Source: Candidatus Moraniibacteriota bacterium (lineage in GTDB: Bacteria; Patescibacteriota; Minisyncoccia; Moranbacterales; UBA2206). Taken from it: a stretch of 64,000 nucleotides of DNA. Numbering within the stretch: the first letter of the stretch is position 1; every line of letters starts with the position of its first letter. The position numbers and the translations under genes were made by a program. The notes beneath the pieces are model-generated. The model ran no database searches and was not told the DNA's origin. It saw only the letters and a program-made list of their open reading frames with translations. The stretch covers positions 13,665-77,664 of the forward strand of contig JBAQNM010000007.1 of assembly GCA_049303795.1 (NCBI GenBank), read 5' to 3'. Shown one piece after another: positions 1-64,000 of the stretch.

Positions 1-617
1 AGCGCCATGGAGTATATATTTTAATTTCTTCCGTAATAATAATTATCACAATCTATTTGACCTATTCTTATGCTGCTTGGCTTTCTTTATTATTAGCATT
101 TGGTATAGTTTTGGACTTAGAAAAAAAACTATTTAAAAAAATTAGCCTAATACTTCTGCTTATGATAGGCTTATTTTTTCTTCAACAAGGAAAAAGTAAA
201 TTTTTAGATTTGGTGAGCTTAGATTCTAGGTCATCTTTTTCTTCAAGAATAATGATCTGGCAATCAGCAGAAAAAATATTAGCCGATAATTGGTTTTGGG
301 GTATTGGCGCGGGTAATTTTCAGACAAAATATCTTGAATATCAAAAATATTTTTCACCATATCTAGAGTGGGCAGTGCCACATCCGCATAATTTATTTCT
401 GACCTGGTGGCTTTATTCTGGAATTATTGGGTTGATTGGATTTATTTTGCTAATTTTTGTTTGGTTTAGGGATATCCTAGTAGGCCAAAAAAAATCCAGC
501 CTAGGACTTATGGGGCTGGGAATAATGTTTTATTTTCTATTGCATGGTCTTTTCGACACAACCTATTTTAAAAACGATTTAGCGATTATTTTTTGGTTGT
601 TATTCAGCTTAATCTAG
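1..617 (+). CDS. O-antigen ligase family (Wzy_C/WaaL-like) membrane protein, C-terminal part. The frame is open to the window edge, so the gene is 5'-truncated by the window.
   Basis: Multi-TM ORF with a GIGAGNF motif and an HPHN motif typical of the Wzy_C domain. No in-frame stop between position 1 and the first Met at 57. Paralogous to the C-terminus of ORF 43778..45565. Confidence 0.55.
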   Translation, partial: RHGVYILISSVIIIITIYLTYSYAAWLSLLLAFGIVLDLEKKLFKKISLILLLMIGLFFLQQGKSKFLDLVSLDSRSSFSSRIMIWQSAEKILADNWFWGIGAGNFQTKYLEYQKYFSPYLEWAVPHPHNLFLTWWLYSGIIGLIGFILLIFVWFRDILVGQKKSSLGLMGLGIMFYFLLHGLFDTTYFKNDLAIIFWLLFSLI

Positions 618-1753
618 AGATTGGCGCGATAAAGCTTTCCGTCTGTGCGATTGATGAAAAATAAAAGACTTTCATCTGTATTAAGAAACAATTTTGTAGC
701 ATCATAACTGCCATTTATCTTGTCTATTTCGAGACTGCGAGATTTTTCTCCTGTTGCTGTGTTGATTTTCCAAAAAGTATCAATCGTATTGATTTTACCT
801 TGATCATAGTCATTAGGTATGACAGCATTATCCGGAATTCCTCCTGGCAGAGCGCAGATGATATTTTTGTTGTCACTGAGCCAAACGCATTTAGAAACGA
901 GTGTTGGAACGTTCAGGCGTTTCAATTCTCCTCCAATGGAGTTTATAATAGAAAGTTGTATTTTTGATCCACCACTAGTTTCCACGCTACTAACTAAAGC
1001 TTTTGTTCCATTATTATTCCAAAGATAATCGGCGCCAAAAACTCCTTTAAACAATTCTCTTTCACCTCCACCAACGATCGAAACTGATTTAAGGCTGGTC
1101 TCTGAAAAAGAATCGGCTTTATTCCAAAAAGAAACTAAGCTACTTTGAGGGATTTGAGTAATAGAAATATCACGAACATTAATATCGGCTAGTTTTATCC
1201 ATTCAGTGCCATCCGGGTTAGAAATAGAGAGAGTCCTTTGTTTTGTTGTAGTATCATAGTATTTATAGAAAATACGATTGCTGGTATTCTGCCAGGCAAC
1301 TTCATCAACATTTTGTTTAAGAGGCGTTTCCTGTTGATTGGGATCATAATAATAGAAGTTTGTACTTTCTCCACTAACAGTTTTTGTGATCACCTTGGTT
1401 TTGTCCGGTGACCAGGTAGCAGAAACAATACCCGCGGCTGTTTTATTAGGAAGGGACTTTTTTCCGTTGCCATTAAAATCAATTTGATAGGCACGTCCGG
1501 TAGTTTTGGAATAATAATCAATCATGCTAGGATCTTTACTGATTGTTGCTGCAACAACAGCTTCATCTGTGATGGCAATAATTGATTCTGGGTTTGTTTT
1601 TTTTGTATCTTTCGGCGTGTTATTTTCTACGACTATATGTGATTTATCTCCAGAGCTTGGAGTTTCAAATGCAAATTTATAGATGCCAAAAAAAAGCAAA
1701 GAAATGCAAAACAAAGTCAAGGATATGTAAAAAAATATTTTATTTTTAGGCAT
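614..1753 (-). CDS. Membrane-anchored hypothetical protein with a beta-propeller-like (TolB/PD40-like) repeat region
   Basis: 379-aa ORF with an N-terminal TM helix and repeated W/Y-rich strands (WSPDKTKV, LWNNNGTKALV). Its end overlaps the upstream ORF by 4 nt. Confidence 0.45.
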   Translation of the reverse strand: MPKNKIFFYISLTLFCISLLFFGIYKFAFETPSSGDKSHIVVENNTPKDTKKTNPESIIAITDEAVVAATISKDPSMIDYYSKTTGRAYQIDFNGNGKKSLPNKTAAGIVSATWSPDKTKVITKTVSGESTNFYYYDPNQQETPLKQNVDEVAWQNTSNRIFYKYYDTTTKQRTLSISNPDGTEWIKLADINVRDISITQIPQSSLVSFWNKADSFSETSLKSVSIVGGGERELFKGVFGADYLWNNNGTKALVSSVETSGGSKIQLSIINSIGGELKRLNVPTLVSKCVWLSDNKNIICALPGGIPDNAVIPNDYDQGKINTIDTFWKINTATGEKSRSLEIDKINGSYDATKLFLNTDESLLFFINRTDGKLYRANL

Positions 1754-1774
1754 AATTTTTTTAAACAGTTTTCT

Positions 1775-2698
1775 TTATAAGCCACTATCACACATACAAC
1801 CAGAAGGAGCGATGCTAATATGAACATGAGTTCCTTCAACAAGACTTTTCGCACCACAAGTAGTGGCAATTGCAGTTATTTCAGAGGATGTTCCTTCGTC
1901 ACCAATATAGTCTGATTTTGCAATATCCGCTGCATAAGATTTTCCATGACATTTTCCTCCATAGTGACAAGAGCCTGGTCTATGAAAACAACAGTTAGTT
2001 TGAGCTTGAGCTGTACATTGTTTCCAAGCTGGATGATCAGCATAGCAATTAACGCCACCATTGCCATCGGAAATAGAAGTTATTGTAATAAATGCTCTAT
2101 CTTCTCCTTGTGGAATATGATTGTACATGCAAGATAGTAGGGTTTGTAGTTCTGATGAGGCGTCTGCATATTGAGCAGCTATTCCAGCTTGGAACACCAT
2201 ATCACTAGGTGCGACAGGATTTGCTGGTAAGCCGCCTTGTCCAGCTTCTGTTATGGATGTTGAAGAGCTAACGGTGGAGCATTCAAAGGTATTCCAGGCG
2301 CTTTTTCCGATGCCCATATCTGCTTTAACAGATAGCATCGTTAATGCAGTATAAACAAGAAGCCATGCCCCAAGCATTAAAGCAAAGCCAATAACAACAT
2401 TTGTGGTAAGAGCTTTTGCTTTAGTCATCATCGTTGATGTTCCAGCTGAAACGACATACATAACTCCAGCAATAACAATTCCAAGAATCGAAACAACAAT
2501 AAGAATACCCATGCCAAAATCAATGATGTTTTTAATAAGCACAAATAAATGACAAAGAGTGCAGGGATCTGATGCTCCAAGTCCACAAGGAACAAGTCCA
2601 GCGGCGAGTAATTTTTTAGTTGGAAAAAATAAAGAAAAAATTAAAAGAATTGTGAATAATAATTTATTAAAACTAATAATTTTTGCAATTTTTTTCAT
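1775..2698 (-). CDS. T4SS pilin-like (TrbC/VirB2-like, Cys-motif) membrane protein with a C-terminal Cys-rich putative LAS-type (peptidase M15-like) zinc hydrolase domain
   Basis: Signal/TM segment followed by LVPCG...DPCTLCHLF and then two hydrophobic helices carrying a SAG..KAK motif, the pattern of Patescibacteria/Gram-positive T4SS pilins. The C-terminal half contains H-x6-D (HGKSYAAD) and EGTHVH (ExxH / HxH), compatible with a LAS zinc peptidase. The domain call is inference. Confidence 0.5.
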   Translation of the reverse strand: MKKIAKIISFNKLLFTILLIFSLFFPTKKLLAAGLVPCGLGASDPCTLCHLFVLIKNIIDFGMGILIVVSILGIVIAGVMYVVSAGTSTMMTKAKALTTNVVIGFALMLGAWLLVYTALTMLSVKADMGIGKSAWNTFECSTVSSSTSITEAGQGGLPANPVAPSDMVFQAGIAAQYADASSELQTLLSCMYNHIPQGEDRAFITITSISDGNGGVNCYADHPAWKQCTAQAQTNCCFHRPGSCHYGGKCHGKSYAADIAKSDYIGDEGTSSEITAIATTCGAKSLVEGTHVHISIAPSGCMCDSGL

Positions 2699-2702
2699 AT
2701 AT

Positions 2703-3659
2703 TTATTCTAGGTTTGTGCCAGCACATTTATTATAAAAATTTAAAACGACTGATGTTCTGGCGGGAACAACACAATATCCCCCACAATCCTTTGGGCAGT
2801 CCCATTTTTCATATGGATGTCCGTAACTATTAGTCATTCCAGTGCAGCTACTACTGACTGTTAGGGCGCCTTTTCCACCATTATAGCCAGCATAGCGATC
2901 TCTAATTACCTGAGCGGGAGGGTTCGATCTTCCTGCATTTACAACGTAGTTATTTGCAAGATAATATGCTCCACATTCTATGGCTTTTTGTGGATTTTGT
3001 TCTAATTCGTCACAAGTTGGACTTCCTGGGCAACCACTTGCTCTTGTTTGCATTGCGCCACAATCTTGACCACCATTAGTGCGTGAAGGTTGTTGCTTGC
3101 AACTTGATTCAATAGCTGCAGCGGCTTCTATCAAGCATTTATCAAGGCCAGATGTTCCAGCCACAGTGGTGAAGATTGTTTGCCACTCCGCACTTGAACA
3201 ATCGCTGGGTAATGGCGAATCTATTTTTGGATAGGTTCCATCATAACTTCTAGCAGCATCGGAGATCAGTTTGTCAACGCTCTTAATATCAAGCAGGGCT
3301 GGATTTATGGTGTAGATTAAGATATAGGAAATCATAGCAAGAATCACTCCAGCAATGGCATCCGTAATAATTCCCTTGGCTTTTCCGGCCGTGCTGGTGT
3401 TGCCGGCACTTCCAATATACATAAAAGCACCAATAGAAATCATTAAGACAGCTGATATTCCAATTGTCCAAATGCCGAAGTTATAAATAGCTGCCACGTA
3501 TTGCTGATAATTTTCAGGCCTGCCAAATCCAGGAATTTCTTCCATGGGAGTGTATACCAATTTACTTAGATCTGCGGCAAAAGAAAGCGAGGGTAGAAAA
3601 ATCGAAAAAAACAAAAAGAAAAAAAGTGTTTTTTTGAGGTTTAATTTAAAATTCATCAT
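2703..3659 (-). CDS. Pilin-like membrane protein fused to a family-1 lytic transglycosylase (SLT/VirB1-like) domain
   Basis: Signal peptide and two hydrophobic helices with a SAGN..AGKAKG..INP motif resembling the neighbouring pilin-like ORF. The C-terminal region carries all four SLT motifs in order: AIESS (ES), GAMQ (GLMQ), AIECGAYYLANNY (xxGxxYL) and RYAGYNGG (AYNAG). Confidence 0.6.
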   Translation of the reverse strand: MMNFKLNLKKTLFFFLFFSIFLPSLSFAADLSKLVYTPMEEIPGFGRPENYQQYVAAIYNFGIWTIGISAVLMISIGAFMYIGSAGNTSTAGKAKGIITDAIAGVILAMISYILIYTINPALLDIKSVDKLISDAARSYDGTYPKIDSPLPSDCSSAEWQTIFTTVAGTSGLDKCLIEAAAAIESSCKQQPSRTNGGQDCGAMQTRASGCPGSPTCDELEQNPQKAIECGAYYLANNYVVNAGRSNPPAQVIRDRYAGYNGGKGALTVSSSCTGMTNSYGHPYEKWDCPKDCGGYCVVPARTSVVLNFYNKCAGTNLE

Positions 3660-6606
3660 AATGATAAGTTTTTGTTTTAGGTATTAAAAATGTAAGTATT
3701 TTTAATAGAAATAAAATTACAAAACCGGAAAGGACAATGCGAAAAAGAAAGACTATATAACTAGGAATCCCTGCTGAAATAGTGGCCAATATTTTTTGTG
3801 AGTTAGTTTTAGCCTTAACAAGAGCGCTATCTGCCATAGTGATTTTGATAGCATGAGTGAGTCTTTTTTCATAAAAATCATCATAGCCGACCTTCCAATA
3901 TTTATTAAGCACTTTGTTTACTTTTATATCTTGAGAATAAAGAGCTGAGAAATCGATTTGATAGGCTTCACCATAATCTTTTGCTGGTAGGGTTAATGCT
4001 CCGTCTGTAATCCCATAGCCATATTCTACAACATTTTCTTCTGTGATCACGTCGCCATTTATTACCCATTTGTATTCTTTTCGATTATCTGGATTAGTTA
4101 AGTCAATTCCTGATCCCTTAGGGGTTAGGACTATTTCAAAGCCTGTTAGTGCGTTGAAGTCTATTTTACTTCGAACTTCAACAGGATTTCCGGTGAGAGG
4201 GTCTGTGCTACTTTCTGTTAATTTTGCACGACAAGTATATTGAGCAGGATCAGCCGGATTATTAAATTCTTTCGGGATAATTTCAACAGAAGGGGTGACG
4301 ATCTTAAATGTTCTCGTTAAGTTTATTTTTTCCCCAGTATCTTTTTTTACAGCAATAAGGTTTACTGTGAATTCATCACCAATTGATTTTAAAACTGGAA
4401 AATAATTAATATTTGTCTGGGTTTGGTCGGCATTTATGCAATCTTTAAAATCAGTAGCATTGGGACAGAATAAATTCGCCCCATCAAGAGACCATTTGAA
4501 ATTATCATAATCGCTAGGACCGTCAATTTTTACTCCTAAGAGTGTATTTTTTGATACATTACAAACAGCATCTGGAGTGATTATCCCCCCAATATTTTGA
4601 ACACACAACTCTTTTGTCGAAGAACTGTCGTCGATATCTACTGAAAGGGGCGTGTCGGTTATTACTGTTGGATAAACCATAATTCTTTTTTCTGTAGAAT
4701 AGATTGGTATAATGACATCTGTGCGACCCTCTCTTTCATCTCCTCCAGTGAGGCTGTCTTTAACAACCAGTTTTACTTTTAAATATTTTGGGATGCTAGG
4801 CATTGAAGCGGAGGTTTCAAAGTTCAGTTTAAAACTAAAATTATCAACACCCAATCCAACTGTCTGAGTTGCTTCAGGAAGCTCATCTTTTGTTAGGAGT
4901 GTCCAAGTGTCTGAATCTGAAGTGGAAGCATAGGAAACCTGCCATTCATAATTTAGATATTCCAAATTTTGTGCATTATTTATGAATGAACTAAGAGAAA
5001 GCTCACTGCCATTTTTTAGACCACTGGAGTCATTAGTTGGATTTTTAGGGCTGTATGCAATAGTAACCTCCATTTTTTCTTTTGATCCGCCGCCTTCTGC
5101 TGGCGTTAGCAGGTTTTCATAAAGACACTTATTTAGATCTTTAACTTTAAGATTGGTTCGAGAAATATCTTGATTTGTGAGGTCAAAGGCGTTACAAGTG
5201 TAGGTTGTGTCAGCGGTAGTATCGCTTGAGTCATTTTCATATTCATAATCAAGAATAGTAACATTTTCATCATCAGGACAGGATGATTCTCGAAGTATTG
5301 TATACGCTTGAAGTGGTGACCTAGGTGTTGCTGGTAATCCAGTCGAATCATCCGTGCAAGTAACAGTCGTTTCAGTTATTACATGCGTTCTGACATCTCC
5401 TGAGTCGTTGATTTGTGTTCCAGCTATAATAAAAGGGTAAGTTGTTTTTTTCACAACTATTGTGCAGGTTAGATCTGGTATTGGAGGAATAGCAAGCGGG
5501 TCGCCTATTTGAGATTGCGTCGTGGTTGTTGTCGTGACTGTCGGAGAATAGCCTCCATCATTTTCTCCAAAACCATCTGCATCTAGTAATTCATCGCAGG
5601 TATTTTTTGAAAAAGCCCACATAGTTTTATAGCTAGAGTCTTTTTCCTGTGTTGGCTCAATGGAAACACCCTCAATTGCAACACCGATCTTATCACCGGC
5701 ACTATAGTTGAATTTAAAGGTAGCTCTTCCAAGCCCAGCAACAGTGGCTTCATCAAACTGACCAGCTTGAGAGGTATCCCGGGAATTAGGATTGGTACGC
5801 CAAAAACCTTCTTCCCTTTTGCCAAAATTAAAATCCTTTGCAGCTGTTAATTCGCTAATGCCTTTTGAGCCATTTATTATTATGTCGTTATCAACTGCAT
5901 TTGGAAAAAGATGTCCGCACTCACAGTTTTCACTGTCATTGCAATCCGCTAGCTCATATTCATCTCCAGATTCTACATCGTGGATAAAGCAGTGAGCGTT
6001 TTTTCCTTTTTGATCTTCACCTCCACTAGATGCATCATAACTATCTTGATCGTCAATGTAGCTAGGAGGATCATAGACGTTAGTATCTGCCCTACCGTTT
6101 CCATCGGGATCCCAATTAAAGTCATCACTAGCAATAATGCGCATAGCTTTAATTTTGTAATCTTCAATATCAACCTCTTCATCATGATTAAGGTCGCATT
6201 TTTCGAAATCGCCAGGCAAAAACTTATCCTTATAATCTTCTCCATCAATCATTTCATCATAACAACGAGCATTTTTTAGATACCAAGTGAAATATAGATT
6301 GTTGGTAGTGTTGAGGAAAAAATTCGGCATTGCTGTTACGTTTAACTCATCCCCTGGTGCGGGATTTGTTGGAGTAAAAACAAGCATAACTTGTGGTTGA
6401 TTTTTCTTTTGCCTGGATACGTTGGCTGTTTTAATGGTGTTTTTTAATTCAGCCTTATCAACTCCAAGATCTTTCATAACCTTGTTTGTCATGCTGACTG
6501 GATTGATGCTAAGACCACCAAAGGCATAAAGAAAATTTACATTTAACGAAAAAGCTATTAGGACAATAAAAACAGAAAGAAATATTTTTTTTAATTTAGT
6601 TTTCAT
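3646..6606 (-). CDS. Giant (986 aa) secreted surface protein with a C-terminal membrane anchor. Candidate adhesin of the T4SS-like module.
   Basis: N-terminal signal peptide and a long Thr/Asp/Asn-rich extracellular region with TTTTTTQ and DxDxDG-like stretches. A hydrophobic anchor lies near the C-terminus (IVFLFRIVLSGFVILFLLKILTF). Overlaps the downstream ORF start by 14 nt. Confidence 0.55.
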   Translation of the reverse strand: MKTKLKKIFLSVFIVLIAFSLNVNFLYAFGGLSINPVSMTNKVMKDLGVDKAELKNTIKTANVSRQKKNQPQVMLVFTPTNPAPGDELNVTAMPNFFLNTTNNLYFTWYLKNARCYDEMIDGEDYKDKFLPGDFEKCDLNHDEEVDIEDYKIKAMRIIASDDFNWDPDGNGRADTNVYDPPSYIDDQDSYDASSGGEDQKGKNAHCFIHDVESGDEYELADCNDSENCECGHLFPNAVDNDIIINGSKGISELTAAKDFNFGKREEGFWRTNPNSRDTSQAGQFDEATVAGLGRATFKFNYSAGDKIGVAIEGVSIEPTQEKDSSYKTMWAFSKNTCDELLDADGFGENDGGYSPTVTTTTTTQSQIGDPLAIPPIPDLTCTIVVKKTTYPFIIAGTQINDSGDVRTHVITETTVTCTDDSTGLPATPRSPLQAYTILRESSCPDDENVTILDYEYENDSSDTTADTTYTCNAFDLTNQDISRTNLKVKDLNKCLYENLLTPAEGGGSKEKMEVTIAYSPKNPTNDSSGLKNGSELSLSSFINNAQNLEYLNYEWQVSYASTSDSDTWTLLTKDELPEATQTVGLGVDNFSFKLNFETSASMPSIPKYLKVKLVVKDSLTGGDEREGRTDVIIPIYSTEKRIMVYPTVITDTPLSVDIDDSSSTKELCVQNIGGIITPDAVCNVSKNTLLGVKIDGPSDYDNFKWSLDGANLFCPNATDFKDCINADQTQTNINYFPVLKSIGDEFTVNLIAVKKDTGEKINLTRTFKIVTPSVEIIPKEFNNPADPAQYTCRAKLTESSTDPLTGNPVEVRSKIDFNALTGFEIVLTPKGSGIDLTNPDNRKEYKWVINGDVITEENVVEYGYGITDGALTLPAKDYGEAYQIDFSALYSQDIKVNKVLNKYWKVGYDDFYEKRLTHAIKITMADSALVKAKTNSQKILATISAGIPSYIVFLFRIVLSGFVILFLLKILTFLIPKTKTYHYDEF

Positions 6607-7274
6607 TTTGATAAATAAATAATATATGCATCTAGAATTATTATAGCAAAAATATTCATAAAATACGAATATAAAAAAGATTTTGTTTTATAAGCCAAAA
6701 TTCCGCCCGTAATTGAAAATAAAATCATCGGTAATATTTCCCAAGAAAAGGATTTAGTCACAAGTATTATAAAAAAATAGCTTCCAGCTTGAATAATAAT
6801 AGACCAATAGTGAAATTTTTTTTGAAAAAAAGAAATTATAACACCACGAAAGAAAAAATCATGAATGAAAAATATAAAATTAACAATAATTAGTTCATAG
6901 ATTAGATAGCTCCAAAAACTGGAAAGGACATTAGGAGGGAGTTTGTAGCCTGATTGAAATCCCGAATAATTTAGGAGTAAATAAAAAAGGAGTAATGAAA
7001 ATAAAAGAAGTCCACTTCCCCAACGAAGAGCAATTCCTCGATTTTTGAGATTAAATCCAAAATCAGCCATCTTTTCTCCAAGTATTATTTTGATGTAAAT
7101 AAGGGGGAAAATAACCAGAAAAAAAATATTTTTAGTAAGTAGTTGGGCAGAGTTTTCTGCTGGAAAAGTAGTATTAAGAAAAAGACAAATGAAAAGTACA
7201 AGAGCATTTAATAGTAATGCCTGGTTATTAATAAATGAGTTTAAGTTGTATCGATTTTTTTTAAATAAGCGCAT
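6603..7274 (-). CDS. Polytopic membrane protein, possibly a degenerate CPBP (CAAX protease/Abi)-like family member
   Basis: 223-aa ORF with at least six predicted TM helices. FIHDFFFRG resembles the EExxFRG motif and ITGGILAYKTKS the C-terminal CPBP motif. The catalytic residues are not all recognisable. Confidence 0.35.
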   Translation of the reverse strand: MRLFKKNRYNLNSFINNQALLLNALVLFICLFLNTTFPAENSAQLLTKNIFFLVIFPLIYIKIILGEKMADFGFNLKNRGIALRWGSGLLLFSLLLFYLLLNYSGFQSGYKLPPNVLSSFWSYLIYELIIVNFIFFIHDFFFRGVIISFFQKKFHYWSIIIQAGSYFFIILVTKSFSWEILPMILFSITGGILAYKTKSFLYSYFMNIFAIIILDAYIIYLSK

Positions 7275-7313
7275 GGAATGTTGATGGGTTAAATTTATTT
7301 AGGAGTGAGTTTT

Positions 7314-7961
7314 TTATTTTTGGGCTTTTTTTGCTTCAGCTTCATCTTTTCTCTCCATGAGAATAAGTGTGAATGCTGTGCAAGCAGTAGCTGTTTCGAT
7401 TGGAGCGAAATTTACTCCAAAAAAGAACATTTCGACACCTGTTCCTGTGATGAGTGAAAACCATTTCATGATTTTTAACTTCATTTTTTTCTTGGATCCA
7501 AATGAGGAATGAGAGCCGCAAAAAAGCATGGCAAAAAAAATTGTAATTGAAGTCATAAGCGTGATGAGTGTTCCGATGAGGGGTAGTGAGCCGACTCCAA
7601 TAAAATCCAGATAATCTTTAGCCATTGCTACCAGTATGGCAAGAAAAAAAAAGACATCAGAAAATTTAATCAAACGAATAAGTGACAATGTGCTGGTTGG
7701 TTTTATATCTTCGGTGGGATTTGAATTTTGCGCGCCAGAACGCCTCTTGAGTCCTTCTGTTCTATTAATAGAATCTTGAAAATCACGACGCCATTTTTCC
7801 GATTGAGCTTTATTTCCATCGCTTCCTGAAGACATCCCAGGAGGCATATTTGGTCGATTGTCGATAGCCTTACCACCTTCCTTTATTCTTTGTGTATTAT
7901 TTATGGAATCTTGAAAAGCGCTATTTTGTTGGTCGTTGTATTTATTAAATGATTCTCCCAT
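7314..7961 (-). CDS. Hypothetical membrane protein with a disordered N-terminal region and two or three C-terminal TM helices
   Basis: 215-aa ORF located directly downstream of VirB4 in the same operon orientation. No recognisable catalytic motif. Confidence 0.4.
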   Translation of the reverse strand: MGESFNKYNDQQNSAFQDSINNTQRIKEGGKAIDNRPNMPPGMSSGSDGNKAQSEKWRRDFQDSINRTEGLKRRSGAQNSNPTEDIKPTSTLSLIRLIKFSDVFFFLAILVAMAKDYLDFIGVGSLPLIGTLITLMTSITIFFAMLFCGSHSSFGSKKKMKLKIMKWFSLITGTGVEMFFFGVNFAPIETATACTAFTLILMERKDEAEAKKAQK

Positions 7962-7973
7962 AGGTAGCTATTA

Positions 7974-9818
7974 TTAAAAATTCGCTTCTTCCTCTTCAAG
8001 ATCTTTTTTGGCTTGTTCTATTTCTAGAAGTTGTGATGGATCTGTTGTGATGATTTGATCTTCGGAATAGGAAGCAACAACCTTAATGGCAACATGTTTG
8101 GCTCCGGCAAAGAAAATACCTTCCCCGATGTTGCTTTCTAGAAGCAGAAATTTTTCCTGATCAGTGAGATAAAATGTGTCGCAAATGATATCAATTGCGG
8201 CTGGTGATTGCTTGAGAAGAAGTTGGAGAGAAGAGTTTGTCACAATCGCTTTGCCATAGCGGGAAGATAAAAAGTCATTAACATCCTGAGTAATTGTGGT
8301 AAGTCCGGTGAAATATTTTCTGCAACGCTTAGCAATTCCAAATAAAAATGAAGCAGCGTCCTCTGATCTCATCATAACCCAAGCTTCATCAACTAAAACT
8401 AGGCGTTTCTTGATGTCAGTACGCATTTCATTCCAAATGAATTGTAGAATTGTATACATAGCAATCGGTCGTAACTCTTCTTCCATATCACGAATATTAA
8501 AAACAACCAATTGATTATCAATATTGATAGTTGTCGTGTTATTTAAAAAGCCACCAAAAATACCATCAGTATATTTTTCTAGTCGAATAGCGAGCATTTC
8601 TCCTCCGTCCATACTGCGGAGAACTTGATGCAGATCGGCCATAGTAGGAAAAGATTTTTTTGAGAGCATATTGAAGTCTGTTTCGATGGTAATATCTCTG
8701 ATGCTGTAAGTTTCATGAATAGCACGATCCAAAATAGAGTCTTCCTCAGGAGTGATTGAGCCAAGCATGATATGTAAAAGTCCGAGAAGATTAGCAATAT
8801 TATTACGTAAAACATCTTCTGGATCATCATCTTTACCAACTTTTGGTAGGTCGAAGGGGTTGAGATGATTAGTTGAATTGAGGGAGATTTTAATAAAAGA
8901 ACCATCAACAGTGTCACAAAGATGGCGATATTCGTTTTCTGGATCAATAATAATGACATTTGTACCAATCATCATAGAACGCAAAACTTCCAATTTAATC
9001 GTGTAACTTTTTCCAGCTCCAGATTTAGCGAAAACAACCATATTGGCATTTTCCATTTGAAAACGATCAAAAATAATCAAACTGTTGTTGTGGCGATTAA
9101 TACCATAAAGAATTCCGGCATTTGATGAAAGTGTGGATGAGACAAAAGGAAAAGTTGTAGAGAGAGGCGAACTATTCATATTAGTTCCTATGTCTAATTC
9201 GTCATTTGCCAGTGGTAATGAAGAGTTGAATCCCTGCTCTGCTTTAAAAATAGCTGGCTTAACATAAACTAACTGAGCTTCCATGATGGACTCGATGCTT
9301 TTGATGATCTCTGTTACGGATTTTTCGCTATCACCATAGGCAGTTATATAGAGAGCAAAACGAAAGAATTTTTCTGTGCCTTGTTGGAGTTTGTCACGTA
9401 ATTCGTCGATATCTCTTTGGGCGGTTTCCAATGCAGGATCACGGATAATGCCTTTTTCCTGTTCGATCATGAGTTGTGATTCTACTCGTGTGGCACTAGT
9501 GCGCAAGTTTTTTAGAATATCGCTGGTATCAACAGGATGAATGAACATTGAAATATCGATTGGCATATCAATATTTATAATGGGAGAAAACCAATTACTG
9601 TGAAGAAATCTTGGATAAGCAATGACAGAAATTGTTTGAGCAATTGTTTCTCCAATGCGAATAGATTTTGGCATGATTTGAATTGCAGCCGGAGCAATCA
9701 AGTCATTGAGCTTGGCTAATCCCTCTTGGTAGTATTTTTCTGACTCCAAAACCTCGTCTGTTGGCTGGACATTTTTTTGAGCATTAGCTGTGTCTTTTTT
9801 TGAAAAAAAGTTTAACAT
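7974..9818 (-). CDS. virB4: VirB4/TrbE/PrgJ-family conjugative ATPase, C-terminal ATPase portion
   Basis: Walker A VFAKSGAGKSYT and Walker B LVLVDEAW are present. The size and motif order are typical of VirB4-family ATPases. Confidence 0.85.
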   Translation of the reverse strand: MLNFFSKKDTANAQKNVQPTDEVLESEKYYQEGLAKLNDLIAPAAIQIMPKSIRIGETIAQTISVIAYPRFLHSNWFSPIINIDMPIDISMFIHPVDTSDILKNLRTSATRVESQLMIEQEKGIIRDPALETAQRDIDELRDKLQQGTEKFFRFALYITAYGDSEKSVTEIIKSIESIMEAQLVYVKPAIFKAEQGFNSSLPLANDELDIGTNMNSSPLSTTFPFVSSTLSSNAGILYGINRHNNSLIIFDRFQMENANMVVFAKSGAGKSYTIKLEVLRSMMIGTNVIIIDPENEYRHLCDTVDGSFIKISLNSTNHLNPFDLPKVGKDDDPEDVLRNNIANLLGLLHIMLGSITPEEDSILDRAIHETYSIRDITIETDFNMLSKKSFPTMADLHQVLRSMDGGEMLAIRLEKYTDGIFGGFLNNTTTINIDNQLVVFNIRDMEEELRPIAMYTILQFIWNEMRTDIKKRLVLVDEAWVMMRSEDAASFLFGIAKRCRKYFTGLTTITQDVNDFLSSRYGKAIVTNSSLQLLLKQSPAAIDIICDTFYLTDQEKFLLLESNIGEGIFFAGAKHVAIKVVASYSEDQIITTDPSQLLEIEQAKKDLEEEEANF

Positions 9819-10504
9819 TATTTTAGTTCCATTTTGGTCGTATCAACATAACCCATCGTATCGAAAATGGTCGGGTTGTACGAGTTAAATAGTAATTCAA
9901 TTAATTCGTTAGTCTTAAGAGGTGCAATTTTTAATCCGATACCTGAAAGTCCGGCGATAATATGATCAACTCTTTGATAAAGTGGAGCTTTGTATGTTTC
10001 AAATGTTTCTCTTTTTTCCAGAATATTTTCTTTAGGATTAATCATGTTCTTGATGTTGCTAAAAAACCCTTTTTCAGTGCTTTCAACGGGAGAAAACGGC
10101 ACAACCATATAGAAAGTTTTTTCCATGATATCAGAGAGTGAAACAAGTTGCTTAATAAAATCTTTGTATTCTGAAATTTGCAGTCGCATTAGCTCTGTTT
10201 TTTGAGTTTTCTCTTTTTCGGTTATATATTCCATGTAGGTATCAATATTCAATCGGCGTGAATTTATGAGAATTTGCAGTGGAAAGTCAACAGAGTTGAG
10301 AAAATTTTGATATTGCATGATAATTGCTTCTTGTTCATCAGAGGCCTTGAGATCGAAGTTGATAGAAGACACCTCTAAAACAGCTCGCAGTGAGCCATTT
10401 TTAAGAACAATAACATCTTCTTTAACTTCTTCTACCACGAGATATTTTTGAGTAGGAGAGGCGACTGGTTGCTTGGCTAATTTTGAAGAAAATAGAGTTT
10501 CCAT
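9818..10504 (-). CDS. VirB4 N-terminal domain encoded as a separate ORF (split virB4)
   Basis: 228-aa ORF whose TAA stop overlaps the ATG of the ATPase ORF (TAATG on the coding strand). NGSLRAVLEVSSINFDLKASDEQEAI...FLNSVDFPLQI resembles the N-terminal domain of Gram-positive VirB4 homologs. Confidence 0.5.
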   Translation of the reverse strand: METLFSSKLAKQPVASPTQKYLVVEEVKEDVIVLKNGSLRAVLEVSSINFDLKASDEQEAIIMQYQNFLNSVDFPLQILINSRRLNIDTYMEYITEKEKTQKTELMRLQISEYKDFIKQLVSLSDIMEKTFYMVVPFSPVESTEKGFFSNIKNMINPKENILEKRETFETYKAPLYQRVDHIIAGLSGIGLKIAPLKTNELIELLFNSYNPTIFDTMGYVDTTKMELK

Positions 10505-10531
10505 TGTGATTTTATATTGATATTTTAAATT

Positions 10532-10936
10532 TTATCTTTTTTGTGTATCTAATATGCGTGATAGATCTTTTGCTCTTTCAGAATCAAATACTTTTTTTGC
10601 AGGACTTTTAGTCTGTATTTTTTGAGTAGCAACTGTTGGGTGGTATTCTTTTCTTTCAGCTACTCTGTGCCATACATATAATTTTGGTCGTTTAATGAAA
10701 AGAATCGATGAGCTGACAAGTTTTATTAGGGGTTGGTTGTAGGGTCGATAGAAAGCTAGGGCTCCAAAAATAACAGCGATTATAGCGGCAGAAAGAAAAA
10801 AAGTGGCCTTATCAAGTGTGCTATAAGCAATGAGAAGTATGACGCCACCAATTGCCAGCCAGCCAAGCTGTTTAGCGGTTAGTGGGCCAACGAGCTTATC
10901 TTCAATATCAATAAATTGAGGAATGTTAAAAATCAT
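10532..10936 (-). CDS. PrgI/VirB3-like small membrane protein
   Basis: 134 aa. IPQFIDIEDKLVGPLTAKQLGWLAIGGVILLIAY is followed by two TM helices. It sits immediately upstream of VirB4, as PrgI/VirB3 does in Gram-positive T4SS. Confidence 0.55.
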   Translation of the reverse strand: MIFNIPQFIDIEDKLVGPLTAKQLGWLAIGGVILLIAYSTLDKATFFLSAAIIAVIFGALAFYRPYNQPLIKLVSSSILFIKRPKLYVWHRVAERKEYHPTVATQKIQTKSPAKKVFDSERAKDLSRILDTQKR

Positions 10937-10949
10937 TTCTTTGTTTTTT

Positions 10950-12047
10950 TTATTTCTCTTTCAAGTTTATCACATTCTTTAAAATTTGTCTTGGTGTTGT
11001 GATGTTTGTGTTAGTTTGTTTCTGTGTGGTGGGAAGATTTTGATTAATATTTCGCGCCGAGGAAAGGATATTTTTTTCAGTTGAGAATGTTTGCGGTGAA
11101 GAAAAATGAATTCTACTTAGAGTAGGCTCTGTTGGTGTGCTTTCCAGTTTTTCTTTTTGTGGTAGGTCCTTGCGCCAAGCGCTGAGGCGATCGCTGTCAG
11201 ATTGAAAAGTGGCTGAATCATTTTTTGACACTTGAGCAGCTTCCAAATTAGTGTTGTATATGGTATTTGGGGTGGCTAGCGGTCTAGTTGCTCGTGGACG
11301 TTCCATTTGTTTTTCTAATACTGGTGGAAAGATGATCTGATAAATTTTATTGTTTATTGTGAGTAGGGTTTTTTCTTCGAAGGATTTTAGGATAAGAGCT
11401 AGTTTTTCCCGATCTTGGCTAGAAAGTTGTCGAGCATTCGCATTTTTGAATAAATAATTTCCCCGAACAATTGAATCGCGATTAGAAACACCAATATTAA
11501 AAGTGTAATCAGAGAGCCAATTTTTAATGGATGGTCGGACTAAATTAGGTGTGGTTGCAAGTTTAATTTGGTCAGAAGTGATTAATTGTTCAGCAATCTC
11601 AGGATATTTTTCCAGGGCATCTTCCAGTGACAATTTTTCTGTTTGAGCTTGGTAGGCTTTTTCTTGCGAGTCATCCCTGATTATTCTATTGAGAATTATT
11701 TGTGAAATTTCTTGGGCAATATCGGTGCTAATATTTATTTCTTTAGAGAAAATCAAAGGAAATTGTTCAAATTTAACTTCTCCAAAATAATAACCGCGAA
11801 TAGCTCTAGCGATAGTGGCTAGTTGGATGTAAGTTAGTCCGTATTTTTTTCCAATTTCTTGAATTTTTTCAGAAGACAGAAGTTTATCTTTAATTGGTTC
11901 TGGCAATAATAAAAACTTTCCTTGCCTTTCTTTTATATTTTCAACAGTTTCATCATCAGGATTTAGGGTTGTAAAAACAGCATAAGGGGTTACGCAGATA
12001 TATTTTTGCGCATCCGGTTTTAGTTTGGAAAATGGTATTTCTAACAT
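10950..12047 (-). CDS. Hypothetical protein, paralog A of a tandem pair
   Basis: 365-aa soluble ORF. It shares an N-terminal region (DPDDET..IKE+Q.KFL.LPE) and an internal block (NWLSDYTFNIG.SN..S..RG.YLFKN) with the adjacent ORF 12080..13435. Confidence 0.5.
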   Translation of the reverse strand: MLEIPFSKLKPDAQKYICVTPYAVFTTLNPDDETVENIKERQGKFLLLPEPIKDKLLSSEKIQEIGKKYGLTYIQLATIARAIRGYYFGEVKFEQFPLIFSKEINISTDIAQEISQIILNRIIRDDSQEKAYQAQTEKLSLEDALEKYPEIAEQLITSDQIKLATTPNLVRPSIKNWLSDYTFNIGVSNRDSIVRGNYLFKNANARQLSSQDREKLALILKSFEEKTLLTINNKIYQIIFPPVLEKQMERPRATRPLATPNTIYNTNLEAAQVSKNDSATFQSDSDRLSAWRKDLPQKEKLESTPTEPTLSRIHFSSPQTFSTEKNILSSARNINQNLPTTQKQTNTNITTPRQILKNVINLKEK

Positions 12048-12079
12048 AGTATAAATAATATTAGTTAATTTCGAGTGCT

Positions 12080-13435
12080 TTATAGGATCGCAGCAGCTCT
12101 CAGAGCCACAATGTTATCTCCATTAAGATTTTTTTTAATTTCAGTTCTTTCTTCAGGGGCAAAACTATAAAACCGTTTTTCGATAGCGTCACGAATTATT
12201 TTCTGTTTTTCATTTACTGGCGCTTCTTCTCTGCAATAAGAAGAGAGCGTATCGTGCCAATCTTGCTTGGTCCAATGAGCTGTGTCAAGATGGGTATAGG
12301 CATTTTCAACAATATATCTTTCTGTATCACTTAGTGTTGATAAGTTTTGCTCTTCTTTGATTTTTGCAATTTCTTCTGGAGTATTGAATTTGTGATAGAT
12401 AAGGATATCTGTTCGATTTTTTTGAATAATATTATTAATTGCCTTTTGTGAATTGATGTCTTTATTATGCATTAAAAAGGCAGTGTATATTTCCAGGGTT
12501 ATCTCATTTTTTTCAGCTAGAATATAGGCAGCAGCAGCATCTCCCTTTTCTGCTTTATCAATAAGTTCACTAGTTGGAAGATTTCTTTCTTTATATTCAT
12601 TAGCGATCTTTTTCAATGCATTGGCATCTTTCAAAAAATTATGCAGAATAATTTCAGAAACAGTTGATTGGGAAAGTTTTTTTTGCGAAATATCAAGTGG
12701 ATTTGCGAAGATGATTTGTTTTTTTTCTGTGTCTATTGTGAGCAAGGTTTTTTCTTCAAAGGATTTTAGGATAGAAGAAAGCCTTTCGCGATCTTGATTG
12801 GAAAGTTGATGACAGTTTTTATTTTTAAAAAGATAATCTCCCCGAATGGCAGAATTATGATTGGAAATGCCAATATTGAAAGTATAATCAGAGAGCCAAT
12901 TTTTGATAGTTGGTTTGGCGAGACTGGAATTCAGAGAGAGTGTTATAGGGGAGGCTGTTATTTGTTGTTTTTCAATTTCAGGATATTTTTCTAGTGCTTC
13001 AATAATATTTAATTCTTCTTTTTGTTTTAGAATTGCTTTTTCTTGAGAGTTGTCATTAATTATTTTGGTAATAATTATTTGTGAAATTTCTTCGGCTAAT
13101 TCCAGATCAATATTCATCTCCTCAGAAAGAATTGAGGATATTTCCTCTAGTTTGATTTTGTCAAAATAATAAAAAAGGATAGCGCGGGATATGTCAGCTA
13201 GTTGCAAAAGTTCCAGGTGGTATTTTTTTCCAATTTCTTGAATTATTTCAGCTGTTTGCGGAGAAACAAGTTTGTTTTTTGCTGATTCTGGTAATTTCAG
13301 GAATTTTTCTTGTTTTTCTTTTATTTGGTCAAAAGTTTCATCATCAGGATCTTTTGTCATTGAAACATCAAAAGGAGAAGTGCATCTCGCCATTAATAAA
13401 TCTCTATTTAACTGAGAAGATAATATTTTCAACAT
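12080..13435 (-). CDS. Hypothetical protein, paralog B of a tandem pair, with a C-terminal GDAAAAY-motif extension
   Basis: 451-aa ORF paralogous to 10950..12047. Its C-terminal extension contains KGDAAAAYILAEKNEITLEIYTAF, which recurs in the cytoplasmic tail of the VirB6-like ORF. Confidence 0.5.
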   Translation of the reverse strand: MLKILSSQLNRDLLMARCTSPFDVSMTKDPDDETFDQIKEKQEKFLKLPESAKNKLVSPQTAEIIQEIGKKYHLELLQLADISRAILFYYFDKIKLEEISSILSEEMNIDLELAEEISQIIITKIINDNSQEKAILKQKEELNIIEALEKYPEIEKQQITASPITLSLNSSLAKPTIKNWLSDYTFNIGISNHNSAIRGDYLFKNKNCHQLSNQDRERLSSILKSFEEKTLLTIDTEKKQIIFANPLDISQKKLSQSTVSEIILHNFLKDANALKKIANEYKERNLPTSELIDKAEKGDAAAAYILAEKNEITLEIYTAFLMHNKDINSQKAINNIIQKNRTDILIYHKFNTPEEIAKIKEEQNLSTLSDTERYIVENAYTHLDTAHWTKQDWHDTLSSYCREEAPVNEKQKIIRDAIEKRFYSFAPEERTEIKKNLNGDNIVALRAAAIL

Positions 13436-13450
13436 GACTTTTTTGACTTG

Positions 13451-15304
13451 TTACACAACTACACCCCCAGTGTTAGATCTTAAAGCGGCGGCATTGTTAG
13501 GGGTTAGTCTCTTTCGAACTTCATCTTTAGCTTGTCTTGGCATGCCATTCCAAGCGGTAATTGTGGCATTTATAATTCTAGCCCTTTCTGTGGTTTTCTT
13601 GTTGAATTCAGCTGTTTGTGCAGGTGTTGCACCTACTGGTAGTCCTGGTATGGGTTGTGTTATTGATGTCCAATCTTGATCATTCCATTTTTCAGCTGCA
13701 ATACTACCCATTTGTTGATTTGCAATGTATTGAGCTGTATCAATTGGTGCGTTGCCTGCAGCAACGGCTGCAGCACTAGCAGCGCTTGCGTTGGCTTGTG
13801 TTTGACGATTTCCAAGCTCATCTGGATCATTTGATTTATCAATTGCAACTAAATCATTTCTGCTTTGCTTAACCTTACTATTAATAGCTTTTCTAAGTTT
13901 TCCATCTTTATCTTCACCTTTAGCTTTAATTTTAGCTGTGAATGCAGAATAAGTAGCTTGATCCATGCTTTTATCTTCAGACAATCGATAAGCAGCAGCA
14001 GCATCTCCATTTGCAGCTCTTGATTTGAGTTCAACCTCTTCAAGTCCTTGCTTTTTATATTCCTCAGATTGTTTTTTCATGGCAGCCTCTTCAGCTCCCT
14101 TAACACCAAATTGTGCAGCCCTCCTCGCCGCTCTTGCATCAACATTTCTCTTTGAAATAGGACTATTATCACGCATTTGTTGCAACCTAGCTTGCACTCC
14201 ACCTGTAATTCCAGTTTGCTTTGAAACAAAACCAGCAGCGCCACCTAGTGGATTCTTTGCTAACCATTTTCCAGCTTTTATTCCACCATTCACAACCGCA
14301 TTGGCTCCAGCCAGACCAGATTTTTGCGCTTCAATAATTCCCAACCAAAGGACGATGACTGGCATTGAGAAAAAAGCTGCCTTCACAAGAAGATCTTGAA
14401 GAGGATTAGCAATTGTTGTTCCAGTTACTTGTGTTCCAGCTACGGTTTTTAATGTTCCAGATTGAAGGCTTATAACAGCAATCATTAATGAGTTAGCGAC
14501 AAAAAGCATAAATACCATAATTGGTCCGGAAAAACAATGCTTCATGAAGGTTGTCCACCATTCACTGCCGGAGCTGGCCAATTTTGTGCCAGGCAGAATT
14601 GAGCCAACAAAAGCAATCGGGGAAAACATAATATAGATTGCCAAAGTGACAGTTCTAATAACAAGCAGAACGGCTATAATAAGCAGTGTCATGCCAAAAA
14701 TGAAAGTAAAAATGATGGCAAAAAATAAAAAAACAAGTGATGGATCTTGGGTTGTTGAAAAGCTTGTTACCCCACTTCTATCAATAATAGAAACAAAGGA
14801 CGTGTTGCCTCCTAAGCCTTGCAAAAGACTGTACATGATAACATTAGAAACATCAACAATAAATCGCGCAATTGGGTAGCTGAAATTGACCAAGAGTGCC
14901 ATTATGATCAGATTTTGTAAAACTGCTTTATAGTTATATTTACTTACCTGGAAAACAGTGGCAAAAGCGGAAAAAAGCAAAACCATTATAAAAGCAATAT
15001 TAAAAACATCCCGAACTGCACGCCATGTTTCATAGACTGCGGCATTATTAATAATAGCTGTCATAACTTGAGGATCAACAATCCATTGAAAAATTACTTC
15101 AGCCATAGAAAGAAGGATTAAGACAGCATCTAGTATGAGCTGAAGAATTCCTTGTACAAGACCTTGTCCCCAAAAAGCGTTTGCTCCGTTAGAATAAAAA
15201 AAGACAAAAAATAAAACCAAAAAACCGACTGCCAGTAAGCTTTTTTTAGGATTATTTTTTTTGGTTAAGGCGACTTTTTGTTTTAATTTTGATAAAATTG
15301 ACAT
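13451..15304 (-). CDS. VirB6/TrbL-like polytopic membrane protein with a hydrophilic C-terminal tail
   Basis: 617 aa. It has an N-terminal signal/TM segment, multiple TM helices over about 350 aa, and then a charged C-terminal tail. Its position upstream of the PrgI-like and VirB4 ORFs matches Gram-positive T4SS organisation. Confidence 0.5.
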   Translation of the reverse strand: MSILSKLKQKVALTKKNNPKKSLLAVGFLVLFFVFFYSNGANAFWGQGLVQGILQLILDAVLILLSMAEVIFQWIVDPQVMTAIINNAAVYETWRAVRDVFNIAFIMVLLFSAFATVFQVSKYNYKAVLQNLIIMALLVNFSYPIARFIVDVSNVIMYSLLQGLGGNTSFVSIIDRSGVTSFSTTQDPSLVFLFFAIIFTFIFGMTLLIIAVLLVIRTVTLAIYIMFSPIAFVGSILPGTKLASSGSEWWTTFMKHCFSGPIMVFMLFVANSLMIAVISLQSGTLKTVAGTQVTGTTIANPLQDLLVKAAFFSMPVIVLWLGIIEAQKSGLAGANAVVNGGIKAGKWLAKNPLGGAAGFVSKQTGITGGVQARLQQMRDNSPISKRNVDARAARRAAQFGVKGAEEAAMKKQSEEYKKQGLEEVELKSRAANGDAAAAYRLSEDKSMDQATYSAFTAKIKAKGEDKDGKLRKAINSKVKQSRNDLVAIDKSNDPDELGNRQTQANASAASAAAVAAGNAPIDTAQYIANQQMGSIAAEKWNDQDWTSITQPIPGLPVGATPAQTAEFNKKTTERARIINATITAWNGMPRQAKDEVRKRLTPNNAAALRSNTGGVVV

Positions 15305-15410
15305 AATACTTTTTTAGGACCTAGATAAAATATAACTTGATAGAGTTGCCTCGTGTGATTATGCGTAGTAATTTTTAATTTGAAAATTTTTCCAGTAATG
15401 AATCTGATTT

Positions 15411-16226
15411 TTAATTAGTGATTTTTGTTAATACTTTTTCACTAGCTTTTCTGAGGGCTCTTGTTACAGCCATATTGACAACGGCAGCAGTCAACTCAAC
15501 TACGTTTGCAGCATTGATGATTGAATCGGTGTTGATATTTTCAAGACGAGACTGGCTTTCTTTATATAGGATTCCAGGTCTTCCATCTTTGCTATCATAT
15601 CCTTGATTAGCAATGGCCATTGCGGTTGAAGAATCCTTTTTGTTTTGGTAGTATTGTTCGCGTGCTTCACTGGCGCGCATTTTTACAGCTGCAGCATTAT
15701 TACCATCCAATACGAAACGATTCAATTCAGAAAGATTCCCCGCTGCTAGGATTTCATCAGGATTACCAGAATAGGTTGATTTCCATTGTGGAATACCGCT
15801 ATTATCAACATCCTTATCATCAATAGCAACTTCGTTACTGATAATTTCTTGCATCGCCTTTGCATAGTCGGTGTTTATTCCTCTGTAGGCGGTTTTAATG
15901 TAGGAATTGATAAATTTATCAGCTCTTTTTTCGGGGCCTTTGATGATGTAATCTTGCCAATCAGTGATTATTCTTGCTGAATTTTCAACCATACCCAACT
16001 GAGTTAATAATAAGATGGGAAGTTGTTTTTGCAGGCCCTGAACAATTCCTTTGACTGTATAGGAAAGCTCTTCCATGGCTTGTTTTTCTATTTCAGCAGC
16101 TAGTGCGTCCCATGCCTTGGCGGAGTTTGTTTTTATTGGTGAAAATGAAATTAGGCAAACAGCAAAAAAAACAAAAAATAATTTTTGAAGAGAAAAAAAG
16201 TTAGTTGATTTTTTTTTATTATTCAT
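15411..16226 (-). CDS. Secreted hypothetical protein
   Basis: 271-aa ORF with an N-terminal signal-like hydrophobic segment and no recognisable motif. Confidence 0.4.
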   Translation of the reverse strand: MNNKKKSTNFFSLQKLFFVFFAVCLISFSPIKTNSAKAWDALAAEIEKQAMEELSYTVKGIVQGLQKQLPILLLTQLGMVENSARIITDWQDYIIKGPEKRADKFINSYIKTAYRGINTDYAKAMQEIISNEVAIDDKDVDNSGIPQWKSTYSGNPDEILAAGNLSELNRFVLDGNNAAAVKMRASEAREQYYQNKKDSSTAMAIANQGYDSKDGRPGILYKESQSRLENINTDSIINAANVVELTAAVVNMAVTRALRKASEKVLTKITN

Positions 16227-17307
16227 TTGTTTGATCTTCTGTTGTTAGTAGTGGCTCCAAAGGTAACTCATCAAGACTGTCTGGCGCTTCAATCCCGTAA
16301 CTTTCTATACCTTTTTCAAGATTTTCATCATAAATTAGACCATATTCAGAAATTTTTATTTGGGCTTCTGCAGCAAAACTATCAGCAGCTGAAATTATAT
16401 TTTGTATTTTTGATAAATTAACGAGATTTCCCATCGGATCATCTTCTTTTTGTTGGAAGGAGTTTAGTACTTGCTGAGAATATAGATTAAGAGAAAGTCC
16501 TTTACTGTGAACGTCAACCAAATCTTCTGGTACCTCAAGCTCATTGATTTGTTCAGTAATCTTTTTTTGACTGGCTTGCAAGCCTGCTAATTTTGATGTA
16601 TCACCAGTAGAGATTGCTGAGGTGACGGTGCCTAATGTGCTGGAAATTACACCGGTGCCTTCAGTCATGGATGTGACTGGTGTTGGAGAATTGCTGGAAC
16701 AGATATAGGCAAGGGATAATAGATATTTAGTAAAATCCTCTTTTTTCTTTTCTTTAGCCTCTTTTTCACTTAATTTTGAATAGTCTTGTTTTTTAATTTT
16801 AAGATCTTCTTTTTTTACAACCGGCATGAGATCTTCTTCGGCTGTATCGCTATCCATCGTTTGATTTATTAATTCTTGCATATCAGTAATGGAAACAGTT
16901 TTTTCAGCATCTCCAGAATTTGTTAGTTCCGAAATTTTTTCAGCTATGGATTTGGTGAGATTTTCTTCTCCTGATGACACTCCAAGCACACTAACAGCTT
17001 TCAGGCCGGATGCGCTTAGTGCTTCAGCTGTATCAGTTATAATTTTATCACCCGGAGCGGGTTTTTTAGGATCATAACCACTACGCACTTCAGTGCCATC
17101 AGAATAGCTATCTCCATCCGTATCTTGATTTTTTGGATCAGTTCCATACATTTTTTCTTCTTCATCAGTGAGGCCATCCTGATCAATATCGAGAAAGACA
17201 TTACTTGTGTTTCCGGTTTTATTTTCAGCGCCAACATAAAAACTAAAACTTAGAAAAATTAAGCAAAATAAAATCAGAAAAGAATGATTGATATTTTTTA
17301 TTTTCAT
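16219..17307 (-). CDS. Secreted protein with thrombospondin type-3-like calcium-binding Asp repeats
   Basis: Signal peptide followed by DIDQDGLTDEEE...DPKNQDTDGDSYSDGTE (DxDxDG repeats). There is a second Asp-rich block at the C-terminus. Confidence 0.5.
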   Translation of the reverse strand: MKIKNINHSFLILFCLIFLSFSFYVGAENKTGNTSNVFLDIDQDGLTDEEEKMYGTDPKNQDTDGDSYSDGTEVRSGYDPKKPAPGDKIITDTAEALSASGLKAVSVLGVSSGEENLTKSIAEKISELTNSGDAEKTVSITDMQELINQTMDSDTAEEDLMPVVKKEDLKIKKQDYSKLSEKEAKEKKKEDFTKYLLSLAYICSSNSPTPVTSMTEGTGVISSTLGTVTSAISTGDTSKLAGLQASQKKITEQINELEVPEDLVDVHSKGLSLNLYSQQVLNSFQQKEDDPMGNLVNLSKIQNIISAADSFAAEAQIKISEYGLIYDENLEKGIESYGIEAPDSLDELPLEPLLTTEDQTNE

Positions 17308-17394
17308 ATAGTCAGATTATAGCACAAATGTTGTTAGGTTGTGAAGGGGAAAAATGAAATTGCCTAAAAATAAAAATAATGCTAATTTGAGTTC

Positions 17395-19047
17395 ATGATT
17401 ATAGAAAAAATAATAGGAAAAATTGAAGATAAAATAACGATACTTCTAGAGGGTAAAATTAGCATCATAGAAGGACTTTTGGCCTTTTCTCTGATTATTT
17501 CTTTGCGCGTATTTATTGAATTTTTTTTAGCCTCAAAAGCTTTGTCAGCCGAGTTGATTATTATCGAGTATTTACACAATTTTCTTTTTTTTGCATTAGC
17601 GACAATTTTACTTTGGTTTAATCTTAGTTTTTTTCTTAAAATTAATCCAAAAAAAATTGCTCGATTTTTTTTATGGATTTCATGGGGAATTCTTTTTTCT
17701 CCACTTCTGGATATGATTAAAACCGGTGGTGAAGTATATTGGAGTTTTTATGTTATTGGTGGTCCAAAGTTTCTTTTTTCTCAATACATATCATTTTTCG
17801 CCGGTCTTCCATCCGGGATTGTTTATTTTGGAACTAAAATAGTTTTTCTTTCCAGTATTATCCTTTCCGGATTGGTAGTGCTAATAAAAACAAAAAATAT
17901 AGTTAAGTCAATTTTTAGCGCATTACTAGCTTATACAGTTTTATTTATAATTGGTTCTGCGCCATCGGTGGCTGCAATATTATATTATTTTTTTGTAAAA
18001 GGAAAGGATTTTTTGATTGATATGCAATCAGTGCATGTTATTCAGGTTTTAGCTGTGCCCGTGCCGATTTTTGGAGTTAAGTTGGGAAATTTAGCTTATG
18101 CATTACCCTATAATCTGGAATTTATTTTATATCCATTATTTCTAGGTCTGTTGTTTGTATTATTTTTAATTATTGATAAGAAAAAAGTCTTATTTCTATT
18201 GAAAAATTCTCGGCTTCCTCAGCTAATTTATCATAGTGGGTTGTTTTTTATTGGCCTAGGTCTTGGCGCTTGGTTTTATCGAGAAAATTTTAGTATGAAC
18301 GTCTTTGCTATATTTGCTGCTTTGGATTTATTGATATGCATTTGGTTGGCATGGCTGGCCTCAGTTGTGGTTAATGATATTTATGATTTTTCACTTGACT
18401 TAGTTTCTAATCCAGAAAGACCTTTACAATGTCAAGAAATCAGCAAAAAGGAATATTGCGAAATTGGCTGGCTCTTGTTTTATTTTTCATTATTTGGTGG
18501 TTTATTAGTGAGTTTTAAATTTTTTGGATTGTTATTGGTTTATCAATTAATAGCTTGGGCATATTCTGCTTCTCCATATAGATTAAAGCGTTTTCCAATA
18601 GTAGCTTCTTTTGTAAGTGCCATGGCTTCACTCGTAGTGTTTTTCATGGGTTTTGTTCTAATTTCTGGTGATCAAAATATTCAAGGTTTGCCTTGGAGAG
18701 TTATTTTGCTTTTAATTATTTCCTATACGCTTTCTTTGCCGATAAAAGATTTTAAGGATATCGCTGGAGATGAAAAAGATGGAATTAGAACGATTCCTGT
18801 AATTTTTGGAGAAGAAAAGGGAAGAATAGTTGTTGGTTCTGGCATTTTTATTTCTTTTGTGTTGAGCGTGTTTCTCCTTAACGAAAGAACTCTTTTTTTC
18901 TGGGCGCTTCTTTTTGGTGGACTTTCCTATTTTGTTGTTTCCAATAAAAAAATCCACCCAAGAAAAATCTTTTGGTGGCTTTTACCGATTATTATCGCTT
19001 ACGGGTTGATTTTAGTTAAAACTATATTTGGTAGGGTTATTTTTTAA
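17395..19047 (+). CDS. UbiA-family prenyltransferase with an additional N-terminal membrane domain
   Basis: 550 aa. The C-terminal half carries the two Asp-rich UbiA motifs VNDIYDFSLD and KDFKDIAGDEKDG. There are about 8 extra TM helices N-terminally. Confidence 0.65.
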   Translation: MIIEKIIGKIEDKITILLEGKISIIEGLLAFSLIISLRVFIEFFLASKALSAELIIIEYLHNFLFFALATILLWFNLSFFLKINPKKIARFFLWISWGILFSPLLDMIKTGGEVYWSFYVIGGPKFLFSQYISFFAGLPSGIVYFGTKIVFLSSIILSGLVVLIKTKNIVKSIFSALLAYTVLFIIGSAPSVAAILYYFFVKGKDFLIDMQSVHVIQVLAVPVPIFGVKLGNLAYALPYNLEFILYPLFLGLLFVLFLIIDKKKVLFLLKNSRLPQLIYHSGLFFIGLGLGAWFYRENFSMNVFAIFAALDLLICIWLAWLASVVVNDIYDFSLDLVSNPERPLQCQEISKKEYCEIGWLLFYFSLFGGLLVSFKFFGLLLVYQLIAWAYSASPYRLKRFPIVASFVSAMASLVVFFMGFVLISGDQNIQGLPWRVILLLIISYTLSLPIKDFKDIAGDEKDGIRTIPVIFGEEKGRIVVGSGIFISFVLSVFLLNERTLFFWALLFGGLSYFVVSNKKIHPRKIFWWLLPIIIAYGLILVKTIFGRVIF

Positions 19048-19841
19048 AAAAGTTCAGCTATTTTTTTCCATTCAGCCAGACTTAATTCTTGCGCTCTTAT
19101 ATTAGCGCTTAATCCTAGGCTTGTGATTTTTGTGGTTGCTTCCATTTTTGTGATTTTCAGGCTGGCACTTAGGTTATTGGAAAGTGTTTTGCGTTTAGCG
19201 GAAAAACCTGCCTTGACTACACGAAAAAATCTTTTACTATTTTCCGATTTTAATCCAGTGTTTTTATTAAGGCTTATTTTTATTATGGCGCTATCCACTT
19301 CTGGAATGGGAAAGAAGGCTTTTCTGGGGACAATAAAAAGCAATTCTGGAGTGGCGTAGTATTGGACAGAAAGGGCGAGAATGCTTAGTTGCCCCGGCTT
19401 TGCGATTATTCTTTCAGCGACCTCTTTTTGCACCATTAAAAGCATCTCAGTTGGAGGATAGGCTGTTTCTAGAAATAAACGAATAATTTTTGAGGTGATG
19501 TAATAAGGAATGTTAGCGATTAGTTTATATTTCTGGCTAGGAATGTTTTTCTGTATTATTTCTGGTAAGTTTATTGTTAAGATATCAGCTTGAATAATCT
19601 CAATCTTTTCTTTTGCGGAAAATCTTTTTTTCAAATTGCCAATCAATGCTCGATCAATTTCAATGGCTAAAACTTGTTTAGCTGATTTTGCCATTTCTGC
19701 GGTTAGAACTCCTTCTCCGGGGCCTATTTCCAAAATAAAGTCATCAGCATTGATATTTGCAACCGAAATAATTTTTTTGAGAATTTCTTCATCACGCAGG
19801 AAATTTTGCCCGAGAGATTTTTTTGGTTTAATTTTGTCCAT
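19044..19841 (-). CDS. rsmA: 16S rRNA (adenine1518/1519-N6)-dimethyltransferase RsmA/KsgA
   Basis: LGQNFLRDEEILKKI and the SAM-binding ILEIGPGEGVLT motif. The length of 265 aa is typical. Confidence 0.9.
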   Translation of the reverse strand: MDKIKPKKSLGQNFLRDEEILKKIISVANINADDFILEIGPGEGVLTAEMAKSAKQVLAIEIDRALIGNLKKRFSAKEKIEIIQADILTINLPEIIQKNIPSQKYKLIANIPYYITSKIIRLFLETAYPPTEMLLMVQKEVAERIIAKPGQLSILALSVQYYATPELLFIVPRKAFFPIPEVDSAIIKISLNKNTGLKSENSKRFFRVVKAGFSAKRKTLSNNLSASLKITKMEATTKITSLGLSANIRAQELSLAEWKKIAELF

Positions 19842-19849
19842 AAAATTTG

Positions 19850-20797
19850 TTAGTTTAAAACTTCTTCTACTCTCACTCCAATTACTCCAGCGCCTAGGGA
19901 AGCGATTTTCTGGAAAGCCACCTTGTCAAGATCAATTATGCGTCCCTTTCCTTGTGGTCCATAATCATTGATTTGTACTATGATTGATTTTCCATTGGCA
20001 GTATTTGTCACTTTGGCATAGTTACCCTTAGGAATTGTTGTGCTAGCGGCAAATAATCCACCTTTATAAGCATACCACGTTCCTTGACCCTTAGCGGCTG
20101 ATCCTAGTTTCATGTAAGTTCCTTGCGTAATAATTTCTGTAGTAGGTTCTTTTGTAATATTTTTTTCCAAAATAACACGCGAGGTCTCTTTGCCGTCTTT
20201 GTATGTTATTTTGTATTTTACTTCAATTATCCCATTTTCACCAGCTTGTTCGGTTTTCTTTTCTCGCCAGCCTAATTTTGAAGCTGTTTTCGTGGTTGTT
20301 TTGAAGGGGATTTTTTCAGGAATAATTTTTTCTTCAATATTTATTCTTGTGACAATAATTTCCATGTCATTTTCTAGGAGTCCATATTTATCTGGTATGG
20401 TTTTATCTAGCCGGCCAAGAGTTATATTGTTTTCTTGAAGTACTAGGTCGAGATTATTTGTCAGGGTATGATTTTTAATATTTTTTCCATCAACGGCTAT
20501 ATTGATTTTTATAGCCCTTTTTATTTCAACGGTGGAATTGGTTAAGAGTGAGGAATTTCTGTTAGGAGTTATCTGATCATGCTCTGCTAAGGTTATTTTT
20601 TGTTCAGTTAAAAAGTTATCCACAGTTTTTCCTGTCGTTTTTAGCTTGAATTCAAGCCCATTATCACGCAGAAGGAGCGTTTTTGGTTGATTTTCAAAAT
20701 TAAGAATTGGAGAGGGAGAATAAAAAGACAAGCCCAGTTTTACGAGGAAGAATAGGAGTAATACAAAAATTGTAAACTTAAATAATTTCTTGAACAT
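19850..20797 (-). CDS. YabE-like protein (DUF348/G5-like region plus a C-terminal RlpA-like/3D double-psi beta-barrel domain)
   Basis: N-terminal TM segment. The C-terminal TIPKGNYAKVTNTANGKSIIVQINDYGPQGKGRIIDLDKVAFQKI matches the RlpA/3D DPBB signature. It is adjacent to ksgA, as yabE is in Firmicutes. Confidence 0.7.
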   Translation of the reverse strand: MFKKLFKFTIFVLLLFFLVKLGLSFYSPSPILNFENQPKTLLLRDNGLEFKLKTTGKTVDNFLTEQKITLAEHDQITPNRNSSLLTNSTVEIKRAIKINIAVDGKNIKNHTLTNNLDLVLQENNITLGRLDKTIPDKYGLLENDMEIIVTRINIEEKIIPEKIPFKTTTKTASKLGWREKKTEQAGENGIIEVKYKITYKDGKETSRVILEKNITKEPTTEIITQGTYMKLGSAAKGQGTWYAYKGGLFAASTTIPKGNYAKVTNTANGKSIIVQINDYGPQGKGRIIDLDKVAFQKIASLGAGVIGVRVEEVLN

Positions 20798-20810
20798 AAA
20801 ATATTAAGAG

Positions 20811-22337
20811 CTATTCTGTCTTAAAACGATATTGAATTGCTTCAGCAATATGAATTGGTTTAATTTCCAATGATTCTTCCAAGTCAGCAATGGTTCTGGC
20901 AACTTTAATAATACGAAAATAAGAACGAGCACTAAGGTAGAATTTAGCTAGCGCGGTTTTCATGAGTTCTGATCCGGCTAGATCAAGTTGGCAGTATTTT
21001 TTAATTTGCTCATTTTCCATTTCACTGTTTGTGATTATTTTTGAATTTAGAAATCGACTAGCTTGAATTTGGCGGGCTTTTTCGACACGTTTTTGAATAG
21101 ATTTAGAATTTTCAGGCTGAACTTCTTCAGCCAATTTTTCGAATTGTAGCCGAGGCACTTCGATGTGTAAATCAATGCGATCTAATATTGGCCCAGAAAT
21201 TTTTGATTGATAGCGGATAATATTGGCAGGACTACAGGAGCAATTTTTTTCCGGATCTGTTGCGTTTCCGCAAGGGCATGGATTCATAGCGGCAACAAGT
21301 GTGAAGCGAGCAGGAAATTCGAGTGTGCCACGAGAACGTGAAACTGTAATTGACCCATTTTCCAAGGGTTGTCTAAGATTTTCCAAGACAGCACGGGAAA
21401 ATTCAGAGAATTCATCTAAAAATAAAATTCCGCGATGTGCCAAACTTATTTCTCCTGGCTTTGGAATGGTTCCTCCGCCAACAAGAGAGGCGGCGCTAGC
21501 ACTATGATGTGGGGCGCGAAATTGTCTTTTTGTAATCAGACTGGTTTCTTTTGGTAGATATCCGGCAACAGAAAATATTTTGGTTATTTCGAGGGCTTCA
21601 GAAACGCTGAGGCGTGGAAGAATCGATGGTAATGTTTTAGCGAGCAGGGTTTTTCCTGATCCGGGCGGTCCATTCAAAAGAATATTATGTCCCCCAGCAG
21701 AAGCAATTTCCAGTGCTCTTTTGGCATGTTCTTGACCTTTAATGAATTTCATATCAAAAATATGCTCTTCTTTTTCAAATAAACTTTCTAAATCAGTGTT
21801 GGGAAAGTAATCCAAAAGCACCCTTTTTTCTAGGTGATCAATTAATTCTCGCAGTGTTGAGACTGCAATAATTTTAATTCCAGAAATAATTGATGCTTCC
21901 CTAGCGTTTTCCTTAGGAATAAAAATAGTTTCAATACCCATTTCCTTAGCAAGCAATGCCACAAGTAGGACTCCTTTGACTGGGCGAATTCTTCCATCTA
22001 ATGAAAGTTCACCGAGAAAGAGTTTATCCTCATGATCGAAGCGGAGTTGATTTGTAGCAAGAAGAAAACCTAAGGCGATTGGAAGGTCGTAGATTGGCCC
22101 AACCTTAGGCAAATCAGCCGGAGCAAGATTAACCGTTATGCGTCCGCAGCGATATGGAGGAATGAACCCACTATTTTTAACGGCGGAACTAACTCGATCC
22201 TGAGATTCTTTAATGGCTGTATCAGGCAGACCAACAATATTAAAATGGTGCATTCCAGCCGAAACTGTGTCCACTTCAACTTCTACTAATTCGCTTTTAA
22301 GGCCGATAATGGCCACTGAAATTACTTTTGATGACAT
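20811..22337 (-). CDS. YifB/ComM-family Mg-chelatase-like AAA+ ATPase
   Basis: N-terminal Lon-like domain. Walker A is LLNGPPGSGKTLLAK, and a ChlI-like C-terminal domain has a zinc-ribbon-like CPCGN...CSC. Confidence 0.88.
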   Translation of the reverse strand: MSSKVISVAIIGLKSELVEVEVDTVSAGMHHFNIVGLPDTAIKESQDRVSSAVKNSGFIPPYRCGRITVNLAPADLPKVGPIYDLPIALGFLLATNQLRFDHEDKLFLGELSLDGRIRPVKGVLLVALLAKEMGIETIFIPKENAREASIISGIKIIAVSTLRELIDHLEKRVLLDYFPNTDLESLFEKEEHIFDMKFIKGQEHAKRALEIASAGGHNILLNGPPGSGKTLLAKTLPSILPRLSVSEALEITKIFSVAGYLPKETSLITKRQFRAPHHSASAASLVGGGTIPKPGEISLAHRGILFLDEFSEFSRAVLENLRQPLENGSITVSRSRGTLEFPARFTLVAAMNPCPCGNATDPEKNCSCSPANIIRYQSKISGPILDRIDLHIEVPRLQFEKLAEEVQPENSKSIQKRVEKARQIQASRFLNSKIITNSEMENEQIKKYCQLDLAGSELMKTALAKFYLSARSYFRIIKVARTIADLEESLEIKPIHIAEAIQYRFKTE

Positions 22338-22373
22338 ATGATACTGTTTTATTATTTTTTTAGAACGTTTATT

Positions 22374-22769
22374 TTATTTGCGGTTAGTTTGGATTATTAG
22401 TAATAACACCCCTAAGCAAATAAAAATATCTGCAAAATTAAATATGGGCCAAATTTGTATATTAATAAAATCAACTACACATCCAAAATATATTCTATCT
22501 AATAAATTTGAAATTGATCCGGATAGTATAAATAGTATAGCATAGGAATAGCGGGGATATTTTTTAAAAAGAAAGTAGATTAAAGTGGAAAAAATAGCTA
22601 GCCAGGCCGGTAAAAGAAAAAAAATTGATGGTTTAAGACCGAAAGAGATTCCTGAGTTGCAAATATAAAACCCGCCTTGAGAGCGGATAATATATTTACT
22701 AAGCTGGTCTATTAGAATAGTAACTAATAAAACGCAACATGATAAAAAAATATTTTGATACTTTTTCAT
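22374..22769 (-). CDS. lspA: Lipoprotein signal peptidase II (LspA). The start is chosen at the internal MKKYQN Met, because the longer ORF (to 22892) would overlap the upstream gene by 110 nt.
   Basis: NSGISFGL and FNFADIFICLGVLLLI motifs and four TM helices. Confidence 0.7.
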   Translation of the reverse strand: MKKYQNIFLSCCVLLVTILIDQLSKYIIRSQGGFYICNSGISFGLKPSIFFLLPAWLAIFSTLIYFLFKKYPRYSYAILFILSGSISNLLDRIYFGCVVDFINIQIWPIFNFADIFICLGVLLLIIQTNRK

Positions 22770-22782
22770 TTTGAAAATAGCT

Positions 22783-23130
22783 CTAACACTTAATACATGT
22801 TTTAGCGCTGGGATTAGCTCTGAGTCGCTCAATGTCAATTTCCTTTTGACAATTATCGCAAAAACCATAAGTACCTTTTTCCATTCGATCAAGTGCGGAG
22901 ATTATTTCTTGTAAGTTTTTTTCCAAGGTAATTTCAACTGGAAGATTTTCGGTATACTCTTCAACCTCTGTCGCGTTATCTTCACGATCAGAGCCAATGT
23001 TTTCAAAATTAGTTTCATAGTCGCCTCTTTCCTTATCGATCGGTCTGGCAATTCTACCTAGGCTTTTTTCAAGCTCAGCTTTTTCTTTAGTTAGGAGTTC
23101 TTTGAGTTCATCTAAAATATTTTTTTCCAT
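22783..23130 (-). CDS. TraR/DksA-family C4 zinc-finger protein
   Basis: 115 aa with a coiled-coil N-terminus and a C-terminal CDNCQKEI...17 residues...CIKC zinc finger. Confidence 0.6.
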   Translation of the reverse strand: MEKNILDELKELLTKEKAELEKSLGRIARPIDKERGDYETNFENIGSDREDNATEVEEYTENLPVEITLEKNLQEIISALDRMEKGTYGFCDNCQKEIDIERLRANPSAKTCIKC

Positions 23131-23203
23131 ATAATATTGATTTAACTATTATTTTTCTTAACTAATTCAGTTTAGCAAAAAAACAAAAAGTTGTCTATTA
23201 ACT

Positions 23204-23590
23204 TTAGATTGACTTTATATGCTTTACCTTGGCGTTTCTTTTGAAATGATCAATCCAGATTGCAATTATATCAAAACGATATGCTTGGTTAAACAGCTTA
23301 TTTTTTTGTAAATAAAAATTAGCAATTTTTTCTAATTTGCGCCTTTTTTGATAGTTGACATTTTCTTCGGGTAGACTGTCTTTGTATTTATGAAATTCTC
23401 GTGCTTTCACTTCGACAAAAACTAATTCATTCCTGGTCTTATCTTTAGCAATAATGTCAATTTCTCCTAATTTTATACCCAACTTGTTCGTATAGTTTAA
23501 TTCAATAATTTGATATCCCTTAGTTTTTAGGTAATTTGCAGCAATTTTCTCTCCCAAATTGCCCAGTGCTTTTTTACTTGTAATTGGCAT
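23204..23590 (-). CDS. yraN: YraN-family (UPF0102) endonuclease-fold protein
   Basis: GEKIAANYLKTKGYQIIELNY...GEIDIIAKDKT..LVFVEVKAR is the typical YraN signature. Confidence 0.8.
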   Translation of the reverse strand: MPITSKKALGNLGEKIAANYLKTKGYQIIELNYTNKLGIKLGEIDIIAKDKTRNELVFVEVKAREFHKYKDSLPEENVNYQKRRKLEKIANFYLQKNKLFNQAYRFDIIAIWIDHFKRNAKVKHIKSI

Positions 23591-24322
23591 GTGAATATTT
23601 TAAAAATTTAGAAAATAAAAAACACCCTTTCTTTGGTGCTTCCTTTGTATATATAAATCACTAACTCTTTTCCGGTTTTAAAAGTAGGTTGGAAAACCGG
23701 TGCGCTCAGCACCCAATAAAAAATAAATTTGGCGAGAACGCACCAGCTGTTTGTCATATACTAACATGTTATGCGGAAACATTTTCGCCGGGTGAGTGGC
23801 AAATTTGTTATAACAAACATGTGTTTTATGTATATAACGAAGATTATCTCTATTCTGACTGTAGAAATTTTGTTTTACCATTCTCTGGCATGATAGCCTT
23901 TGAATTTTTGAAAGAACTAGTTTTTATTATTTATTTTTATATTTTTGATAAATAATTTTTGTTTTTATTTTGGGTCTCCGATGTCAGAAATCGAAGCGAC
24001 TTTGACGCGTTGGTCAAAGTACTTGAACAGTAAAACAATTTTCAATCACAAATAGGGGGAAATTGTGATTGAAAGTTGTGTTACCGTTCCGTTACTGCGA
24101 ATTTTTAATGTTCAATATACTTATTATATCAAAAAAAACAGCATACGTCAACGAATAAATATTTTCTGGCTGTATTAGCGGAATAATAATAAAAAAATAA
24201 AATGTTTATTTTGGTATTTTTATTTTAACACTTGAGTTTTTTAAAAAGTAGTTTACTTTTTAATGGCTAATATAAGCACAAAAATTAAACACGATCCAGT
24301 TATCCACAGGTTTTTCTTGTCG

Positions 24323-25591
24323 TTATTGTGGGAATCCCATGTCTGTTACAGCAAATTCATTTAGATGATCAATAATTGCTCTAATGGTTAGTTTGGTTGT
24401 TCCAATAACTAGTTTGTTTTTAAATACCGTGTAGTCAACAGAAAGATTTTCCGGAGATATGATATTTTGGTAGCGTATTTTTGCACCGCCATACTCGCTA
24501 CTGTTAAATAGTTTGTCTTTTTTGTAGTCAGTTGTGAAAAAAAGTGAATTAATCCCATCTGCCAAATTTTTTTCTTCTTGAAGCATCGCTGCGCTTAGCG
24601 CAGTGTCGTTTTTAGAATCAATAACCAGTCCAATCCTTGACACTAGGTCATCATTATAAATAAAAAGGCTAAAATTATCTGCCAAATTATCCAGAATCTG
24701 ATTAGAAAATGTCAACCCGATTCTATTTGAAAAGCTTTTGAATGTGAGCGGTGTATTTTTTTCGTCTGTGATGATGAATTCGACGGGATTTTCATATCCC
24801 TCTTGAGCTACTTTTTGAATGCGTTGTTTTAGAGCACTTTTTATCTTTTCAGCGTCAGTTATTTCTGGACCTAGAATGAAGTAATTAGGATTTTCTTGAG
24901 AATAAGAAAGGCTTGGAGTTGCTTCTGGTGTTTGAGTTGCAACTGGCGTTGGAGTTGAAATTGGAGTCGCTGTTGCAATTGGTGTTGGCGTTTCCTCTAT
25001 TATGGCAGGGGTGTTTTTTTTGTTTTTTAAATAAGAATAGCCAGTCCAAATTAAAGCAACAAGAAGAATTATGGAAGATATGATTGACAACAATAACTTC
25101 CAATTAAATTCGTTTGGTGATTCGGTTGCTATTTCTATGGGGTTAGCAGGATTATTTTCTGAGATTGGATTTTTTTCTACTATTGGCTGTCTTGGTGTTA
25201 TTTTTTCGTCAATATTAGTTGAAAAAGCATCTTTATTTGGTGTTTGCGGGGTTGTTTGAATTGTGGATTTTGGTAATTCCTTGTTTGGCAAAATGGGGTC
25301 TTGTATTTTTTCATTTAAAATAGAGCGATCATTCCAGGTATTTGTTTCATTAAGAAAAGGACTGGACTGTTGTTTTTGGCTTAGTTTGTTTCGATTAATC
25401 GGACTGACTTTTTTTTCTGATTCTAGTTGATTTTTAAAGGCGTTAGGATTTTTTATGCGCTCAAGATCTTCTGCCATTGTATGTATTGGAAGATTTTCGA
25501 TATCAATATTGTTGTTTTGATTATTATTCGGGTTGGCGAAAGAAGATGGATTATTTTTTGTAGGAGAAGTGTTAGTATTTTGACCAAACAT
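24323..25591 (-). CDS. Hypothetical single-pass membrane protein with a low-complexity N-terminal region
   Basis: 422 aa. Asn/Pro-rich N-terminal region, one TM helix (LLLSIISSIILLVALIWTGY), a TPTP-repeat linker, and a C-terminal globular region. Confidence 0.45.
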   Translation of the reverse strand: MFGQNTNTSPTKNNPSSFANPNNNQNNNIDIENLPIHTMAEDLERIKNPNAFKNQLESEKKVSPINRNKLSQKQQSSPFLNETNTWNDRSILNEKIQDPILPNKELPKSTIQTTPQTPNKDAFSTNIDEKITPRQPIVEKNPISENNPANPIEIATESPNEFNWKLLLSIISSIILLVALIWTGYSYLKNKKNTPAIIEETPTPIATATPISTPTPVATQTPEATPSLSYSQENPNYFILGPEITDAEKIKSALKQRIQKVAQEGYENPVEFIITDEKNTPLTFKSFSNRIGLTFSNQILDNLADNFSLFIYNDDLVSRIGLVIDSKNDTALSAAMLQEEKNLADGINSLFFTTDYKKDKLFNSSEYGGAKIRYQNIISPENLSVDYTVFKNKLVIGTTKLTIRAIIDHLNEFAVTDMGFPQ

Positions 25592-25682
25592 TTTTTTATT
25601 TTTTAGTTTTTATTAAAAATAATAGAAGTAGACAATTGTCTACTTCTATTATACAACAGAGTTTAAATTTTGGCTAATTTTT

Positions 25683-27800
25683 TTATTCCGTTTTTTGGGC
25701 AGCAGCTTTAGCGGAAAGATTAATTCTTCCTTGGGAATCAATCTCCTTAACTTTAACAGGAAGAATATCTCCAACTTTTAAAACATCTTCCACTTTTTCA
25801 ATTCTGCGGTCGGCAATTTCTGAAATATGAATCAAGCCTTCTTGTCCTGGAAGAATTTCAGCAAAAGCACCGAAAGCCATGATTTTTATAATCTTAGCTT
25901 GGAAAATTTCACCGGCTTTGACTTCACGAGTGAGATTATTAATCCATTCTTGAGCTTTTTCAGCTGATTGTTTATCAGCGGAAGTTATGAAAACTGATCC
26001 ATCATCTTCAATGTCGATTTCTACCCCAGTTTCATCGATAATTTCATTAATAACTTTTCCACCTGTACCAATAACATTCCTGATTTTGTCAGGATTGATA
26101 TGCATAACGATAATGCGTGGAGCATATTGTGACATTTCTGGATTCGGAACGGAGATAGTGGCTGTAATTTTTTCCAAGATTTCCATGCGATTCTTTTGAG
26201 ATTGGATGAGAACTGCCCCAAGCATTGGAATGGTTACTCCGTCAAGTTTCACATCCATTTGTAAGGCTGTGATTCCTTCTGAAGTTCCAGCAGCTTTAAA
26301 GTCCATATCTCCATAGTGATCTTCAAGTCCTTGAATGTCAGTGAGAACTTTGAATTTTTGGCTATCAGATTTTTGATCAACGATTATTCCCATAGCAATT
26401 CCACTAACTGGGCGTTTAATTGGCACACCGGCGTTCATAAGAGAAAGAGTAGAGCCACAAGTGGAAGCCATTGAAGAAGATCCATTAGATGAAAGTGTTT
26501 CACTCATAAGAAGGATTGTGTAGGGAAATTCTTCCTTGGAAGGTAAAACTGGCACTAGAGCTTTTTCTGCGAGAGCGCCATGGCCAATTTCTCGTCGTCC
26601 CGGTCCTCGCATTGGACGCACTTCTCCAACTGAATATGGTGGGAAGTTATAATAGTGAATGTATCTTTTTTTAGTGTCTACTTCCATGGTATCAATTATT
26701 TGTTCTGCTCCCGGGGCGCCAAGAGTTGTCACTGTGAGCGCTTGAGTTTCTCCACGAGTGAAAAGCCCGGTGCCATGAGTTCTTGGTAAAATTCCCACCT
26801 TGCATTCAATATGGCGAATTTCATCTAATTTTCTGCCGTCCGGTCGCATTTCTTTTTCTAGAATATTTTGATGCACAATTTCATCAGACACTTCTTCAGA
26901 TACAATTTCCGCTATTTCTTTGAGCTTATCAGCCTCGTTGGGATAGGTTTCTTTGATGAAAGTAGAAATCTTTTCATTGATAGCTTTGGTTTTTTCTTCG
27001 ATAACTTTTTTATCCTTGTCATAAAGCGCTTCTGCTAGGCCTTCTGAAAGAAGCATCTCTTTAATCTTGCTTTCAAATTCTTCTGTTCCCCTGACAAGTG
27101 CCGGCTCGGATTTTTCTTTCCCAATCTCTTTTTGAATTTCACCAACAAATTCTGCTATTTTTCCAATAGCTTCATGGGCAAATTTAATAGCCTCGAGCAT
27201 CTCCATTTCGGGCACTTCTTTGGAGGCGCATTCAATCATATTTATTTTGTCTTGTGTTCCGCTGACTAGTAGATCAAGTGATCCATCAGTCAACTCTCCG
27301 TTAATTGGATTTAAAATTAATTCTCCATTTAATTTTCCAACACGAACAGCGCTGACTGGTCCGTTCCAGGGAATATTTGAAATGGAAAGAGCGGCCGAGG
27401 CAGCAATAATAGCAATCACATCTGGATCATTTTCTCCGTCATAGGAAAGAACGGTGCAAACTACTTGCACATCATTTCGCATTCGAGAATTGAAAAGCGG
27501 TCGAACAGTTCTGTCGACTGCGCGCCCAGACAAAATTGCATCGTCTGATGGGCGACCTTCGCGTTTGATGAAACGTGAGCCTTTTATTTTTCCAGCCGCA
27601 TAGTAGCGCTCTTCAAAGTCAACCATCAATGGAAAATAGCCAGAAATGCGTGAAGCACTTTTGCTCATAACAGCTGTTGCGAGCACAACAGTGTCGCCAT
27701 AACGAACTGTTACTGCGCCATTAGCCTGTCCGGCTAGAAGGCCAGTTTCAACTTCTAAAATTCGTCCTCCAATTTGGAGAGACCATTTTTTTTGTTGCAT
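25683..27800 (-). CDS. pnp: Polyribonucleotide nucleotidyltransferase (PNPase)
   Basis: Two RNase PH domains, a KH domain and a C-terminal S1 domain. Many conserved blocks are present (GGRILEVETG, FTRGETQAL, DHYGDMDFKAAGT). Confidence 0.95.
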   Translation of the reverse strand: MQQKKWSLQIGGRILEVETGLLAGQANGAVTVRYGDTVVLATAVMSKSASRISGYFPLMVDFEERYYAAGKIKGSRFIKREGRPSDDAILSGRAVDRTVRPLFNSRMRNDVQVVCTVLSYDGENDPDVIAIIAASAALSISNIPWNGPVSAVRVGKLNGELILNPINGELTDGSLDLLVSGTQDKINMIECASKEVPEMEMLEAIKFAHEAIGKIAEFVGEIQKEIGKEKSEPALVRGTEEFESKIKEMLLSEGLAEALYDKDKKVIEEKTKAINEKISTFIKETYPNEADKLKEIAEIVSEEVSDEIVHQNILEKEMRPDGRKLDEIRHIECKVGILPRTHGTGLFTRGETQALTVTTLGAPGAEQIIDTMEVDTKKRYIHYYNFPPYSVGEVRPMRGPGRREIGHGALAEKALVPVLPSKEEFPYTILLMSETLSSNGSSSMASTCGSTLSLMNAGVPIKRPVSGIAMGIIVDQKSDSQKFKVLTDIQGLEDHYGDMDFKAAGTSEGITALQMDVKLDGVTIPMLGAVLIQSQKNRMEILEKITATISVPNPEMSQYAPRIIVMHINPDKIRNVIGTGGKVINEIIDETGVEIDIEDDGSVFITSADKQSAEKAQEWINNLTREVKAGEIFQAKIIKIMAFGAFAEILPGQEGLIHISEIADRRIEKVEDVLKVGDILPVKVKEIDSQGRINLSAKAAAQKTE

Positions 27801-28013
27801 ATCATTTTATGAAGTCTTGACTGGGATAATGATTGCTTTAGGTTAAGACAAGGCGTTGATTTACGAATTAGGACCTACAATTGGTTATAAACCTTAATTC
27901 ATAAATCGCTTGCTTACTAGCACGCACTTATTCCAATAATCAAAAGACTTTTTATAATTAATTAACAATCGAAGTGTAGCTTGTTTTAGCTATTTTGTCA
28001 AAGTTTGTTAGTG

Positions 28014-28493
28014 CTAAATTGATGCAATTACAGTAGGGCCTTGGCTACTTGTTTTGTTTTGGGAAAAAGCTAGATAGCCAGGAATGATTAAATTAATTGG
28101 CGTGATAATTATTAAAACTCCTAACCATTCCGGCCTGCCTAGCGCTCGGAAAATGCCCATCCAAACTAGAATACTAATAATAATGTTTATTATTGGTATG
28201 AAAAAGAGAAAAACCCACCATTCCGGTTTTCTTGAAACGTGTAGCGCTAGAAGAAAATTAAAAATTGGAATCCATGCAAACCAAGCATTTGGTGTGTTTG
28301 TTTTTCTGGCAATCTTTGAGAGGCAAATAGCTATGTATATATAGTAAATAATTACTAAAAACAGGCAAAAAAATAAAATACGAATTAAAAAATATTCACT
28401 TGAAGTCTCAAAAAAATTAGAAAAAGAAATATCTGAAAATGCACGCCTCGTAAGATCAAGAAAATTTTGAATTAAATTGTTGCCTTGATTCAT
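28014..28493 (-). CDS. Hypothetical polytopic membrane protein
   Basis: 159 aa with about four TM helices and no motif recognised. Confidence 0.4.
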   Translation of the reverse strand: MNQGNNLIQNFLDLTRRAFSDISFSNFFETSSEYFLIRILFFCLFLVIIYYIYIAICLSKIARKTNTPNAWFAWIPIFNFLLALHVSRKPEWWVFLFFIPIINIIISILVWMGIFRALGRPEWLGVLIIITPINLIIPGYLAFSQNKTSSQGPTVIASI

Positions 28494-28653
28494 AATTTTA
28501 TTTTTTTTAATTAGGCTTAAACAAAAAATAGTCTAACATTGTGATTGAAAAGTAGTTTAGAGTAAAAAGATGAACTGGTCGTAAAAAAATTCAGGTTTGT
28601 TTTTCTGAATCTAAATCACAAAAAGGTTAGAAATTTTTGTGTAAGCGTTATTT

Positions 28654-29151
28654 TTAGATTAAATACTTTTTTTTATTTTCACTCAAATTAATGAAGTTAT
28701 CAAGTTCCTCAACTAATTTGTTGCTGGTTGATTCAGAGAAGGCCGCTCCTTCTACGCGACAACCAGTTGTTGATTGAATATATTTGACGAGTGGGATATA
28801 ATCCCCGTCACCGGAAACGATCACAATCGCATCAAGATTTTTGGACATTTTGATAGCGTCAACTGCAATTCCAACATCCCAATCGCCTTTTTTGGCTCCA
28901 CCAGGAAAGATTTGCAAGTCTTTGGTTTTAACCTCATAGCCAACTTTTCCCAAAGCTTCAAAGAATTTCTCCTCTTGTCCTTCAAGAGTCTTTATTCCAT
29001 AAGCAATAGCCCGAATCAATTTTCGATCGCCTACCACGGATTTTAGGACCTGATCAAAATTAACTTTTTTTTGATGAAGCACTTTGGCGCTATAATAGAG
29101 ATTTTGGATATCAACTAAAACTCCAATGCGTTGTTCTTTAAATATGCTCAT
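28654..29151 (-). CDS. NYN/LabA-like domain protein (putative RNase)
   Basis: GVLVDIQNLYY...IVIVSGDGDYIPLV is the typical NYN/LabA pattern. Confidence 0.65.
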   Translation of the reverse strand: MSIFKEQRIGVLVDIQNLYYSAKVLHQKKVNFDQVLKSVVGDRKLIRAIAYGIKTLEGQEEKFFEALGKVGYEVKTKDLQIFPGGAKKGDWDVGIAVDAIKMSKNLDAIVIVSGDGDYIPLVKYIQSTTGCRVEGAAFSESTSNKLVEELDNFINLSENKKKYLI

Positions 29152-29216
29152 AATTTTTTCTTAGGATTTATGCGCTTACTTCTCAAATCTCTTAAGCGCG
29201 CAATCGCGTTTTGTTT

Positions 29217-29253
29217 AAAATAAACTAAAATGCAAGACTGGTTGGTCTTGCAT
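29217..29253 (-). terminator. Rho-independent terminator downstream of rpsO
   Basis: Perfect 9-bp stem (atgcaagac / gtcttgcat) with a 6-nt loop, followed on the coding strand by a U-run (the plus strand shows aaaataaactaaaa before the hairpin). Confidence 0.55.
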
Positions 29254-29262
29254 GGATAGTAA

Positions 29263-29532
29263 CTAGCTTTTAAGGCCTAATTTTTTAATTAAAGCTTTGT
29301 ATTCTTTTTCGTTAGTTTTTTTCAAATAGTCCAGAAGTCTTCTTCTTTTGGAAACCATCTTTAGTAGTCCTCGGCGAGAATGAAAATCTTTCGGATTTTT
29401 CTTAAGATGAGCAGTTAATTTTTTGATTGTTTCTGTGAAAAGAGCGACTTGATATTCTGGAGAACCAGTATCTTTGTCATGTCTTTTAATCTCCTTGGTG
29501 ACTTTCTCTTTTTGCTTTCCTGTGAGAGCCAT
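29263..29532 (-). CDS. rpsO: 30S ribosomal protein S15. The start is chosen at MALTGKQ; the ORF track extends 14 codons further upstream.
   Basis: [50 protein letters not shown] matches the S15 consensus. It lies near pnp. Confidence 0.85.
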
Positions 29533-29642
29533 ATGCTTTTTGAGGCGAAACAGAAGTTGCGACGAACGCGTCAACTGATGTTTGCTAATGAATAATTATG
29601 AATTAACTGTATAACAGAATTGCTATTTTGGCAAGGAGACTT

Positions 29643-30494
29643 TTATGAAGGAAATATTTCTTCTTTGTTATGCACCTCCCCAACCTCGCTCAGGAATTCT
29701 TTGATTATTTTTGGATCATTTTGAATTGGAGTGGAAATGTTCCAAAGTATATTAAATTGGTTTTTTAGTAGTTGACGAAGCTCTTTGCTTTCAACGATAA
29801 AACCAAAATTCTCGGCCTTGGAAGACATAAACATCACTTTATTGCCATAAGCCCAATATCCCATAGAAAATTCAACCCCAGCAGGGGCGATTCGCACTTC
29901 GCGTTTCACTTCCTTGCCCGGTGCCAAAAATATGTTTTTTTCTATATTTTCTGATTTATCCAGTGGCCAGACTACTTTTATATAGATATTGCTACGAATT
30001 CTTTTCTTATTTAGTTCATGTAAAAATTCTTCTCCAACCACTTTCATCACGTCTTTTACCGGCCAGCACAGTTCTGTTTCTAGATCATTATATAAAAGCA
30101 CATCTTTTAGCATTGTCTTTAATTCTTCTATTCCTTCAAAATAATGAAATTTTGGGCTAATAAAGTCTGTCTTTTGGGATGACTTTAGGCTTTCTAGGAC
30201 TGATTCAAAATCAGTTCGTGTGCTTTCCAGAGTGTTAATTTTTTCATTTATGATGGTCTTTATCGTTTCTGGGGCAACTGCTTGCCACATTTTCACTTTG
30301 TTTTTCTCGCTTTGTGATACTAGGCCGTGTTGGGCAAGGTTTTCGAGTAGTCCATAAAGGGTTGATCTGGGCATATTTAGACGTTTGGCGAGATTTCCCG
30401 TTGGTGAAATTCCGCTATCTAGCAGGGCTAGATATATATCAGAATGTTCTTTTTTTAAGCCAAATTTATCAAATATTCTGTATAACATAAGCAA
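29643..30494 (-). CDS. TrmB-like HTH transcriptional regulator, paralog 1 of 4
   Basis: N-terminal wHTH (EHSDIYLALLDSGISPTGNLAKRLNMPRSTLYGLLENLAQHGLV) plus a C-terminal domain of about 190 aa. It shares this architecture with ORFs 47261, 57953 and 61465. Confidence 0.6.
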   Translation of the reverse strand: MLMLYRIFDKFGLKKEHSDIYLALLDSGISPTGNLAKRLNMPRSTLYGLLENLAQHGLVSQSEKNKVKMWQAVAPETIKTIINEKINTLESTRTDFESVLESLKSSQKTDFISPKFHYFEGIEELKTMLKDVLLYNDLETELCWPVKDVMKVVGEEFLHELNKKRIRSNIYIKVVWPLDKSENIEKNIFLAPGKEVKREVRIAPAGVEFSMGYWAYGNKVMFMSSKAENFGFIVESKELRQLLKNQFNILWNISTPIQNDPKIIKEFLSEVGEVHNKEEIFPS

Positions 30495-30625
30495 ATATTA
30501 ATATTTATTTGTCGCACTCCGCCGACACTATTTACTATACTATGTTTTTGGTGTATAGTCAAGCGTTAGGATAGAAATGAGAGATGTTTGAAAACTTAAT
30601 AGTTTATTGAAAAAGGAGAAAAATC

Positions 30626-31180
30626 ATGTTAAACAATCCGTTGATTTGGTGGAATTTCGTTCTTATTCTCGGAGCTTTGGATAGGCTCATCGTGGACAGT
30701 CAATTTTCTGAAGATTTTGATTTTAATGATAAATCGATTCACGCCAAGATTGTTAGAATTAATTGGCGTTGTAGTCACCTTGTTGTGTTCTTCGCGGTAG
30801 CTTTTGCGTTAATAGTTAGTGTCTTATGGATTTTTAACGATCCAATTTTTCCAGAAACTTCATTTAATATCTATGGTTATTCAATTATTTTAGCAGGTTA
30901 TCTGTCCGCAATTCATATGGGAAGGGGGTATGCTGTTGCGAGTGTGGCGAAAGGATTAGGAAAATATCTAGATGAAAAAGTTTTGCGTGACATAGAAGAA
31001 GTCATGAGAAAGGAAAGACTTGATGCATGGCGCTCGATTCAAAGCAATAACAGTGCCGGATTTCCCGGTGATAATGGTAAACATTATGAAAAAATCAAGG
31101 GTATTGAAAAAATAACAAGACTCATAATAGAAATAAAAAAAAGAAAAGAAGAGGAGGAAAATTATGCATTTCTTTTATGA
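30626..31180 (+). CDS. Hypothetical membrane protein
   Basis: 184 aa with 3 TM helices. Divergent from the TrmB-like gene. Confidence 0.4.
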   Translation: MLNNPLIWWNFVLILGALDRLIVDSQFSEDFDFNDKSIHAKIVRINWRCSHLVVFFAVAFALIVSVLWIFNDPIFPETSFNIYGYSIILAGYLSAIHMGRGYAVASVAKGLGKYLDEKVLRDIEEVMRKERLDAWRSIQSNNSAGFPGDNGKHYEKIKGIEKITRLIIEIKKRKEEEENYAFLL

Positions 31181-31712
31181 TTACATTTATCCATTAAGTA
31201 TTTTTATTGCCGTTGTTTCGATTCTGGGAGCTCCATTTGCTAGTTTATCTATGTTTTCTGCTTTTGTATGGATTCCGGATGGAATAGATGAAATAAAATA
31301 CTACTATAAAAAATGGAGATATGATAAAGAAATAAATTATTTCGGTAAATTACTGGTAGAAATATCAAAAACATTGGTTGGATCAATACCAGTAATTGCC
31401 ACTGTAATCACAATATTTTTCGCATTTGGAGCAAATAGTTATAAGATTGACCATACACCTAGAATTCAAGGCGCTTATGCAGTAATAGTAGATGTGAAAA
31501 AATCCATCAATACTGATGAGCAAAATAAAAAAATTATTTATGAAGTTATAATCGATATCAAGAATGCTGGGAGAAAAGAAGCAACATTAATAAGAGAGTC
31601 TTGGGAAAATCCATCTATTGGTGACGAAATTCTTGTTGGGACAAAAGACGGAAATTACTACTATGAATATTTTGAAGATTGTATCATTGCCGATCCCAAT
31701 CGAAAAGAATAA
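31164..31712 (+). CDS. Hypothetical membrane-anchored protein
   Basis: 182 aa with two N-terminal TM helices. Overlaps the preceding ORF by 17 nt. Confidence 0.4.
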   Translation: MHFFYDYIYPLSIFIAVVSILGAPFASLSMFSAFVWIPDGIDEIKYYYKKWRYDKEINYFGKLLVEISKTLVGSIPVIATVITIFFAFGANSYKIDHTPRIQGAYAVIVDVKKSINTDEQNKKIIYEVIIDIKNAGRKEATLIRESWENPSIGDEILVGTKDGNYYYEYFEDCIIADPNRKE

Positions 31713-31738
31713 TTAAAAATTGTAAATGTTCGAGTTTA

Positions 31739-31779
31739 AGCCCTATGGAAATTAAATATTTCCGCGGGGCTTTTTTTAT
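31739..31779 (+). terminator. Rho-independent terminator
   Basis: Hairpin gccctatggaaat...atttccgcggggc followed by ttttttt. Confidence 0.55.
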
Positions 31780-31827
31780 AATTATTTTTAGTTTCGCGCA
31801 TTAAGGTAGGTATGCTAGAATAAACTT

Positions 31828-33993
31828 ATGTCCAATCTTTTAGAAAATTTAAATCCAGCCCAAAGAGAAGCCGTGGAAACAACAGAGGGCGCGGTGCTTG
31901 TGATTGCCGGTGCCGGTTCGGGTAAAACGCGAGCGTTGACTTTTCGCACGGCGTATTTGATTTGCGAAAAAAATGTTCGTCCAGGACAGATTTTAGCGGT
32001 GACTTTCACTAATAAGGCGGCGAAAGAAATGAAAGAGCGAATTTCTCAATTACTTTTTGAAAATAATTTCAAAGGCAGTCTCCCGCTGGTCGGCACTTTT
32101 CACTCTATTTGCGCTAAGATTTTACGCGTGGAAATTGGAAAAATTGGCTATAAGAGTAATTTTAATATTTTCGACACGCAAGATCAGCAGGCGTTAATCA
32201 AGAAAACTATGAAAGAATTGAGTATTGATACAACTCAATTCCGTCCTCAAGCTATTTTGGGGGCAATTTCAAAAGCTAAAAATGAATTAATCACAGCAGA
32301 ATTGTTTAAAAAATCAGCTGGAGGTTATTGGGAAGATGTCGTTTCAAAGATATACACAAGTTATGAACAAAGGTTAAAGGCTAATAATGCACTTGATTTT
32401 GATGATATTCTGATGCTTTTGGTGGGGATTTTTCGTACCTATCCGGAAGTGCTGGAAAAATATCAAAATATGTTTCGCTATATTATGGTTGATGAATATC
32501 AAGATACTAATCATGCCCAATACGTGTTAATCAAAATGCTTTCAGACAAATATAAAAATATCTGCGTTGTGGGTGATGATTGGCAAGGTATTTATTCTTG
32601 GCGAGGGGCTAATATTCAGAATATTTTGGATTTTGAAAAAGACTATCCTAATGCCAAGGTGATTAAGTTGGAACAAAATTATCGTTCAACTCAGCAAATT
32701 CTCGATGCGGCTTATGGCGTTATCTCTAAAAATGTTAATCGCAAAGATAAAAATATTTGGACGGAAAATAAAGTTGGTCATCTTTTGGCTTCATATGAAG
32801 CGGAAGATGAAAGTGATGAAGCGCAATTTATTGCTTCAGAGGTGATTTCTTTGAAAATCAAGGGAATAAAGTTAAATGATATTGTGGTGCTTTATCGGAC
32901 TAACGCTCAGTCGCGAATTATTGAAGAGGCGATGCTTTCAAACTCAATTCCCTATCGGATTATCGGTGGGCTGAAATTTTATCAAAGAAAGGAAATAAAA
33001 GATATTATTGCTTATTTGCGGTTGATTGAAAATTATAACGATGAAATTTCCCTTGAGCGAATTATTAATGAGCCGAAACGTGGCATTGGTGATAAGACGC
33101 TGGAAAAGTGGATGCGAGTTTCCAAGGAAAACGGCATGGATCCAATTAGTTGCGGAATGGAAATCTTTGGCGGGGAAAATGAATTGAGTTGTAAGATAGT
33201 GGATAGTAAGAAAAATAGTATTCTTAGGTTTTGTGAGTTTGTAGAAAAAATAAATAAAATCAAAAATGAATTGACGCTAGCGAAGTTTATCCAGAAGGTC
33301 TTTATTGAGAGCGGTTATGAAAAATATTTGCTTGATGGAACGGATGAGGGTCAGACGCGAGCGGAAAATGTGCGAGAATTACTCACGGTGGCAAAAAAAT
33401 ATGATGATTTTTCCGATGGTGAAGGCTTGCGCTTATTTTTAGAAGAGGTCGCTTTAGTGGCCGATACAGATGACATTGATCAATCAAAAGAAGCGTTGCA
33501 TTTGATGACACTTCACAGTGCTAAGGGATTGGAGTTTCAATACGTTTTTATTGTTGGCTTGGAAGAAGGGATTTTGCCACATTCGCGAAGTATGCTTTCT
33601 GAAATTGAAATGGAAGAAGAAAGACGCTTAATGTATGTTGGAATTACTCGTGCCAAGCAAAAAGTTTATTTGCTTTTTACCAAAATGCGCACAATTTTTG
33701 GTTCAACGCAAATTAATGCGCCATCAAGATTTTTAGAAGATATTCCCGAGGAGCTTATAGAGAATGCTTTATTATCACAATCTTCTATAAAAGCTGATGA
33801 ATTTATGTCTTCACGAAATAAGCCAATCTTAACTAAACAAAAAGAAAGCTTTAAGGGCGGTGAGAGAGTGATACATGAAAAATTTGGAGAGGGAATTGTG
33901 ATTTCTTCTCAAGGTGATATAGTTACAGTGGCTTTCAAGAAAGCAGGTCTAAAGAAGCTTTCATCTTCAATTGCACCGCTCGTAAGGATTTAG
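31828..33993 (+). CDS. pcrA: UvrD/PcrA-family ATP-dependent DNA helicase
   Basis: Walker A GAGSGKT and helicase motifs TFTNKAA, VDEYQDTN, YRS and VGITRAK, plus the C-terminal UvrD tail. 721 aa. Confidence 0.92.
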   Translation: MSNLLENLNPAQREAVETTEGAVLVIAGAGSGKTRALTFRTAYLICEKNVRPGQILAVTFTNKAAKEMKERISQLLFENNFKGSLPLVGTFHSICAKILRVEIGKIGYKSNFNIFDTQDQQALIKKTMKELSIDTTQFRPQAILGAISKAKNELITAELFKKSAGGYWEDVVSKIYTSYEQRLKANNALDFDDILMLLVGIFRTYPEVLEKYQNMFRYIMVDEYQDTNHAQYVLIKMLSDKYKNICVVGDDWQGIYSWRGANIQNILDFEKDYPNAKVIKLEQNYRSTQQILDAAYGVISKNVNRKDKNIWTENKVGHLLASYEAEDESDEAQFIASEVISLKIKGIKLNDIVVLYRTNAQSRIIEEAMLSNSIPYRIIGGLKFYQRKEIKDIIAYLRLIENYNDEISLERIINEPKRGIGDKTLEKWMRVSKENGMDPISCGMEIFGGENELSCKIVDSKKNSILRFCEFVEKINKIKNELTLAKFIQKVFIESGYEKYLLDGTDEGQTRAENVRELLTVAKKYDDFSDGEGLRLFLEEVALVADTDDIDQSKEALHLMTLHSAKGLEFQYVFIVGLEEGILPHSRSMLSEIEMEEERRLMYVGITRAKQKVYLLFTKMRTIFGSTQINAPSRFLEDIPEELIENALLSQSSIKADEFMSSRNKPILTKQKESFKGGERVIHEKFGEGIVISSQGDIVTVAFKKAGLKKLSSSIAPLVRI

Positions 33994-34018
33994 GCTGAAG
34001 ACTCAGCAGTCAAAAATA

Positions 34019-34058
34019 AAAACCGCTAGATTATCAATAATCGAGCGGTTTTTATTTT
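34019..34058. terminator. Bidirectional rho-independent terminator between convergent pcrA and the LysM-CHAP gene
   Basis: Stem aaccgct(aga) / (tcg)agcggtt flanked by an A-run upstream and a T-run downstream. Confidence 0.5.
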
Positions 34059-34073
34059 TATGAGAGCGAGGAT

Positions 34074-35168
34074 TTATTTGTAGTAAATAAAACCTTTAAT
34101 CACTCTAGATTTAGAGCTTAGTTTACGTGTGCTTTTTTTAGCAAAACCTTTGTAATTCATTTCAGAAACAGTAACGGTATCTCCAGAAACTGCTTCGACA
34201 ATAGCCACATGACCCCACCATGATTCCGATGTCACCATGATAGCACCAACCTTTGGCGTTCTTCCAGTGGCATATCCGGCTGATTTTGCATTATATAACC
34301 AAGCTCCAGCATTGCCACTCCAAGGAATATATCTTCTTTGAGCAACATACCAAGTACAATAGCCATAAGGGAAGCTGTGTCCTGATCCCGCCTTTCCTTC
34401 CAATACTTTTCCGGTTGAAAATGGCTCATAGGGTCTCTGGGCAATTCCAATTGAGTTTGTGCTTGGTGTTGGTGTTGGGCGAGGAATTTCTTTTTGACCG
34501 CCAGGAATGATAATTATTTGCCCTTCTTTAATCTCTCCATCTGCATGAAGGCTGTTAAAAGCGATAATCTCGCCTTTTTCAGCTTTAAAGTCTTTAGCAA
34601 TGCTATCAATGTCGTCTCCTTTTTTGACAGTGTAGGATAAACCAGAAAGAGGTAGGATAAATATTTTATCCCCAGGCATAATTGAATTAACATCATCTAG
34701 TTCATTAGCCCAAAGAATTGTATTGACGGTAATATGATTGGCTTCAGCAATACTTCCAATTGTATCGCCTTCTTTGACTTCATAGATGGTTAGTCCGCCA
34801 TCTTCTTCTGGGTCTTTAAGTACAGGACTATTTTCAGACACCAAAGAGTTGCCTTCCATAAGAAGAGGATCTGAAGATGAGTTATCATTATTGATAAGAG
34901 TTGGATCTGGTACAGTACTTGCTTCAGCTAATGGCGCCAGTGCAAGGGATGTTTTACAATCAGCATTTAGAAATATCTTATTCTCTAAGGGATTTGAATA
35001 GTTGTCAGTGCTTTCGAAATAGCCAAATAAAAAACCACTAGACTCTCTTCCAGAGGCGAGATTAGTAGCTGATACGAGAAGTGCACAAGAAACAACAACA
35101 ATAAAGGAAGCATAATTCCTAAAAAGATGAAGAATTTTGATCGTACGATGTTCCTTTACAAGGCGCAC
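34074..35168 (-). CDS. Peptidoglycan hydrolase with two LysM domains and a C-terminal CHAP domain
   Basis: Two LysM repeats (YEVKEGDTIGSIA.., YTVKKGDDIDSIA..). The C-terminal part carries the CHAP Cys...His pattern (GYCTWYV...WGHVAIV). It has an N-terminal TM/signal segment. Confidence 0.8.
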   Translation of the reverse strand: MRLVKEHRTIKILHLFRNYASFIVVVSCALLVSATNLASGRESSGFLFGYFESTDNYSNPLENKIFLNADCKTSLALAPLAEASTVPDPTLINNDNSSSDPLLMEGNSLVSENSPVLKDPEEDGGLTIYEVKEGDTIGSIAEANHITVNTILWANELDDVNSIMPGDKIFILPLSGLSYTVKKGDDIDSIAKDFKAEKGEIIAFNSLHADGEIKEGQIIIIPGGQKEIPRPTPTPSTNSIGIAQRPYEPFSTGKVLEGKAGSGHSFPYGYCTWYVAQRRYIPWSGNAGAWLYNAKSAGYATGRTPKVGAIMVTSESWWGHVAIVEAVSGDTVTVSEMNYKGFAKKSTRKLSSKSRVIKGFIYYK

Positions 35169-35420
35169 TAAGTTTGCTTGTGCCCTATGAATTGCGGTGA
35201 TTATATTTTTTAGATTTTTCTGACAAAAAAAAGTTTTTGGTATTGGTTGAATTAGATTACTAATACAATTAACCTTTCAGGTGGTTTTAGTAAGAATTAA
35301 GCCTTCCTTTTAATGGATGATTAGCCAAACCTTAAATCTAAAACCTTAATTTTTATCTACAAAATAGTATAGGCTATTTAGGGATTTTTGTCAATTGCGT
35401 TTTTAGTATAGAATAGAGAT

Positions 35421-36362
35421 ATGCAAATCAAGGAATTGAAGACACAATTTTTGGAATATATGGAGATTGAGAAGGGGCGTTCTCAAAAGACCATTGAAAA
35501 TTATGATCACTATTTGAATCGTTTTTTGGACTGGTCAAAAATAACAAAACCTTCAGAAATTACAGTCGAACTGGTTCGGAATTTTCGTGTCTATTTAAAT
35601 CGGTTTGAAAATGAAAAAGGTGAAAGATTGAAAAAGGTAACGCAAGGGTTTTATGTTATCGCTTTGCGTAGTTTTTTGAAATTTCTAGCAAAACGGGATA
35701 TTTCAGCTCTACAAGCGGAAAAAATTGAAATTGGCAAATCAAGTTCTCGTGAGGTGGAATTCCTAGAGGTTGATGAAGTGGAGAGAATCTTAAATGAAGC
35801 AAATGGAAAGGATATAAAAGCATTGCGTGACAGGGCTATTTTGGAGTTACTTTTCTCTGCTGGCCTGCGTGTTTCAGAACTTACTAATATTAATCGAGAG
35901 AAAATTGACTTGAAAACTCAAGAATTGAGTGTGCGAGGCAAGGGTGATAAGGTTCGCGTAGTGTTTATTTCTAATGAAGCATCTTTGGCGATTAAAGAAT
36001 ATCTAGATAAAAGAATGGATGTTGATCCGGCCCTTTTTGTGCGGGATGTTGCTGGTTTGGCTAAATTCGAAAAAAAAGGCTCCAATAAAGCTGTGGATAA
36101 CCTGAGGTTAACACCAAGATCAGTACAAAGAATCGTCAAATATTATGCAACTAAAGCGGGAATTGTGAAAGATGTCCATCCACATACTTTGCGTCATTCT
36201 TTTGCTACAGATTTGCTTATTAATGGAGCGGATATTCGCTCAGTACAAGCCATGCTTGGGCATTCTTCAATCACAACAACACAGGTTTATACACACGTAA
36301 CAAATAAACAACTCAGAGAGGTGCATCAAGCTTTTCATTCAAGGAGAAAAAAGACTAAATAA
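35421..36362 (+). CDS. Tyrosine site-specific recombinase, XerC/XerD family
   Basis: N-terminal SAM-like domain. The C-terminal catalytic motifs are LRHSFATDLLINGADIRSVQAMLGHSSITTTQVYTHV (R..H..R..Y). Confidence 0.88.
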   Translation: MQIKELKTQFLEYMEIEKGRSQKTIENYDHYLNRFLDWSKITKPSEITVELVRNFRVYLNRFENEKGERLKKVTQGFYVIALRSFLKFLAKRDISALQAEKIEIGKSSSREVEFLEVDEVERILNEANGKDIKALRDRAILELLFSAGLRVSELTNINREKIDLKTQELSVRGKGDKVRVVFISNEASLAIKEYLDKRMDVDPALFVRDVAGLAKFEKKGSNKAVDNLRLTPRSVQRIVKYYATKAGIVKDVHPHTLRHSFATDLLINGADIRSVQAMLGHSSITTTQVYTHVTNKQLREVHQAFHSRRKKTK

Positions 36363-36407
36363 ATTTAGTCAGTTTTAAGCGAAATTTTTTATAATTGCTG
36401 TTTAGGG

Positions 36408-37064
36408 CTATTTTTCATCAACAATTTTCAAAAAGCTCTCTATTTTCTTTTTATATCTTTTCAAAAAATATTTCAAATCATAAGTGAAAAGTTCCGGCGA
36501 AACTTTCATTTCTTTTTGAAGTGCATTCCATTTGTAATATAGAACACCGCTGGCTTCTTTATCTGCAGGTTTAATCGGTCCATTATAAAAACCAAAATAA
36601 AAATCAAACTTATTGGCTATTTTAACTACTTTCTTTTGCATAATTTTCTCAAAAACATCCACATCGGTTTCAATAAATTGGATAAGAGCTGAACGATCTA
36701 AGTAGTTTTTTAACAAATGAAAAGTCTTCTTGAAATCTTCTTTGGAATCCAATACGAATGATGGTACATGTAATTCCTGAAGGGTTTCTGACATGGTTGT
36801 GTAGGTAGGAGTAAATCCAAAGACTACATGCCCGCCAATTGTTTTGTCGATCAATCCTGGATTATGATTTTTTTCCAAAGATCTTTTTTGTAAAATAAGC
36901 TCTTTATCAGGAGTGAAAAGTAAAATTTGAACAATTTCACAAGCCTTGGTTGGTTTACCAGTTTTATTGAAAATTCTTTTTTGTTCACGATAAAACTCCT
37001 CTCGCTTCATAGGAGTTGGCTTGGTTGAGAACGGTAGTTTATATGTTGTGATTGTTTCGGACAT
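36408..37064 (-). CDS. Hypothetical protein
   Basis: 218-aa ORF with no confident motif. There is a weak Nudix-like GGHVVFGF stretch, but the Nudix box is not complete. Confidence 0.4.
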   Translation of the reverse strand: MSETITTYKLPFSTKPTPMKREEFYREQKRIFNKTGKPTKACEIVQILLFTPDKELILQKRSLEKNHNPGLIDKTIGGHVVFGFTPTYTTMSETLQELHVPSFVLDSKEDFKKTFHLLKNYLDRSALIQFIETDVDVFEKIMQKKVVKIANKFDFYFGFYNGPIKPADKEASGVLYYKWNALQKEMKVSPELFTYDLKYFLKRYKKKIESFLKIVDEK

Positions 37065-37080
37065 AAAATGGGTAAAATGT

Positions 37081-37152
37081 TGTGGGACCAGCTGGATTCG
37101 AACCAGCGACCAAGAGATTATGAGTCCCCTGCTCTACCACTGAGCTATGGTC
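37081..37152 (-). tRNA. tRNA-Met (anticodon CAT). It cannot be distinguished by eye from initiator or tRNA-Ile2; tilS is present nearby.
   Basis: The reverse complement folds as a cloverleaf: GGGACCA acceptor, D-arm GCTCAGTGGTAGAGC, anticodon loop CTCATAA, T-arm GGTTCGAATCC. Confidence 0.8.
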
Positions 37153-37162
37153 CCTATTTTTT

Positions 37163-37238
37163 TGTGGGTATATCCCGACTCGAACGGGAGACCTCTACAA
37201 TGTCAATGTAGCGCTCTAACCAACTGAGCTATACACCC
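37163..37238 (-). tRNA. tRNA-Val (anticodon GAC)
   Basis: The reverse complement has GGGTGTA acceptor, D-arm GCTCAGTTGGTTAGAGC, anticodon stem-loop CTACA-TTGACAT-TGTAG, and T-arm TCCCGTTCGAGTCGGGA. Confidence 0.8.
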
Positions 37239-37282
37239 CCGTAATAGTCTTATCTTACTTGTGATTTTCCTTCTCGTCAAAA

Positions 37283-38293
37283 TTATTTTTTTGTATCAAT
37301 AGTTTTTATTACATCTGTTGCATTTGAATTTTCTATTATTTCTTCCGATGCCAGTTTTTTGATTGTTTCCACAACAACTTTTTTTATCTTTGGGGTAGCA
37401 ATTCGATAGAAAAAAAGGATCCAAGCAACTTGTGAGAAAACAATAAAAACTGAAAATAACAATATTATGGCTATAATAGACATGACAAAGATTATTATTG
37501 CTATAAATAGAGCACTTTCCTTAAAAACAAATAAAATAATTAATCCAATTATTACAGAAATAAACATAAGTAGTAATAATAGTGCCATGGCAACTAGTAA
37601 ATAAAGCAGGCTGATGGGGATAAAAATTAAAGACATGATTAGGCTGGATAATATGTTTTTTTTAAAAAGGGCGTAGGCATTTTCAATAGCTAGCCAGGGT
37701 TTTAAATCAGCCAGTGTTGCATAAAAACAGGCATATGTTTGAATGAATTTATATAACATAATTAGTGAAGCACAAATCAGAAAAGCAAGGATAGCGAGTG
37801 GAATAGCTGATGAATAAGCTTTTACAGAAAATAAGGTCATAACAGGCGCAATTAATACGAACATACAGAAAAACAGCGCTAAAGAGGAAAATAGAATTAT
37901 ATAAGCATTATTCTTGAAATATTTTCTCCCATCTTTCCAAGCAGATAAAAATGAGGCCGGTTCTTTTTTTAGTATTCTCTGAGTAGATTTAATAATTGCA
38001 CCCTTACTTAAAAATAGTAGTAGTGTGGAGAGAAGAAAGGTTATAATTAGAGTTATTCCTAAAAAAATAAGGAGTTTACTGTGGTTTTCTATAAATTCTT
38101 GAAGATGGATTTGTTCTGAAAAATCGCGCCATTCTTTTGTTGGTTCGCTATTAATTTGAGGAGAATAGCCCGGACTAGTTATGATAAACAATAAAATAAA
38201 GAAGCCAAACCACCATAAAAAACGATTCTTCCAGACAATTTTCCAGGCATCACGAAGTATTTGTATGTATTTAATGTTAGACATAAAATTCAA
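37283..38293 (-). CDS. Hypothetical polytopic membrane protein
   Basis: 336 aa with about 7 TM helices. No motif recognised. Confidence 0.45.
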   Translation of the reverse strand: MNFMSNIKYIQILRDAWKIVWKNRFLWWFGFFILLFIITSPGYSPQINSEPTKEWRDFSEQIHLQEFIENHSKLLIFLGITLIITFLLSTLLLFLSKGAIIKSTQRILKKEPASFLSAWKDGRKYFKNNAYIILFSSLALFFCMFVLIAPVMTLFSVKAYSSAIPLAILAFLICASLIMLYKFIQTYACFYATLADLKPWLAIENAYALFKKNILSSLIMSLIFIPISLLYLLVAMALLLLLMFISVIIGLIILFVFKESALFIAIIIFVMSIIAIILLFSVFIVFSQVAWILFFYRIATPKIKKVVVETIKKLASEEIIENSNATDVIKTIDTKK

Positions 38294-38322
38294 AAATCTT
38301 ACAAACTAAGCTATTTTATTAG

Positions 38323-40206
38323 CTACTTTTTTTCTTCAAAATTTTCCGTGTTTAATTCTTCGTCTGATTGATCTTCTTTTTTATTTGGTAATTCAATTCC
38401 CATTATCTGGTTAAATTCGGATTGTTCAATAGTTTCTTTTTCCAGAAGCACTTCTGAAATTTTATCAAGCAGAATTTTTTTATCAAGCAGAATTTTTTCT
38501 GTAACTTGGTAGGCGTTATTAATAAATTTAGTTACTTGATTGTCAATTTCACGAGATGTTTCTTCAGAATAATTCTTTTCCTCATGCATTTCTTTGCCCA
38601 GGAAAACTAATTCTTCCTTATGACCGAAAGTTCTTGGTCCAAGCTCACTCATTCCATAGCGAGTAACGAGATTTCTAGCAATGGCTGTTGCTCTTTCGAG
38701 ATCATTAGATGCTCCAGTTGTTATGTCGCCAAACGTAATCTTTTCACTAATATATCCACCTAGAAATACTGACAGTTCATCAATAAAATAATTTCTTGAA
38801 TGTAGCATTTTATCTTTTGTCGGAGCATTTAATGTATATCCTCCAGCGTTACCTCGGGAAATAATGGAAACTTTTTGAACTGGATCCGCGTGTTTTAATG
38901 TTGCGGCAACAAGAGCATGTCCAGCTTCATGATAAGCAATAATTTTCTTCTCCTCTTCATCAATACGACGACTTTTTCTTTCTGGTCCAAGAATAACTTT
39001 TTCAATCGAATTAGTTAGTTCTGGCATACCAATAGTTTTTTTACCTTTTCTTGCTGCAAGAATAGCTGCTTCATTTAGTAGATTGGAAAGATCAGCACCG
39101 GAAAATCCAGGTGTGCGTTGCGCGATTACCCGCAAATCAACTTCTTTGATGAGCGGTTTATTTTTCGAATGAATTTCCAGGATAGCTTTTCTTTCTTCGA
39201 TATCTGGAAGATCCATAACGACACGACGATCAAAACGACCGGGACGAAGTAGCGCTGGGTCGAGAACATCTGGACGATTTGTAGCAGCAATTACAATTAC
39301 ATTAACATTTGTATCAAATCCATCCATTTCAACTAGTATTTGATTTAGTGTTTGCTCTCTTTCGTCATGTCCACCACCAAGCCCTGCACCACGATGACGA
39401 CCGACAGCATCAATTTCATCAATAAAAACAATAGCAGGTGCATTTTTTTTGGCTTGCTTGAATAGATCTCTCACGCGGCTTGCACCAACACCAACAAACA
39501 TTTCCACAAATTCTGAACCTGAAATATTAAAAAAAGGAACATTGGCTTCTCCAGCTACTGCTTTTGCAATTAGTGTTTTTCCAGTTCCCGGTGAACCTAG
39601 GAGAAGAACGCCTTTAGGAATTTTTGCTCCAAGACTAAGAAATTTTTTCGGGTTTTTTAGAAATTCAACGATCTCATACAATTCTTCTTTTGCTTCTCTT
39701 GCTCCAGCTACATTAGAAAATAAAACTCGATTCTTTTTATCTTTTGGGTCGATAACTCGTGCCTTTGACATGCCAAAAGAAAGTGCTTGATTGTTACCTC
39801 TTTGTGCTTGACGTAACATAAACCAAATAAAACCTCCGATTAGGAGAAAGGGTAATAGGATTGGTAGTATCGAGCTCATCCACATACTAGTAGCCGTTTC
39901 CCCTTTTACTGTGATGTTCACAGCTTTTAATTTTTCTTGATCAACACCATAATTTTTAAGAGTTTCTGTTATACCTGATTCTCTTTCTTTAATGGTTTTT
40001 TCAGTCTTTCCATCAAGCATTTTTATCGTTAACTCATCGTTATTAACAGAGATTTCTTTAATTTTTTGATCATTAATCTGAGAAACTAATGTGGAAAGAG
40101 AGATATCGTCTGGTTTTTTCTCTGGTGATGCAAAAAGAGTGAAAATTGATGCTACGAAGAGAAAAAACAATAGAACAAAGCCAATATTTTTGAGTAGATT
40201 CTTCAT
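38323..40206 (-). CDS. ftsH: ATP-dependent zinc metalloprotease FtsH
   Basis: N-terminal TM, periplasmic region and second TM. AAA module with GPPGTGKT and DEIDA, SRH, and the zinc motif HEAGHA. Confidence 0.95.
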
Positions 40207-40232
40207 GTAAGTTATTTTTAGTAATTAACGAG

Positions 40233-41186
40233 TTATTTTTTAAAGTCTATATTCATCTTATCACCTCTTCGTGTCATTTTCAAATCTTTTGAAATTATAA
40301 CCTGGTTTTTGCCTTTAGTGCTACGTAAAGCCTTTAATATTTCAGTTATTTGCGAAAAATTAATTGGTCTATTGTTTTGATTTTTTTCACGAATGATTTT
40401 TTCTAAAACTCTTTTTTGAATTGCGACAGGAAGCTTTAGAATATTTTTAACCTCCAATCGACTGTTTTTATTCGAAGCTTGAAGCGTAGCTTGCTCAATT
40501 ACAATATAATCTTCCGCTAAAGACGTTGCAGCATTAGCAAGCACTTGTTTTATTTGCGGATTATACTCTCTTTCAATCAAAGGGATTAGTTTATTTCTGA
40601 TTTTATTTCTTAAAAATACAGATCGGGCATTGGTTTTGTCGATGCGATATTTTAGCTTCTCAGTTTTTAGATAGAGAAGAATCTCTTTTCGAGTAATATT
40701 TAATAGTGGACGGATGATATTATTATTCTTAAATTGCATTGCGGAGAGTCCGTTCATACCTGATCCGCGAATCAGACGCATTAAAAAGGTTTCCGCTTGA
40801 TCATCGAGATTATGTCCCACTGCGATTAGATCGAATTTATTTTCACTGCGTACTTTTTCAAAAAAGGCATAGCGGATATCACGCAATTTTTCTTCTAAAT
40901 TGTTTTTTTCTTTAATTTCTAAATCAAGGACTTTTAATGGTAAATTGTATTTTTTAGCTAAGTTTTCCACAAATTCTTTATCTTTCTTGCTATCGATTAC
41001 GCGAAGATTATAGTTGACATGTGCAATAATCAATCCTAGATTATATTTTGGTTTTAATTTTGAAAAAATATCAAGTAGTGCTGAGCTATCCGGTCCGCCG
41101 GAAATTCCCAAAACAATTTTAGCTTTTCTTTCAAAGAGAGAATTTTCAAAAATAGAGTTTTGGATTTTTTTGATTAAATTTTTCAT
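40233..41186 (-). CDS. tilS: tRNA(Ile)-lysidine synthetase TilS
   Basis: PP-loop ISGGPDSSAL and the TilS substrate-binding region. Confidence 0.85.
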   Translation of the reverse strand: MKNLIKKIQNSIFENSLFERKAKIVLGISGGPDSSALLDIFSKLKPKYNLGLIIAHVNYNLRVIDSKKDKEFVENLAKKYNLPLKVLDLEIKEKNNLEEKLRDIRYAFFEKVRSENKFDLIAVGHNLDDQAETFLMRLIRGSGMNGLSAMQFKNNNIIRPLLNITRKEILLYLKTEKLKYRIDKTNARSVFLRNKIRNKLIPLIEREYNPQIKQVLANAATSLAEDYIVIEQATLQASNKNSRLEVKNILKLPVAIQKRVLEKIIREKNQNNRPINFSQITEILKALRSTKGKNQVIISKDLKMTRRGDKMNIDFKK

Positions 41187-41211
41187 TACTTAAAACTTAA
41201 AGGCGTTCAGT

Positions 41212-41769
41212 CTACTTAATTTTTGCTTCAAGATGATTCCATACCTCGTTAAAGGCTTCTTCTTGGTTTAGATTGGTTGTATCAACCATTAAATCAAAAT
41301 TACTCTTATCCGAACAATTTTTCCCGTAATATTTTTGATAGCGCAGTGCATCGCTCGCTTCTCTTTCTGTGTGGCTTTTTAAGACATCTTCTACGCTTAA
41401 CAACGCATGATCTTCGTTGCGGTTATTATCTGATTGAAGTTCTTTAAATACCCTCTTGGCTCCTTCAAGAGGATTAACTGAAATATAAATTTTCAATGAA
41501 TGAGGGATTAGAAACCAACTAGTTCGGCCTTCGATTACAAAATTATTTTCTTTTTCACCAAGATTTTTTTGATAATCATCTACTTCGATGTCTGTTTCGG
41601 GATGAGTTTCTCCGTATTTATTATATTCTGCCAGGGTCATACCCTTTTTCTTTGCGGCATCTCTGCGAATCTGACCAATATAATAGTGTTTGTAATTCAA
41701 TTTCTGAGCTAATTTTTTGCCTATAGTACTCTTTCCACTACCGGGTTCTCCAGTGATAGTAATAATCAT
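41212..41769 (-). CDS. cmk: (d)CMP kinase (cytidylate kinase, family-2 type)
   Basis: P-loop ITGEPGSGKST with an NMP kinase fold. It lies immediately upstream of rpsA, the conserved cmk-rpsA arrangement. Confidence 0.6.
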   Translation of the reverse strand: MIITITGEPGSGKSTIGKKLAQKLNYKHYYIGQIRRDAAKKKGMTLAEYNKYGETHPETDIEVDDYQKNLGEKENNFVIEGRTSWFLIPHSLKIYISVNPLEGAKRVFKELQSDNNRNEDHALLSVEDVLKSHTEREASDALRYQKYYGKNCSDKSNFDLMVDTTNLNQEEAFNEVWNHLEAKIK

Positions 41770-41858
41770 ACGTTTTTTTTATTTTAATTTAAAAATTTAA
41801 AACAAAAAACCACAAGCATCTTAAATCCTGCGGTTTTTGTTTTTCGCAAAATCTAAGT

Positions 41859-43223
41859 TTATTCCTTAGTTGATTTCTTTTCTTTTTTTACAGCTTCTTT
41901 CTTTATTGTTTTCTTCTTGGTTTCTTTCTTTTCTTTTTTCTCAGTTTTTTCAGTCTTTTCTTCTTCGATTGAAGCTTCTTTTTTATCAGCAGTCTTCTTT
42001 TCTTTTTTTTCTGTTACCTTTTCTTCAGTTAAAACTAGCCCCATGCGATGATCTCTTGGTTCAACTGAAAGAATTTTCCAACTATAGTCTTCACCAATTT
42101 TAATAAGGTCATTAATATTTTTTCCAGGATGGCTTTCAAGCATTTCGCTAATATGAGCAAGTCCATGAATATCTTGATCTAGATAAACAAAAGCTCCAAA
42201 ATGATTAATCTTATGAACTTTTCCAGTAACCACATCGTTGACTTTATATTTTTCTGCAACTTCGCTCCAAGGATCACTTTGCAAAGCGCGAATAGAAAGA
42301 GAAATCTTGTCATTATCAATGCCAATAATTTTTGCATCTACTTTATCTCCAACCTTAACAATTACACGTGGATTTTCGATTAATTGCCAAGCTAATTCAG
42401 AAATATGAACTAATCCTTCTATCTTTTCTTCACCTTCTCCATCTTTACTTTTTTGTGAAAATTTAACAAAAGCACCGAAATCAACAACACCACTAATTTC
42501 TCCTGATATGACGTCACCAACTTTAAAGTTTGAGATTGCTTCTTTTTCTTTTTCACTTTGAGCAGCTTTTTCACTAGCAATTAATTTCTCAGCTTCTCTG
42601 TTAATATCTAAAATGCAAACTTCCAATTCTTTTCCAACCAACTTTTTGAGTAAATTGAGAATTTTATTCTTATCACCATCTTCTACTCGTGGGTAGTTTT
42701 GACTAGAAAGTTGAGAAACAGGAAGGAATCCAGCGATTCCATTAATTTCAATAAGAAGACCTCCTTTATTTGCGCTGATAACTTTGGTTTTAACCTTGTC
42801 TCCCGCATTTTTTTTGTTCTCAATATCTTCCCAGGCTTTTTCATATGAAGCTTCACGAATAGAAAGTTCAATATAACCATCTTCATTTTCTAATTCTGTT
42901 ACAGTAGCTGAAACCTTATCACCAATTTTCATTTTCTGAGTTCCCATACCATCCTTAATTTCTTTTCCCATAACAAGGCCAGTTCCAAATGGTCCTAAAT
43001 CAAGATATAATTCTCCAGAAGAAACCTCAATTACTTTTCCAATTAGCGTATCCCCTATTGTTGGAAATCCAATTGAATTTTCTGCTATTAATTTCTCCAT
43101 GGCAGACATAGGTTCTTCTTCTTTTGTTTCAGGTTGTGTGGTTTTTTTGGATTGTGTTGGACGGGTTTGTTTGTCAGTTAATTTGTCCACTTCAGTAGCT
43201 AATTTTGTCAATATATCACTCAT
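41859..43223 (-). CDS. rpsA: 30S ribosomal protein S1 (four S1 domains plus a Lys/Glu-rich C-terminal tail)
   Basis: Repeated S1-domain blocks (G.V.G.V..I..FGAFV..). cmk is upstream. Confidence 0.75.
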   Translation of the reverse strand: MSDILTKLATEVDKLTDKQTRPTQSKKTTQPETKEEEPMSAMEKLIAENSIGFPTIGDTLIGKVIEVSSGELYLDLGPFGTGLVMGKEIKDGMGTQKMKIGDKVSATVTELENEDGYIELSIREASYEKAWEDIENKKNAGDKVKTKVISANKGGLLIEINGIAGFLPVSQLSSQNYPRVEDGDKNKILNLLKKLVGKELEVCILDINREAEKLIASEKAAQSEKEKEAISNFKVGDVISGEISGVVDFGAFVKFSQKSKDGEGEEKIEGLVHISELAWQLIENPRVIVKVGDKVDAKIIGIDNDKISLSIRALQSDPWSEVAEKYKVNDVVTGKVHKINHFGAFVYLDQDIHGLAHISEMLESHPGKNINDLIKIGEDYSWKILSVEPRDHRMGLVLTEEKVTEKKEKKTADKKEASIEEEKTEKTEKKEKKETKKKTIKKEAVKKEKKSTKE

Positions 43224-43572
43224 TTAATTAATTTTTGCAGTGGGCATATCACTACTTAATAATTATTATGCCAAGTCTATTATAAAAATAAAAAACTTCT
43301 TAAAAAGAAGTAAATATTAAGCTATGCCATTACGGCAAATTAAAAGGAAATTAAAGCATTTCCCTATTCAATTTTCTTAATAATTAATTCTTATATCAAT
43401 CTAGCAGATTAATTTGATTTTGGCAAGTTCTCTGGCTTAATAAATATCTTTATGCCAGTAGCCGAGCTCATATCCCATTTCCTAGTGATAAGCCGACTTT
43501 GTTTATTTATCCAAGGGATTTTAGCTGGTTAGTCCTTTATAATGGCTTATGCATTGGTTTATAATCAGAATT

Positions 43573-43648
43573 TGGTGGACCTGAGGAGACTCGAACTCCT
43601 TACCTCTTCCATGCCATGGAAGCGCTCTACCAGATGAGCTACAGGCCC
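43573..43648 (-). tRNA. tRNA-Ala (anticodon GGC) with encoded CCA
   Basis: The reverse complement is GGGCCTGTAGCTCATCTGGTAGAGCGCTTCCATGGCATGGAAGAGGTAAGGAGTTCGAGTCTCCTCAGGTCCACCA, with a G3:U70 pair. Confidence 0.85.
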
Positions 43649-43777
43649 GAATAAGCTAAATAAAAATTAAGCAACGAATTAATAATAACAGTTAGAAAAA
43701 TATAGTCAATTTGTGATTTGCGAGTAAAAGCAAAAAATATTACACTATAAGTAGTTGATTAGTCGAATTATATTCTT

Positions 43778-45565
43778 ATGATTAAATCGATATTAAGGAA
43801 TATCTGGAATTCAATTCAAAAACAGCCATTAGATATCTGGTTTTTTTGTTTATTTTTATTGACTTTTACGCTTAGTGTGAGAAAAGTAGTGTTATACTTT
43901 CCCATAAAAGGAACTCTGAATGAATATGCCGGCATATATGTTTATATGTCCGATGTATTTCTTTTTTTGGCGATCTTCGCTTGGTCGCTGATTATATTAT
44001 GCAATAAAAGAAGACAGCTGTCAATAGACAGTACTAGTATCTATAGACTTATCCACAGGATGTTCAAGAAAAATAGCATGGAAGAATTAGATAATCAGGG
44101 GTTATCCACAGAAGAAAAAGGCTATTTTAAAGTATTAATTTGTAATTTTAATAAAATGTTCCACGTGGAACATTTTCGAAGAAGGTTTAATTTAAAATGT
44201 TCCACGTGGAACAATAGACAGGACATTGTAATATTTGCTATTCCCCTTTTCTTTCTTTTTTGGTCTTTTTTCTCTATGTATTGGTCTGAAAATAAAGTCA
44301 TTAGTCTTTATCGCTCGTTTAAATTTTTAGAGGCATATCTTTTATTTTTGTATGTAGCATTTAGAATTGTTCCACGTGGAACATTTTTAGATGATAACGA
44401 TGGTAATAAGGATATAGTTAAAAAAGTAATTCCTTATTTTAAAGCTATTTTATTTGGTCTTATATTTATCACGTTGTTTGATCATTATTTGTGGGATATT
44501 TGGCAAGGTCAGGTTTTATTTTGGATTGCTTGTGGTTTATTGGTCGGTTTTGAGTTTTGTACCAGGAATGGTAGTAATTTTTTAGTTTGTAAGGGATATA
44601 AGCAATCAAATGAAGATCAGGTTAGTGTGAAAACTAATAATGTTCCACGTGGAACATCTACTATTATGAAGTCTTTTTTTGTTATAATCATAGGGGTTGG
44701 TTTTATTCAAGCACTAATTGGTATTTTGCAATTTATTTTAACACATTCTATTGGACTTTTCTGGCTAAAAGAGAGTCAAATTAGTCCGCATATTGCTGGT
44801 GTTGCTAAGATAATTTTTAATGATGATGTTTTTATTCGTGCCTATGGCTTATTTCCACATCCAAACATATTAGGTGGATTTCTTGTTTTCTCAATAATAA
44901 TTACTACTTTATATTTAAAAATGTTCCACGTGGAACATTTGAACAATAAATTACTTAAAAAATGTTCCACGTGGAACATTTTAAACAAAAAAGAATTTAA
45001 TAATGTTCCACGTGGAACATTTAGTATTTTTATTGATCTGATAAAATTTAATTATTTAAATGTTATTTTAGTAGCTCAATTCGTTGCTATTTTATTGAGT
45101 TTTTCTAAGTCAGCCATACTAGCTTTGATTATTGCATTTTTATATATCTATGTTCCACGTGGAACATCTTCCGTGGGTATGTTAAGAAAAATGTTCCACG
45201 TGGAACATTTTAAATTAAAAATTTCAATCCTAGCCGTGTTTATTTCTGGTGTTGTTTTCTTGAGTCTTAATTATGAAGCATATTTAATTAAATCAACAAA
45301 GGAAAGGATGGATTACATCGCTATTTCTTGGCAAATAATATCAAGCAATCCAATTATAGGTGTTGGCACTGGACAATATATAATAAACGCTGAAATAATA
45401 AATCCAAATTTAGCTTATTGGCAATATCAGCCTGTGCATAATGTTTTTCTTTTTATTTGGAGTGAATTGGGGATTGTTGGATTGGTTTTGTTTATTTTAT
45501 TTTTGTGGAAACTATTTCATCTCAATGAGGTTGAGAATGTTCCACGTGGAACATTTAAGGAATAG
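43778..45565 (+). CDS. O-antigen ligase family (Wzy_C-like) polytopic membrane protein carrying ten in-frame palindromic-repeat insertions
   Basis: 595-aa continuous ORF. The C-terminal region (NPIIGVGTGQYIINAEI..QPVHNVFLFIWSELGIVGLVLFILF) is paralogous to the Wzy_C ORF at 1..617. The interspersed peptides MFHVEH, NVPRGT and CSTWN are the same DNA palindrome read in three frames. Confidence 0.55.
   Translation: MIKSILRNIWNSIQKQPLDIWFFCLFLLTFTLSVRKVVLYFPIKGTLNEYAGIYVYMSDVFLFLAIFAWSLIILCNKRRQLSIDSTSIYRLIHRMFKKNSMEELDNQGLSTEEKGYFKVLICNFNKMFHVEHFRRRFNLKCSTWNNRQDIVIFAIPLFFLFWSFFSMYWSENKVISLYRSFKFLEAYLLFLYVAFRIVPRGTFLDDNDGNKDIVKKVIPYFKAILFGLIFITLFDHYLWDIWQGQVLFWIACGLLVGFEFCTRNGSNFLVCKGYKQSNEDQVSVKTNNVPRGTSTIMKSFFVIIIGVGFIQALIGILQFILTHSIGLFWLKESQISPHIAGVAKIIFNDDVFIRAYGLFPHPNILGGFLVFSIIITTLYLKMFHVEHLNNKLLKKCSTWNILNKKEFNNVPRGTFSIFIDLIKFNYLNVILVAQFVAILLSFSKSAILALIIAFLYIYVPRGTSSVGMLRKMFHVEHFKLKISILAVFISGVVFLSLNYEAYLIKSTKERMDYIAISWQIISSNPIIGVGTGQYIINAEIINPNLAYWQYQPVHNVFLFIWSELGIVGLVLFILFLWKLFHLNEVENVPRGTFKE
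44166..45554. repeat. Cluster of 10 copies of the perfect palindrome (A)TGTTCCACGTGGAACA(T). Copies are at 44166, 44207, 44368, 44640, 44921, 44962, 45003, 45150, 45191 and 45537. Sub-arrays have an exact 41-bp period and unique 23-bp spacers.
   Basis: Read directly from the sequence. The core is a 16-bp perfect palindrome, extended to 22-24 bp (AAAATGTTCCACGTGGAACATTTT) in several copies. It contains no stop codon in any of six frames. It was not seen elsewhere in the window. Confidence 0.9.
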
Positions 45566-45695
45566 TAGCATTATATTAAACAATAATTATGTATTTTTGT
45601 CAAATAGAACGCATTGAATTCTATTCTGAAGTGCAATTTTTTGTTGAAAAGATTAAAAACTGCTATTATTGAAATAATAAATAAATTATAATATC

Positions 45696-46100
45696 GTGGA
45701 AAAAGAACTATTTACAAAATCAATAATTAAAGAAAGAGAGCCTAATGAAAAAAGAATCTCAGTAATGTCAAGGCACACAAAAGAAGATGGCGTAACTCCC
45801 GATGAAAGAATAATAGAAAGAGTTACTTTTGATGAATGGCAAAAAGATTTCGCCCCTCCTGAAAAATTAGTCGGGGCTTATTATAGAAAGGAAATATTAT
45901 GGGAAGAATTTGAAAGAAAATATTTTGAATTTTTACGAAGTGACAAAATAAAACCAAAAGTTGAAGATTTTGCCAAGAGGTGTATTGAAGAAGTTATCAC
46001 ACTGATGTGTATTGAAGACACTGCTGATAAATGCCATCGTCGTCTGTTGGCCGAAGAATTACAAAGATACCAACCGCATTTAAAGATTATTCATAAATAA
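45696..46100 (+). CDS. DUF488 (YeaO-like) family protein
   Basis: 134 aa with the C-terminal DKCHRRLLAEEL motif characteristic of DUF488. Confidence 0.55.
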   Translation: MEKELFTKSIIKEREPNEKRISVMSRHTKEDGVTPDERIIERVTFDEWQKDFAPPEKLVGAYYRKEILWEEFERKYFEFLRSDKIKPKVEDFAKRCIEEVITLMCIEDTADKCHRRLLAEELQRYQPHLKIIHK

Positions 46101-46111
46101 ACACTAATACT

Positions 46112-46423
46112 ATGGAATTTAGAGAATTGCAAGAAAAAGTGGTTGCCAACGCTATGAGCTATGGCAAAAAATGTAACATTGAAATTGATGAGGATTTTGC
46201 ATTACTAAAATTATATGAAGAAGTGGGGGAGTTTGCTCAGGCAGTTTTAATTCATAGGAAAAAAAGTCGACCGGAAAAGCATATCTCAGAGGAACTTTCC
46301 AGAATAGAGCTAGGAAAAGAATTAGCAGATGTTGTTGGTATGGCAATTGTTAATGCGCATCTTTTTGGAATTGATTTGGAGGAGGCGATTGACAGGAAAT
46401 GGATTAATAGGTTGAAAAAATAA
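46112..46423 (+). CDS. MazG-like nucleoside triphosphate pyrophosphohydrolase (small all-alpha NTP-PPase)
   Basis: LYEEVGEFAQAVL plus ELADVVGMAIVNAHLFGIDLEEAIDRKW is the typical EExxE...D metal-binding pattern of the MazG/HisE fold. Confidence 0.65.
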   Translation: MEFRELQEKVVANAMSYGKKCNIEIDEDFALLKLYEEVGEFAQAVLIHRKKSRPEKHISEELSRIELGKELADVVGMAIVNAHLFGIDLEEAIDRKWINRLKK

Positions 46424-46507
46424 TTTTAAAATTATTAAAAAAATAGCCCGCAAGGTTTTTATTCCTAGGCGGGCATGGGGTTATTTTACTGTTTTTTTGA
46501 AATTTTC

Positions 46508-46792
46508 TTATGGAACTATATTCTCGAAAGAGGGGAAACCCTTTTCGCGCCACCATTCTTGAGATAATATTTCAATTCCATTTTCGGGCGGATTATTCTT
46601 AGTTGCCGCCCTTGCCCTTTCTTTAAGTTTTTCCAGTTTTTGATTTACCCGGAAAAACAAAGCGCTATTCCCTGGTGTTCCACAAAGATCCATTAATTCT
46701 CTTGAAAAAAAGAGATGATCCAGGAAGTCTGCATAAATCTTTGCCAATTCTACACTAATTTTTTTTTCCATAACCCCCCCTGAAAAGAACAA
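46508..46792 (-). CDS. Hypothetical protein
   Basis: 94-aa ORF with no motif. It is not AT-skewed like spurious ORFs. Weak call. Confidence 0.3.
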   Translation of the reverse strand: MFFSGGVMEKKISVELAKIYADFLDHLFFSRELMDLCGTPGNSALFFRVNQKLEKLKERARAATKNNPPENGIEILSQEWWREKGFPSFENIVP

Positions 46793-46898
46793 TTTAAGGT
46801 TAATAAGTCCCTGATGTATTAAATGTGAATATTGGTTAGTTTAAAACAGGCTAGCAAATAATTATGGTTTTGTCTAGTTTTTGTTTAGAAAAATTTTC

Positions 46899-47005
46899 TT
46901 ATAAAACGGTAGTAGAAGCCACCTTATCTCCGGCTTGTGGTTTCATCACGCGAACACCTTGATTTGCGCGACTGAGAGAGGTCTTTTTAGTGGAATGCAA
47001 ATGAT
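46899..47005 (-). repeat. Decayed duplicate of the gyrA 3' end (last ~35 codons plus the stop). It is the direct repeat partner of 51568..51675.
   Basis: About 80% nucleotide identity to the 3' end of gyrA, beginning exactly at the TAA stop. It would translate to ..[26 protein letters not shown], versus ..[26 protein letters not shown] for genuine GyrA. Confidence 0.8.
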
Positions 47006-47260
47006 TTAGAGGTGAAAAATAAATTGATCTCAGTATTATTAATAATATTAGTATTAACTATTTTTTTGGCTTTTAGGGGGTTAATAATTTTTAAAAATAA
47101 TTATACTATTTGACTAAGATATTAAAATAATCTAAAATGACGGCATAAGTCGTCGTTTTTTATTTGGCATAATTTTGCTTAATATAAAGTATTTTTAAGT
47201 TAGTCAATATAATAAATGACGAACTGTATTGATAAATTTAATTATTAAGAGTATAGTGCT

Positions 47261-48046
47261 ATGTTAAACGAAAACCAAAGAGCTAAAATAAAATCTGCTC
47301 TTTTACAATTAAATATGACAGAAAAAGAGATTGCTGTTTATATTTCAGTCCTGCAATTAGGGGAGTCTAGTATTCCAACTCTGTCCAAGGAAACCGGTTT
47401 TAGCCGGGGGACTGTCTACGATTTGGTAGAAAAGCTAAAAAACGGAGGATTTTTAGCGGAGATTAAAAAAGGCAAAAAAAGACGTTTCGTGCCGGAAAGT
47501 CCAACTAATAAATTATATAAAATTTTGGACGGAAAGCATGATCAACTTAAGAAAATGCAACACGAAGTCGATGAAGTTTTGCCAATTTTGCGTTCGATTA
47601 ATGCCAAAGAGGATTTCAAACCGCAAATACGAACCTATTTTGGAGAAAAAGGCTTTCGCCAAGTTTGGGATGAAATTTTTTCCTATGAAGGTAAAAATTT
47701 TTTGAGCATCGCGCGGATAGAAACATTCATTGCTTTTGCCGGAGAAGAATTTTTAGATGAAATTCTTTCTAGAAAAAAGAAGCTTGGATTTGTTAGTCGC
47801 GCAATCAACGAAGATTCACTTTTGGCTCAGAATATGCAAAACAAAGATACACAAGAAAACCGAGAGACACGACTCGTGCCAAAAGATTTTACATTCCCCT
47901 CAACAGAGATAATTTTCGGCGATAAAATTGCAATGTTCTCAACTGACAAAGAAAATATAATTCTTCTTGTTGAAAGCAAGGATTTCGCCGAAACTCATAG
48001 GGCATATTTTGAAATGATGTGGAAGTTTTTGGAAAAGTCCGTTTAA
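47261..48046 (+). CDS. TrmB-like HTH transcriptional regulator, paralog 2 of 4
   Basis: wHTH MTEKEIAVYISVLQLGESSIPTLSKETGFSRGTVYDLVEKLKNGGF plus a C-terminal domain of about 170 aa. Confidence 0.6.
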   Translation: MLNENQRAKIKSALLQLNMTEKEIAVYISVLQLGESSIPTLSKETGFSRGTVYDLVEKLKNGGFLAEIKKGKKRRFVPESPTNKLYKILDGKHDQLKKMQHEVDEVLPILRSINAKEDFKPQIRTYFGEKGFRQVWDEIFSYEGKNFLSIARIETFIAFAGEEFLDEILSRKKKLGFVSRAINEDSLLAQNMQNKDTQENRETRLVPKDFTFPSTEIIFGDKIAMFSTDKENIILLVESKDFAETHRAYFEMMWKFLEKSV

Positions 48047-48110
48047 TAGATTGTAGAGTTGCAAATCTGGGGAGCTATAAAAAAATTAAAAACACAAATA
48101 GGAGACTAAA

Positions 48111-48431
48111 ATGAGAAGATATAAAATAGCAGAAAGACCAGATAGGCTTTTGTTATCAAGTGCTCTCTTGCTAGATACTTTTGAAAAAAGAATTACTGCT
48201 ATCGTGAGAGTGGAATATGGTTGGTTTGATATCACAGTGTCTTTAATCAGGAGAAGTAATAAAAAATTAATTATTGAAGGATATCTGGTAGGTGGGTATG
48301 TCTATGGTAGTTATGATATAGACAGGGAAAAAGAATCCACCTACATCATAACAATTGAACCTTATCCCTGGGATGAATCTTCCGGCGAGCTTAAAGAGAA
48401 AAACAAATCTTATATCGAAATCGAAGACTAA
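48111..48431 (+). CDS. Hypothetical small protein
   Basis: 106-aa ORF inside the island. No motif. Confidence 0.35.
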   Translation: MRRYKIAERPDRLLLSSALLLDTFEKRITAIVRVEYGWFDITVSLIRRSNKKLIIEGYLVGGYVYGSYDIDREKESTYIITIEPYPWDESSGELKEKNKSYIEIED

Positions 48432-48452
48432 ATTAATAAAAAGGAGATAGAA

Positions 48453-48875
48453 ATGAAAAAACTAATTAAAGTCTTGATTATTGATGAAGATCAGCGTCAA
48501 CTCGATAATTTATCTTTATTTCCTGGTTTGGAAATAAAAATAAATAGTTCTATGGAATATGGAATTAAAGAAAATTTTTCGAAATTTGATTTCATATTGA
48601 TAGGGCTGTCAAATAATTCTCTTAGTGGGTTAACGCTACTAAGAAGATTAAAAAAATTTAATTGGAGGTTTGCGCAAAAAAGACGAACTAAAAAGATAGT
48701 AATTATGAGTGAATTCGAAAAAATTGATTTCAACCTTGAGGAGTTTTATTGTCTGGTGGAAAGTTCGCTTTTTTGTTGGATGGAAAACTTTAAGTTTAAA
48801 GAAAACTACTATTTTTCTAAAGGCGACTTGAGAAAACCCTATAATGGAGTCTTGAGCTCCTTGCTTAAGTTATAA
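48453..48875 (+). CDS. Hypothetical protein, weakly receiver-domain-like
   Basis: 140 aa. KVLIIDEDQ...FDFILIGL resembles the start of a CheY-like receiver, but the motifs are incomplete. Confidence 0.3.
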   Translation: MKKLIKVLIIDEDQRQLDNLSLFPGLEIKINSSMEYGIKENFSKFDFILIGLSNNSLSGLTLLRRLKKFNWRFAQKRRTKKIVIMSEFEKIDFNLEEFYCLVESSLFCWMENFKFKENYYFSKGDLRKPYNGVLSSLLKL

Positions 48876-48885
48876 AGGAGAAAAA

Positions 48886-49101
48886 ATGAGCCAGAAAAAG
48901 ACAGAAGATTATCTTGAACTTTTAGAATTTCTTCTTCTGAAAATGGCTCATATTTCTATTGAGCCCGAAGAAGGAAGCCTCAGTCAAATTGTTGAAAGAT
49001 GTAAGAAATGTTCAGAGAAACTTAATCAAATCATTAATGCTCTTGAAGCATTAAATGGTTTTTCTTTTTTGCTTAACAAAAATATGGAGGTAGAAAAATG
49101 A
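48886..49101 (+). CDS. Small ORF (71 aa) translationally coupled (ATGA overlap) to the radical SAM gene. It is a candidate precursor or partner peptide.
   Basis: AT-rich ORF ending in ..NKNMEVEK. Its stop overlaps the ATG of ORF 49098. Confidence 0.3.
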   Translation: MSQKKTEDYLELLEFLLLKMAHISIEPEEGSLSQIVERCKKCSEKLNQIINALEALNGFSFLLNKNMEVEK

Positions 49102-50486
49102 AGGTATTAATTCTTGATCCGAGCTGGCCAGGAAAAAACGCAGTGTCTAGCGAAAAGATTGTCACTGCCTCAACGGGCGGTGCTCCCCAGCAAAATGAGG
49201 GCGCGATGTGCGTGGCTCAGGCAGCCCGCATGGCTGGTCATGAGGTGGAATATTTTCAGGCGCCGTATCACGGGTCGCCTGAAGATGTGCTGGCTAAAAT
49301 CGAAAACATTGCTGTGCTGGCATTATCACTGATGCAGTGGAACACACCTGTGGGGTTGCGATTTGCCCAAAAGGCGAAAGAGATCAATCCTATGGTAAAA
49401 GTGGCGGTGGGCGGCGTTTCACCTACATGCGTGCCCGAGCATTACTACAAAAATCCTTCAATCGATGCGGTGTTTGTCAGAGAGGGAGAAGAAATTTTTG
49501 TCAAATGGTTGAATGCGGGCATGCCCAGTGGAATTTTCAAAGCTAGTCGCGTAATCGACTGGGCAAAATATCAAGCGCCAGTTGATCAAACCATCCTCAA
49601 AAATCTGTATTTCCGAGGCCTGGCACCGGCTGGCAATGCGTGGGGATTCTATTTTACTCGAGGTTGTGCCGGTCGGTGTAAATTCTGTTGCACCCCGCAT
49701 GTTTTTCCAGGCGGAGAAATTGCAGATGATGTTTTAGGTGCTATTCGTCGGTTAATTCATCTTCGCGAACAGGGAGTTATGGGTGTGGACATCGCCAATG
49801 CCACTTTCAATGATAACCCTACTCTTGTAAGATATTTCTGCGAAAGCCTCATTTCGTCTGGGCTGAAGATGCCATGGACAGCTATGTGTGGCACGCACGG
49901 TGTCGACTTTGATATTTATTCATTAATGGCCAAGGCTGGCTGTTTCAAAGTTGGCTTCGGCATTGAAAATGCGACCCAACAAGGTCGCAAAAAGCTCGGT
50001 AAAAGAGGTTTTGCATCAGATAAATGTCATGACAGTGTTTATGCAGCACATGACGCCGGGTTACTTATCAGAGGATTTTTAATGATAGGTTCACTGGAGG
50101 ATGACGAGCAAACAATTGATTCTGTCAAAGAGTTATTAACAATGTTACCCATTGATGATCCGCGATTGGCGTTTATCACACCATTCGCCGGAACTACGTT
50201 CCACAAGCAGATGGTATATAGTGGACAAATCATCGACGATGATTGGAGTCATTATACTACCAATCGACCCGTCATTGGCACCGAAGATCGAGTCATGGAA
50301 CTTATAACTATGCAGCGGGAGATTATTCACTGGTTTTGGGCAGAGGGGCCTGGGCGATCGCAGATGATCAAACGTCTTTATAATGACCCTACAGCTTGGG
50401 TTTCGCGTTATCATCGATTTCTCACCAGAGACATAATTCCAAATGGATTTTTACGACCGGAAGAAGTTCCAAGTGAAATTTTGTAA
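49098..50486 (+). CDS. B12-binding-domain radical SAM enzyme
   Basis: N-terminal Rossmann-like cobalamin-binding-type region (KVLILDPSWPG...VAVGGVSPT). It is followed by the rSAM cluster motif GCAGRCKFCC (Cx3Cx2C) and a TIM-barrel-like core. The GC content is visibly higher than the surrounding genes. Confidence 0.8.
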   Translation: MKVLILDPSWPGKNAVSSEKIVTASTGGAPQQNEGAMCVAQAARMAGHEVEYFQAPYHGSPEDVLAKIENIAVLALSLMQWNTPVGLRFAQKAKEINPMVKVAVGGVSPTCVPEHYYKNPSIDAVFVREGEEIFVKWLNAGMPSGIFKASRVIDWAKYQAPVDQTILKNLYFRGLAPAGNAWGFYFTRGCAGRCKFCCTPHVFPGGEIADDVLGAIRRLIHLREQGVMGVDIANATFNDNPTLVRYFCESLISSGLKMPWTAMCGTHGVDFDIYSLMAKAGCFKVGFGIENATQQGRKKLGKRGFASDKCHDSVYAAHDAGLLIRGFLMIGSLEDDEQTIDSVKELLTMLPIDDPRLAFITPFAGTTFHKQMVYSGQIIDDDWSHYTTNRPVIGTEDRVMELITMQREIIHWFWAEGPGRSQMIKRLYNDPTAWVSRYHRFLTRDIIPNGFLRPEEVPSEIL

Positions 50487-50538
50487 GATTATTTTGAGAA
50501 AAATATAGTAGGCTATATATTTTAAAAGGAGACACGTC

Positions 50539-51480
50539 ATGAATGAAATTATCAGGCTTCATATTTTTCCTAGAGTAAGTTGGACATGGGACGAGTTTGT
50601 TGCAAAAACTCCTAAAAATTCAATTGCTTTGGACGGCATGGTCAAAGGAGGACCACGTTTTGACGAAGAAACAAGGCATATAAATTTTGACCATCACGAT
50701 GGAGTTATTCGTGAAGCCACTATGAGTACTGCTATGCAAGTTTTCATGGCAATAAAAGGCGGCTTAATGCAATCCTTTCGAGAAAACGGGCATCCTTCTG
50801 CTAATGTTTATATCAATGATACCGATCAAGATACAACATTAGCTGTTTGGCTATTAGGCAAATATCATCTTTTTGAAGGAACGCAAAGCTATCCATTAAT
50901 AAGCCGTTTGCTTTTTTTGGAAGACAAATGGGATATTACTGGAGGCGCCTTTCCAATTAGCCTAAGCGATAACCTTGTTTGCCAGCATGCCTGGATTTTC
51001 TATCCATATACATGCTTAAGAAAATCTGGGAAGTTAGCCAGTGCGGATGAAAATGTTCTCCGAGATAATATCGAAGCAAGCATAAAAAGGCTTGATGATT
51101 ATTTTATTGGAAAGGCAGGAGAAGAAGAAATAGATATACGGCACGAAATACTTTATGATTCTGCTAATTTTAAAATCATAAAAGAAATCGGCGGCGATGC
51201 CAGGCAATTTCTTTTTGGAAAAGGGCTGAATGCTTTTATAAGTCTTGTAACTGTTAGAGAAGATGGCCGATTCGTATGGAGCATTGGCAGGCGTTCAAAA
51301 TTCATACCTTTTCCTGTTCCACAACTATATATTGATTTTAATGAAGCGGAAGGTCTAACTGCTTTAAATGGCTGGGGCGGATCAGATATAGTGGGTGGTT
51401 CATCTCGGGAATTCGGCAGTAAGCTGATGTGGGAAAAACTTGCAGAAATTACCGAGAAGAGATTGAAAATAATTATGTAA
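50539..51480 (+). CDS. Hypothetical protein of intermediate GC content
   Basis: 313-aa ORF with no recognised motif. Last gene of the gyrA-flanked island. Confidence 0.45.
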   Translation: MNEIIRLHIFPRVSWTWDEFVAKTPKNSIALDGMVKGGPRFDEETRHINFDHHDGVIREATMSTAMQVFMAIKGGLMQSFRENGHPSANVYINDTDQDTTLAVWLLGKYHLFEGTQSYPLISRLLFLEDKWDITGGAFPISLSDNLVCQHAWIFYPYTCLRKSGKLASADENVLRDNIEASIKRLDDYFIGKAGEEEIDIRHEILYDSANFKIIKEIGGDARQFLFGKGLNAFISLVTVREDGRFVWSIGRRSKFIPFPVPQLYIDFNEAEGLTALNGWGGSDIVGGSSREFGSKLMWEKLAEITEKRLKIIM

Positions 51481-51520
51481 CAACACAACAAAACAAATCC
51501 TGCACTTTGAAAAAATAAAA

Positions 51521-51552
51521 AACCCGACGTTTATTATAGCGCCGGGTTTTAT
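51521..51552. terminator. Bidirectional rho-independent terminator between the island and gyrA
   Basis: Stem aacccgacg / cgccgggtt with an A-run before and a T-run after. Confidence 0.5.
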
Positions 51553-51567
51553 ATTTATTTAAGATTT

Positions 51568-54012
51568 TTATAAAACCGCAGTAGCAGCCACTTTATCTCC
51601 GGCTTGTGGCTTCATTACACGAACACCTTGAGTAGCGCGACCGAGAGAAGATATACTTTTCAAAGGAATGCGAATAATTTGACCTTTTTCAGAAGTAAGA
51701 ATCAGGTCAGCTTCCAGATTATCGATATTGATAATATTAGCACCAACTAATTTACCGGTTTTTGTAGTGATGGAAGCGGTTTTTATTCCGGAACCACCTC
51801 GCTTTTGGATTTTGTAATATTTAATATCAGATCTTTTTCCATAACCATTCTCAGTAATAACTAATAGTTGATTGCCTTTTTGTCCCTTAAAAAGGACATC
51901 CATTCCAACAACCAGGTCGTCTTTTTTTAGTTTTATACCGCGAACACCAGTAGCAGCGCGTCCCATTGAGCGAACATCGCTTTCCTTGAAGTGGATTGCT
52001 TGACCTTGTGAGGTCGATACAACTACTTCGTCTGTTCCAGTTGTTGCGCTAACCCAGCGGAGAGCATCACCCTTATCAAGTTTAATTGCAATAAGTCCGG
52101 AGCGTCTGACATTTTCAAATTCTTCCAGAGTAGTTTTTTTGACAGTTCCCATTTCAGTTGCCATGAAAAGATATTTATAACTATCATCTTTATTGAAGGC
52201 AATAATAGCAGTGACTTTTTCTTCTTGTGAAAGTTGTAGGAAGTTTACAATTGATTGTCCTTTGGAAATACGGGATGATTCAGGCAATTCGAAAGCTTTA
52301 GTTTGGAAAACTTTTCCGTTGTTAGTAAAGAATAAGAGATTATCATGGGTCATAACGCCGAGTAGTTTTTCAATTTCATCACCTTCTTTAGTTGATGCTC
52401 CAATTACACCTTTTCCTCCACGCTTCTGAACTTTATAAACAGTTGGGTTCATTCTTTTAATATAACCTTCTTTGGAAATAGTGATGATGGCTTCTTCGTC
52501 AGGAATCAAATCTTCTTGACGAAATTCTGTTAGGCCTGATTTAATGATTTTTGTGCGACGTTCATCACCAAACTTTTCTTTAACACGATTTAATTCGTCC
52601 TTGACGATAGCTAGAATTTTCTTTACGCTTTTTAGGATAGCTTCAAGTTCAGCGATTAATTTTAATTTTTCCGCTAGTTCGTCTTCAATTTTCTTTTGTT
52701 CGAGTCCGGCAAGGGTTTGCAATTTCATTTCCAAAATAGCGGTTGTTTGACGATCCGAGAGTTTGAATTTTTTCATCAAATTAACATGCGCTTCTTCTTT
52801 TGTTTTGGATTTTTTGATGGTTTCAATTACGGCGTCAATATAATCCAGCGCTTTTTTTAGACCTTCTAGGATATGAGCGCGATCCTGAGCTTTTTCAAGA
52901 TCAAAACGTGTTTTACGAGTGATCACTTCTTTTCTGTGAGCGATATAATATTCAAAAATTGCTTTTAAATTAAGCACGGTTGGCTCAATTCCATCAACCA
53001 ATGCTAGCATATTAACACCAAAATTCTTTTGAAGATCAGTTAATTCATATAGTTTATTGAGGACTTTTTGTGGATAAGCGTCTTTTTTAAGATCGATTAC
53101 AAGGCGAACTCCATCTTTATCAGATTCATCACGAATATCACGAATACCAACAATTTTTCCTTCTTTCACAAGGTCAGCCATTCTTTCAATCATGGTAGAT
53201 TTGTTGGTGGCATAGGTCATTTCAGTGACAATAATTTGAAAAGCGCCAGCTTTATTTTCATGAATGTCGGCTTTGGCGCGAGTTAGGATTTTTCCACGAC
53301 CAGTTTTATAGGCTTCAACAATATCTTTTTTATTATAAATAATTCCTCCAGTAGGAAAGTCTGGACCTTTTACGAATTCACATAGATCGTCAACTGTAGC
53401 ATCAGGATTGTCAATAAGATGACTAATACCTTCAATTAATTCAAATAAATTGTGTGGAGGAATATTAGTCGCCATACCAACGGCGATTCCCATTGATCCG
53501 TTGAGAAGTAGCTGAGGAAGATTAGATGGGAGAACAGTTGGTTCTTTATGCTGTCCATCAAAGTTGGGTACAAAATCGACAGTATTTTTTTCAATATCAG
53601 TGAGCATTTCTTCAGCAATACTAGAAAGTTTTGCTTCAGTATAACGATAAGCAGCTGCGCTGTCTCCGTCCATCGATCCAAAGTTTCCTTGACCTTTAAC
53701 TAGGGGATAGCGTAAGGAAAAGTCTTGAGCCATACGTACCATAGAGTCATAAACAGCTACATCTCCGTGGGGGTGATATTTTCCCAAAACCTCTCCAACT
53801 ACTGTGGCAGATTTTCGAAATTTGGCATTAGCACGCAGTCCTGTGTTCCACATCGAATAAAGAATACGGCGATGAACTGGTTTCATGCCATCACGCACAT
53901 CAGGAAGAGCACGCGCAACAATCACGCTCATGGCATAATCCAAATAGGATTGTTGAATTTCTTCAGTTATTTCACGGGGCTGAATATTTTCCAGCTCAAT
54001 TTTCATTTCCAT
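51568..54012 (-). CDS. gyrA: DNA gyrase subunit A
   Basis: The QRDR-region block [26 protein letters not shown], the active-site Tyr region AAAYRYTE, and C-terminal beta-pinwheel repeats. 814 aa. Confidence 0.95.
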
Positions 54013-54114
54013 TTTGATATTGTTCTAGATTAAAAGAATTATTATAACTATACAAAAAAGCTTAATAAAAGCCTTATTTTTTATTATTAAATAAATAAGA
54101 TTTTTAAAATCAAT

Positions 54115-54504
54115 TTATTTAGGAGGTAATATTTCGTTTGGAGTCTGACTTTCTTGAGGTCTTATTTCTGATGAACTTTGATCATTTTGAGGGGATATTT
54201 CATTTGAAAAACTCTCTTCCAATTGGTTACTTTCTGGTGGAATAGTGTTGTTTAGGTTATCAATAGCATCTTTGGTATTTTTTGTTACATCTTCTAGTGA
54301 TTTTTTTTGAGCTTGAAAATCACGCATTATTTGTTCATTTTTTAATTTAGTAGCGGGATCTTCATAAATATTGGCGGAAAAAAAAGAAAAAAACCAAAGT
54401 AATAAAATGAAAAACATTGAAATTGCAATAAGTCCGTAAATATAACGAATACGTATATGTTCGGGTTTTTTTCTAATTTCTTCTATTTTTCTTTCAATAT
54501 TCAT
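54115..54504 (-). CDS. Hypothetical small membrane-anchored protein
   Basis: 129 aa with one TM helix and a Gln/Ser-rich C-terminal tail. Confidence 0.4.
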   Translation of the reverse strand: MNIERKIEEIRKKPEHIRIRYIYGLIAISMFFILLLWFFSFFSANIYEDPATKLKNEQIMRDFQAQKKSLEDVTKNTKDAIDNLNNTIPPESNQLEESFSNEISPQNDQSSSEIRPQESQTPNEILPPK

Positions 54505-54509
54505 TATTT

Positions 54510-55169
54510 TTATTCTATACCCATCACAATTACCTCCATATTTTTACTTTCAAAATCCTTACTTTTTAGATTTAATTTTGATGGTCTTTCTGTTGAACAA
54601 TTTCCCATTTCTAAACAAAAACTCTTTTCATCAGCGACATCGATAGTGGAATTTTTTATTTTAAAATGAATCGGAATTATTATATTTGGTTCAATTTTTT
54701 TAATATTTTCGATTGCCTTTTTATAATCCAGTGTATATTTCCCACCAATCGGTATCATTAAAACATTAACTCCACCAATTTTTTCTAGTTGCTTTTCATT
54801 TAAATCACAACCTAAATCACCAAGATGACAAATTTTTATATCCTCACTGTCAATTAGATAAATGGTATTATCGCCTTTTTCCTTGCCATTATTAGCATCA
54901 TGATAAGAGGGTATTCCAATAATATTGATTCCTCTAACTGAATATTCTCCTGGCAGGTCGATGATACGAGGCTCACCTTTGAGTGCTTCTACATTATTAT
55001 GATCAGAATGATTATGAGTTACTAAGACAACATCAGCTTGCCCTTGTGGTGGTCGAAGACCGATTGATTTGTCAAAGGGATCGATAAATAAATTTACTTC
55101 TTCCTGACCTCTGCCTGCTGGTTTGATAGATATTTTAAAGCAAGAATGGCCATAATATTGAATATTCAT
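54510..55169 (-). CDS. MBL-fold metallo-hydrolase
   Basis: VLVTHNHSDHNN (HxHxDH) and downstream His/Asp ligands. 219 aa. Confidence 0.78.
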   Translation of the reverse strand: MNIQYYGHSCFKISIKPAGRGQEEVNLFIDPFDKSIGLRPPQGQADVVLVTHNHSDHNNVEALKGEPRIIDLPGEYSVRGINIIGIPSYHDANNGKEKGDNTIYLIDSEDIKICHLGDLGCDLNEKQLEKIGGVNVLMIPIGGKYTLDYKKAIENIKKIEPNIIIPIHFKIKNSTIDVADEKSFCLEMGNCSTERPSKLNLKSKDFESKNMEVIVMGIE

Positions 55170-55326
55170 AGTGTTTGTTGTTTTTTAATTAAAAATCTAA
55201 ACAGATTTAGGGCTGTTACTAAGAGTATAATAACACATTAAAAAAGGGCTGTCGAGATTTTAGCAAAAAGCGTGTAGTCTTTTAAATTTTTTGGAAGTGT
55301 GTTAGATTTTAGTAGATCTTAATATT

Positions 55327-55398
55327 GTCCCTATAGTTCAACGGATAGAACAAGAGACTCCTAAGCTCTAGATCCAAGTTCAATTCTTGGTGGGGACA
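55327..55398 (+). tRNA. tRNA-Arg (anticodon CCT, read by eye). The 3' CCA is not encoded.
   Basis: Cloverleaf: acceptor GTCCCTA / TGGGGAC with discriminator A, D-arm GTTC-AACGGATA-GAAC, anticodon loop CTCCTAA, and T-arm CCAAG-TTCAATT-CTTGG. There is one non-Watson-Crick pair at 31:39. Confidence 0.65.
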
Positions 55399-55406
55399 CA
55401 AATAAA

Positions 55407-56909
55407 ATGCTTTCTAAAATCCCAAAATATATAATAGGCACAATTCAAAGTCTTAATGAGGCTGGCTTTGAAGCGTTTGTGGTGGGTGGTTGCGTGCGAG
55501 ATTTGATGATGAAAAATCCCGAGTACTCGGGACCAAAGGACTGGGACATTGCAACAAATGCGAAACCGGAAGATCTTTTGAAAATCTTTCCGGACGGGAA
55601 ATATGAAAATAATTTTGGAACAGTGATGTTGCCATTAAAATATACCAATGGCGTTTCTGAGGAAGATTGGAATGGGCCGAATGTGGAAATCACAACATAT
55701 CGCATTGAATCTAAATATTCTGATAAGCGTCATCCGGATGAGGTGAAATTTGCGAAAACTTTGAAAGAGGATTTGAGTCGAAGAGATTTTACGGTGAATG
55801 CGATGGCGATAAAAATCAATAAACAGGAGTCAGAAAATAAATTTGAAATAATTGATCTTTTTGGTGGACAAGAAGATTTAAAGAATAAAAAAATTAGAGC
55901 GGTGGGGGAAGCGGAGGAAAGATTTGATGAGGATGCACTTCGCATGATGCGAGCAATTCGTTTCTCAGTGCAACTTGGTTTTGAGATTGAAGAAAAAACT
56001 TTTCTGGCAATTAAGAAAAATTCCAAAAACTTAAAATTTATTTCGGGGGAAAGAATTCGCGATGAGTTTAATAAGATTATACTTTCAAATAATCCGAGCA
56101 AAGGAGCGGAGCTTTTAGTAGAAAGCAAATTAATGGATGAATTTATTCCCGAGATAATTGCGACTATCGGTGTGAAACAAAATCGTCATCATTATTTTGG
56201 GCCATATAATACCGTCTATGCTCATTTATTGGCAAGTCTGGAAAAATGTCCATCTGAAAAATTGGAAGTGCGTTTGGCATCATTTCTGCATGACCTGGGA
56301 AAACCAAAATCAAAAAGAGGAGAAGGGGAGATGTCAACTTTCTATAGTCATGAATATATCGGCGCAAAAATGGTGGAGAACATTTTGGAGCGAATGAAAT
56401 ACCCACGAAAAGTTATTGATAAAACTGTGATGCTCGTCAAGAATCACATGTTCTATTATAACGTCGATGAAGTGGGCGAATCAGGAGTGCGTCGCGTGGT
56501 GCAAAAAGTGGGAGTGGAAAATATTAACGATTTAATTGACGTGCGAGTTGCTGATCGACTTGGATCTGGCGTTGCCAAAGCGGTGCCATATAAACTTCGC
56601 CATTTCAAATTCATGGTGGAAAAAGTATCAAGCGATGCTATTTCAGTCAAACAGCTAAGAATTAATGGCAATGATTTAATAGCCGAACTCAAAATCCAAC
56701 CCGGACCAAAAATCGGGGCGATTTTGGATGTGCTTCTGGCAGAGGTGATTGACGACCAAACTCTAAACGAAAAAGAAAAACTTTTGAAACTAGCCAAAGA
56801 CTTAGACAAAAAAGATCTCGCCGAACTCCGTGCGTTTGCTAAGCAAAAAATTGAGAAAGAAAAAAAGGAAGAGGAGGAATTGATGAAGAAGAAATATTGG
56901 GTGGAATAG
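55407..56909 (+). CDS. cca: CCA-adding tRNA nucleotidyltransferase (class II, with HD domain)
   Basis: FVVGGCVRDLMM...DWDIAT NTase head, then RDFTVNAMA, followed by the HD phosphohydrolase region (HHYF...FLHDLGK). Confidence 0.88.
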   Translation: MLSKIPKYIIGTIQSLNEAGFEAFVVGGCVRDLMMKNPEYSGPKDWDIATNAKPEDLLKIFPDGKYENNFGTVMLPLKYTNGVSEEDWNGPNVEITTYRIESKYSDKRHPDEVKFAKTLKEDLSRRDFTVNAMAIKINKQESENKFEIIDLFGGQEDLKNKKIRAVGEAEERFDEDALRMMRAIRFSVQLGFEIEEKTFLAIKKNSKNLKFISGERIRDEFNKIILSNNPSKGAELLVESKLMDEFIPEIIATIGVKQNRHHYFGPYNTVYAHLLASLEKCPSEKLEVRLASFLHDLGKPKSKRGEGEMSTFYSHEYIGAKMVENILERMKYPRKVIDKTVMLVKNHMFYYNVDEVGESGVRRVVQKVGVENINDLIDVRVADRLGSGVAKAVPYKLRHFKFMVEKVSSDAISVKQLRINGNDLIAELKIQPGPKIGAILDVLLAEVIDDQTLNEKEKLLKLAKDLDKKDLAELRAFAKQKIEKEKKEEEELMKKKYWVE

Positions 56910-56930
56910 GAACCTAAAAAACAAAAAAAA

Positions 56931-56963
56931 GAGGCGACCCGTGGTTGTGCGGGTCGCCTTTTG
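56931..56963. terminator. Strong bidirectional rho-independent terminator after cca
   Basis: GC-rich stem gaggcgacccg / cgggtcgcc with an 8-nt loop, an A-run before and a T-run after. Confidence 0.65.
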
Positions 56964-56977
56964 TAGATTATTTTAGA

Positions 56978-57766
56978 TTATTTGCGTGCAATTAACACTG
57001 CGTAGGGAAAATAAAAAGTTATTCCCCTGTTGCTTTTTTCAATTTTCCATTTTTCTTTAACTTTTCCTGGAAGTCGTTGATAGAAATTATTAATTTCTGC
57101 GCTTCCCTCGGCATTAATTTCGGTTGTTGCGGAATAAGTAATCCAACCATCATAATCAAAAGGATTTTGAATATCCTTAAAGCCAGATTCTTCAAGTAAG
57201 TTCAAGTGGTCATTTTTAGTTGGAAAATGCCGTTTCATTTTTCCCGCATTTCCAGCAAGCCTATCTTTCAAATTTACAAGTTCATCGAAATATTTAGTCG
57301 TATCTTTTTCAGAGCAAGCAGCAATTAAAACGAACAAGCCATCATTTTTTAGCAATCGATAAACTTCTTTGATAGCGTCTGGCTGGGCTTTTTTTGGTAG
57401 ATCATGTAGCGCTCCACGCAAGAAAATTCTGTCAAAAGTATTTTCAGGCAGGCCAGTTTTTCTAATATCAGATAAAATTTTTGAGCCAGGCGTCTTGATT
57501 TGATTTAACATGGCTTGAGAAAAATCCGTGAATGATATTTTTGATATTTTCCCAAGTGTTTTTAACTCCTTATTAAGAGTTTCGCCGATTTTGCCTGTGC
57601 CACACATTGCATCTAATATCTCAGATTTTGGTGGCAATGATTTAAGGTTTGAGTATTTTAGAATTTTTGGTATTAAATCATCACGACGCAAACCAGCATA
57701 CTCCTTACAATTCCAACGATGAGAAATTTTATCATATCTCCTAAGTAGACCCTCGTTTGTTTTCAT
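56978..57766 (-). CDS. Class I SAM-dependent methyltransferase
   Basis: The SAM-binding motif I is ILDAMCGTGKIG, with acidic motif II and motif III following. Confidence 0.7.
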   Translation of the reverse strand: MKTNEGLLRRYDKISHRWNCKEYAGLRRDDLIPKILKYSNLKSLPPKSEILDAMCGTGKIGETLNKELKTLGKISKISFTDFSQAMLNQIKTPGSKILSDIRKTGLPENTFDRIFLRGALHDLPKKAQPDAIKEVYRLLKNDGLFVLIAACSEKDTTKYFDELVNLKDRLAGNAGKMKRHFPTKNDHLNLLEESGFKDIQNPFDYDGWITYSATTEINAEGSAEINNFYQRLPGKVKEKWKIEKSNRGITFYFPYAVLIARK

Positions 57767-57952
57767 AGCTAGTCATCCTTTTTTAAATTTTTAAGAAGCA
57801 CTCATTTTGATCATAACTAATAAGTATAAATGTTTTTTTAATAACGTCAATAAATAAGGATAATAATTTTATTTATTAATAAGGATTGACTTAATTTAAG
57901 CCATATAGTATGCTATTTTTGACGACCAAAATTATCGACATAATATAAAACA

Positions 57953-58696
57953 ATGGAAATATTAGAGGAAAAATTAAAGCTTTTAGGGTTAAATGAAAAA
58001 GAAGCCATAATATATCGGGCGATATTACAAGGGAAAAAAGCAACAATCATAGATCTTGCCAAAGCGACAGGGACAAAGAGAACGACAGTTTATCATTGTT
58101 TAGATGCTTTAGTGGAAAAAAGTTTGGTGAATAGGGTCATGAAAGATGGGCATAAATATTATTATGCTGAAGATCCAGAGGAGAGTTTAAAATTAATACT
58201 CAAGGAAAAAGAGGATGTGATTAAGAAATTAATTCCTGATTTGAAATCTATATTCGGCACAAATCTTTATCAGCCGGAAATTGAGATATATAGAAATATA
58301 AATGGAATCCGAAAAATCTTAGAAGACATACTTAGTGTTAAAGAGTCAGTAGTTAGATATTACTTATCTGAATATAATGTGGAAGACATGGCTGGAGCGG
58401 ATTTTGTAGATGAATTTGTAAAAAAAAGAATTGCCTCAGGAGTGAAAAGCTTGGCGCTTCGATCATTTAAGTATAAGCCTGAAAGGGAGAAGATTTCAAC
58501 GCATGCTAAGCAGCTTCGAGAGGTGCGCTTCGTTCCGGAAAATATAATTATCAAACCATATATTTGTATTTATGATGATAAGGTGACAATGATTTCCACA
58601 AAAGAAGAAAAGCTGGGCTTTATAATTAAGTCGCATGAATTTGCCGAAGCACAAAAAGCGATTTTTGATATGATTTGGAATGGGGTGGCTATATAA
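57953..58696 (+). CDS. TrmB-like HTH transcriptional regulator, paralog 3 of 4
   Basis: wHTH LNEKEAIIYRAILQGKKATIIDLAKATGTKRTTVYHCLDALVEKSLV plus a C-terminal domain. Confidence 0.6.
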   Translation: MEILEEKLKLLGLNEKEAIIYRAILQGKKATIIDLAKATGTKRTTVYHCLDALVEKSLVNRVMKDGHKYYYAEDPEESLKLILKEKEDVIKKLIPDLKSIFGTNLYQPEIEIYRNINGIRKILEDILSVKESVVRYYLSEYNVEDMAGADFVDEFVKKRIASGVKSLALRSFKYKPEREKISTHAKQLREVRFVPENIIIKPYICIYDDKVTMISTKEEKLGFIIKSHEFAEAQKAIFDMIWNGVAI

Positions 58697-58719
58697 TAAA
58701 ATTAAGTACATTTTTATTA

Positions 58720-58778
58720 TTGCTAAGCAAAAAATTGAGAAAGAGGAGTTGATGAAGAAAAAGTATTAGGTGGAGTAG
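58720..58778 (+). repeat. Decayed duplicate of the cca 3' end (copy 2 of 3)
   Basis: ttgctaagcaaaaaattgagaaagaggagttgatgaagaaaaagtattaggtggagtag aligns to the last ~60 nt of cca, with a premature in-frame stop. Confidence 0.7.
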
Positions 58779-58789
58779 CCTAGAAATAC

Positions 58790-58818
58790 TTGACAAATAT
58801 CAAAATTTGTTATAATAT
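58790..58818 (+). promoter_or_regulatory. Sigma70-like promoter candidate upstream of the DUF4143 ATPase gene
   Basis: TTGACA at 58790-58795, then TATAAT after a 15-nt spacer (or TAATAT after a 17-nt spacer), about 35 nt upstream of the start codon. Confidence 0.45.
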
Positions 58819-58851
58819 TGAGAATATAATACTATAATTTATACTAATTTT

Positions 58852-59985
58852 ATGAATTACATCCCAAGATTAATAGAAAAACAAATAAAAGAGCGCTTAT
58901 TTAAGGGTAAACTGGTTATTTTGTATGGAGCCAGGCAAGTTGGGAAAACCACATTAGCCAAAAAAATATTGGCAGATTATGGCGAAGATGGCACATATTT
59001 TAATTGCGAGCTGTTGTCTGTTCAAAAAGGTCTAGCTGAGCCGGAAGCGGAAAAACTGAAAAAATTTCTGGGAAATTATAAAATTATTCTGTTGGATGAG
59101 GCACAAAACATTCCTAATATTGGAAAAATTTTGAAAATTATTGTTGACACCTATCCTGAAATACAAATTATTGCCACGGGCTCGTCTAGCTTTGACTTGG
59201 CGCAAAAAATTTCCGAACCAATGACGGGTAGGACTTTTACTTTTATGCTTTATCCTATTTCACTTCAAGAAATTAATCAAAAAGAAGACTTACTTTCCAT
59301 AGAAGCTAAGTTGGAAAATTTTTTAAGATTTGGAAATTATCCGGAAATTCTTTTTTTGGGAGAAGCTGAATCCATTGAGAGGCTGCAGGAGATTTCTTCT
59401 AAATATTTATATAAAGACATTTTGAGTTTTGAGGGCTTGAAAAAATCAAGTCTCGTCAAAAATTTGTTAGAGCTGCTAGCTCTCCAACTAGGCAATGAAG
59501 TTTCTTATAATGAATTGGCGGTTAATTTAGGAGTTGATCGACTCACGGTGCAAAAATATATTGATATATTAGAGCAGGCTTTTGTGATTTTCAAACTGAA
59601 TGCTTTTTCGCGAAATTTGCGCAAAGAAATTTCTAAATCAATCAAAGTATATTTTTATGATCTGGGGATTAGAAATAGTCTGATTGAAAATTATAACCCG
59701 CTAGACATCCGAAATGATGTCGGGGCGCTTTGGGAAAACTTTTGTATTCTAGAAAGAAAAAAGAATAATGATGCGGAGTTTAATTTTGTCAACTCATATT
59801 TTTGGCGGACTTATGATCAAAAAGAAATTGATTATATTGAAGAAAGCGGAGGGAAAATTCGCGGATTTGAATTCAAATGGAATGAAAAAAAGAAATTTAA
59901 GGTTCCAAAAGAGTTTATTGAGAAATATGGTGCTACGGTGGAAAAAATTGATAGGAGCAACTATTGGAAGTTTTTGAATCTATAA
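58852..59985 (+). CDS. AAA-family ATPase with C-terminal DUF4143 domain (AAA_14/DUF4143 architecture)
   Basis: Walker A LYGARQVGKTTLAK and Walker B ILLDEAQ, then the long C-terminal domain typical of the DUF4143 family. Confidence 0.78.
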   Translation: MNYIPRLIEKQIKERLFKGKLVILYGARQVGKTTLAKKILADYGEDGTYFNCELLSVQKGLAEPEAEKLKKFLGNYKIILLDEAQNIPNIGKILKIIVDTYPEIQIIATGSSSFDLAQKISEPMTGRTFTFMLYPISLQEINQKEDLLSIEAKLENFLRFGNYPEILFLGEAESIERLQEISSKYLYKDILSFEGLKKSSLVKNLLELLALQLGNEVSYNELAVNLGVDRLTVQKYIDILEQAFVIFKLNAFSRNLRKEISKSIKVYFYDLGIRNSLIENYNPLDIRNDVGALWENFCILERKKNNDAEFNFVNSYFWRTYDQKEIDYIEESGGKIRGFEFKWNEKKKFKVPKEFIEKYGATVEKIDRSNYWKFLNL

Positions 59986-60079
59986 AAGATCTCGCCGAAC
60001 TTTGCGCTTTTTCTAAGCAAAAAATTGAGGAATAAAAGAGAAGGAAGAGTTGATGAAGAAAAAGTATTGGGTGGAATAA
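59984..60079 (+). repeat. Decayed duplicate of the cca 3' end (copy 3 of 3), followed by a terminator-like hairpin
   Basis: aaaagatctcgccgaactttgcgctttttctaagcaaaaaattgagg...gatgaagaaaaagtattgggtggaataa aligns to the last ~100 nt of cca. It is followed by the hairpin aaaaggcagtgatcagg/gatcgactgcctttt. Confidence 0.75.
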
Positions 60080-60156
60080 AATATTTTTTGGACAAATAAA
60101 AAAGGCAGTGATCAGGTTTGATCGACTGCCTTTTACGATTTAGAGGCATAATGGTT

Positions 60157-60561
60157 TTAAGGAGCAGGGAAATGTGGGCTGTATAATGGTCCCACGAAAG
60201 AACCGTTTGCTTTAAGAATATAATCGACAGCATCGTCTTCATTTATAAATCTTTCACAAAACCATACATGAGCAGTATTGGGTATTCTTGGGTCAGTGTT
60301 TTCGGCGCAGATTTGGCAGGCTGCTACGTTCACCCCATTCTCCTTAAAACCAACAACAAGAGGTGTTGTGCCAATAAGAAATTTTGATAAACTTTCCCCT
60401 CTAAATTTAATATAAATCTCTTCTCCCAAATTCTTTGGATCTAAAACCCAGTCAGGACAATAAAGCATAGAATTATCTTCTGTTTTATCCCTAATCTCTT
60501 GTTTGGGATTCTTAGTTTTAGAAAAACACAATTTTTCTAAAAGATTACGTACGTTTTCCAT
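60157..60561 (-). CDS. Hypothetical protein
   Basis: 134-aa Cys-containing ORF (CPDW..CQIC..WFCE). It shares a near-identical 5' leader with the next gene. Confidence 0.4.
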   Translation of the reverse strand: MENVRNLLEKLCFSKTKNPKQEIRDKTEDNSMLYCPDWVLDPKNLGEEIYIKFRGESLSKFLIGTTPLVVGFKENGVNVAACQICAENTDPRIPNTAHVWFCERFINEDDAVDYILKANGSFVGPLYSPHFPAP

Positions 60562-60630
60562 TTTTCTACTCCTTTACTTAATTTTCACTAGGCTCGTTAT
60601 TTATTCTCGCGAGCCTTTTGCGAGGCTTGA

Positions 60631-61137
60631 TTATTTATCGGCAAGATAAATGTAGTGGCCTAATCTTTTTAGGTCATCATCATGATTTACATCTACGAAG
60701 CCACTTTTCATTAAATCTGATTGTAGCTTGGCAAGAAGTTTGAATTCTTCTTTGGAGGGATGAGAAATGATTTCCTCAATTTCCTTGGGTTTCATTATGG
60801 TTCCTGCCCAAAAAAATCCTTGGTCATGTCTTGTCTTAAACTGACCGCCACAAATATTTTTCTCCCCAAAAATTTTCCCACTTTCAAGTAAAGCTAATAC
60901 CTGCCTTGCGCAACGAAGTTTGTAGATATTATATAAAGCCCCATCTTTTTCAATTCCAGCATTTCCGAGGGCTTCTCTTACCCTATACCAATCGCCTTCC
61001 TCCAGCCTCCATTCAGCAACGAATAAATATGCGGAAGAGTCCATACCCTCTTCATCGACCATTTTTAGCAGAGCAATAATTCCTTCCACTGTTTTTTTCC
61101 AATCCATGGTTTCTACCAGTTTTTTAATTTTTTCCAT
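60631..61137 (-). CDS. Hypothetical protein
   Basis: 168-aa ORF. It is preceded by a palindromic leader and is divergent from the TrmB-like paralog 4. Confidence 0.4.
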   Translation of the reverse strand: MEKIKKLVETMDWKKTVEGIIALLKMVDEEGMDSSAYLFVAEWRLEEGDWYRVREALGNAGIEKDGALYNIYKLRCARQVLALLESGKIFGEKNICGGQFKTRHDQGFFWAGTIMKPKEIEEIISHPSKEEFKLLAKLQSDLMKSGFVDVNHDDDLKRLGHYIYLADK

Positions 61138-61218
61138 TTTTCTCTCCTTTGCCTAATTTTCATTAGGCTAAAATTTTTTCGCCAGTGTAGCTCTCGATCA
61201 ATTCGCCTAATTGCGAAC
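61138..61218 (-). promoter_or_regulatory. Operator-like palindromes in the leader/divergent control region
   Basis: gcctaatTTTCattaggc (61151-61168) and ttcgcctaattgcgaa (61203-61218). The first, together with the RBS, is duplicated upstream of ORF 60157..60561 at 60562-60597. Confidence 0.4.
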
Positions 61219-61464
61219 CCGTGCCTTTGTGATTTATTTAGTTTTTAATGAACCTGCTAAGTTTCCAATTGGACTATCCAAATTTTCAGCTTAACAAAAT
61301 AGTATACATCAAAAATAGTAAAATGTCAAAACTTATGGTCAAAAAAATATATAGCATTTTTATCTAAAGATAATAATGCTTTAAAAATAGGCTATATTGA
61401 CAAATTAAGCTAGTTTGATATAATGTAAATGTTGACGATAATGGTGGTCATATAATAAAATATC

Positions 61465-62247
61465 ATGGAAATTAAGGAAGTTTTGGAAAAATTTGGGCTA
61501 AAGGGGAGAAAAGCGGATGTTTATCTGGCGACTTTGGAATTGGGAAGTGCCAGCGTGATTGAAATAGCTAAAAAAGCCCAGATTAAAAGAACTACTTGCT
61601 ATAATGTGCTGTTGGATCTTATCGACGAAGGCTTGATTTCGCAGATAACCAAAGGGAAAAGAAAATTATTTATTGGTGAAGACCCAAAAAAAATAATGGA
61701 GGAAATAAAGAATAAAGAGAGACTATTTTCTGAAATTTTGCCTCAACTCCAGTCCATTCACAATATCAAGACGGGTAAGCCAAAAATGCGCTATTTTGAA
61801 GGAAAAGAAGGGATAAGAGAAGTGCGCGAAGACACATTAATGCATGGTGGAAAAGAAATATTAGCCATATATTCATATGATATTATAGATATTCTCGGCA
61901 AAGAATTTACGGATAATTATATTAAAAAAAGAATCCAAAAAGGATTTCATGTTAGAACAATTGCTCCGGATGATGATGAGATGATAAAAAATTACACAAC
62001 CAAGGATCAAGAACAATTGAGGAGCACAAAACTTATCAGTGCCAAGGATTTTCCTTTTTCAATCGAAATCCTTATTTATGGCAATAATTATGTGGCGCTA
62101 ATTTCCGCCAAGGAAGAAATAGGACTGATTATAGAAGGCTCAGAAATTCACAAAACCATGAAACTTATTTTCGAGCTGATTTGGAAGTTGTTACCGGAAA
62201 TAAAAGTGAAAGAAAGATATTTGTCAGTGAGCAAGGAGGAAAAATAG
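61465..62247 (+). CDS. TrmB-like HTH transcriptional regulator, paralog 4 of 4
   Basis: wHTH KGRKADVYLATLELGSASVIEIAKKAQIKRTTCYNVLLDLIDEGLI plus a C-terminal domain. Confidence 0.6.
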   Translation: MEIKEVLEKFGLKGRKADVYLATLELGSASVIEIAKKAQIKRTTCYNVLLDLIDEGLISQITKGKRKLFIGEDPKKIMEEIKNKERLFSEILPQLQSIHNIKTGKPKMRYFEGKEGIREVREDTLMHGGKEILAIYSYDIIDILGKEFTDNYIKKRIQKGFHVRTIAPDDDEMIKNYTTKDQEQLRSTKLISAKDFPFSIEILIYGNNYVALISAKEEIGLIIEGSEIHKTMKLIFELIWKLLPEIKVKERYLSVSKEEK

Positions 62248-62334
62248 TTCAAAATATTTGATTGGTCAGATATTTTCAAAAAATGCTATAATTATAATAA
62301 GTAAACGGTTTAAAAAATTAAATAGCATAAATAT

Positions 62335-63960
62335 ATGGAAAAGTTTAATCCTGTAAATAAAGCAATAGAAGAGGCGTATAGAAAAATTCATACCAATCCT
62401 GATTTTTATGCAAAGAATGAAGGAAGCTTTGAGGAGAAGCCGGACCTCACTCCCTTGGATACTTTTGCTATACCGGCTGAAATACTTGAAAGTAAAGAAA
62501 CGTTCCTAGAGTGGTTTGAACCAAGATTTTTCAAATTTAGCGATGAAAAAGGTGGCATCGACAAGAATGCTTTGGCGGAATTTTCCAAAGATTTGCAGGA
62601 GGCGGTTGATTTTTTGAAAAGCAATCCCTATATTCTTTCTCCACGTGTCGATAAGGGATTTGCACTTTCAAAAAAGCCTGGAGATAAAGTTGAAGCTGGA
62701 TTTGATAATTTAGAGGAGGTAATGGCATTTTTCAAGAAAGTTGCCGTTGCAAATACTTCTGAAAATACTAAAGATTATTTCTCTCCAGATAGAAAGTCTC
62801 TTACCGGAGGGGAAAAAATAACGCATTGTCGGATTTTAAGTGTGGCCTATGTGATTGAGCGGATAAAGAAAAGCCATGCTTTTCGAGATTTTCTCGAACA
62901 TTCGCGATTTGTTTTAGGACGAGATAAGGAAAAAGGACCAGAATCGGGAATTCTTTCTAATCTTGTTATTCCGAAAGAACTGGATATTTTGTTAGATAGG
63001 GAATCAGAGGCACTGAAAATTTTCGAGTGGGTAGAAAGAAACCAAAAGGTTGCCGGGTGTAATTTTAATAATATTGGCGAAGAAGAAAGAAAGCATTCAT
63101 ATCATATTCCAGAAGTGCAAATTGGAATCAAAGAGGGTTTACGAACTTTTTTGAAATATTTAAGAAGTCCAAAAGAAGCTTTCAAAATTGCAGATGATTT
63201 TTTGCGTTTCCGTTTTATTTTTAACGATAATATGGAAACGGAAAAAATGCTTGAGCTGATGCATGATATTCAAGCGGAAGCGAAAAGGAAAAAAGATCCA
63301 AGAGTAGAGATTGAATTCCGGGAAAAGAATTATCTTTCCGAAGAGGATCTAGAAGCATATTTTCCGGAAAAAAGTAAAAAGGGGAATAAGCGAAAGGGAA
63401 TCTTAGATAATATTAAAATTGACAAGAATCCGGCTTCAGGGAAAGGATATAAGAATATGTCAGCCAAGGTGAAGCTGTATAATCCTGGCGGAAGGAGATA
63501 TTATTTTGCTTTTGAAATTGTGTTTGTTCGAAAAAGTGAACATAGAGAAAATGAAAGACTGGAAAGGCCAGCTAATCATTTTTTGATGGAGATGAGACAA
63601 TCAACTGAGTTGACTTCTCGTATGACAGGAAAAATGAAAAAAGAAGAGATGATTCTAGCTTTGAAAAATTATTTAGAAATAAACATAAAAACAGAGGAAA
63701 TTCCCAGTGTGCTTATTGGTGATGCCAAAGATTCTGAACGTTATGGATCCTCAGTTATGGAAGTTGATTTTGCAGGTTCGATTGACAAAAAGGCGCAGAT
63801 TCTTTTTGACTTTTTGTTGAATGAAGGAACGATAAAAAAAGTATCGGCTGATTTTCCTTCTCAAAAAAAACCTACTCAGAAAAAAAGAGATCAATCAGTT
63901 TGGTATATTTGGGGGGCTAATAGGGACAGAATCCTGGATGCTTCTGGTGCAGAAAAATAA
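62335..63960 (+). CDS. Hypothetical 541-aa soluble protein downstream of TrmB-like paralog 4
   Basis: Long ORF with charged, mixed composition and no motif recognised by eye. Confidence 0.45.
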   Translation: MEKFNPVNKAIEEAYRKIHTNPDFYAKNEGSFEEKPDLTPLDTFAIPAEILESKETFLEWFEPRFFKFSDEKGGIDKNALAEFSKDLQEAVDFLKSNPYILSPRVDKGFALSKKPGDKVEAGFDNLEEVMAFFKKVAVANTSENTKDYFSPDRKSLTGGEKITHCRILSVAYVIERIKKSHAFRDFLEHSRFVLGRDKEKGPESGILSNLVIPKELDILLDRESEALKIFEWVERNQKVAGCNFNNIGEEERKHSYHIPEVQIGIKEGLRTFLKYLRSPKEAFKIADDFLRFRFIFNDNMETEKMLELMHDIQAEAKRKKDPRVEIEFREKNYLSEEDLEAYFPEKSKKGNKRKGILDNIKIDKNPASGKGYKNMSAKVKLYNPGGRRYYFAFEIVFVRKSEHRENERLERPANHFLMEMRQSTELTSRMTGKMKKEEMILALKNYLEINIKTEEIPSVLIGDAKDSERYGSSVMEVDFAGSIDKKAQILFDFLLNEGTIKKVSADFPSQKKPTQKKRDQSVWYIWGANRDRILDASGAEK

Positions 63961-64000
63961 TTTTTTATAATAGTATGGAAAAATTGAGAAACGCTACGCT

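Follow-up and report, generated by a model that had tools for sequence, protein, structure and literature searches.

A dense array of putative parS sites inside a conserved Wzy_C-family gene of Moranbacteria

The window, i.e. the whole 64-kb stretch of DNA that was analysed, has a chromosomal gene context (rpsA, ftsH, tilS, gyrA and pnp) and carries a 595-aa ORF containing ten exact copies of the 16-bp palindrome TGTTCCACGTGGAACA within 1.4 kb. An exact scan found none in the remainder of the 64 kb, and shuffled sequence gave 0.00 expected copies against the 10 observed, in agreement with the sequence-only reading, which had described ten copies unique to the window. Allowing up to two mismatches yielded no extra match in the window, and a scan at three mismatches added a single weak one, at 53844. 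The gene, the palindromes (designated parS-like sites 1 to 10) and two DnaA boxes are situated as follows:

43778–45565, + strand: host gene, coding for an O-antigen-ligase/Wzy_C family polytopic membrane protein of 595 aa (intact ORF, Pfam match)
44049–44057, + strand: first of two exact DnaA boxes TTATCCACA, translated L-I-H-R and situated in the first long loop, at the same place in orthologues (+250)
44102–44110, + strand: second exact DnaA box TTATCCACA, read L-S-T, 53 bp past the first
44157–44172, no strand: parS-like site 1, read MFHVEH (aa 127–132), in loop 124–145 (pLDDT < 50); a 24-bp perfect palindrome with its flanks
44198–44213, no strand: parS-like site 2, read CSTWNN (aa 141–146), 41 bp from site 1
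44368–44383, no strand: parS-like site 3, read IVPRGT (aa 197–202), low-confidence loop 201–204
44641–44656, no strand: parS-like site 4, read NVPRGT (aa 288–293), loop 267–292
44922–44937, no strand: parS-like site 5, read MFHVEH (aa 382–387), loop 386–413, at an orthologous position kept in most homologues
44963–44978, no strand: parS-like site 6, read CSTWNI (aa 396–401), 41 bp from site 5
45004–45019, no strand: parS-like site 7, read NVPRGT (aa 409–414), 41 bp from site 6
45151–45166, no strand: parS-like site 8, read YVPRGT (aa 458–463), loop 462–474
45192–45207, no strand: parS-like site 9, read MFHVEH (aa 472–477), 41 bp from site 8
45538–45553, no strand: parS-like site 10, read NVPRGT (aa 587–592), in the C-terminal tail (585–595, pLDDT < 50)

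The 41-bp spacing recurs in two pairs (44157/44198 and 45151/45192) and one triplet (44922/44963/45004), and the intervening spacers are unrelated to each other. The spacing had been read correctly from the sequence, whereas the coordinates then given were 9 bases too high for the first two copies (placed at 44166 and 44207) and off by 1 for the others. Similarly, the 24-mer AAAATGTTCCACGTGGAACATTTT, earlier presented as a frequent extension of the palindrome, is exact in only three of the ten copies; ATGTTCCACGTGGAACAT is exact in nine, the exception being the copy at 44368, where a T precedes the 16-mer. The palindrome is free of stop codons in every frame, as read directly from its sequence, and the ORF remains open through all ten copies, which are translated according to phase as MFHVEH (three copies), CSTWN (two) or [NIY]VPRGT (five); on these points the earlier description was accurate. 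Its suggestion of a CRISPR-like layout, on the contrary, was not sustained: in a CRISPR array, identical non-coding repeats of 23–50 bp alternate with variable spacers in the vicinity of cas genes, whereas here the repeats lie within an intact ORF, the “spacers” are coding, and no cas domain appears among the Pfam matches of the window.

The host protein matches Pfam PF04932 (Wzy_C, E = 5.2e-16, residues 430–573), confirming the initial assignment to the Wzy/O-antigen-ligase family, and is 100 % identical to an NCBI entry annotated as [quoted passage not shown]. It has around 12 predicted transmembrane (TM) helices, which were modeled with confidence by AlphaFold2 (pTM 0.73); all ten sites fall in low-confidence loops between them or in the tail (pLDDT < 50). 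Additionally, the gene is a single intact ORF in 77 of 81 orthologues, among which the catalytic-type blocks AYGLFPHPN and YQPVHN are invariant. The intact ORFs, the invariant blocks and the confinement of the sites to loops of low pLDDT indicate that the host gene is functional. Neither a sequence search nor Foldseek with the AlphaFold2 model identified significant relatives of the protein in the PDB, a comparison probably spoiled by the long loops. Sites of the TGTTCCACGTGGAACA type are absent from both of the genome's ordinary Wzy_C paralogues.

We then compared 80 species-level genomes of Moranbacteria/Parcubacteria, chosen through peptide patterns that are not part of the sites (YGL[FM]PHPN and [YF]QPVHN[VI]F). 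They contained 572 core sites inside the orthologous gene, at 1–17 sites per gene, versus none in 1.116 Mb of flanking DNA. The sites occupy orthologous positions in loops and keep their frame, although the proteins are only 35–50 % identical, and the “spacers” between them are conserved coding sequence. The array is therefore ancestral to a large Moranbacteria/Parcubacteria clade and is no recent insertion; between species, sites are gained, lost or split while the gene remains intact. A spacing of 41 bp is the commonest short one in the gene family, found in 21 of the 80 species, a count inflated by shared ancestry, and 37, 49 and 59 bp are also common. The spacing is thus no strict period, and 41 bp was not supported in general as a meaningful helical period: pairs of parS sites elsewhere in bacteria show a broad range of spacings, among which 41 is not favoured.

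This distribution bears on the proposal, made from the sequence alone, that the palindromes were inserted like Rickettsia palindromic elements (RPE), or, more broadly, that they are a selfish mobile element of the RPE, REP or MITE kind inserted in frame into a gene. Such an element would account for copies that are identical, free of stops in all frames and located in loops, and RPE likewise are palindromic DNA tolerated in frame within genes, in surface loops. RPE, however, are selfish sequences of 100–150 bp dispersed over many unrelated genes, whereas the palindrome has merely 16 bp, lacks transposase and target-site features, matches a protein-binding site and, across 80 species and 1.1 Mb of flanking DNA, occurs in one gene only, at orthologous positions; furthermore, the same 16-mer lies beside parAB operons in unrelated bacteria. 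The mobile-element explanation is thus largely refuted, and we regard it as highly improbable. Turnover driven by palindromes, which would also fit a mobile element, is nonetheless apparent in relatives, where many copies either are interrupted at the dyad by an inserted GC-rich hairpin or consist of tandem half-sites. ParB binding by itself would not account for such copies, which hint at further DNA dynamics driven by palindromes; as a remote possibility, the GC-rich hairpin situated exactly at the dyad could be a mini-element that targets parS.

The sequence variation of the sites allows us to distinguish selection on the DNA from selection on the protein. In the orthologue set, the exact palindrome encodes 212 of 214 VPRGT, 163 of 171 FHVE and 139 of 141 CSTWN peptides, i.e. 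95–99 %, against 0.2–1.2 % predicted from codon usage; where the peptides are present in orthologues, the palindrome is retained with them, so that the observation named in the sequence-only reading as refuting it, shared peptides lacking palindromes, is not what the orthologues show. All three frames are used (260/172/143), and the outer T...A is conserved in 580 of 582 sites. Outside the 16-mer, A/T flanks are also conserved (AAAW-16mer-WTTT), which may be mere AT-rich context. Selection preserves the DNA sequence and the peptide is not its target. That FHVEH, VPRGT and CSTWN recur at conserved loop positions is what would be expected of a functional protein motif with DNA identity as a by-product. 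This idea is refuted by the encoding of the peptides through an exact palindrome, and has practically no probability left in our estimation: one DNA word gives three unrelated peptides in three frames, the choice among synonymous codons stays fixed in spite of codon bias, and none of the peptides lies outside a low-confidence loop.

A role at the RNA level was also considered, by which mRNA hairpins between TM segments would pause ribosomes for membrane insertion or set mRNA stability. Folding energies are −7.5 kcal/mol for the 24-mer and −22 to −33 kcal/mol for the hairpins that neighbouring copies can form together, and the sites are located between TM helices. Hairpins would, however, tolerate compensatory changes, yet the 16 bases are invariant over copies and species, and the same sequence is found intergenically at oriC in a relative and beside parAB elsewhere. 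We consequently consider an RNA role very unlikely.

The identity of the palindrome points instead to chromosome partition. Site parS is the centromere-like loading site for the chromosome-partition protein ParB (Spo0J), and its intragenic location is common, the classic site in spo0J being translated as NVPRET. Each half-site TGTTCCAC is identical to the left half of TGTTCCACGTGAAACA, the parS that B. subtilis carries in spo0J, and the whole 16-mer fits the parS pattern TGTTNCACGTGNAACA, a consensus that reportedly goes back to Lin and Grossman in 1998 and Livny in 2007. All ten copies differ by one base (G12) from the parS consensus as written, TGTTNCACGTGAAACA, and are a perfect palindrome of its left half. 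The match supports the alternative offered at the outset, a high-density array of binding or recognition sites. The variant TGTTCCACGTGGAACA, being free of stops, suits any of the three frames, whereas TGA would arise in one frame of the canonical TGTTTCACGTGAAACA. Among the orthologues, parS variants bearing TGA are missing from the CSTWN frame, where TGA is a stop, and a sub-lineage with GTTTCACGTGAAAC (read VSRET or FHVKQ) has no sites of the CSTWN type.

An independent link to partition genes came from a metagenome scan for two exact 16-mers situated 31–61 bp apart. Among the matches listed were 138 metagenome or viral contigs, many of them short; at least 58 of these 138 carry soj directly beside the pair, and at least 38 of those 58 also carry parB, as identified by tblastn. 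The contigs with soj adjacent to the pair are unrelated and GC-richer. Additionally, a Moranbacteria-like contig contains at least five intergenic sites immediately upstream of dnaA.

The position of the array relative to the origin was examined by synteny. To the left of the window there are two Wzy_C paralogues, glycosyltransferases, a flippase and jag, and in four relatives the same gene order runs into yidC-rnpA-rpmH | dnaA-dnaN. Synteny of the left flank with these four relatives places dnaA ca. 7 kb to the left of window position 1, so that the host gene would lie ca. 52 kb from dnaA/oriC. On three contigs from other genomes that bear both genes, the distance to dnaA is 54.7, 61.5 and 56.3 kb, on the rnpA side every time; in L064 it is 1.7 kb. 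No core sites were found within 10 kb of dnaA in four genomes. Along the + strand, GC skew is above zero for the greater part of the window and turns negative at ca. 38–44 kb, a pattern consistent with an origin-proximal location, and the host gene is transcribed in the direction of replication. DnaA boxes with up to one mismatch reach 3.16 per kb in the first long loop of the gene versus 0.33 per kb in the flanks; the motif TTATCCACA also forms clusters between rnpA and dnaA and between dnaA and dnaN in Moranbacteria. An origin at the strand switch at 43.2–43.8 kb was rejected: this region lacks a DnaA-box cluster, the skew dips at ca. 38–44 kb and is positive on either side with no lasting reversal, the downstream flank is inconsistently on the + strand in 35 loci, and the real oriC context (rpmH-rnpA-yidC-jag | dnaA-dnaN) lies to the left of the window.

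We also searched for the proteins that might bind the array. None of the ca. 50 ORFs of the window has a ParBc or ParA Pfam match, and a regular-expression search with GERRxRA and KGGxGKT was negative. Queries with ParB (Spo0J) of Bsu, Tth and Ccr and with Soj found nothing by tblastn in 1.48 Mb of Moranbacteria DNA, comprising ±10 kb at 80 orthologous loci plus the surroundings of dnaA in four genomes; ParB or ParA genes were likewise not found at either window end or in the dnaA neighbourhoods. Weak Soj-like tblastn matches corresponded to formate-tetrahydrofolate ligase and were discarded. A ParB is therefore assumed in this genome. The searchable literature yielded nothing relevant on parS/ParB or chromosome segregation in CPR bacteria. 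That no ParB gene was found in the DNA searched, that the conserved A/T flanks exceed the canonical 16 bp and that two conserved DnaA boxes adjoin the array, suggesting a multi-protein binding hub, would all suit a different sequence-specific binder, such as a Noc-like ParB paralogue, a regulator of the gene, or an enzyme of restriction-modification or of recombination that recognises CACGTG at the core. Nevertheless, the 16 conserved positions out of 16 match parS, restriction-modification targets are short and scattered, 7–17 copies within the regulated ORF would be foreign to operators, and the origin-proximal location is that predicted for parS. No conserved DNA-binding gene was found among the neighbours as a candidate, gyrA alone being consistently near. 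Another binder is thus, in our opinion, unlikely.

These results make it likely that the ten palindromes are parS sites, which would jointly form a single chromosomal centromere of very high density, with 10 sites in 1.4 kb. The array is embedded in the ORF of the conserved Wzy_C-family gene and is read FHVEH, VPRGT or CSTWN by phase. If the sites are parS, it would be, to our knowledge, the densest chromosomal parS array. Like the chromosomal parS of B. subtilis Spo0J/ParB, the sites are 16-bp palindromes of the TGTTNCACGTGNAACA type, multi-copy and origin-proximal, but chromosomes typically have 1–10 sites over tens to hundreds of kb; moreover, the Moranbacteria sites occupy one ORF, in three frames, in the same host gene throughout an order-level clade, reach 17 per gene in relatives and are not next to parAB. 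Corynebacterium glutamicum has 10 parS in ca. 35 kb, and Myxococcus and Streptomyces more than 20; these clusters also assemble many copies into one partition complex near oriC, but span 20–400 kb across several genes or intergenic regions, as opposed to ca. 1.4 kb of coding sequence. Site sopC of plasmid F consists of 12 repeats of 43 bp, every one of which contains an inverted repeat of 16 bp, and resembles the array in its close palindromic sites for a ParB-family protein, its period (ca. 41–43 bp) and its comparable density. The sopC units, however, are near-identical whole repeats placed head to tail in non-coding plasmid DNA beside sopAB/parAB, whereas the Moranbacteria array is chromosomal, repeats only a core of 16–24 bp among unique coding spacers, varies in spacing (37, 41, 49, 59 bp and others) and has no par genes nearby.

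By analogy with established ParABS biology, ParB dimers would bind each 16-bp palindrome on the replichore that would start at oriC, ca. 52 kb leftward, form sliding clamps in a CTP-dependent manner and spread onto neighbouring DNA. The resulting partition complex would load SMC, be moved by ParA, or both, so that the origin-proximal region would be organised and segregated. That a Wzy_C gene hosts the centromere for a functional reason, beyond mere tolerance, is a long shot: transertion of the Wzy_C mRNA, in which transcription, translation and membrane insertion are coupled, might tether ParB-parS to the membrane, providing a ParA-independent anchor for the origin region in tiny, gene-poor cells, with the two conserved in-frame DnaA boxes as a link to initiation control.

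If the parS interpretation is correct, the array would be an unusually clean case of dual coding, with a strongly selected DNA-binding site overprinted on a functional ORF in all three frames and maintained in CPR bacteria over a clade of order level. The array would also explain the odd FHVEH, VPRGT and CSTWN “motifs” of hundreds of database proteins labelled as O-antigen ligases, and would serve as a sequence landmark for the centromere/origin region in Moranbacteria MAGs and as a testable entry into the chromosome segregation of CPR bacteria; it would moreover illustrate how genome streamlining can drive regulatory DNA into coding loops.

The palindrome TGTTCCACGTGGAACA occurs in ten exact copies between positions 44157 and 45553, where shuffled sequences predict 0.00; a search of the 64-kb window found no further match with up to two mismatches, and the sole match with three lies at 53844. 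All copies are contained in one gene, which also carries two DnaA boxes:

43778..45565, + strand: host ORF, 595 aa, holding all ten copies
44049-44057: exact DnaA box TTATCCACA, in-frame, read LIHR, first long loop
44102-44110: exact DnaA box TTATCCACA, in-frame, read LST, first long loop

The copies use all three reading phases (MFHVEH three times, CSTWN twice and xVPRGT five times), and three groups show an exact spacing of 41 bp (44157/44198, 44922/44963/45004 and 45151/45192), with spacers that bear no relation to one another. The sequence-only reading had described ten exact copies, the 41-bp groups and three phases within one open ORF, all of which we recovered, at positions slightly offset from those it gave. 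Each copy is self-complementary, so neighbouring copies can pair; the single-strand hairpins predicted for 44150-44220 and 44915-45026 (-22 and -33 kcal/mol; z = -8 and -10) could be relevant to mRNA or replication.

The 120 best homologues of the host protein, from Moranbacteria/Parcubacteria and 34-73% identical, almost all contain several FHVEH, VPRGT or CSTWN peptides, and an alignment of 34 homologues places these between conserved transmembrane blocks, at orthologous positions and with the phase kept. To avoid bias from these peptides, loci were picked from species-representative genomes by the protein motifs YGL[FM]PHPN and [YF]QPVHN[VI]F. Among the best 80 of 361 confirmed relatives, kept with flanks of up to 10 kb on each side, the genes (157 kb) contain 572 copies of the core GTT[CT]CACGTG[GA]AAC and the 1.116 Mb of flanks none; a gene carries 1-17 sites (mean 7.2), and 77 of 81 genes are a single intact ORF. 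The two ordinary-sized Wzy_C paralogues in the window's genome are without any site. The comparison indicates an array of ancient origin, restricted to this one gene. Such confinement, together with the orthologous positions, contradicts the earlier proposal of in-frame insertions like Rickettsia palindromic elements, and makes a mobile RPE/MITE-like element very improbable. Two different site-bearing Wzy_C loci of MAG UBA2206 (DCUU01000036 and DCUU01000079), with six sites each, reflect either two copies per genome or a mixed bin.

Across 81 genes, the exact palindrome encodes VPRGT in 212 of 214 cases, FHVE in 163 of 171 and CSTWN in 139 of 141, whereas codon usage in those genes would predict 0.35%, 1.2% and 0.19%. 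In 580 of 582 sites the 16-mer retains its outer T and A; the flanks read AAAW...WTTT, and each of the three phases is well represented (260, 172 and 143 sites). None of the family sites is a GTGAAAC-bearing variant in the CSTWN phase, which would give TGA, and the sub-lineage with the canonical GTTTCACGTGAAAC (translated VSRET and FHVKQ) has no CSTWN-type site. These frequencies show that selection acts on the DNA; a peptide motif is excluded, because one DNA word yields three unrelated peptides with its synonymous positions frozen. A function as RNA hairpin would profit from the very stable structures that neighbouring copies can form, but is hardly credible given the absolute sequence identity and the intergenic use of the site elsewhere.

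The parS consensus for Spo0J/ParB binding is TGTTNCACGTGAAACA, and the Bacillus subtilis parS within spo0J is TGTTCCACGTGAAACA, translated NVPRET; the window 16-mer is the perfect palindrome of the left half-site of TGTTCCACGTGAAACA. As an independent test of the motif, metagenomes and viral contigs were scanned for two exact 16-mers 31-61 bp apart, recovering at least 138 loci, most of them from unrelated organisms with 42-70% GC. A soj/parA gene directly adjoins the pair in at least 58 of these 138, many of the remaining contigs being too short to judge the neighbourhood, and at least 38 of the 58 also have a parB match (tblastn). Because the pairs adjoin soj/parA, often with parB, in unrelated organisms, the exact 16-mer is a genuine parS, used by ordinary parAB operons, and the alternative raised from sequence alone, an array of binding or recognition sites, gains support. 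The array in the window thus probably consists of parS sites, a confidence that we do not raise further because ParB was found neither in roughly 85 kb around oriC and the array nor in 1.48 Mb of related DNA; the 64-kb window contains no dnaA, parA or parB. For the same reason a DNA-binding protein other than ParB deserves some consideration, unlikely as it is.

Adjacent parS sites of the gene family most often lie 41 bp apart (40 of 501 pairs, spread over 21 of 80 species, a count inflated by shared ancestry); 37, 49 and 59 bp come next, and multiples of 3 are rare because adjacent sites alternate phase. Pairs from other bacteria spread broadly over 34-61 bp without favouring 41. We regard the 41 bp, roughly four helical turns, as a lineage habit; it is no repeat-spacer architecture, and the likeness to a CRISPR layout seen earlier falls away. 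In 29 of 80 loci (including L001, L003, L007, L015, L021, L026 and L027), many parS copies are interrupted precisely at the dyad (CAC|GTG) by hairpin-forming, GC-rich inserts of 21, 30, 36, 42 or 45 nt, 44 of 47 being multiples of 3, translated for instance as FH-LPTGQAG-VE or VP-PSCAKAPAGK-RGT; the window has no such split copies. For 43 of the 47 inserts, their 12-mers are not found in the flanks; a mini-element that targets parS, or events that extend the palindrome, might account for them. Five loci (L027, L028, L058, L060 and L067) have tandem 19-nt units with only the left half-site, such as TGTTCCACCCCAGTACAAA, repeated ahead of a complete parS.

The host protein belongs to the Wzy_C/O-antigen ligase family (PF04932, E=5e-16), and an NCBI entry from a Candidatus Moraniibacteriota MAG, annotated with 495 aa, matches it with 100% identity over that length. 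Confident transmembrane helices emerge from a hydropathy scan and an AlphaFold2 model (pTM 0.73), and the ten palindromes and both DnaA boxes lie within or at the edges of segments with pLDDT <50 (77-112, 124-145, 201-204, 267-292, 386-413, 462-474 and 585-595), most of which abound in Lys and Arg. Where homologues carry few sites or none, their loops at the corresponding places are short; on the model, the protein accommodates the sites in loops. The homologues share invariant blocks, among them AYGLFPHPN and YQPVHN, indicating purifying selection on the enzyme. The conserved transmembrane block FDHYLWDIWQGQ (about aa 235-246 in the window protein) is C-terminal in distant homologues and central in close ones, which suggests that the gene was rearranged or permuted in the course of the clade's history.

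Beyond the left end of the window lie two Wzy_C paralogues, two glycosyltransferases, a flippase and jag, where the contig ends; four relatives continue the same gene order through yidC-rnpA-rpmH and a spacer with exact TTATCCACA boxes to dnaA-dnaN. On this synteny, dnaA would lie ca. 7 kb to the left of window position 1, with ca. 52 kb between oriC and the array. Three contigs with both genes gave 54.7, 61.5 and 56.3 kb, in each case on the side of rnpA, and in another relative (L064) the orthologue lies 1.7 kb from dnaA. The GC skew of the + strand, mostly positive across the window but below zero at ca. 38-44 kb, is broadly as expected of a rightward leading strand from the putative origin, and the host gene is oriented with replication; an origin at the strand switch at 43.2-43.8 kb was rejected, since synteny and skew put oriC left of the window. 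The most constant neighbour is gyrA, detected in 48 loci and no more than 3 kb away in 35 of them. A conjugation/type-IV-secretion-like cluster (614-16226, - strand; VirB4/TraG P-loop ATPase, PrgI and many ORFs without Pfam match) lies between oriC and the parS gene, is transcribed against the inferred direction of replication and, in the relatives L086 and L087, adjoins the oriC-side Wzy_C paralogues. At least four paralogous TrmB-family HTH proteins (29643-30494, 47261-48046, 57953-58696 and 61465-62247) occur in the 64 kb, with more just past its right end. A XerC/phage-integrase-type recombinase gene (35421-37238) adjoins tRNA-Met and tRNA-Val and may mark the border of an integrated element.

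Both DnaA boxes lie just upstream of the first parS pair, with counterparts in orthologues at about +250 and +303 of the gene; a third, reversed box (SVDN) is present in some relatives. In the first long loop, boxes with at most one mismatch reach 3.16/kb, versus 0.33/kb in the flanks, at least one being present in 41 of 81 genes, and Moranbacteria oriC spacers carry the same TTATCCACA motif.

Close parS pairs beside parA are common in other bacteria. Dense parS occur in other lineages too: seven intergenic parS lie downstream of gyrA in a contig of 27% GC (L163, 2419-3199), and three in-frame parS within mnmG/gidA in L176 (3251-3344, 39-bp period) and in L110 (3944-4058, 48-51-bp period). The Moranbacteria-like contig Ga0265295_1006645 (L171, 13300-13872), whose genes are 60-77% identical to those of the orthologous loci, has at least five intergenic parS among DnaA boxes directly upstream of dnaA, with a repeat unit of ~186 bp and one 41-bp pair, and ends within the array. 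Intragenic and clustered parS are therefore not new by themselves, and no work on parS or ParB in CPR/Patescibacteria turned up in the searchable literature. Our analysis demonstrates a dense, origin-proximal, parS-matching array that is conserved, constrained at the DNA level and contained within a functional ORF. By analogy with established ParABS biology, ParB dimers would load at each site, clamp with CTP and then spread, and the resulting partition complex would recruit SMC and/or follow ParA. Three features appear to be new: a scale of about 7 sites per kb, the restriction to a single conserved membrane-protein gene in at least 80 species, and the systematic overprinting of the site in three frames.

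Follow-up and report, generated by a model that had tools for sequence, protein, structure and literature searches.

How a second copy of the 3' end of gyrA came to lie 4.6 kb beyond the end of the gene is the question raised by this locus, which was analysed within a 64-kb stretch of DNA (the window) from an uncultured Moranbacteria genome. The first-pass annotation had suggested that a single 4.6-kb element was inserted site-specifically at the gyrA terminus. On the analysis below, the copy looks like a non-functional gyrA 3'-end fragment, left as a scar by an old recombination event in a place of frequent gene exchange.

Duplication of the gyrA 3' end

The functional gyrA gene (51568..54012, minus strand; 814 aa) is intact, and it shares 95% protein identity, and only ~81% nucleotide identity, with its nearest sampled relatives. 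Folding predicted a bidirectional terminator-type hairpin at 51507..51562, common to gyrA and the convergent gene o313 (−20 kcal/mol; z = −4.7 and −3.3), and no equivalent hairpin was found downstream of the second copy (z = −0.4).

The second copy (hereafter the relic) is a gyrA 3'-end pseudogene fragment at 46878..47074 on the minus strand, matching the last ~196 nt of functional gyrA (51568..51763, minus strand) in gapped and ungapped alignments and shuffle tests. Its best-kept core (46899-46979) begins at the TAA stop codon; the ungapped comparison of 46896-46979 with 51565-51648 gave 87% identity over the 84 nt adjoining the stop codon, and the gapped alignment gave 81% over 116 nt, with a local score of 146 against 21.5 ± 3.1 for shuffles. 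Farther inside gyrA the identity falls to ~65% with indels, and the decayed inner part of the relic carries 4-nt and 10-nt deletions. The weaker collinear extension to 47074 and 51763 scored 44 against 29.4 ± 4.2, a value reached by 4 of 300 shuffles. In a gapped search of the whole window a single 218-column match was returned, at 46878-47074 (71% identity, E = 6e-28), with no further gyrA-tail copy in the 64 kb. The direct repeat described in the first-pass annotation is thus present, at the distance from the live end given there; its reported identity of ~80% holds, and its reported length of ~105 nt is too short.

The similarity starts exactly at the stop codon, as had been noted, since no similarity was detected past the two stop codons (score 16 against 19.4 ± 3.6 for shuffles), and the translation of the relic aligns with the genuine GyrA C-terminal tail. 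The longest exact run between the copies is 17 nt, CCACAAGCCGGAGATAA. Low-complexity sequence was rejected as the source of the repeat. An assembly artefact was ruled out, because three MAGs and four Logan assemblies from the same population are 100% identical over 45600-51700 and the insert is present in 7/7.

The two tails of the window are 84% identical to each other and at most 76% identical to the tail of any relative, and derived residues are common to both, which places the source of the partner DNA in the same lineage. The 13% divergence in the best block and the frame-breaking indels suggest that the event is old.

Mutually closest tails would also be expected from a duplication in place, in which tandem duplication, or copying in the course of break repair, affected a segment that began ~200 nt inside gyrA and continued into the downstream DNA. 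Later deletion or replacement of the redundant parts would have left the tail copy alone, with no need of a foreign partner. We regard this as improbable, given that the duplication covers nothing beyond the gyrA tail, that the stop codons are followed by unrelated sequences and that the interval has no other flanking direct repeats; more steps would be required than for one recombination event, and the short duplicates of relatives described below are not tandem either.

Genes on the two sides of the relic

The window contains, in order, the live gyrA end, an operon running from a TrmB-family regulator gene to o313, the gyrA-end fragment, and the genes orf94, MazG-like, DUF488 and Wzy. The gene content originally listed for the interval, namely a TrmB-like regulator, three small ORFs, a GC-richer B12 radical SAM gene and a 313-aa protein, was correct.

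Next to the relic lies the TrmB261 module (47108..48046, plus strand), which was defined by homology and consists of an upstream region, an orphan intrinsic terminator (47134-47159) and the TrmB-family regulator gene (47261-48046, plus strand). Its DNA is 86-88% identical to modules downstream of gyrA in L035, L042 and L060 and 80% identical to that of L089. The homology begins at the precise point where, in L035/L042/L060/L089-type loci, the conserved upstream 112-aa gene would end. This gene, which stands upstream of TrmB in L035, L042 and L089, is missing from the window and the relic occupies its place, while its downstream intergenic region and the terminator at 47134-47159 are still present; ~35 nt (47075-47109) separate the end of the gyrA homology from the start of the TrmB-module homology. 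TrmB261 is 85-93% identical to its counterparts in L042/L089, while GyrA is only 82% identical.

The three small ORFs (106, 140 and 71 aa; 48111..49101, plus strand) had no family match and are lineage-specific; L089 lacks them, and there TrmB and the radical SAM gene stand 24 nt apart, beside Wzy. The B12-binding radical SAM enzyme gene (49098..50486, plus strand), assigned by family match, looks foreign by its GC content (46.7% against 35% for the window), and the enzyme is rare, with only three close homologues among 5.8 billion proteins. The last gene, o313 (313 aa; 50539..51480, plus strand), belongs to a large conserved Patescibacteria family and is predicted, from family and modelled fold, to encode a divergent DHH-type phosphoesterase; elsewhere the gene is part of TrmB-small ORF-o313 clusters not linked to gyrA. 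Since these modules are found apart from one another in other genomes, the interval is a mosaic in which at least four modules (TrmB, small ORFs, radical SAM and o313) each have a history of their own, and the operon was assembled in several separate steps.

The block outside the relic (45696..46792) comprises genes for a DUF488 protein (45696-46100, plus strand) and a MazG-like protein (46112-46423, plus strand), and the ORFan orf94 (46508-46792, minus strand). It is followed by the Wzy_C (O-antigen-ligase-like) gene (44081..45565, plus strand), the conserved convergent neighbour, which holds ten perfect parS palindromes. The dense parS array and gyrA beside the locus suggest an origin-proximal position rather than the terminus.

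Comparison with related Moranbacteria loci

The comparison set comprised 155 related Moranbacteria loci with gyrA. Nearly all have an interval bounded by gyrA and Wzy, whose length ranges from ~70 nt to 6 kb and is at most 270 nt in 11 genomes. The DNA of the interval is extra relative to many relatives, since in those Wzy follows gyrA after only 70-270 nt. The cassettes found at this position differ by lineage and include TrmB regulators, NUDIX, NYN, HD, Fic, AbiEii, MazG-like and DUF488 genes; even the close relatives L037, L042 and L035 differ by whole cassettes, without tail duplication and without a recombinase. TrmB261-like modules lie downstream of gyrA in L025, L035, L042, L060, L106 and L120, the MazG-like gene lies 164 nt past gyrA in L037/L116, and DUF488 lies 68 nt past gyrA in L124. 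The blocks on both sides of the relic are thus alternative gyrA-adjoining arrangements in other lineages, and the gyrA-Wzy space is a gene-flux hotspot that has repeatedly gained, lost and swapped cassettes.

The exact empty site, with gyrA followed by orf94, was not found among the sampled genomes, the nearest of which stands at 95% GyrA identity, because orf94 is an ORFan and no sampled genome lies above that value. No pre-event parental arrangement was found among the sampled genomes either, and the newcomer could be the block on either side of the relic.

Duplicated gyrA termini were observed at 7 of the 155 loci, representing five other lineages. In four lineages a common spacer of 57-58 nt, ending in the same hairpin, abuts a second copy of the last 13 codons; these four may go back to one shared ancestral event. 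The hairpin is a generic, dispersed GC hairpin, and the duplicated length varies by event (~200, 42 and ~47 nt). Because the spacer is not repeated, these short duplicates are not tandem duplications. The run CCACAAGCCGGAGATAA falls in the very codons at which the short duplicates start in other lineages. The extra DNA relative to relatives and the recurring tail duplicates together indicate that recombination has struck the gyrA 3' end repeatedly while preserving the coding end. To this extent the proposed insertion at the gyrA terminus is borne out; a single site-specific 4.6-kb element is not.

Recombinases and mobile-element features

No integrase was detected among the six interval proteins with Pfam, PHROGs, NCBIfam and PADLOC, in agreement with the first-pass annotation, and no recombinase was present among 123 hotspot ORFs. 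The 9 kb downstream of gyrA were covered at all 155 loci (1,043 ORFs), and the only tyrosine or serine recombinase there was the housekeeping Xer orthologue in three rearranged genomes. The seven loci with gyrA-tail duplicates were also free of integrase genes, so an integrase-bearing version of the interval, which the first-pass annotation had proposed to look for in other genomes, did not appear at this site. The Xer at 35421-36362 is, as had been stated, the only Xer-like protein found in the window. It is a conserved housekeeping orthologue, which scores as XerC/D/XerA and is matched by orthologues at E ~1e-150 in no fewer than 15 relatives. The cargo had no match to phage, plasmid or viral relatives, and there are no terminal inverted repeats at the interval boundaries. 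The interval is flanked by direct repeats of the gyrA end and gyrA is intact, as in integrative elements; neither recurrence as one unit nor phage, conjugation or mobilisation genes were found. The missing recombinase, the mosaic cargo and the lack of mobile-element relatives disfavour the footprint of a self-mobile, integrase-carrying island.

Two further candidates were rejected. A transposon or insertion sequence does not fit an interval with no transposase family match and no inverted repeats, and the ~200-nt duplication far exceeds a target-site duplication. For a diversity-generating retroelement, no RT domain occurs in the interval, the relic contains indels, and of the ~10 substitutions found in the final 87 nt, about half do not coincide with adenines of the non-coding copy.

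An integrative element that has decayed would be a possible, though less probable, source of the repeat than the recombination discussed below. Its attP, with a ~200-nt gyrA-like tail, would have supplied the present terminus and displaced the original, after which its integrase and other mobility genes were lost and the cargo was remodelled. A direct repeat of a gene end that terminates at the stop codon and leaves the ORF intact is the classic signature of integrase insertion, the radical SAM gene has a foreign-looking GC content, and the 17-nt exact match lies where the short duplicates of other lineages begin. Integrative elements that target the 3' ends of protein genes restore the gene with an attP-borne fragment, as the icd-targeting prophages do, and repeat blocks of up to ~250 bp are known for such targets (surveyed in PMC7192596), a range that includes the ~200 nt seen here. 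The bracketing of several kb by the gyrA-end repeat and the decay of the displaced copy are further likenesses. Unlike such elements, however, the window and its 155 relatives have no integrase, excisionase, phage or conjugation gene at the site; the bracketed DNA is a chromosomal mosaic whose modules are found apart elsewhere and do not recur as a unit, and no empty attB with matching flanks was found. The outside and inside blocks are both ordinary gyrA neighbours in other lineages, and chance alone is expected to give an exact run of 17 nt when 84 nt are aligned at 87% identity (estimated probability roughly 0.7).

Insertion in trans, by the host Xer (IMEX-like) or by another recombinase recognising the gyrA terminus, would account for integrase-less cassettes, including the ~100-nt mini-inserts. 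The repeated use of the terminus, the 57-58-nt spacer with the same hairpin in four lineages and the single Xer encoded in these genomes agree with it. We consider it the least probable explanation: the repeat, a coding gyrA tail, shows no evident imperfect palindrome of the dif type, the setting beside the parS array and gyrA suggests an origin-proximal site, the duplicated lengths differ, the hairpin type is generic and the four lineages may share one event. A broader form, also improbable, is that the last ~13 gyrA codons are a true site-specific target for integrase-less cassettes that bring a replacement terminus, from ~100-nt hairpin mini-inserts to multi-kb operons, with catalysis in trans by the host Xer or an unrecognised recombinase. 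If true, targeting of the gyrA terminus would amount to a novel type of host-dependent gene-capture system for the Candidate Phyla Radiation.

Proposed origin of the duplicated end

The explanation we favour, to which we give about an even chance, is that the relic was left when two alternative arrangements of the hotspot were joined in series by general (RecA-type) recombination, without an element-encoded integrase. Elsewhere gyrA is followed by the MazG-like/DUF488 block or by a TrmB-headed block, and the window has both in series. The incoming DNA, taken up by the cell or re-circularised, would have belonged to a very close relative or to a sister chromosome. It may have entered by a homologous crossover in the gyrA or Wzy flank combined with an illegitimate join (homology-facilitated illegitimate recombination, HFIR), at whose junction 3-10 bp of microhomology would be expected, or by one Campbell-type crossover inside the ~200-nt gyrA-end homology; either route would duplicate the gene end, keep gyrA intact and remove the 112-aa gene while leaving its terminator behind. 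Similarity that ends at the stop codon is expected when orthologous ends with different downstream contexts are juxtaposed.

In HFIR an insertion is accompanied by a deletion, and when a molecule that bears a gene-end fragment integrates by a single crossover, that gene end is afterwards present twice (PMC3240628). The locus resembles such products: gyrA and Wzy offer conserved homologous anchors, insertion is coupled with loss of the resident 112-aa gene, the gene end is duplicated and no dedicated recombinase is needed. It differs in that those products were obtained experimentally in other bacteria at a ~1-kb scale, whereas the event in the window is ancient. The com genes are conserved across the CPR, and in Saccharibacteria natural transformation and homologous recombination lead to the integration of DNA (PMC10633639), making a process of the HFIR or Campbell type plausible in this phylum. 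Besides the missing parental arrangement and the integrase-like signature of the repeat, two observations count against the recombination reading: the uneven identity of the relic (87% near the stop codon, ~65% inward) is not predicted by neutral decay of one imported fragment, and the tail duplications recurring at the same terminus in other lineages could reflect site specificity.

Significance for gene gain in Patescibacteria

Flexible genomic islets, or integration hotspots, between conserved core genes are a general concept of comparative genomics, and the gyrA-Wzy position, holding different small cassettes in each lineage, resembles them. Such hotspots usually leave no duplicated piece of the flanking core gene; here, in contrast, a second copy of the gyrase-gene end is present, and shorter copies are seen repeatedly in the clade. 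To our knowledge, very little is known of gene gain in the ultra-small genomes of CPR/Patescibacteria, where classical integrated elements are rarely seen. The locus provides a concrete, datable example, a useful case study rather than a surprising one. The essential gyrA outlasted the rearrangement because its end was duplicated, and a regulator-headed operon with a rare, foreign-looking radical SAM enzyme was assembled stepwise at a hotspot beside the parS centromere. Should the recombination reading hold, the locus would speak for transformation-type exchange rather than mobile elements as the principal means of gene flux in this group.

A Decayed Copy of the gyrA 3′ End

The window (35% GC) derives from an uncultured Moranbacteria (Patescibacteria/CPR) MAG (GCA_049286985.1, contig JBAQEY010000015). 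In it, gyrA (51568-54012, minus strand) was intact, and a decayed copy of its 3′ end, here called the relic, was found at 46878-47074, the live counterpart being 51568-51763. The ungapped direct repeat covered 84 nt with 87% identity (46896-46979 and 51565-51648), the gapped one 116 nt with 81% identity, and the alignment of the relic with the gyrA tail scored 146 compared with 21.5 ± 3.1 for shuffled sequences, confirming the direct duplication of the gyrA 3′ end proposed in the first-pass annotation. A collinear but weaker extension to 47074 scored 44 against 29.4 ± 4.2, a score reached by 4 of 300 shuffles. The gapped search of the whole window returned one match of 218 columns (71% identity, E = 6e-28) at 46878-47074, so the repeat is longer than first annotated, and no further gyrA-tail copy was detected in the full window.

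The relic is a gyrA-end pseudogene fragment: its translation is open in frame as far as the TAA stop, identity to gyrA falls from 87% beside the stop codon to about 65% further in, and deletions of 4 nt and 10 nt are present. The likeness ends at the stop codon, and the DNA past both stops is unrelated. The live gyrA end and the convergent gene o313, encoding a 313-aa protein, have a strong bidirectional hairpin terminator in common, and nothing comparable was found downstream of the relic. No known RNA family was found at the relic or the live tail, and a promoter scan around the relic gave 7 sites against 4.5 ± 1.9 expected, which is not beyond chance. The segment 45600-51700 was identical in three MAGs and four Logan assemblies, ruling out an assembly artefact, and no empty-site strain was present among these.

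The two tails of the window are 84% identical to each other over 87 nt, compared with at most 76% between either of them and the tail of any relative, and both carry derived residues (11 protein letters) absent from the nearest relatives, indicating that the partner DNA came from the same lineage or a very close relative. In the nearest sampled relatives, L009 and L094, GyrA is 95% identical in protein and only about 81% in nucleotides. The divergence between relic and gyrA is 13% in the best block, compared with 19% between gyrA and its orthologues in the nearest sampled species, and relic and live tail also differ by indels; the relic-forming event is old. Towards its 3′ end, gyrA was scanned for a step in nucleotide identity that would polarise the event, and none was seen, the closest relatives being uniformly at about 81%. 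Tandem duplication and a DGR-type repeat were both rejected.

The gyrA-Wzy Spacer across Moranbacteria

Loci around gyrA were compared in 80 species-representative and 80 metagenome sequences. The order LactB-o129-gyrA followed by a convergent Wzy gene is conserved, and the spacer between gyrA and Wzy is a hotspot, ranging from about 70 nt to 6 kb with the largest interval in the window. The spacer is at most 270 nt in 11 genomes, for which reason a tight convergent gyrA-Wzy pair is the likely ground state on comparative grounds. Its cargo across the clade includes TrmB regulators, NUDIX, NYN, HD, Fic, AbiEii and other families, with TrmB genes the commonest (13 of 123 ORFs). The close relatives L037, L042 and L035 are set apart by whole cassettes inserted directly past the gyrA terminator hairpin, and have neither a duplicated tail nor a recombinase there.

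The LactB-o129-gyrA-Wzy block is inverted against its flanks between clades (L009-L022 and the window versus L020-L087), the arrangement being S1(-)[block]CCA(+) in distant relatives and CCA(-)[block]S1(+) in the window and close relatives. In addition, the gyrA match spans about 3.6 kb instead of 2.4 kb in L069 (10001-13588) and L163 (10001-13588), which suggests that this lineage has an insertion of about 1.15 kb in the N-terminal region of GyrA, perhaps an intein.

Mosaic Origin of the Genes between and beside the Copies

Six genes, all on the same strand, lie between the relic and the live gyrA end: a TrmB-family regulator (47261-48046), three small ORFs of 106, 140 and 71 aa without family match (48037-49085), a B12-binding radical SAM (rSAM) enzyme (49098-50486, 46.7% GC) and o313 (50539-51480), predicted to be DHH-like. 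At least three or four TrmB-family paralogues occur within about 15 kb (47261-48046, 57953-58696 and others right of 58 kb).

The module carrying the regulator (TrmB261, 47108-48036) has counterparts past the gyrA end in L035, L042 and L060, with which it shares 86-88% DNA identity; identity is 78% to L025 and 80% to L089. The GyrA proteins of these genomes are only about 82% identical to that of the window, indicating that the module was exchanged more recently. A conserved 112-aa gene (55-80% identity) precedes TrmB in L035, L042 and L089, and the homology of the window to these modules starts exactly past the expected end of this gene. The gene is gone from the window, its intergenic region and intrinsic terminator (47134-47159) are kept, and the relic stands in its place; insertion and loss of this gene thus went together. 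In L089 the order is Wzy, a 111-aa ORF, TrmB (85%) and rSAM (81%), and since the gap between TrmB and rSAM is only 24 nt there, the three small ORFs of the window represent a further insertion or deletion difference. The interval, first annotated as a single island, is a mosaic.

To the left of the relic lie orf94, a MazG-like gene, DUF488 and Wzy_C. The ORF orf94 is an ORFan whose sole database match is itself, and its use as an ancestral-neighbour test failed for that reason. The MazG-like gene (88% identity) begins 164 nt past gyrA in L037 and L116, DUF488 (83%) begins 68 nt past gyrA in L124, and at least six loci have a TrmB261-like module downstream of gyrA. The blocks on either side of the relic are thus ordinary gyrA neighbours elsewhere, and the window looks like two alternative hotspot arrangements in series with a gyrA-end fragment as separator. 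The DUF488-N3a protein (45696-46100), outside the interval, gave a match to PDC-M45C, a candidate defence protein of PADLOC (E = 2.6e-14), and no defence system was found inside the interval.

The Radical SAM Enzyme and o313

The rSAM protein matches general B12-rSAM models far under the family cut-offs, and only three close homologues were found among 5.8 billion proteins. The B12-rSAM genes of the window and of L089 (2759-4144) have 45-47% GC in genomes of 35-37% GC, and on one JGI contig such a gene has another B12-rSAM gene beside it in tandem. The start of the rSAM gene overlaps the stop of the 71-aa ORF (ATGA overlap), and the N-terminus of the upstream 140-aa ORF (MKKLIKVLIIDED...) resembles a receiver domain, as judged by eye.

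The o313 family is large and well conserved in Patescibacteria (more than 300 matches at 57-71% identity), has no Pfam or NCBIfam model, and includes members in L090 (2268-3206) and L091 (4109-5056). The AlphaFold model of o313, a confident one (pLDDT 91.9), best matched DHH-family phosphoesterases, namely PPX1 (2qb6), PggH (7d62) and a pyrophosphatase (4rpa), with weak values overall (E 8e-4, TM about 0.3). The invariant family motifs DHH and NDTDQD agree with these matches, and o313 is predicted to be a two-domain DHH-like phosphoesterase; this fold rules out o313 as a cryptic recombinase. In most cases, family members have a TrmB-family regulator and a small ORF as linked genes. Relatives of o313 occur in TrmB-small ORF-o313 clusters away from gyrA, the one in L091 coming after the CCA-adding enzyme, and the TrmB (62%) and small ORF of these clusters differ from those of the window.

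Short gyrA-Tail Duplicates in Other Lineages

A second copy of the last 13 gyrA codons plus stop was found in 7 of 155 loci, 43-58 nt past the real stop, in five lineages: L034 (11612-11711) with L114 (4570-4669), L057 (12442-12527), L096 (3390-3490), L115 (12436-12535), and L133 (2549-2648) with L134 (10630-10729). The paired loci are independent assemblies with identical sequence, indicating that the duplicates are real. Differences between the tails are mostly at synonymous sites; those of L114 are identical at 12 of 13 aa and 30 of 42 nt, and those of L057 at 13 of 13 aa and 33 of 42 nt with an AGT/TCT serine codon switch. Two orthologous ends brought side by side fit this better than duplication in place followed by decay, and tandem duplication was rejected. 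Compared with the nearest relatives' tails just 2-4 of 42 nt differ, too few to polarise the event. Readthrough of the stop codon into the second tail was also rejected, frame and intervening stops being inconsistent between loci. These duplicates may have arisen as a recombination scar, a mini-insert or a site-specific event.

The spacer of four lineages measures 57-58 nt and ends in a conserved hairpin (AAGGRAGTCCGCCTnnGGmGGA) abutting the second tail. A gyrA-specific mobile element was rejected, this being a generic dispersed GC hairpin. Short GC-rich hairpins of the form TCCGCC...GGCGGA recur at many loci of these AT-rich genomes (e.g., L115 4771-4789, L132 7400-7418 and L157 9455-9471), as do further palindromes rich in GC. 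Some lie in coding regions, among them Wzy ORFs such as L042 18328-20241, and together they resemble a dispersed REP-like repeat class. The apparently repeat-disrupted gyrA tail of L058 (MAG UBA2206) was discarded as a 40-nt scaffold-join duplication with NN (8059-8098) on comparison with its near-twin L056; this artefact shifts the gyrA reading frame.

parS-Like Palindromes in Wzy

The 16-bp palindrome TGTTCCACGTGGAACA occurs ten times without mismatch at 44157-45553, frequently with a spacing of 41 nt. All ten copies are within the Wzy_C (O-antigen-ligase-like) ORF, which stays open throughout; by frame they translate as MFHVEH, CSTWN or VPRGT. None would be expected by chance, and the rest of the window has no copy. 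Perfect sites were present in the Wzy region beside gyrA in 85 of 166 sequences (165 loci and the window), with up to 13 per locus. The palindrome corresponds to the canonical ParB-binding parS consensus, and a crude motif check identified no ParB gene in the window. If these are parS sites, they would form an unusually dense chromosomal centromere inside a membrane-protein gene, conserved across Moranbacteria.

Route of the Rearrangement

No tyrosine or serine recombinase was found in the gyrA-Wzy spacer of any locus. The 9 kb downstream of gyrA, with 1,043 ORFs in all, likewise gave none, save that three rearranged genomes have the housekeeping orthologue of Xer there. The Xer of the window (35421-36362) sits among core genes, is matched at E ~1e-150 by orthologues from 15 or more relatives and scores as XerC/XerD/XerA. 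The six interval proteins match no mobility or defence family, in line with the first-pass description of an island without integrase; searches of IMG/VR and of phage and plasmid collections gave no relative of the interval DNA or its proteins, no terminal inverted repeats were found, and no gyrA end lies past the cargo genes in L089 or L090.

Integrase-mediated insertion at the gyrA end with later loss of the integrase is a serious rival, since the gyrA-tail repeat architecture is classic for such events and repeat blocks of up to about 250 bp occur at protein-gene targets (PMC7192596), but integrases are wholly absent at the gyrA site in 155 genomes and the cargo is chromosomal and modular. 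Since an integrase, the defining feature, was looked for and not found, the locus should not be classed as an integrative element.

We infer instead a recombination route of one of two kinds. In the first, homology-facilitated illegitimate recombination (HFIR), gyrA or Wzy would be the place of a homologous crossover, and one illegitimate join would accompany it; in the second, a re-circularised fragment bearing a gyrA end would enter by a single Campbell-type crossover. Both routes are documented, giving insertion with deletion or gene-end duplication with no dedicated recombinase needed (PMC3240628). The com genes are conserved in CPR bacteria, and in Saccharibacteria natural transformation occurs, the DNA being integrated through homologous recombination (PMC10633639). 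Either block may have been the last to arrive, no parental arrangement having been found in the compared loci. The insertion at the gyrA terminus first proposed is supported in part, as an insertion or rearrangement at a recurrent site in which gyrA was preserved through duplication of its end. The most fitting description of the locus is an old recombination scar in the flexible gyrA-Wzy hotspot of Moranbacteria.

Follow-up and report, generated by a model that had tools for sequence, protein, structure and literature searches.

A GC-rich radical SAM gene with a B12-binding-type domain, linked to a TrmB-family regulator and coupled to a small ORF, in a Moraniibacteriota genome

Class B radical SAM (rSAM) enzymes are marked by an N-terminal cobalamin-binding-type (B12-type) Rossmann domain together with a radical SAM core carrying a CxxxCxxC motif. 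AprD4, the radical SAM 1,2-diol dehydratase of apramycin biosynthesis, acts on an aminoglycoside; its gene lies, with that of a partner reductase, in an actinomycete cluster. MgmA (QCMT) is the glutamine C-methyltransferase of methyl-coenzyme M reductase (MCR) in methanogens. Other structurally characterised class B enzymes are TsrM, TokK, CysS and OxsB, and the PoyC-type and bottromycin methyltransferases are B12-rSAM enzymes of RiPP pathways. The genomes of CPR/Patescibacteria are very small, with little secondary or cofactor chemistry known from them, and literature searches on B12-rSAM, TrmB or RiPP in CPR, Patescibacteria or Moranbacteria yielded nothing specific.

We analyzed a B12-type rSAM gene in a 64,000-nucleotide stretch of DNA, called the window here, which is labelled Moraniibacteriota. 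The window and three diverged lineages (L001, L002 and L003) form one subclade of the rSAM family. The gene and its parts are as follows.

49081..49085, plus strand: Shine-Dalgarno sequence GGAGG of the rSAM gene, 8 nt upstream of the start and inside the o71 coding sequence
49098..50486, plus strand: rSAM gene, 462 aa, comprising a B12-binding-type Rossmann domain at the N-terminus, then an rSAM barrel and then a helical domain at the C-terminus
49194..49502, plus strand: predicted B12-binding-type (Rossmann) domain, aa 33-135 (PF02310, E = 8e-16; strand/helix alternation in the model)
49665..49688, plus strand: CxxxCxxC motif C190/C194/C197, site of the SAM-binding [4Fe-4S] cluster, invariant in a 48-sequence alignment
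50133..50483, plus strand: C-terminal helical domain, aa 346-462, cysteine-free in sequence, with helices at 367-446 in the model

Radical_SAM (PF04055) matched residues 185-343 (E = 3e-9), so the class B layout and the Cx3Cx2C core of the original prediction were borne out. In the window's subclade, an additional cysteine (C198) follows the motif. The predicted fold was confident (pLDDT 91.6) and consisted of three domains only. The start codon at 49098 was backed by the N-terminal conservation of homologues and by the model, in which the first beta-strand (residues 2-7) is confident; one NCBI record of the protein begins at M37 (426 aa). The dN/dS values were 0.075 against L001, 0.108 against L002 and 0.067 between L001 and L002. 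The rSAM is a genuine, intact gene under purifying selection. Cobalamin use by the predicted protein is putative; its closest fold match, AprD4, has a B12-type domain yet binds no cobalamin (PMC12931638). No cobalamin gene was found among the 47 ORFs scanned with Pfam, mostly the longer ones of the 58 ORFs of at least 90 aa. An Rfam scan, judged by gathering score and E-value, found four tRNAs only, with no cobalamin riboswitch and no leader near the locus. A scan for promoters and terminators gave signals not above the shuffled expectation.

The neighbourhood of the rSAM gene, all of which except the gyrA copy lies on the same strand, comprises the following features.

46896..47085, minus strand: decayed orphan copy of the gyrA 3' end (87% identity over 84 nt, the match reaching about 190 nt when gaps are allowed)
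47261..48046, plus strand: gene for a TrmB-family winged-helix regulator, 261 aa (PF01978, E = 5e-11), of native composition (GC 0.359)
48111..48431, plus strand: o106, a small ORF between TrmB and rSAM, native-like (coding score 0.233), absent in L001
48453..48875, plus strand: o140, an AT-rich ORF (GC 0.291), absent in L001, L002 and L003
48886..49101, plus strand: o71, a lineage-specific ORF of 71 aa, predicted as a helical hairpin ending in 14 disordered residues, with RCKKCSE conserved; the stop codon and the rSAM start overlap
50539..51480, plus strand: o313, a native and widely conserved Parcubacteria protein downstream of rSAM, with a GC3 of 0.293 as in the host

Over 300 clusters of homologues, 57-71% identical, were found for o313, and o313 is not downstream of the rSAM gene in L001. 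The coding status of o140 is uncertain, its coding score (0.069) being under that of every training gene; an impression by eye that it was a degenerate receiver domain found no HMM support, and it had no family match in Pfam or PADLOC. Neither Pfam, NCBIfam nor PADLOC gave a match for o106, and the PADLOC defence models matched none of rSAM, o71, o106, o140 and o313. A PDB sequence search with o71 and o313 returned noise only.

In gene order, the partner that recurs with the rSAM family is the adjacent TrmB-family regulator, which was found in five lineages, in two orthogroups and in two orientations. TrmB orthologues with 61-85% identity lie directly upstream of rSAM in L001, L009 and L014, in the same direction and with gaps of 27-36 bp. 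A second TrmB orthogroup (57% identity) lies divergently beside the rSAM relatives in L008 and L018. The window holds at least three TrmB paralogues, possibly four. TrmB paralogues are thus frequent in these genomes, and therefore some of the adjacency could be due to chance or inherited synteny. In the Moranbacteria contig L015, the orthologous TrmB is followed by o313, with no rSAM between them.

The rSAM family is small. Only four close proteins were found in 5.8 billion clusters. Among 1.84 billion representatives, one 50%-identity representative scored 999 bits, and the next ones 247 and 237 bits. Against the GTDB species representatives, the single protein had no match as a query and the family alignment retrieved only L014, which is labelled Patescibacteria. 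Scans of JGI metagenome contigs with the family alignment and with P0004 gave no match, nor did IMG/VR viral contigs for rSAM or o71. In a neighbor-joining tree, which is rough and has no support values, the window clade was sister to L014, P0028, P0027 and P0030. From their gene content, L008, L009, L010 and L018 are probably of CPR origin as well. The rSAM belongs to a small, unnamed family whose taxonomically labelled carriers are Patescibacteria/CPR.

The original prediction began with a shift in base composition, which was confirmed with two corrections. In 300-nt segments, GC rose from 0.317 (48800-49099) to 0.517 (49100-49399) and was down to 0.387 by 50300-50599. The abrupt jump at about 49100 was therefore real, but the background that had been put at about 30% was 35% over the whole window and 29-33% locally. 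The stretch from 49 to 50 kb was the most GC-rich of the 64 kilobases (GC 0.468 versus a mean of 0.350). The rSAM ORF (49098-50486; GC 0.467, GC3 0.432) ranked first of 58 ORFs, with z values of 3.7 for GC and 3.5 for GC3. Its GC3 was also far above the 0.304 predicted from its own amino acid content and the host codon usage (z = 6.4), its coding score was low under the host codon model, and the G-ending codons CTG, GCG, GTG, CAG, GAG and TCG were enriched. The gene thus does look foreign by composition, as had been suggested. The tract is the rSAM ORF only; it stops at the rSAM stop at about 50.49 kb and not at about 51480 as had been read, since the GC3 of the next gene equals the host expectation.

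Such a step raises the concern of an assembly chimera, whose sole support is its abruptness. The junction is not chimeric, because four other assemblies (L004-L007; one NCBI assembly, GCA_049286985.1, and three separate SRA-run assemblies) were 100% identical to the window across 49.0-49.2 kb. An equivalent junction was likewise present in diverged relatives assembled independently, and the reading frame and the geometry of the Shine-Dalgarno sequence and ATG were intact. We consider the chance of a chimera close to nil.

If rSAM, alone or along with o71, had recently come from a GC-rich non-CPR donor by horizontal acquisition, this would account for the sharp step at the start codon, the GC3 excess and the low host-model score. 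However, the dS between the window and L001 was 1.47 for rSAM and 1.49 for TrmB, and we take the rSAM to be an old resident because it diverged in step with its native neighbour. Four diverged lineages have the gene at one and the same locus, and its place beside TrmB predates the split of the window, L001, L002 and L003. No homologue above 32% identity was found outside the subclade in the 1.84 billion representatives, GTDB and IMG/VR, and no donor lineage could be identified in the databases searched. No mobility gene or att repeat was present at the borders of the GC tract (49.1 and 50.5 kb), and the composition of o71 is native. The sole bracketing repeat encloses a larger region, 46.9-51.6 kb: the gyrA 3' copy and the true gyrA end (51565-51760) flank the block from TrmB to o313 as a direct repeat. 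These repeats were rejected as borders of an island that would explain the GC tract, since between them lie the native TrmB and o313, which are syntenic in L001, L014 and L015. A recent import is therefore very unlikely, and the statement that the gene was clearly horizontally acquired has to be qualified, given the dS equal to that of TrmB, nearest relatives at TrmB-linked loci and no donor that could be named.

The opposite account is that the gene was never transferred. It would have descended vertically, with a GC content intrinsic to the gene (through biased gene conversion or through selection on codons or mRNA). The identity of 30% to sister genes would then reflect ancient tandem paralogues that were differentially lost. 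The same GC step was seen at the rSAM border in L001, L002, L008, L014 and L018, and the relatives at TrmB-linked loci on the three other AT-rich contigs (L008, L014 and L018) show this GC excess too. The excess has also persisted through about 0.75 synonymous substitutions per site in each lineage (dS about 1.5), contrary to what a simple model of transfer plus amelioration predicts. Polarised third-position changes showed no AT-ward drift (40 GC>AT versus 49 AT>GC), a weak test given a saturated outgroup and the bias of parsimony towards AT>GC. On the P0004 contig, two B12-rSAMs stand in tandem, the neighbour of P0004 being 432 aa long, and the nearest relatives are all at TrmB-linked loci, L014 being labelled Patescibacteria and the others unlabelled. 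On the other hand, the enriched G-ending codons look more like a mutational imprint left by a GC-richer genome than like translational selection, the relatives in L009 and L010 match the composition of their GC-richer hosts, as donors would, and the gene is absent from the corresponding locus of L015. We know of no mechanism that holds a single gene GC-rich, which also counts against purely vertical descent. We regard this account as possible but doubtful.

A third set of observations lies between these two. Between the window and L009 or L014, TrmB is 63% or 62% identical, whereas rSAM is only 30% or 32% identical. The pair L009 and L014 is concordant (TrmB 62%, rSAM 52%), and the pair L008 and L018 is discordant again (TrmB 57%, rSAM 32%). 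Together with the patchy presence (L015) and the atypical composition, this discordance with TrmB speaks for horizontal acquisition; a recent arrival is not indicated by the dS values. The contrast of 63% with 30% and the repeated GC excess fit an old swapping within the CPR or a sorting of paralogues. The explanation we prefer overall, with about even confidence, is that of an intact and maintained class-B-type rSAM from a TrmB-partnered CPR family, swapped at deep timescales and not freshly imported, with o71 as an accessory.

We turn now to o71, which the original prediction had seen as part of a RiPP-like layout. The TGA of o71 and the ATG of rSAM share 49098-49101 in the sequence ...GAAAAATGAAGG..., so the predicted ATGA overlap exists. 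Overlaps of four bases occur often in this compact window, so this one is unremarkable in itself. The ORF o71 is a real, lineage-specific gene with native codon usage (codon score 0.276; dN/dS 0.26). Its AF2 model (pLDDT 68) has helices at 2-25 and 32-57. The single diverged homologue, P0026 in L003, is 72% identical and has kept the ATGA overlap; the indel variation falls in the C-terminal tail. Searches of o71 and the other small ORFs against Pfam with E values up to 10 returned only noise, e.g., HisKA at 0.075 for o71.

In the reading proposed from this layout, o71 would be a precursor peptide with its helical N-terminal part as the leader and its C-terminal tail as the core, which the B12-rSAM would methylate or otherwise modify. 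Purifying selection on o71, the coupling kept in the diverged L003, and a model of two helices followed by a disordered, indel-variable tail of 14 residues are in line with it. The confinement of o71 to a subfamily strongly diverged from its sisters would fit a change of substrate, and MgmA, the second-best fold match of the rSAM, modifies a protein. However, only two of the four lineages of the subclade (the window and L003) have o71. It is absent in L001, where the gap between TrmB and rSAM is only 35 bp, and it is reduced to its ORF-less last ~65 nt in L002, where the GGAGG is retained nonetheless; both rSAMs are intact, with the low dN/dS between them given above. These absences were judged on short contigs, and a copy elsewhere in those genomes is possible. 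No o71-like ORF was found beside P0004, where 15 nt separate the tandem rSAMs, or in the sister group. A tree of the N-terminal region had the topology (P0004,(L003,(L001,(window,L002)))), which implies that o71 was lost twice. A precursor co-conserved with its enzyme, as in a RiPP locus, was thus not what we found. Searches with Pfam and NCBIfam detected no RRE or PqqD-like element in rSAM, o71, o106, o140 or o313. The rSAM has no cysteine after residue 310, so that residues 311-462 offer no SPASM/twitch cluster site, although that domain is typical of many peptide-modifying rSAMs and not obligatory for the B12 type. The cluster contains no leader peptidase or exporter, its members being TrmB, three small ORFs of no known family, a core CPR protein and gyrA, and the score against the ApyD RiPP model was 32.7 versus a cut-off of 750. 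The small ORF of the original prediction is therefore real and coupled, but its reading as a peptide-maturation system is weak, because the conserved partner of the rSAM is TrmB and not o71. We regard a RiPP-like system as improbable. Since o71 is dispensable, having been lost twice with the enzyme intact, it is more likely an accessory or modulator than an obligate substrate.

A further possibility joins the two questions. The enzyme of this subclade may have changed its substrate and may now modify, or obligatorily work with, the co-translated o71, and the GC richness of the family may reflect repeated cassette-like exchange at a regulator-anchored locus. This is a long shot. If true, it would be a new minimal two-gene system of peptide or protein modification in the CPR.

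On the explanation we prefer, that of an old, TrmB-partnered enzyme, the rSAM at the TrmB-anchored locus would have been swapped anciently, either by lateral replacement among CPR of different GC or by differential loss of ancient tandem paralogues. TrmB would set its expression, and o71 would be translated together with it. The enzyme would cleave SAM reductively to a 5'-deoxyadenosyl radical that abstracts hydrogen from the substrate. With cobalamin bound, it would then methylate the substrate; if it is cobalamin-free like AprD4, the outcome would be a rearrangement or a dehydration. Most likely the substrate is not ribosomally made, perhaps a small molecule, a sugar or an envelope precursor. 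An envelope or sugar substrate was considered because of the neighbours (Wzy_C, GT1, VanW, PAP2 and BacA) and the AprD4 fold match only. A B12-type rSAM under purifying selection in several lineages, always beside TrmB, points to an undescribed radical reaction in the CPR, and, if cobalamin is used, to a need to scavenge it. The sharp GC step at this locus is no sign of recent transfer; the anomaly matches the native neighbour in age and recurs in relatives. The locus is a caution against calling islands by composition, and it raises the question of what force holds a single gene GC-rich in AT-rich genomes.

Compared with known enzymes, the rSAM fits none of the named B12-rSAM families. All 13 NCBIfam equivalog matches were 5- to 40-fold below their cut-offs, the best being 62 bits versus 360; the models scored included TIGR04072, HpnJ, BchE, MgmA, PhpK, AprD4, ApyD, HpnR and BzaD. 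The top-scoring ones were TIGR04072 (ladderane-lipid B12/rSAM) and HpnJ (TIGR03471; 58 bits versus a cut-off of 578), and the locus has no lipid-pathway context. TsrM, TokK, CysS and OxsB are 12-15% identical to the rSAM and differ from it by their length of 530-730 aa with extra C-terminal domains; the rSAM reaches none of their NCBIfam models. The fold match to MgmA (PDB 9CCB) came with 17-18% identity and a score of 42.9 versus 360 for TIGR04014, and its substrate MCR was not detected among the 47 window ORFs scanned with Pfam. AprD4 (PDB 6FD2) is 14-15% identical and the closest in fold, with a score of 34 versus 500 for NF033070, and its aminoglycoside cluster and partner reductase have no counterpart at the window locus. 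What the locus shares with ApyD-type RiPP B12-rSAMs (model NF050148) is a B12-type rSAM with a small ORF immediately upstream and coupled to it. Unlike RiPP B12-rSAM loci, the one described here stands without an RRE, protease, transporter or further tailoring gene, and its small ORF is not co-conserved. For RiPP mining, a small ORF coupled to a B12-rSAM is thus an insufficient sign, and co-conservation of the two is needed as well.

The abrupt change in base composition predicted at about 49100 was borne out by GC windows of both 300 nt and 1 kb. In 300-nt windows, GC rose from 0.317 (48800-49099) to 0.517 (49100-49399) and fell to 0.387 by 50300-50599; the kilobase from 49 to 50 kb was the most GC rich of the 64 in the window (0.468 vs. 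a mean of 0.350). The background is 35% GC (29 to 33% locally), rather than about 30% as first estimated. The features concerned are as follows.

46896-47085: orphan copy of the gyrA 3' end (last ~30 codons, decaying, stop codon kept)
47261-48046: TrmB-family regulator, matching the N-terminal half of Pyrococcus TrmB (PDB 3QPH)
48886-49101: o71, small ORF of 71 codons
49098-50486 (+): rSAM, B12-type radical SAM gene (462 aa)
50539-51480: o313, gene downstream of rSAM
51565-51760: true end of gyrA

The GC step matched the rSAM ORF alone, whose GC (0.467) and GC3 (0.432) were the highest among 58 ORFs (z of 3.7 and 3.5). The GC3 expected for rSAM under host codon usage was 0.304, and the observed value lay 6.4 standard deviations above it. 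Therefore, amino acid content does not explain the GC excess, which came chiefly from G-ending codons (CTG, GCG, GTG, CAG, GAG, and TCG). The GC-rich tract had been thought to reach about 51480, but it ends at the rSAM stop codon, and the GC3 of o313 equaled the host expectation (0.292 vs. 0.293). At L001, a diverged relative locus, a 55-codon ORF directly 3' of rSAM (L001 4177-4344) was richer still (GC of 0.52, GC3 of 0.57); the window lacks an equivalent, and the L001 GC-rich tract runs to about 4500. An assembly chimera at the transition, a concern raised with the original prediction, was ruled out: across the junction, four further assemblies (GCA_049286985.1 and three separate SRA runs) matched the window at 100% identity, and the same step occurred at the same gene border in the separately assembled relatives L001 (78% nucleotide identity) and L002 (82%).

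The predicted architecture was confirmed, with Pfam matches to B12-binding at aa 33 to 135 (E of 8e-16) and Radical_SAM at aa 185 to 343 and a CxxxCxxC motif at C190/C194/C197. A GGAGG precedes the ATG by 8 nt. The start at 49098 is backed by MKVLILDPSWPG, conserved in homologues, and by a first beta-strand modeled confidently at residues 2 to 7. One NCBI record begins at M37 (426 aa). This start is too late, because the N-terminal 36 residues (49098-49205) are shared by every homologue and supply the Rossmann domain with its first strand. An AlphaFold model from a 48-sequence alignment was confident (pLDDT of 91.6) and comprised a Rossmann domain, a radical SAM barrel, and a helical C-terminal domain. 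The C-terminal region is free of cysteine after residue 310 and so offers no SPASM or twitch site. Searches for a cobalamin riboswitch were negative, and Pfam scans of 47 of the 58 ORFs of at least 90 aa turned up no cobalamin gene. No curated NCBIfam model came near its cutoff, the best being TIGR04072 (62 bits vs. 360); HpnJ scored 58 against 578. A word-indexed search of 5.8 billion clusters returned only four close proteins, namely, rSAM itself, P0002 (85% identity), P0003 (81%), and P0004 (62%), the next matches being at 26% or less. When 1.84 billion representatives were searched with a profile, the family was a single representative at 999 bits, followed after a gap by P0027 (247 bits), P0028 (237 bits), and P0030 (212 bits). 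Giant proteins of 1500 to 2330 aa with 3 to 5 tandem B12-binding/radical SAM modules (P0029, P0031, P0036, P0040, P0047, and P0051) matched the family profile as well as the single-domain relatives did (up to 216 bits).

The recurrent neighbor was TrmB. At L001, L009, and L014, rSAM is immediately preceded by a co-directional TrmB orthologue (61 to 85% identity), with gaps of 27 to 36 bp. A second TrmB orthogroup, whose two members are 57% identical, is divergently oriented beside P0027 (L008) and P0053 (L018), the latter being the next clade out in the rSAM tree. Only L010 (P0030) had no adjacent TrmB. The remaining neighbors vary from locus to locus. Adjacency in five lineages, two orthogroups, and two orientations argues for a regulator-target pair. 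Against this, TrmB paralogues are frequent, and L015, a Moranbacteria locus, has the orthologous TrmB, a 134-aa ORF, and o313 without rSAM. The window holds at least three TrmB paralogues (also at 57953-58696 and 61465-62247) and possibly a fourth at about 29736-30467 (-), for which there was a weak tblastn match only; L008, L014, and L015 each have two within 10 to 17 kb. The TrmB family of regulators has expanded heavily in these genomes. Taken as a whole, rSAM is a rare, unnamed, TrmB-linked member of the B12-type radical SAM superfamily.

We then considered its origin. The original prediction called the gene clearly horizontally acquired; its composition does look foreign, but the arrival was not recent. 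Between the window and L001, dS was 1.47 for rSAM and 1.49 for the native-looking TrmB (dN/dS of 0.075 and 0.064, respectively, a comparable constraint), and this shared synonymous divergence makes the compositional anomaly old. No donor lineage could be named from the closest homologs: TrmB-linked genes were the nearest relatives in each of the collections searched. Among the more distant relatives' contigs, only that of L014 carries a Patescibacteria label; L008, L009, L010, and L018 are probably CPR, judged by gene content alone.

Comparison of rSAM with TrmB and with flanking DNA
L014 (sole GTDB representative with an rSAM relative; labeled Patescibacteria group bacterium): rSAM GC 0.480, flanks 0.32-0.39
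L008: rSAM GC 0.523, flanks about 0.40
L018: rSAM GC 0.496, flanks 0.32-0.39
L009 (rSAM P0028; orthologous TrmB upstream): rSAM GC 0.43, flanks 0.45
L010: rSAM GC 0.51, flanks 0.52
Window and L009: TrmB 63% identity, rSAM 30%; discordant
Window and L014: TrmB 62% identity, rSAM 32%; discordant
L009 and L014: TrmB 62% identity, rSAM 52%; concordant
L008 and L018: TrmB 57% identity, rSAM 32%; discordant

Thus, rSAM divergence follows TrmB divergence in some pairs only, and rSAM GC exceeds that of its flanks in several AT-rich hosts and not in GC-richer ones. Together, the discordance and the host-dependent excess suggest an old exchange of rSAM over simple vertical descent. Two scenarios fit: CPR lineages that differ in GC may have replaced rSAM laterally at a locus anchored by TrmB, or ancient tandem paralogues may have been lost differentially; the P0004 contig does carry two rSAMs in tandem. 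Neither scenario accounts for a GC excess that survived ~0.75 synonymous substitutions per site in each lineage. A polarized count gave no amelioration (40 GC-to-AT vs. 49 AT-to-GC changes), a weak measure with a saturated outgroup and biased parsimony. The orphan gyrA copy, 180 to 280 nt upstream of TrmB, is 87% identical to the true end over 84 nt (about 190 nt if gaps are allowed), forming an att-like direct repeat that brackets TrmB, the small ORFs o106, o140, and o71, rSAM, and o313. Because the block contains native, syntenic genes, a recent rearrangement that left the repeat as a scar is likelier than an att site.

Several other features were recorded in the window. The o313 family is very well conserved in Parcubacteria, with more than 300 clusters at 57 to 71% identity, Moranbacteria and Wolfebacteria being among the named records. 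Neither a Pfam domain nor, by sequence, a PDB relative was found for it; its invariant residues (D32, D51-H52-H53, and N93-D94-x-D96-Q97-D98) suggest a metal-dependent, perhaps DHH-like, hydrolase, and one source names it "abortive infection protein." A perfect 18-nt palindrome, ATGTTCCACGTGGAACAT, occurs in 10 copies at 44156-45554 (at most 2 mismatches; 0 expected in shuffles), all within a Wzy_C-type membrane protein ORF, often spaced exactly 41 nt apart and read in three frames (MFHVEH, CSTWN, and VPRGTF). Its core recurs in the L001 orthologue (756-771 and 1147-1162) and at Moranbacteria contig ends (L015 1-16 and 56-71; L016 40-55), and it has the look of a DNA-level repeat element housed within a gene. 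Further features were as follows.

43778-45565: the Wzy_C-type ORF
45696-46100 and 46112-46423: DUF488 gene (active N3a subclade; match to PADLOC candidate defense family PDC-M45C, E of 2.6e-14) adjoining a MazG-like pyrophosphohydrolase gene; pair missing at the corresponding place in L001
614-16226 (-): long run of large ORFs without Pfam matches around a P-loop ATPase of the TraG/VirB4 type (7974-9818); the arrangement is suggestive of a cluster resembling those for secretion or conjugation
35421-36362: tyrosine recombinase

The small ORF predicted to overlap the rSAM start was found as described, the TGA of o71 overlapping the ATG. It is a real gene. Its one diverged homologue, P0026 on L003 (74 aa, 72% identity), shares the ATGA overlap; dN/dS was 0.26 (17 synonymous and 25 nonsynonymous differences on 40 and 173 sites), and codon usage was native (0.276 vs. 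0.258 ± 0.065 for host genes). A model of modest confidence (pLDDT of 68) gave a helical hairpin (helices 2 to 25 and 32 to 57) with a disordered 14-residue tail. The RiPP-type layout originally proposed, with o71 and rSAM as a peptide-modifying locus, stood only as far as this coupled gene. At L001, TrmB is followed after 35 bp by rSAM, and the window's 1.05 kb with o106, o140, and o71 is wholly missing; at L002, no more than the last ~65 nt of o71 remain, without an ORF, the rSAM SD included. The upstream neighbor of P0004 is another B12-type radical SAM gene 15 nt away, and no sister-group locus (L014, P0028, P0027, and P0030) has a small ORF in this place. The lineage order from the N-terminal 53 residues, (P0004,(L003,(L001,(window,L002)))), implies that the common ancestor of L003 and the window clade had o71 and that two losses followed. 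Between L001 and L002, rSAM dN/dS was 0.067, indicating purifying selection while o71 went missing; o71 is thus dispensable and is not conserved together with the enzyme. Near rSAM, neither an RRE nor a peptidase or transporter was found, and the RiPP model ApyD scored 33 against a cutoff of 750. Even though the relatives' contigs are short and MgmA, of this fold, can act on proteins, we therefore regard peptide modification at this locus as improbable.

We favor instead a non-ribosomal substrate, with TrmB controlling rSAM. The case for a sugar or envelope precursor is circumstantial only: Wzy_C lies upstream in the window, L001, and L014; GT1 and VanW occur in L014 and PAP2, BacA, GT4, and YkuD in L008; and rSAM has a fold match to AprD4. 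By established superfamily chemistry, the [4Fe-4S] cluster would cleave SAM to a 5'-deoxyadenosyl radical, which would take hydrogen from the substrate. Methyl transfer would come next if cobalamin is bound; without it, the next step would be a rearrangement or dehydration like that of AprD4.
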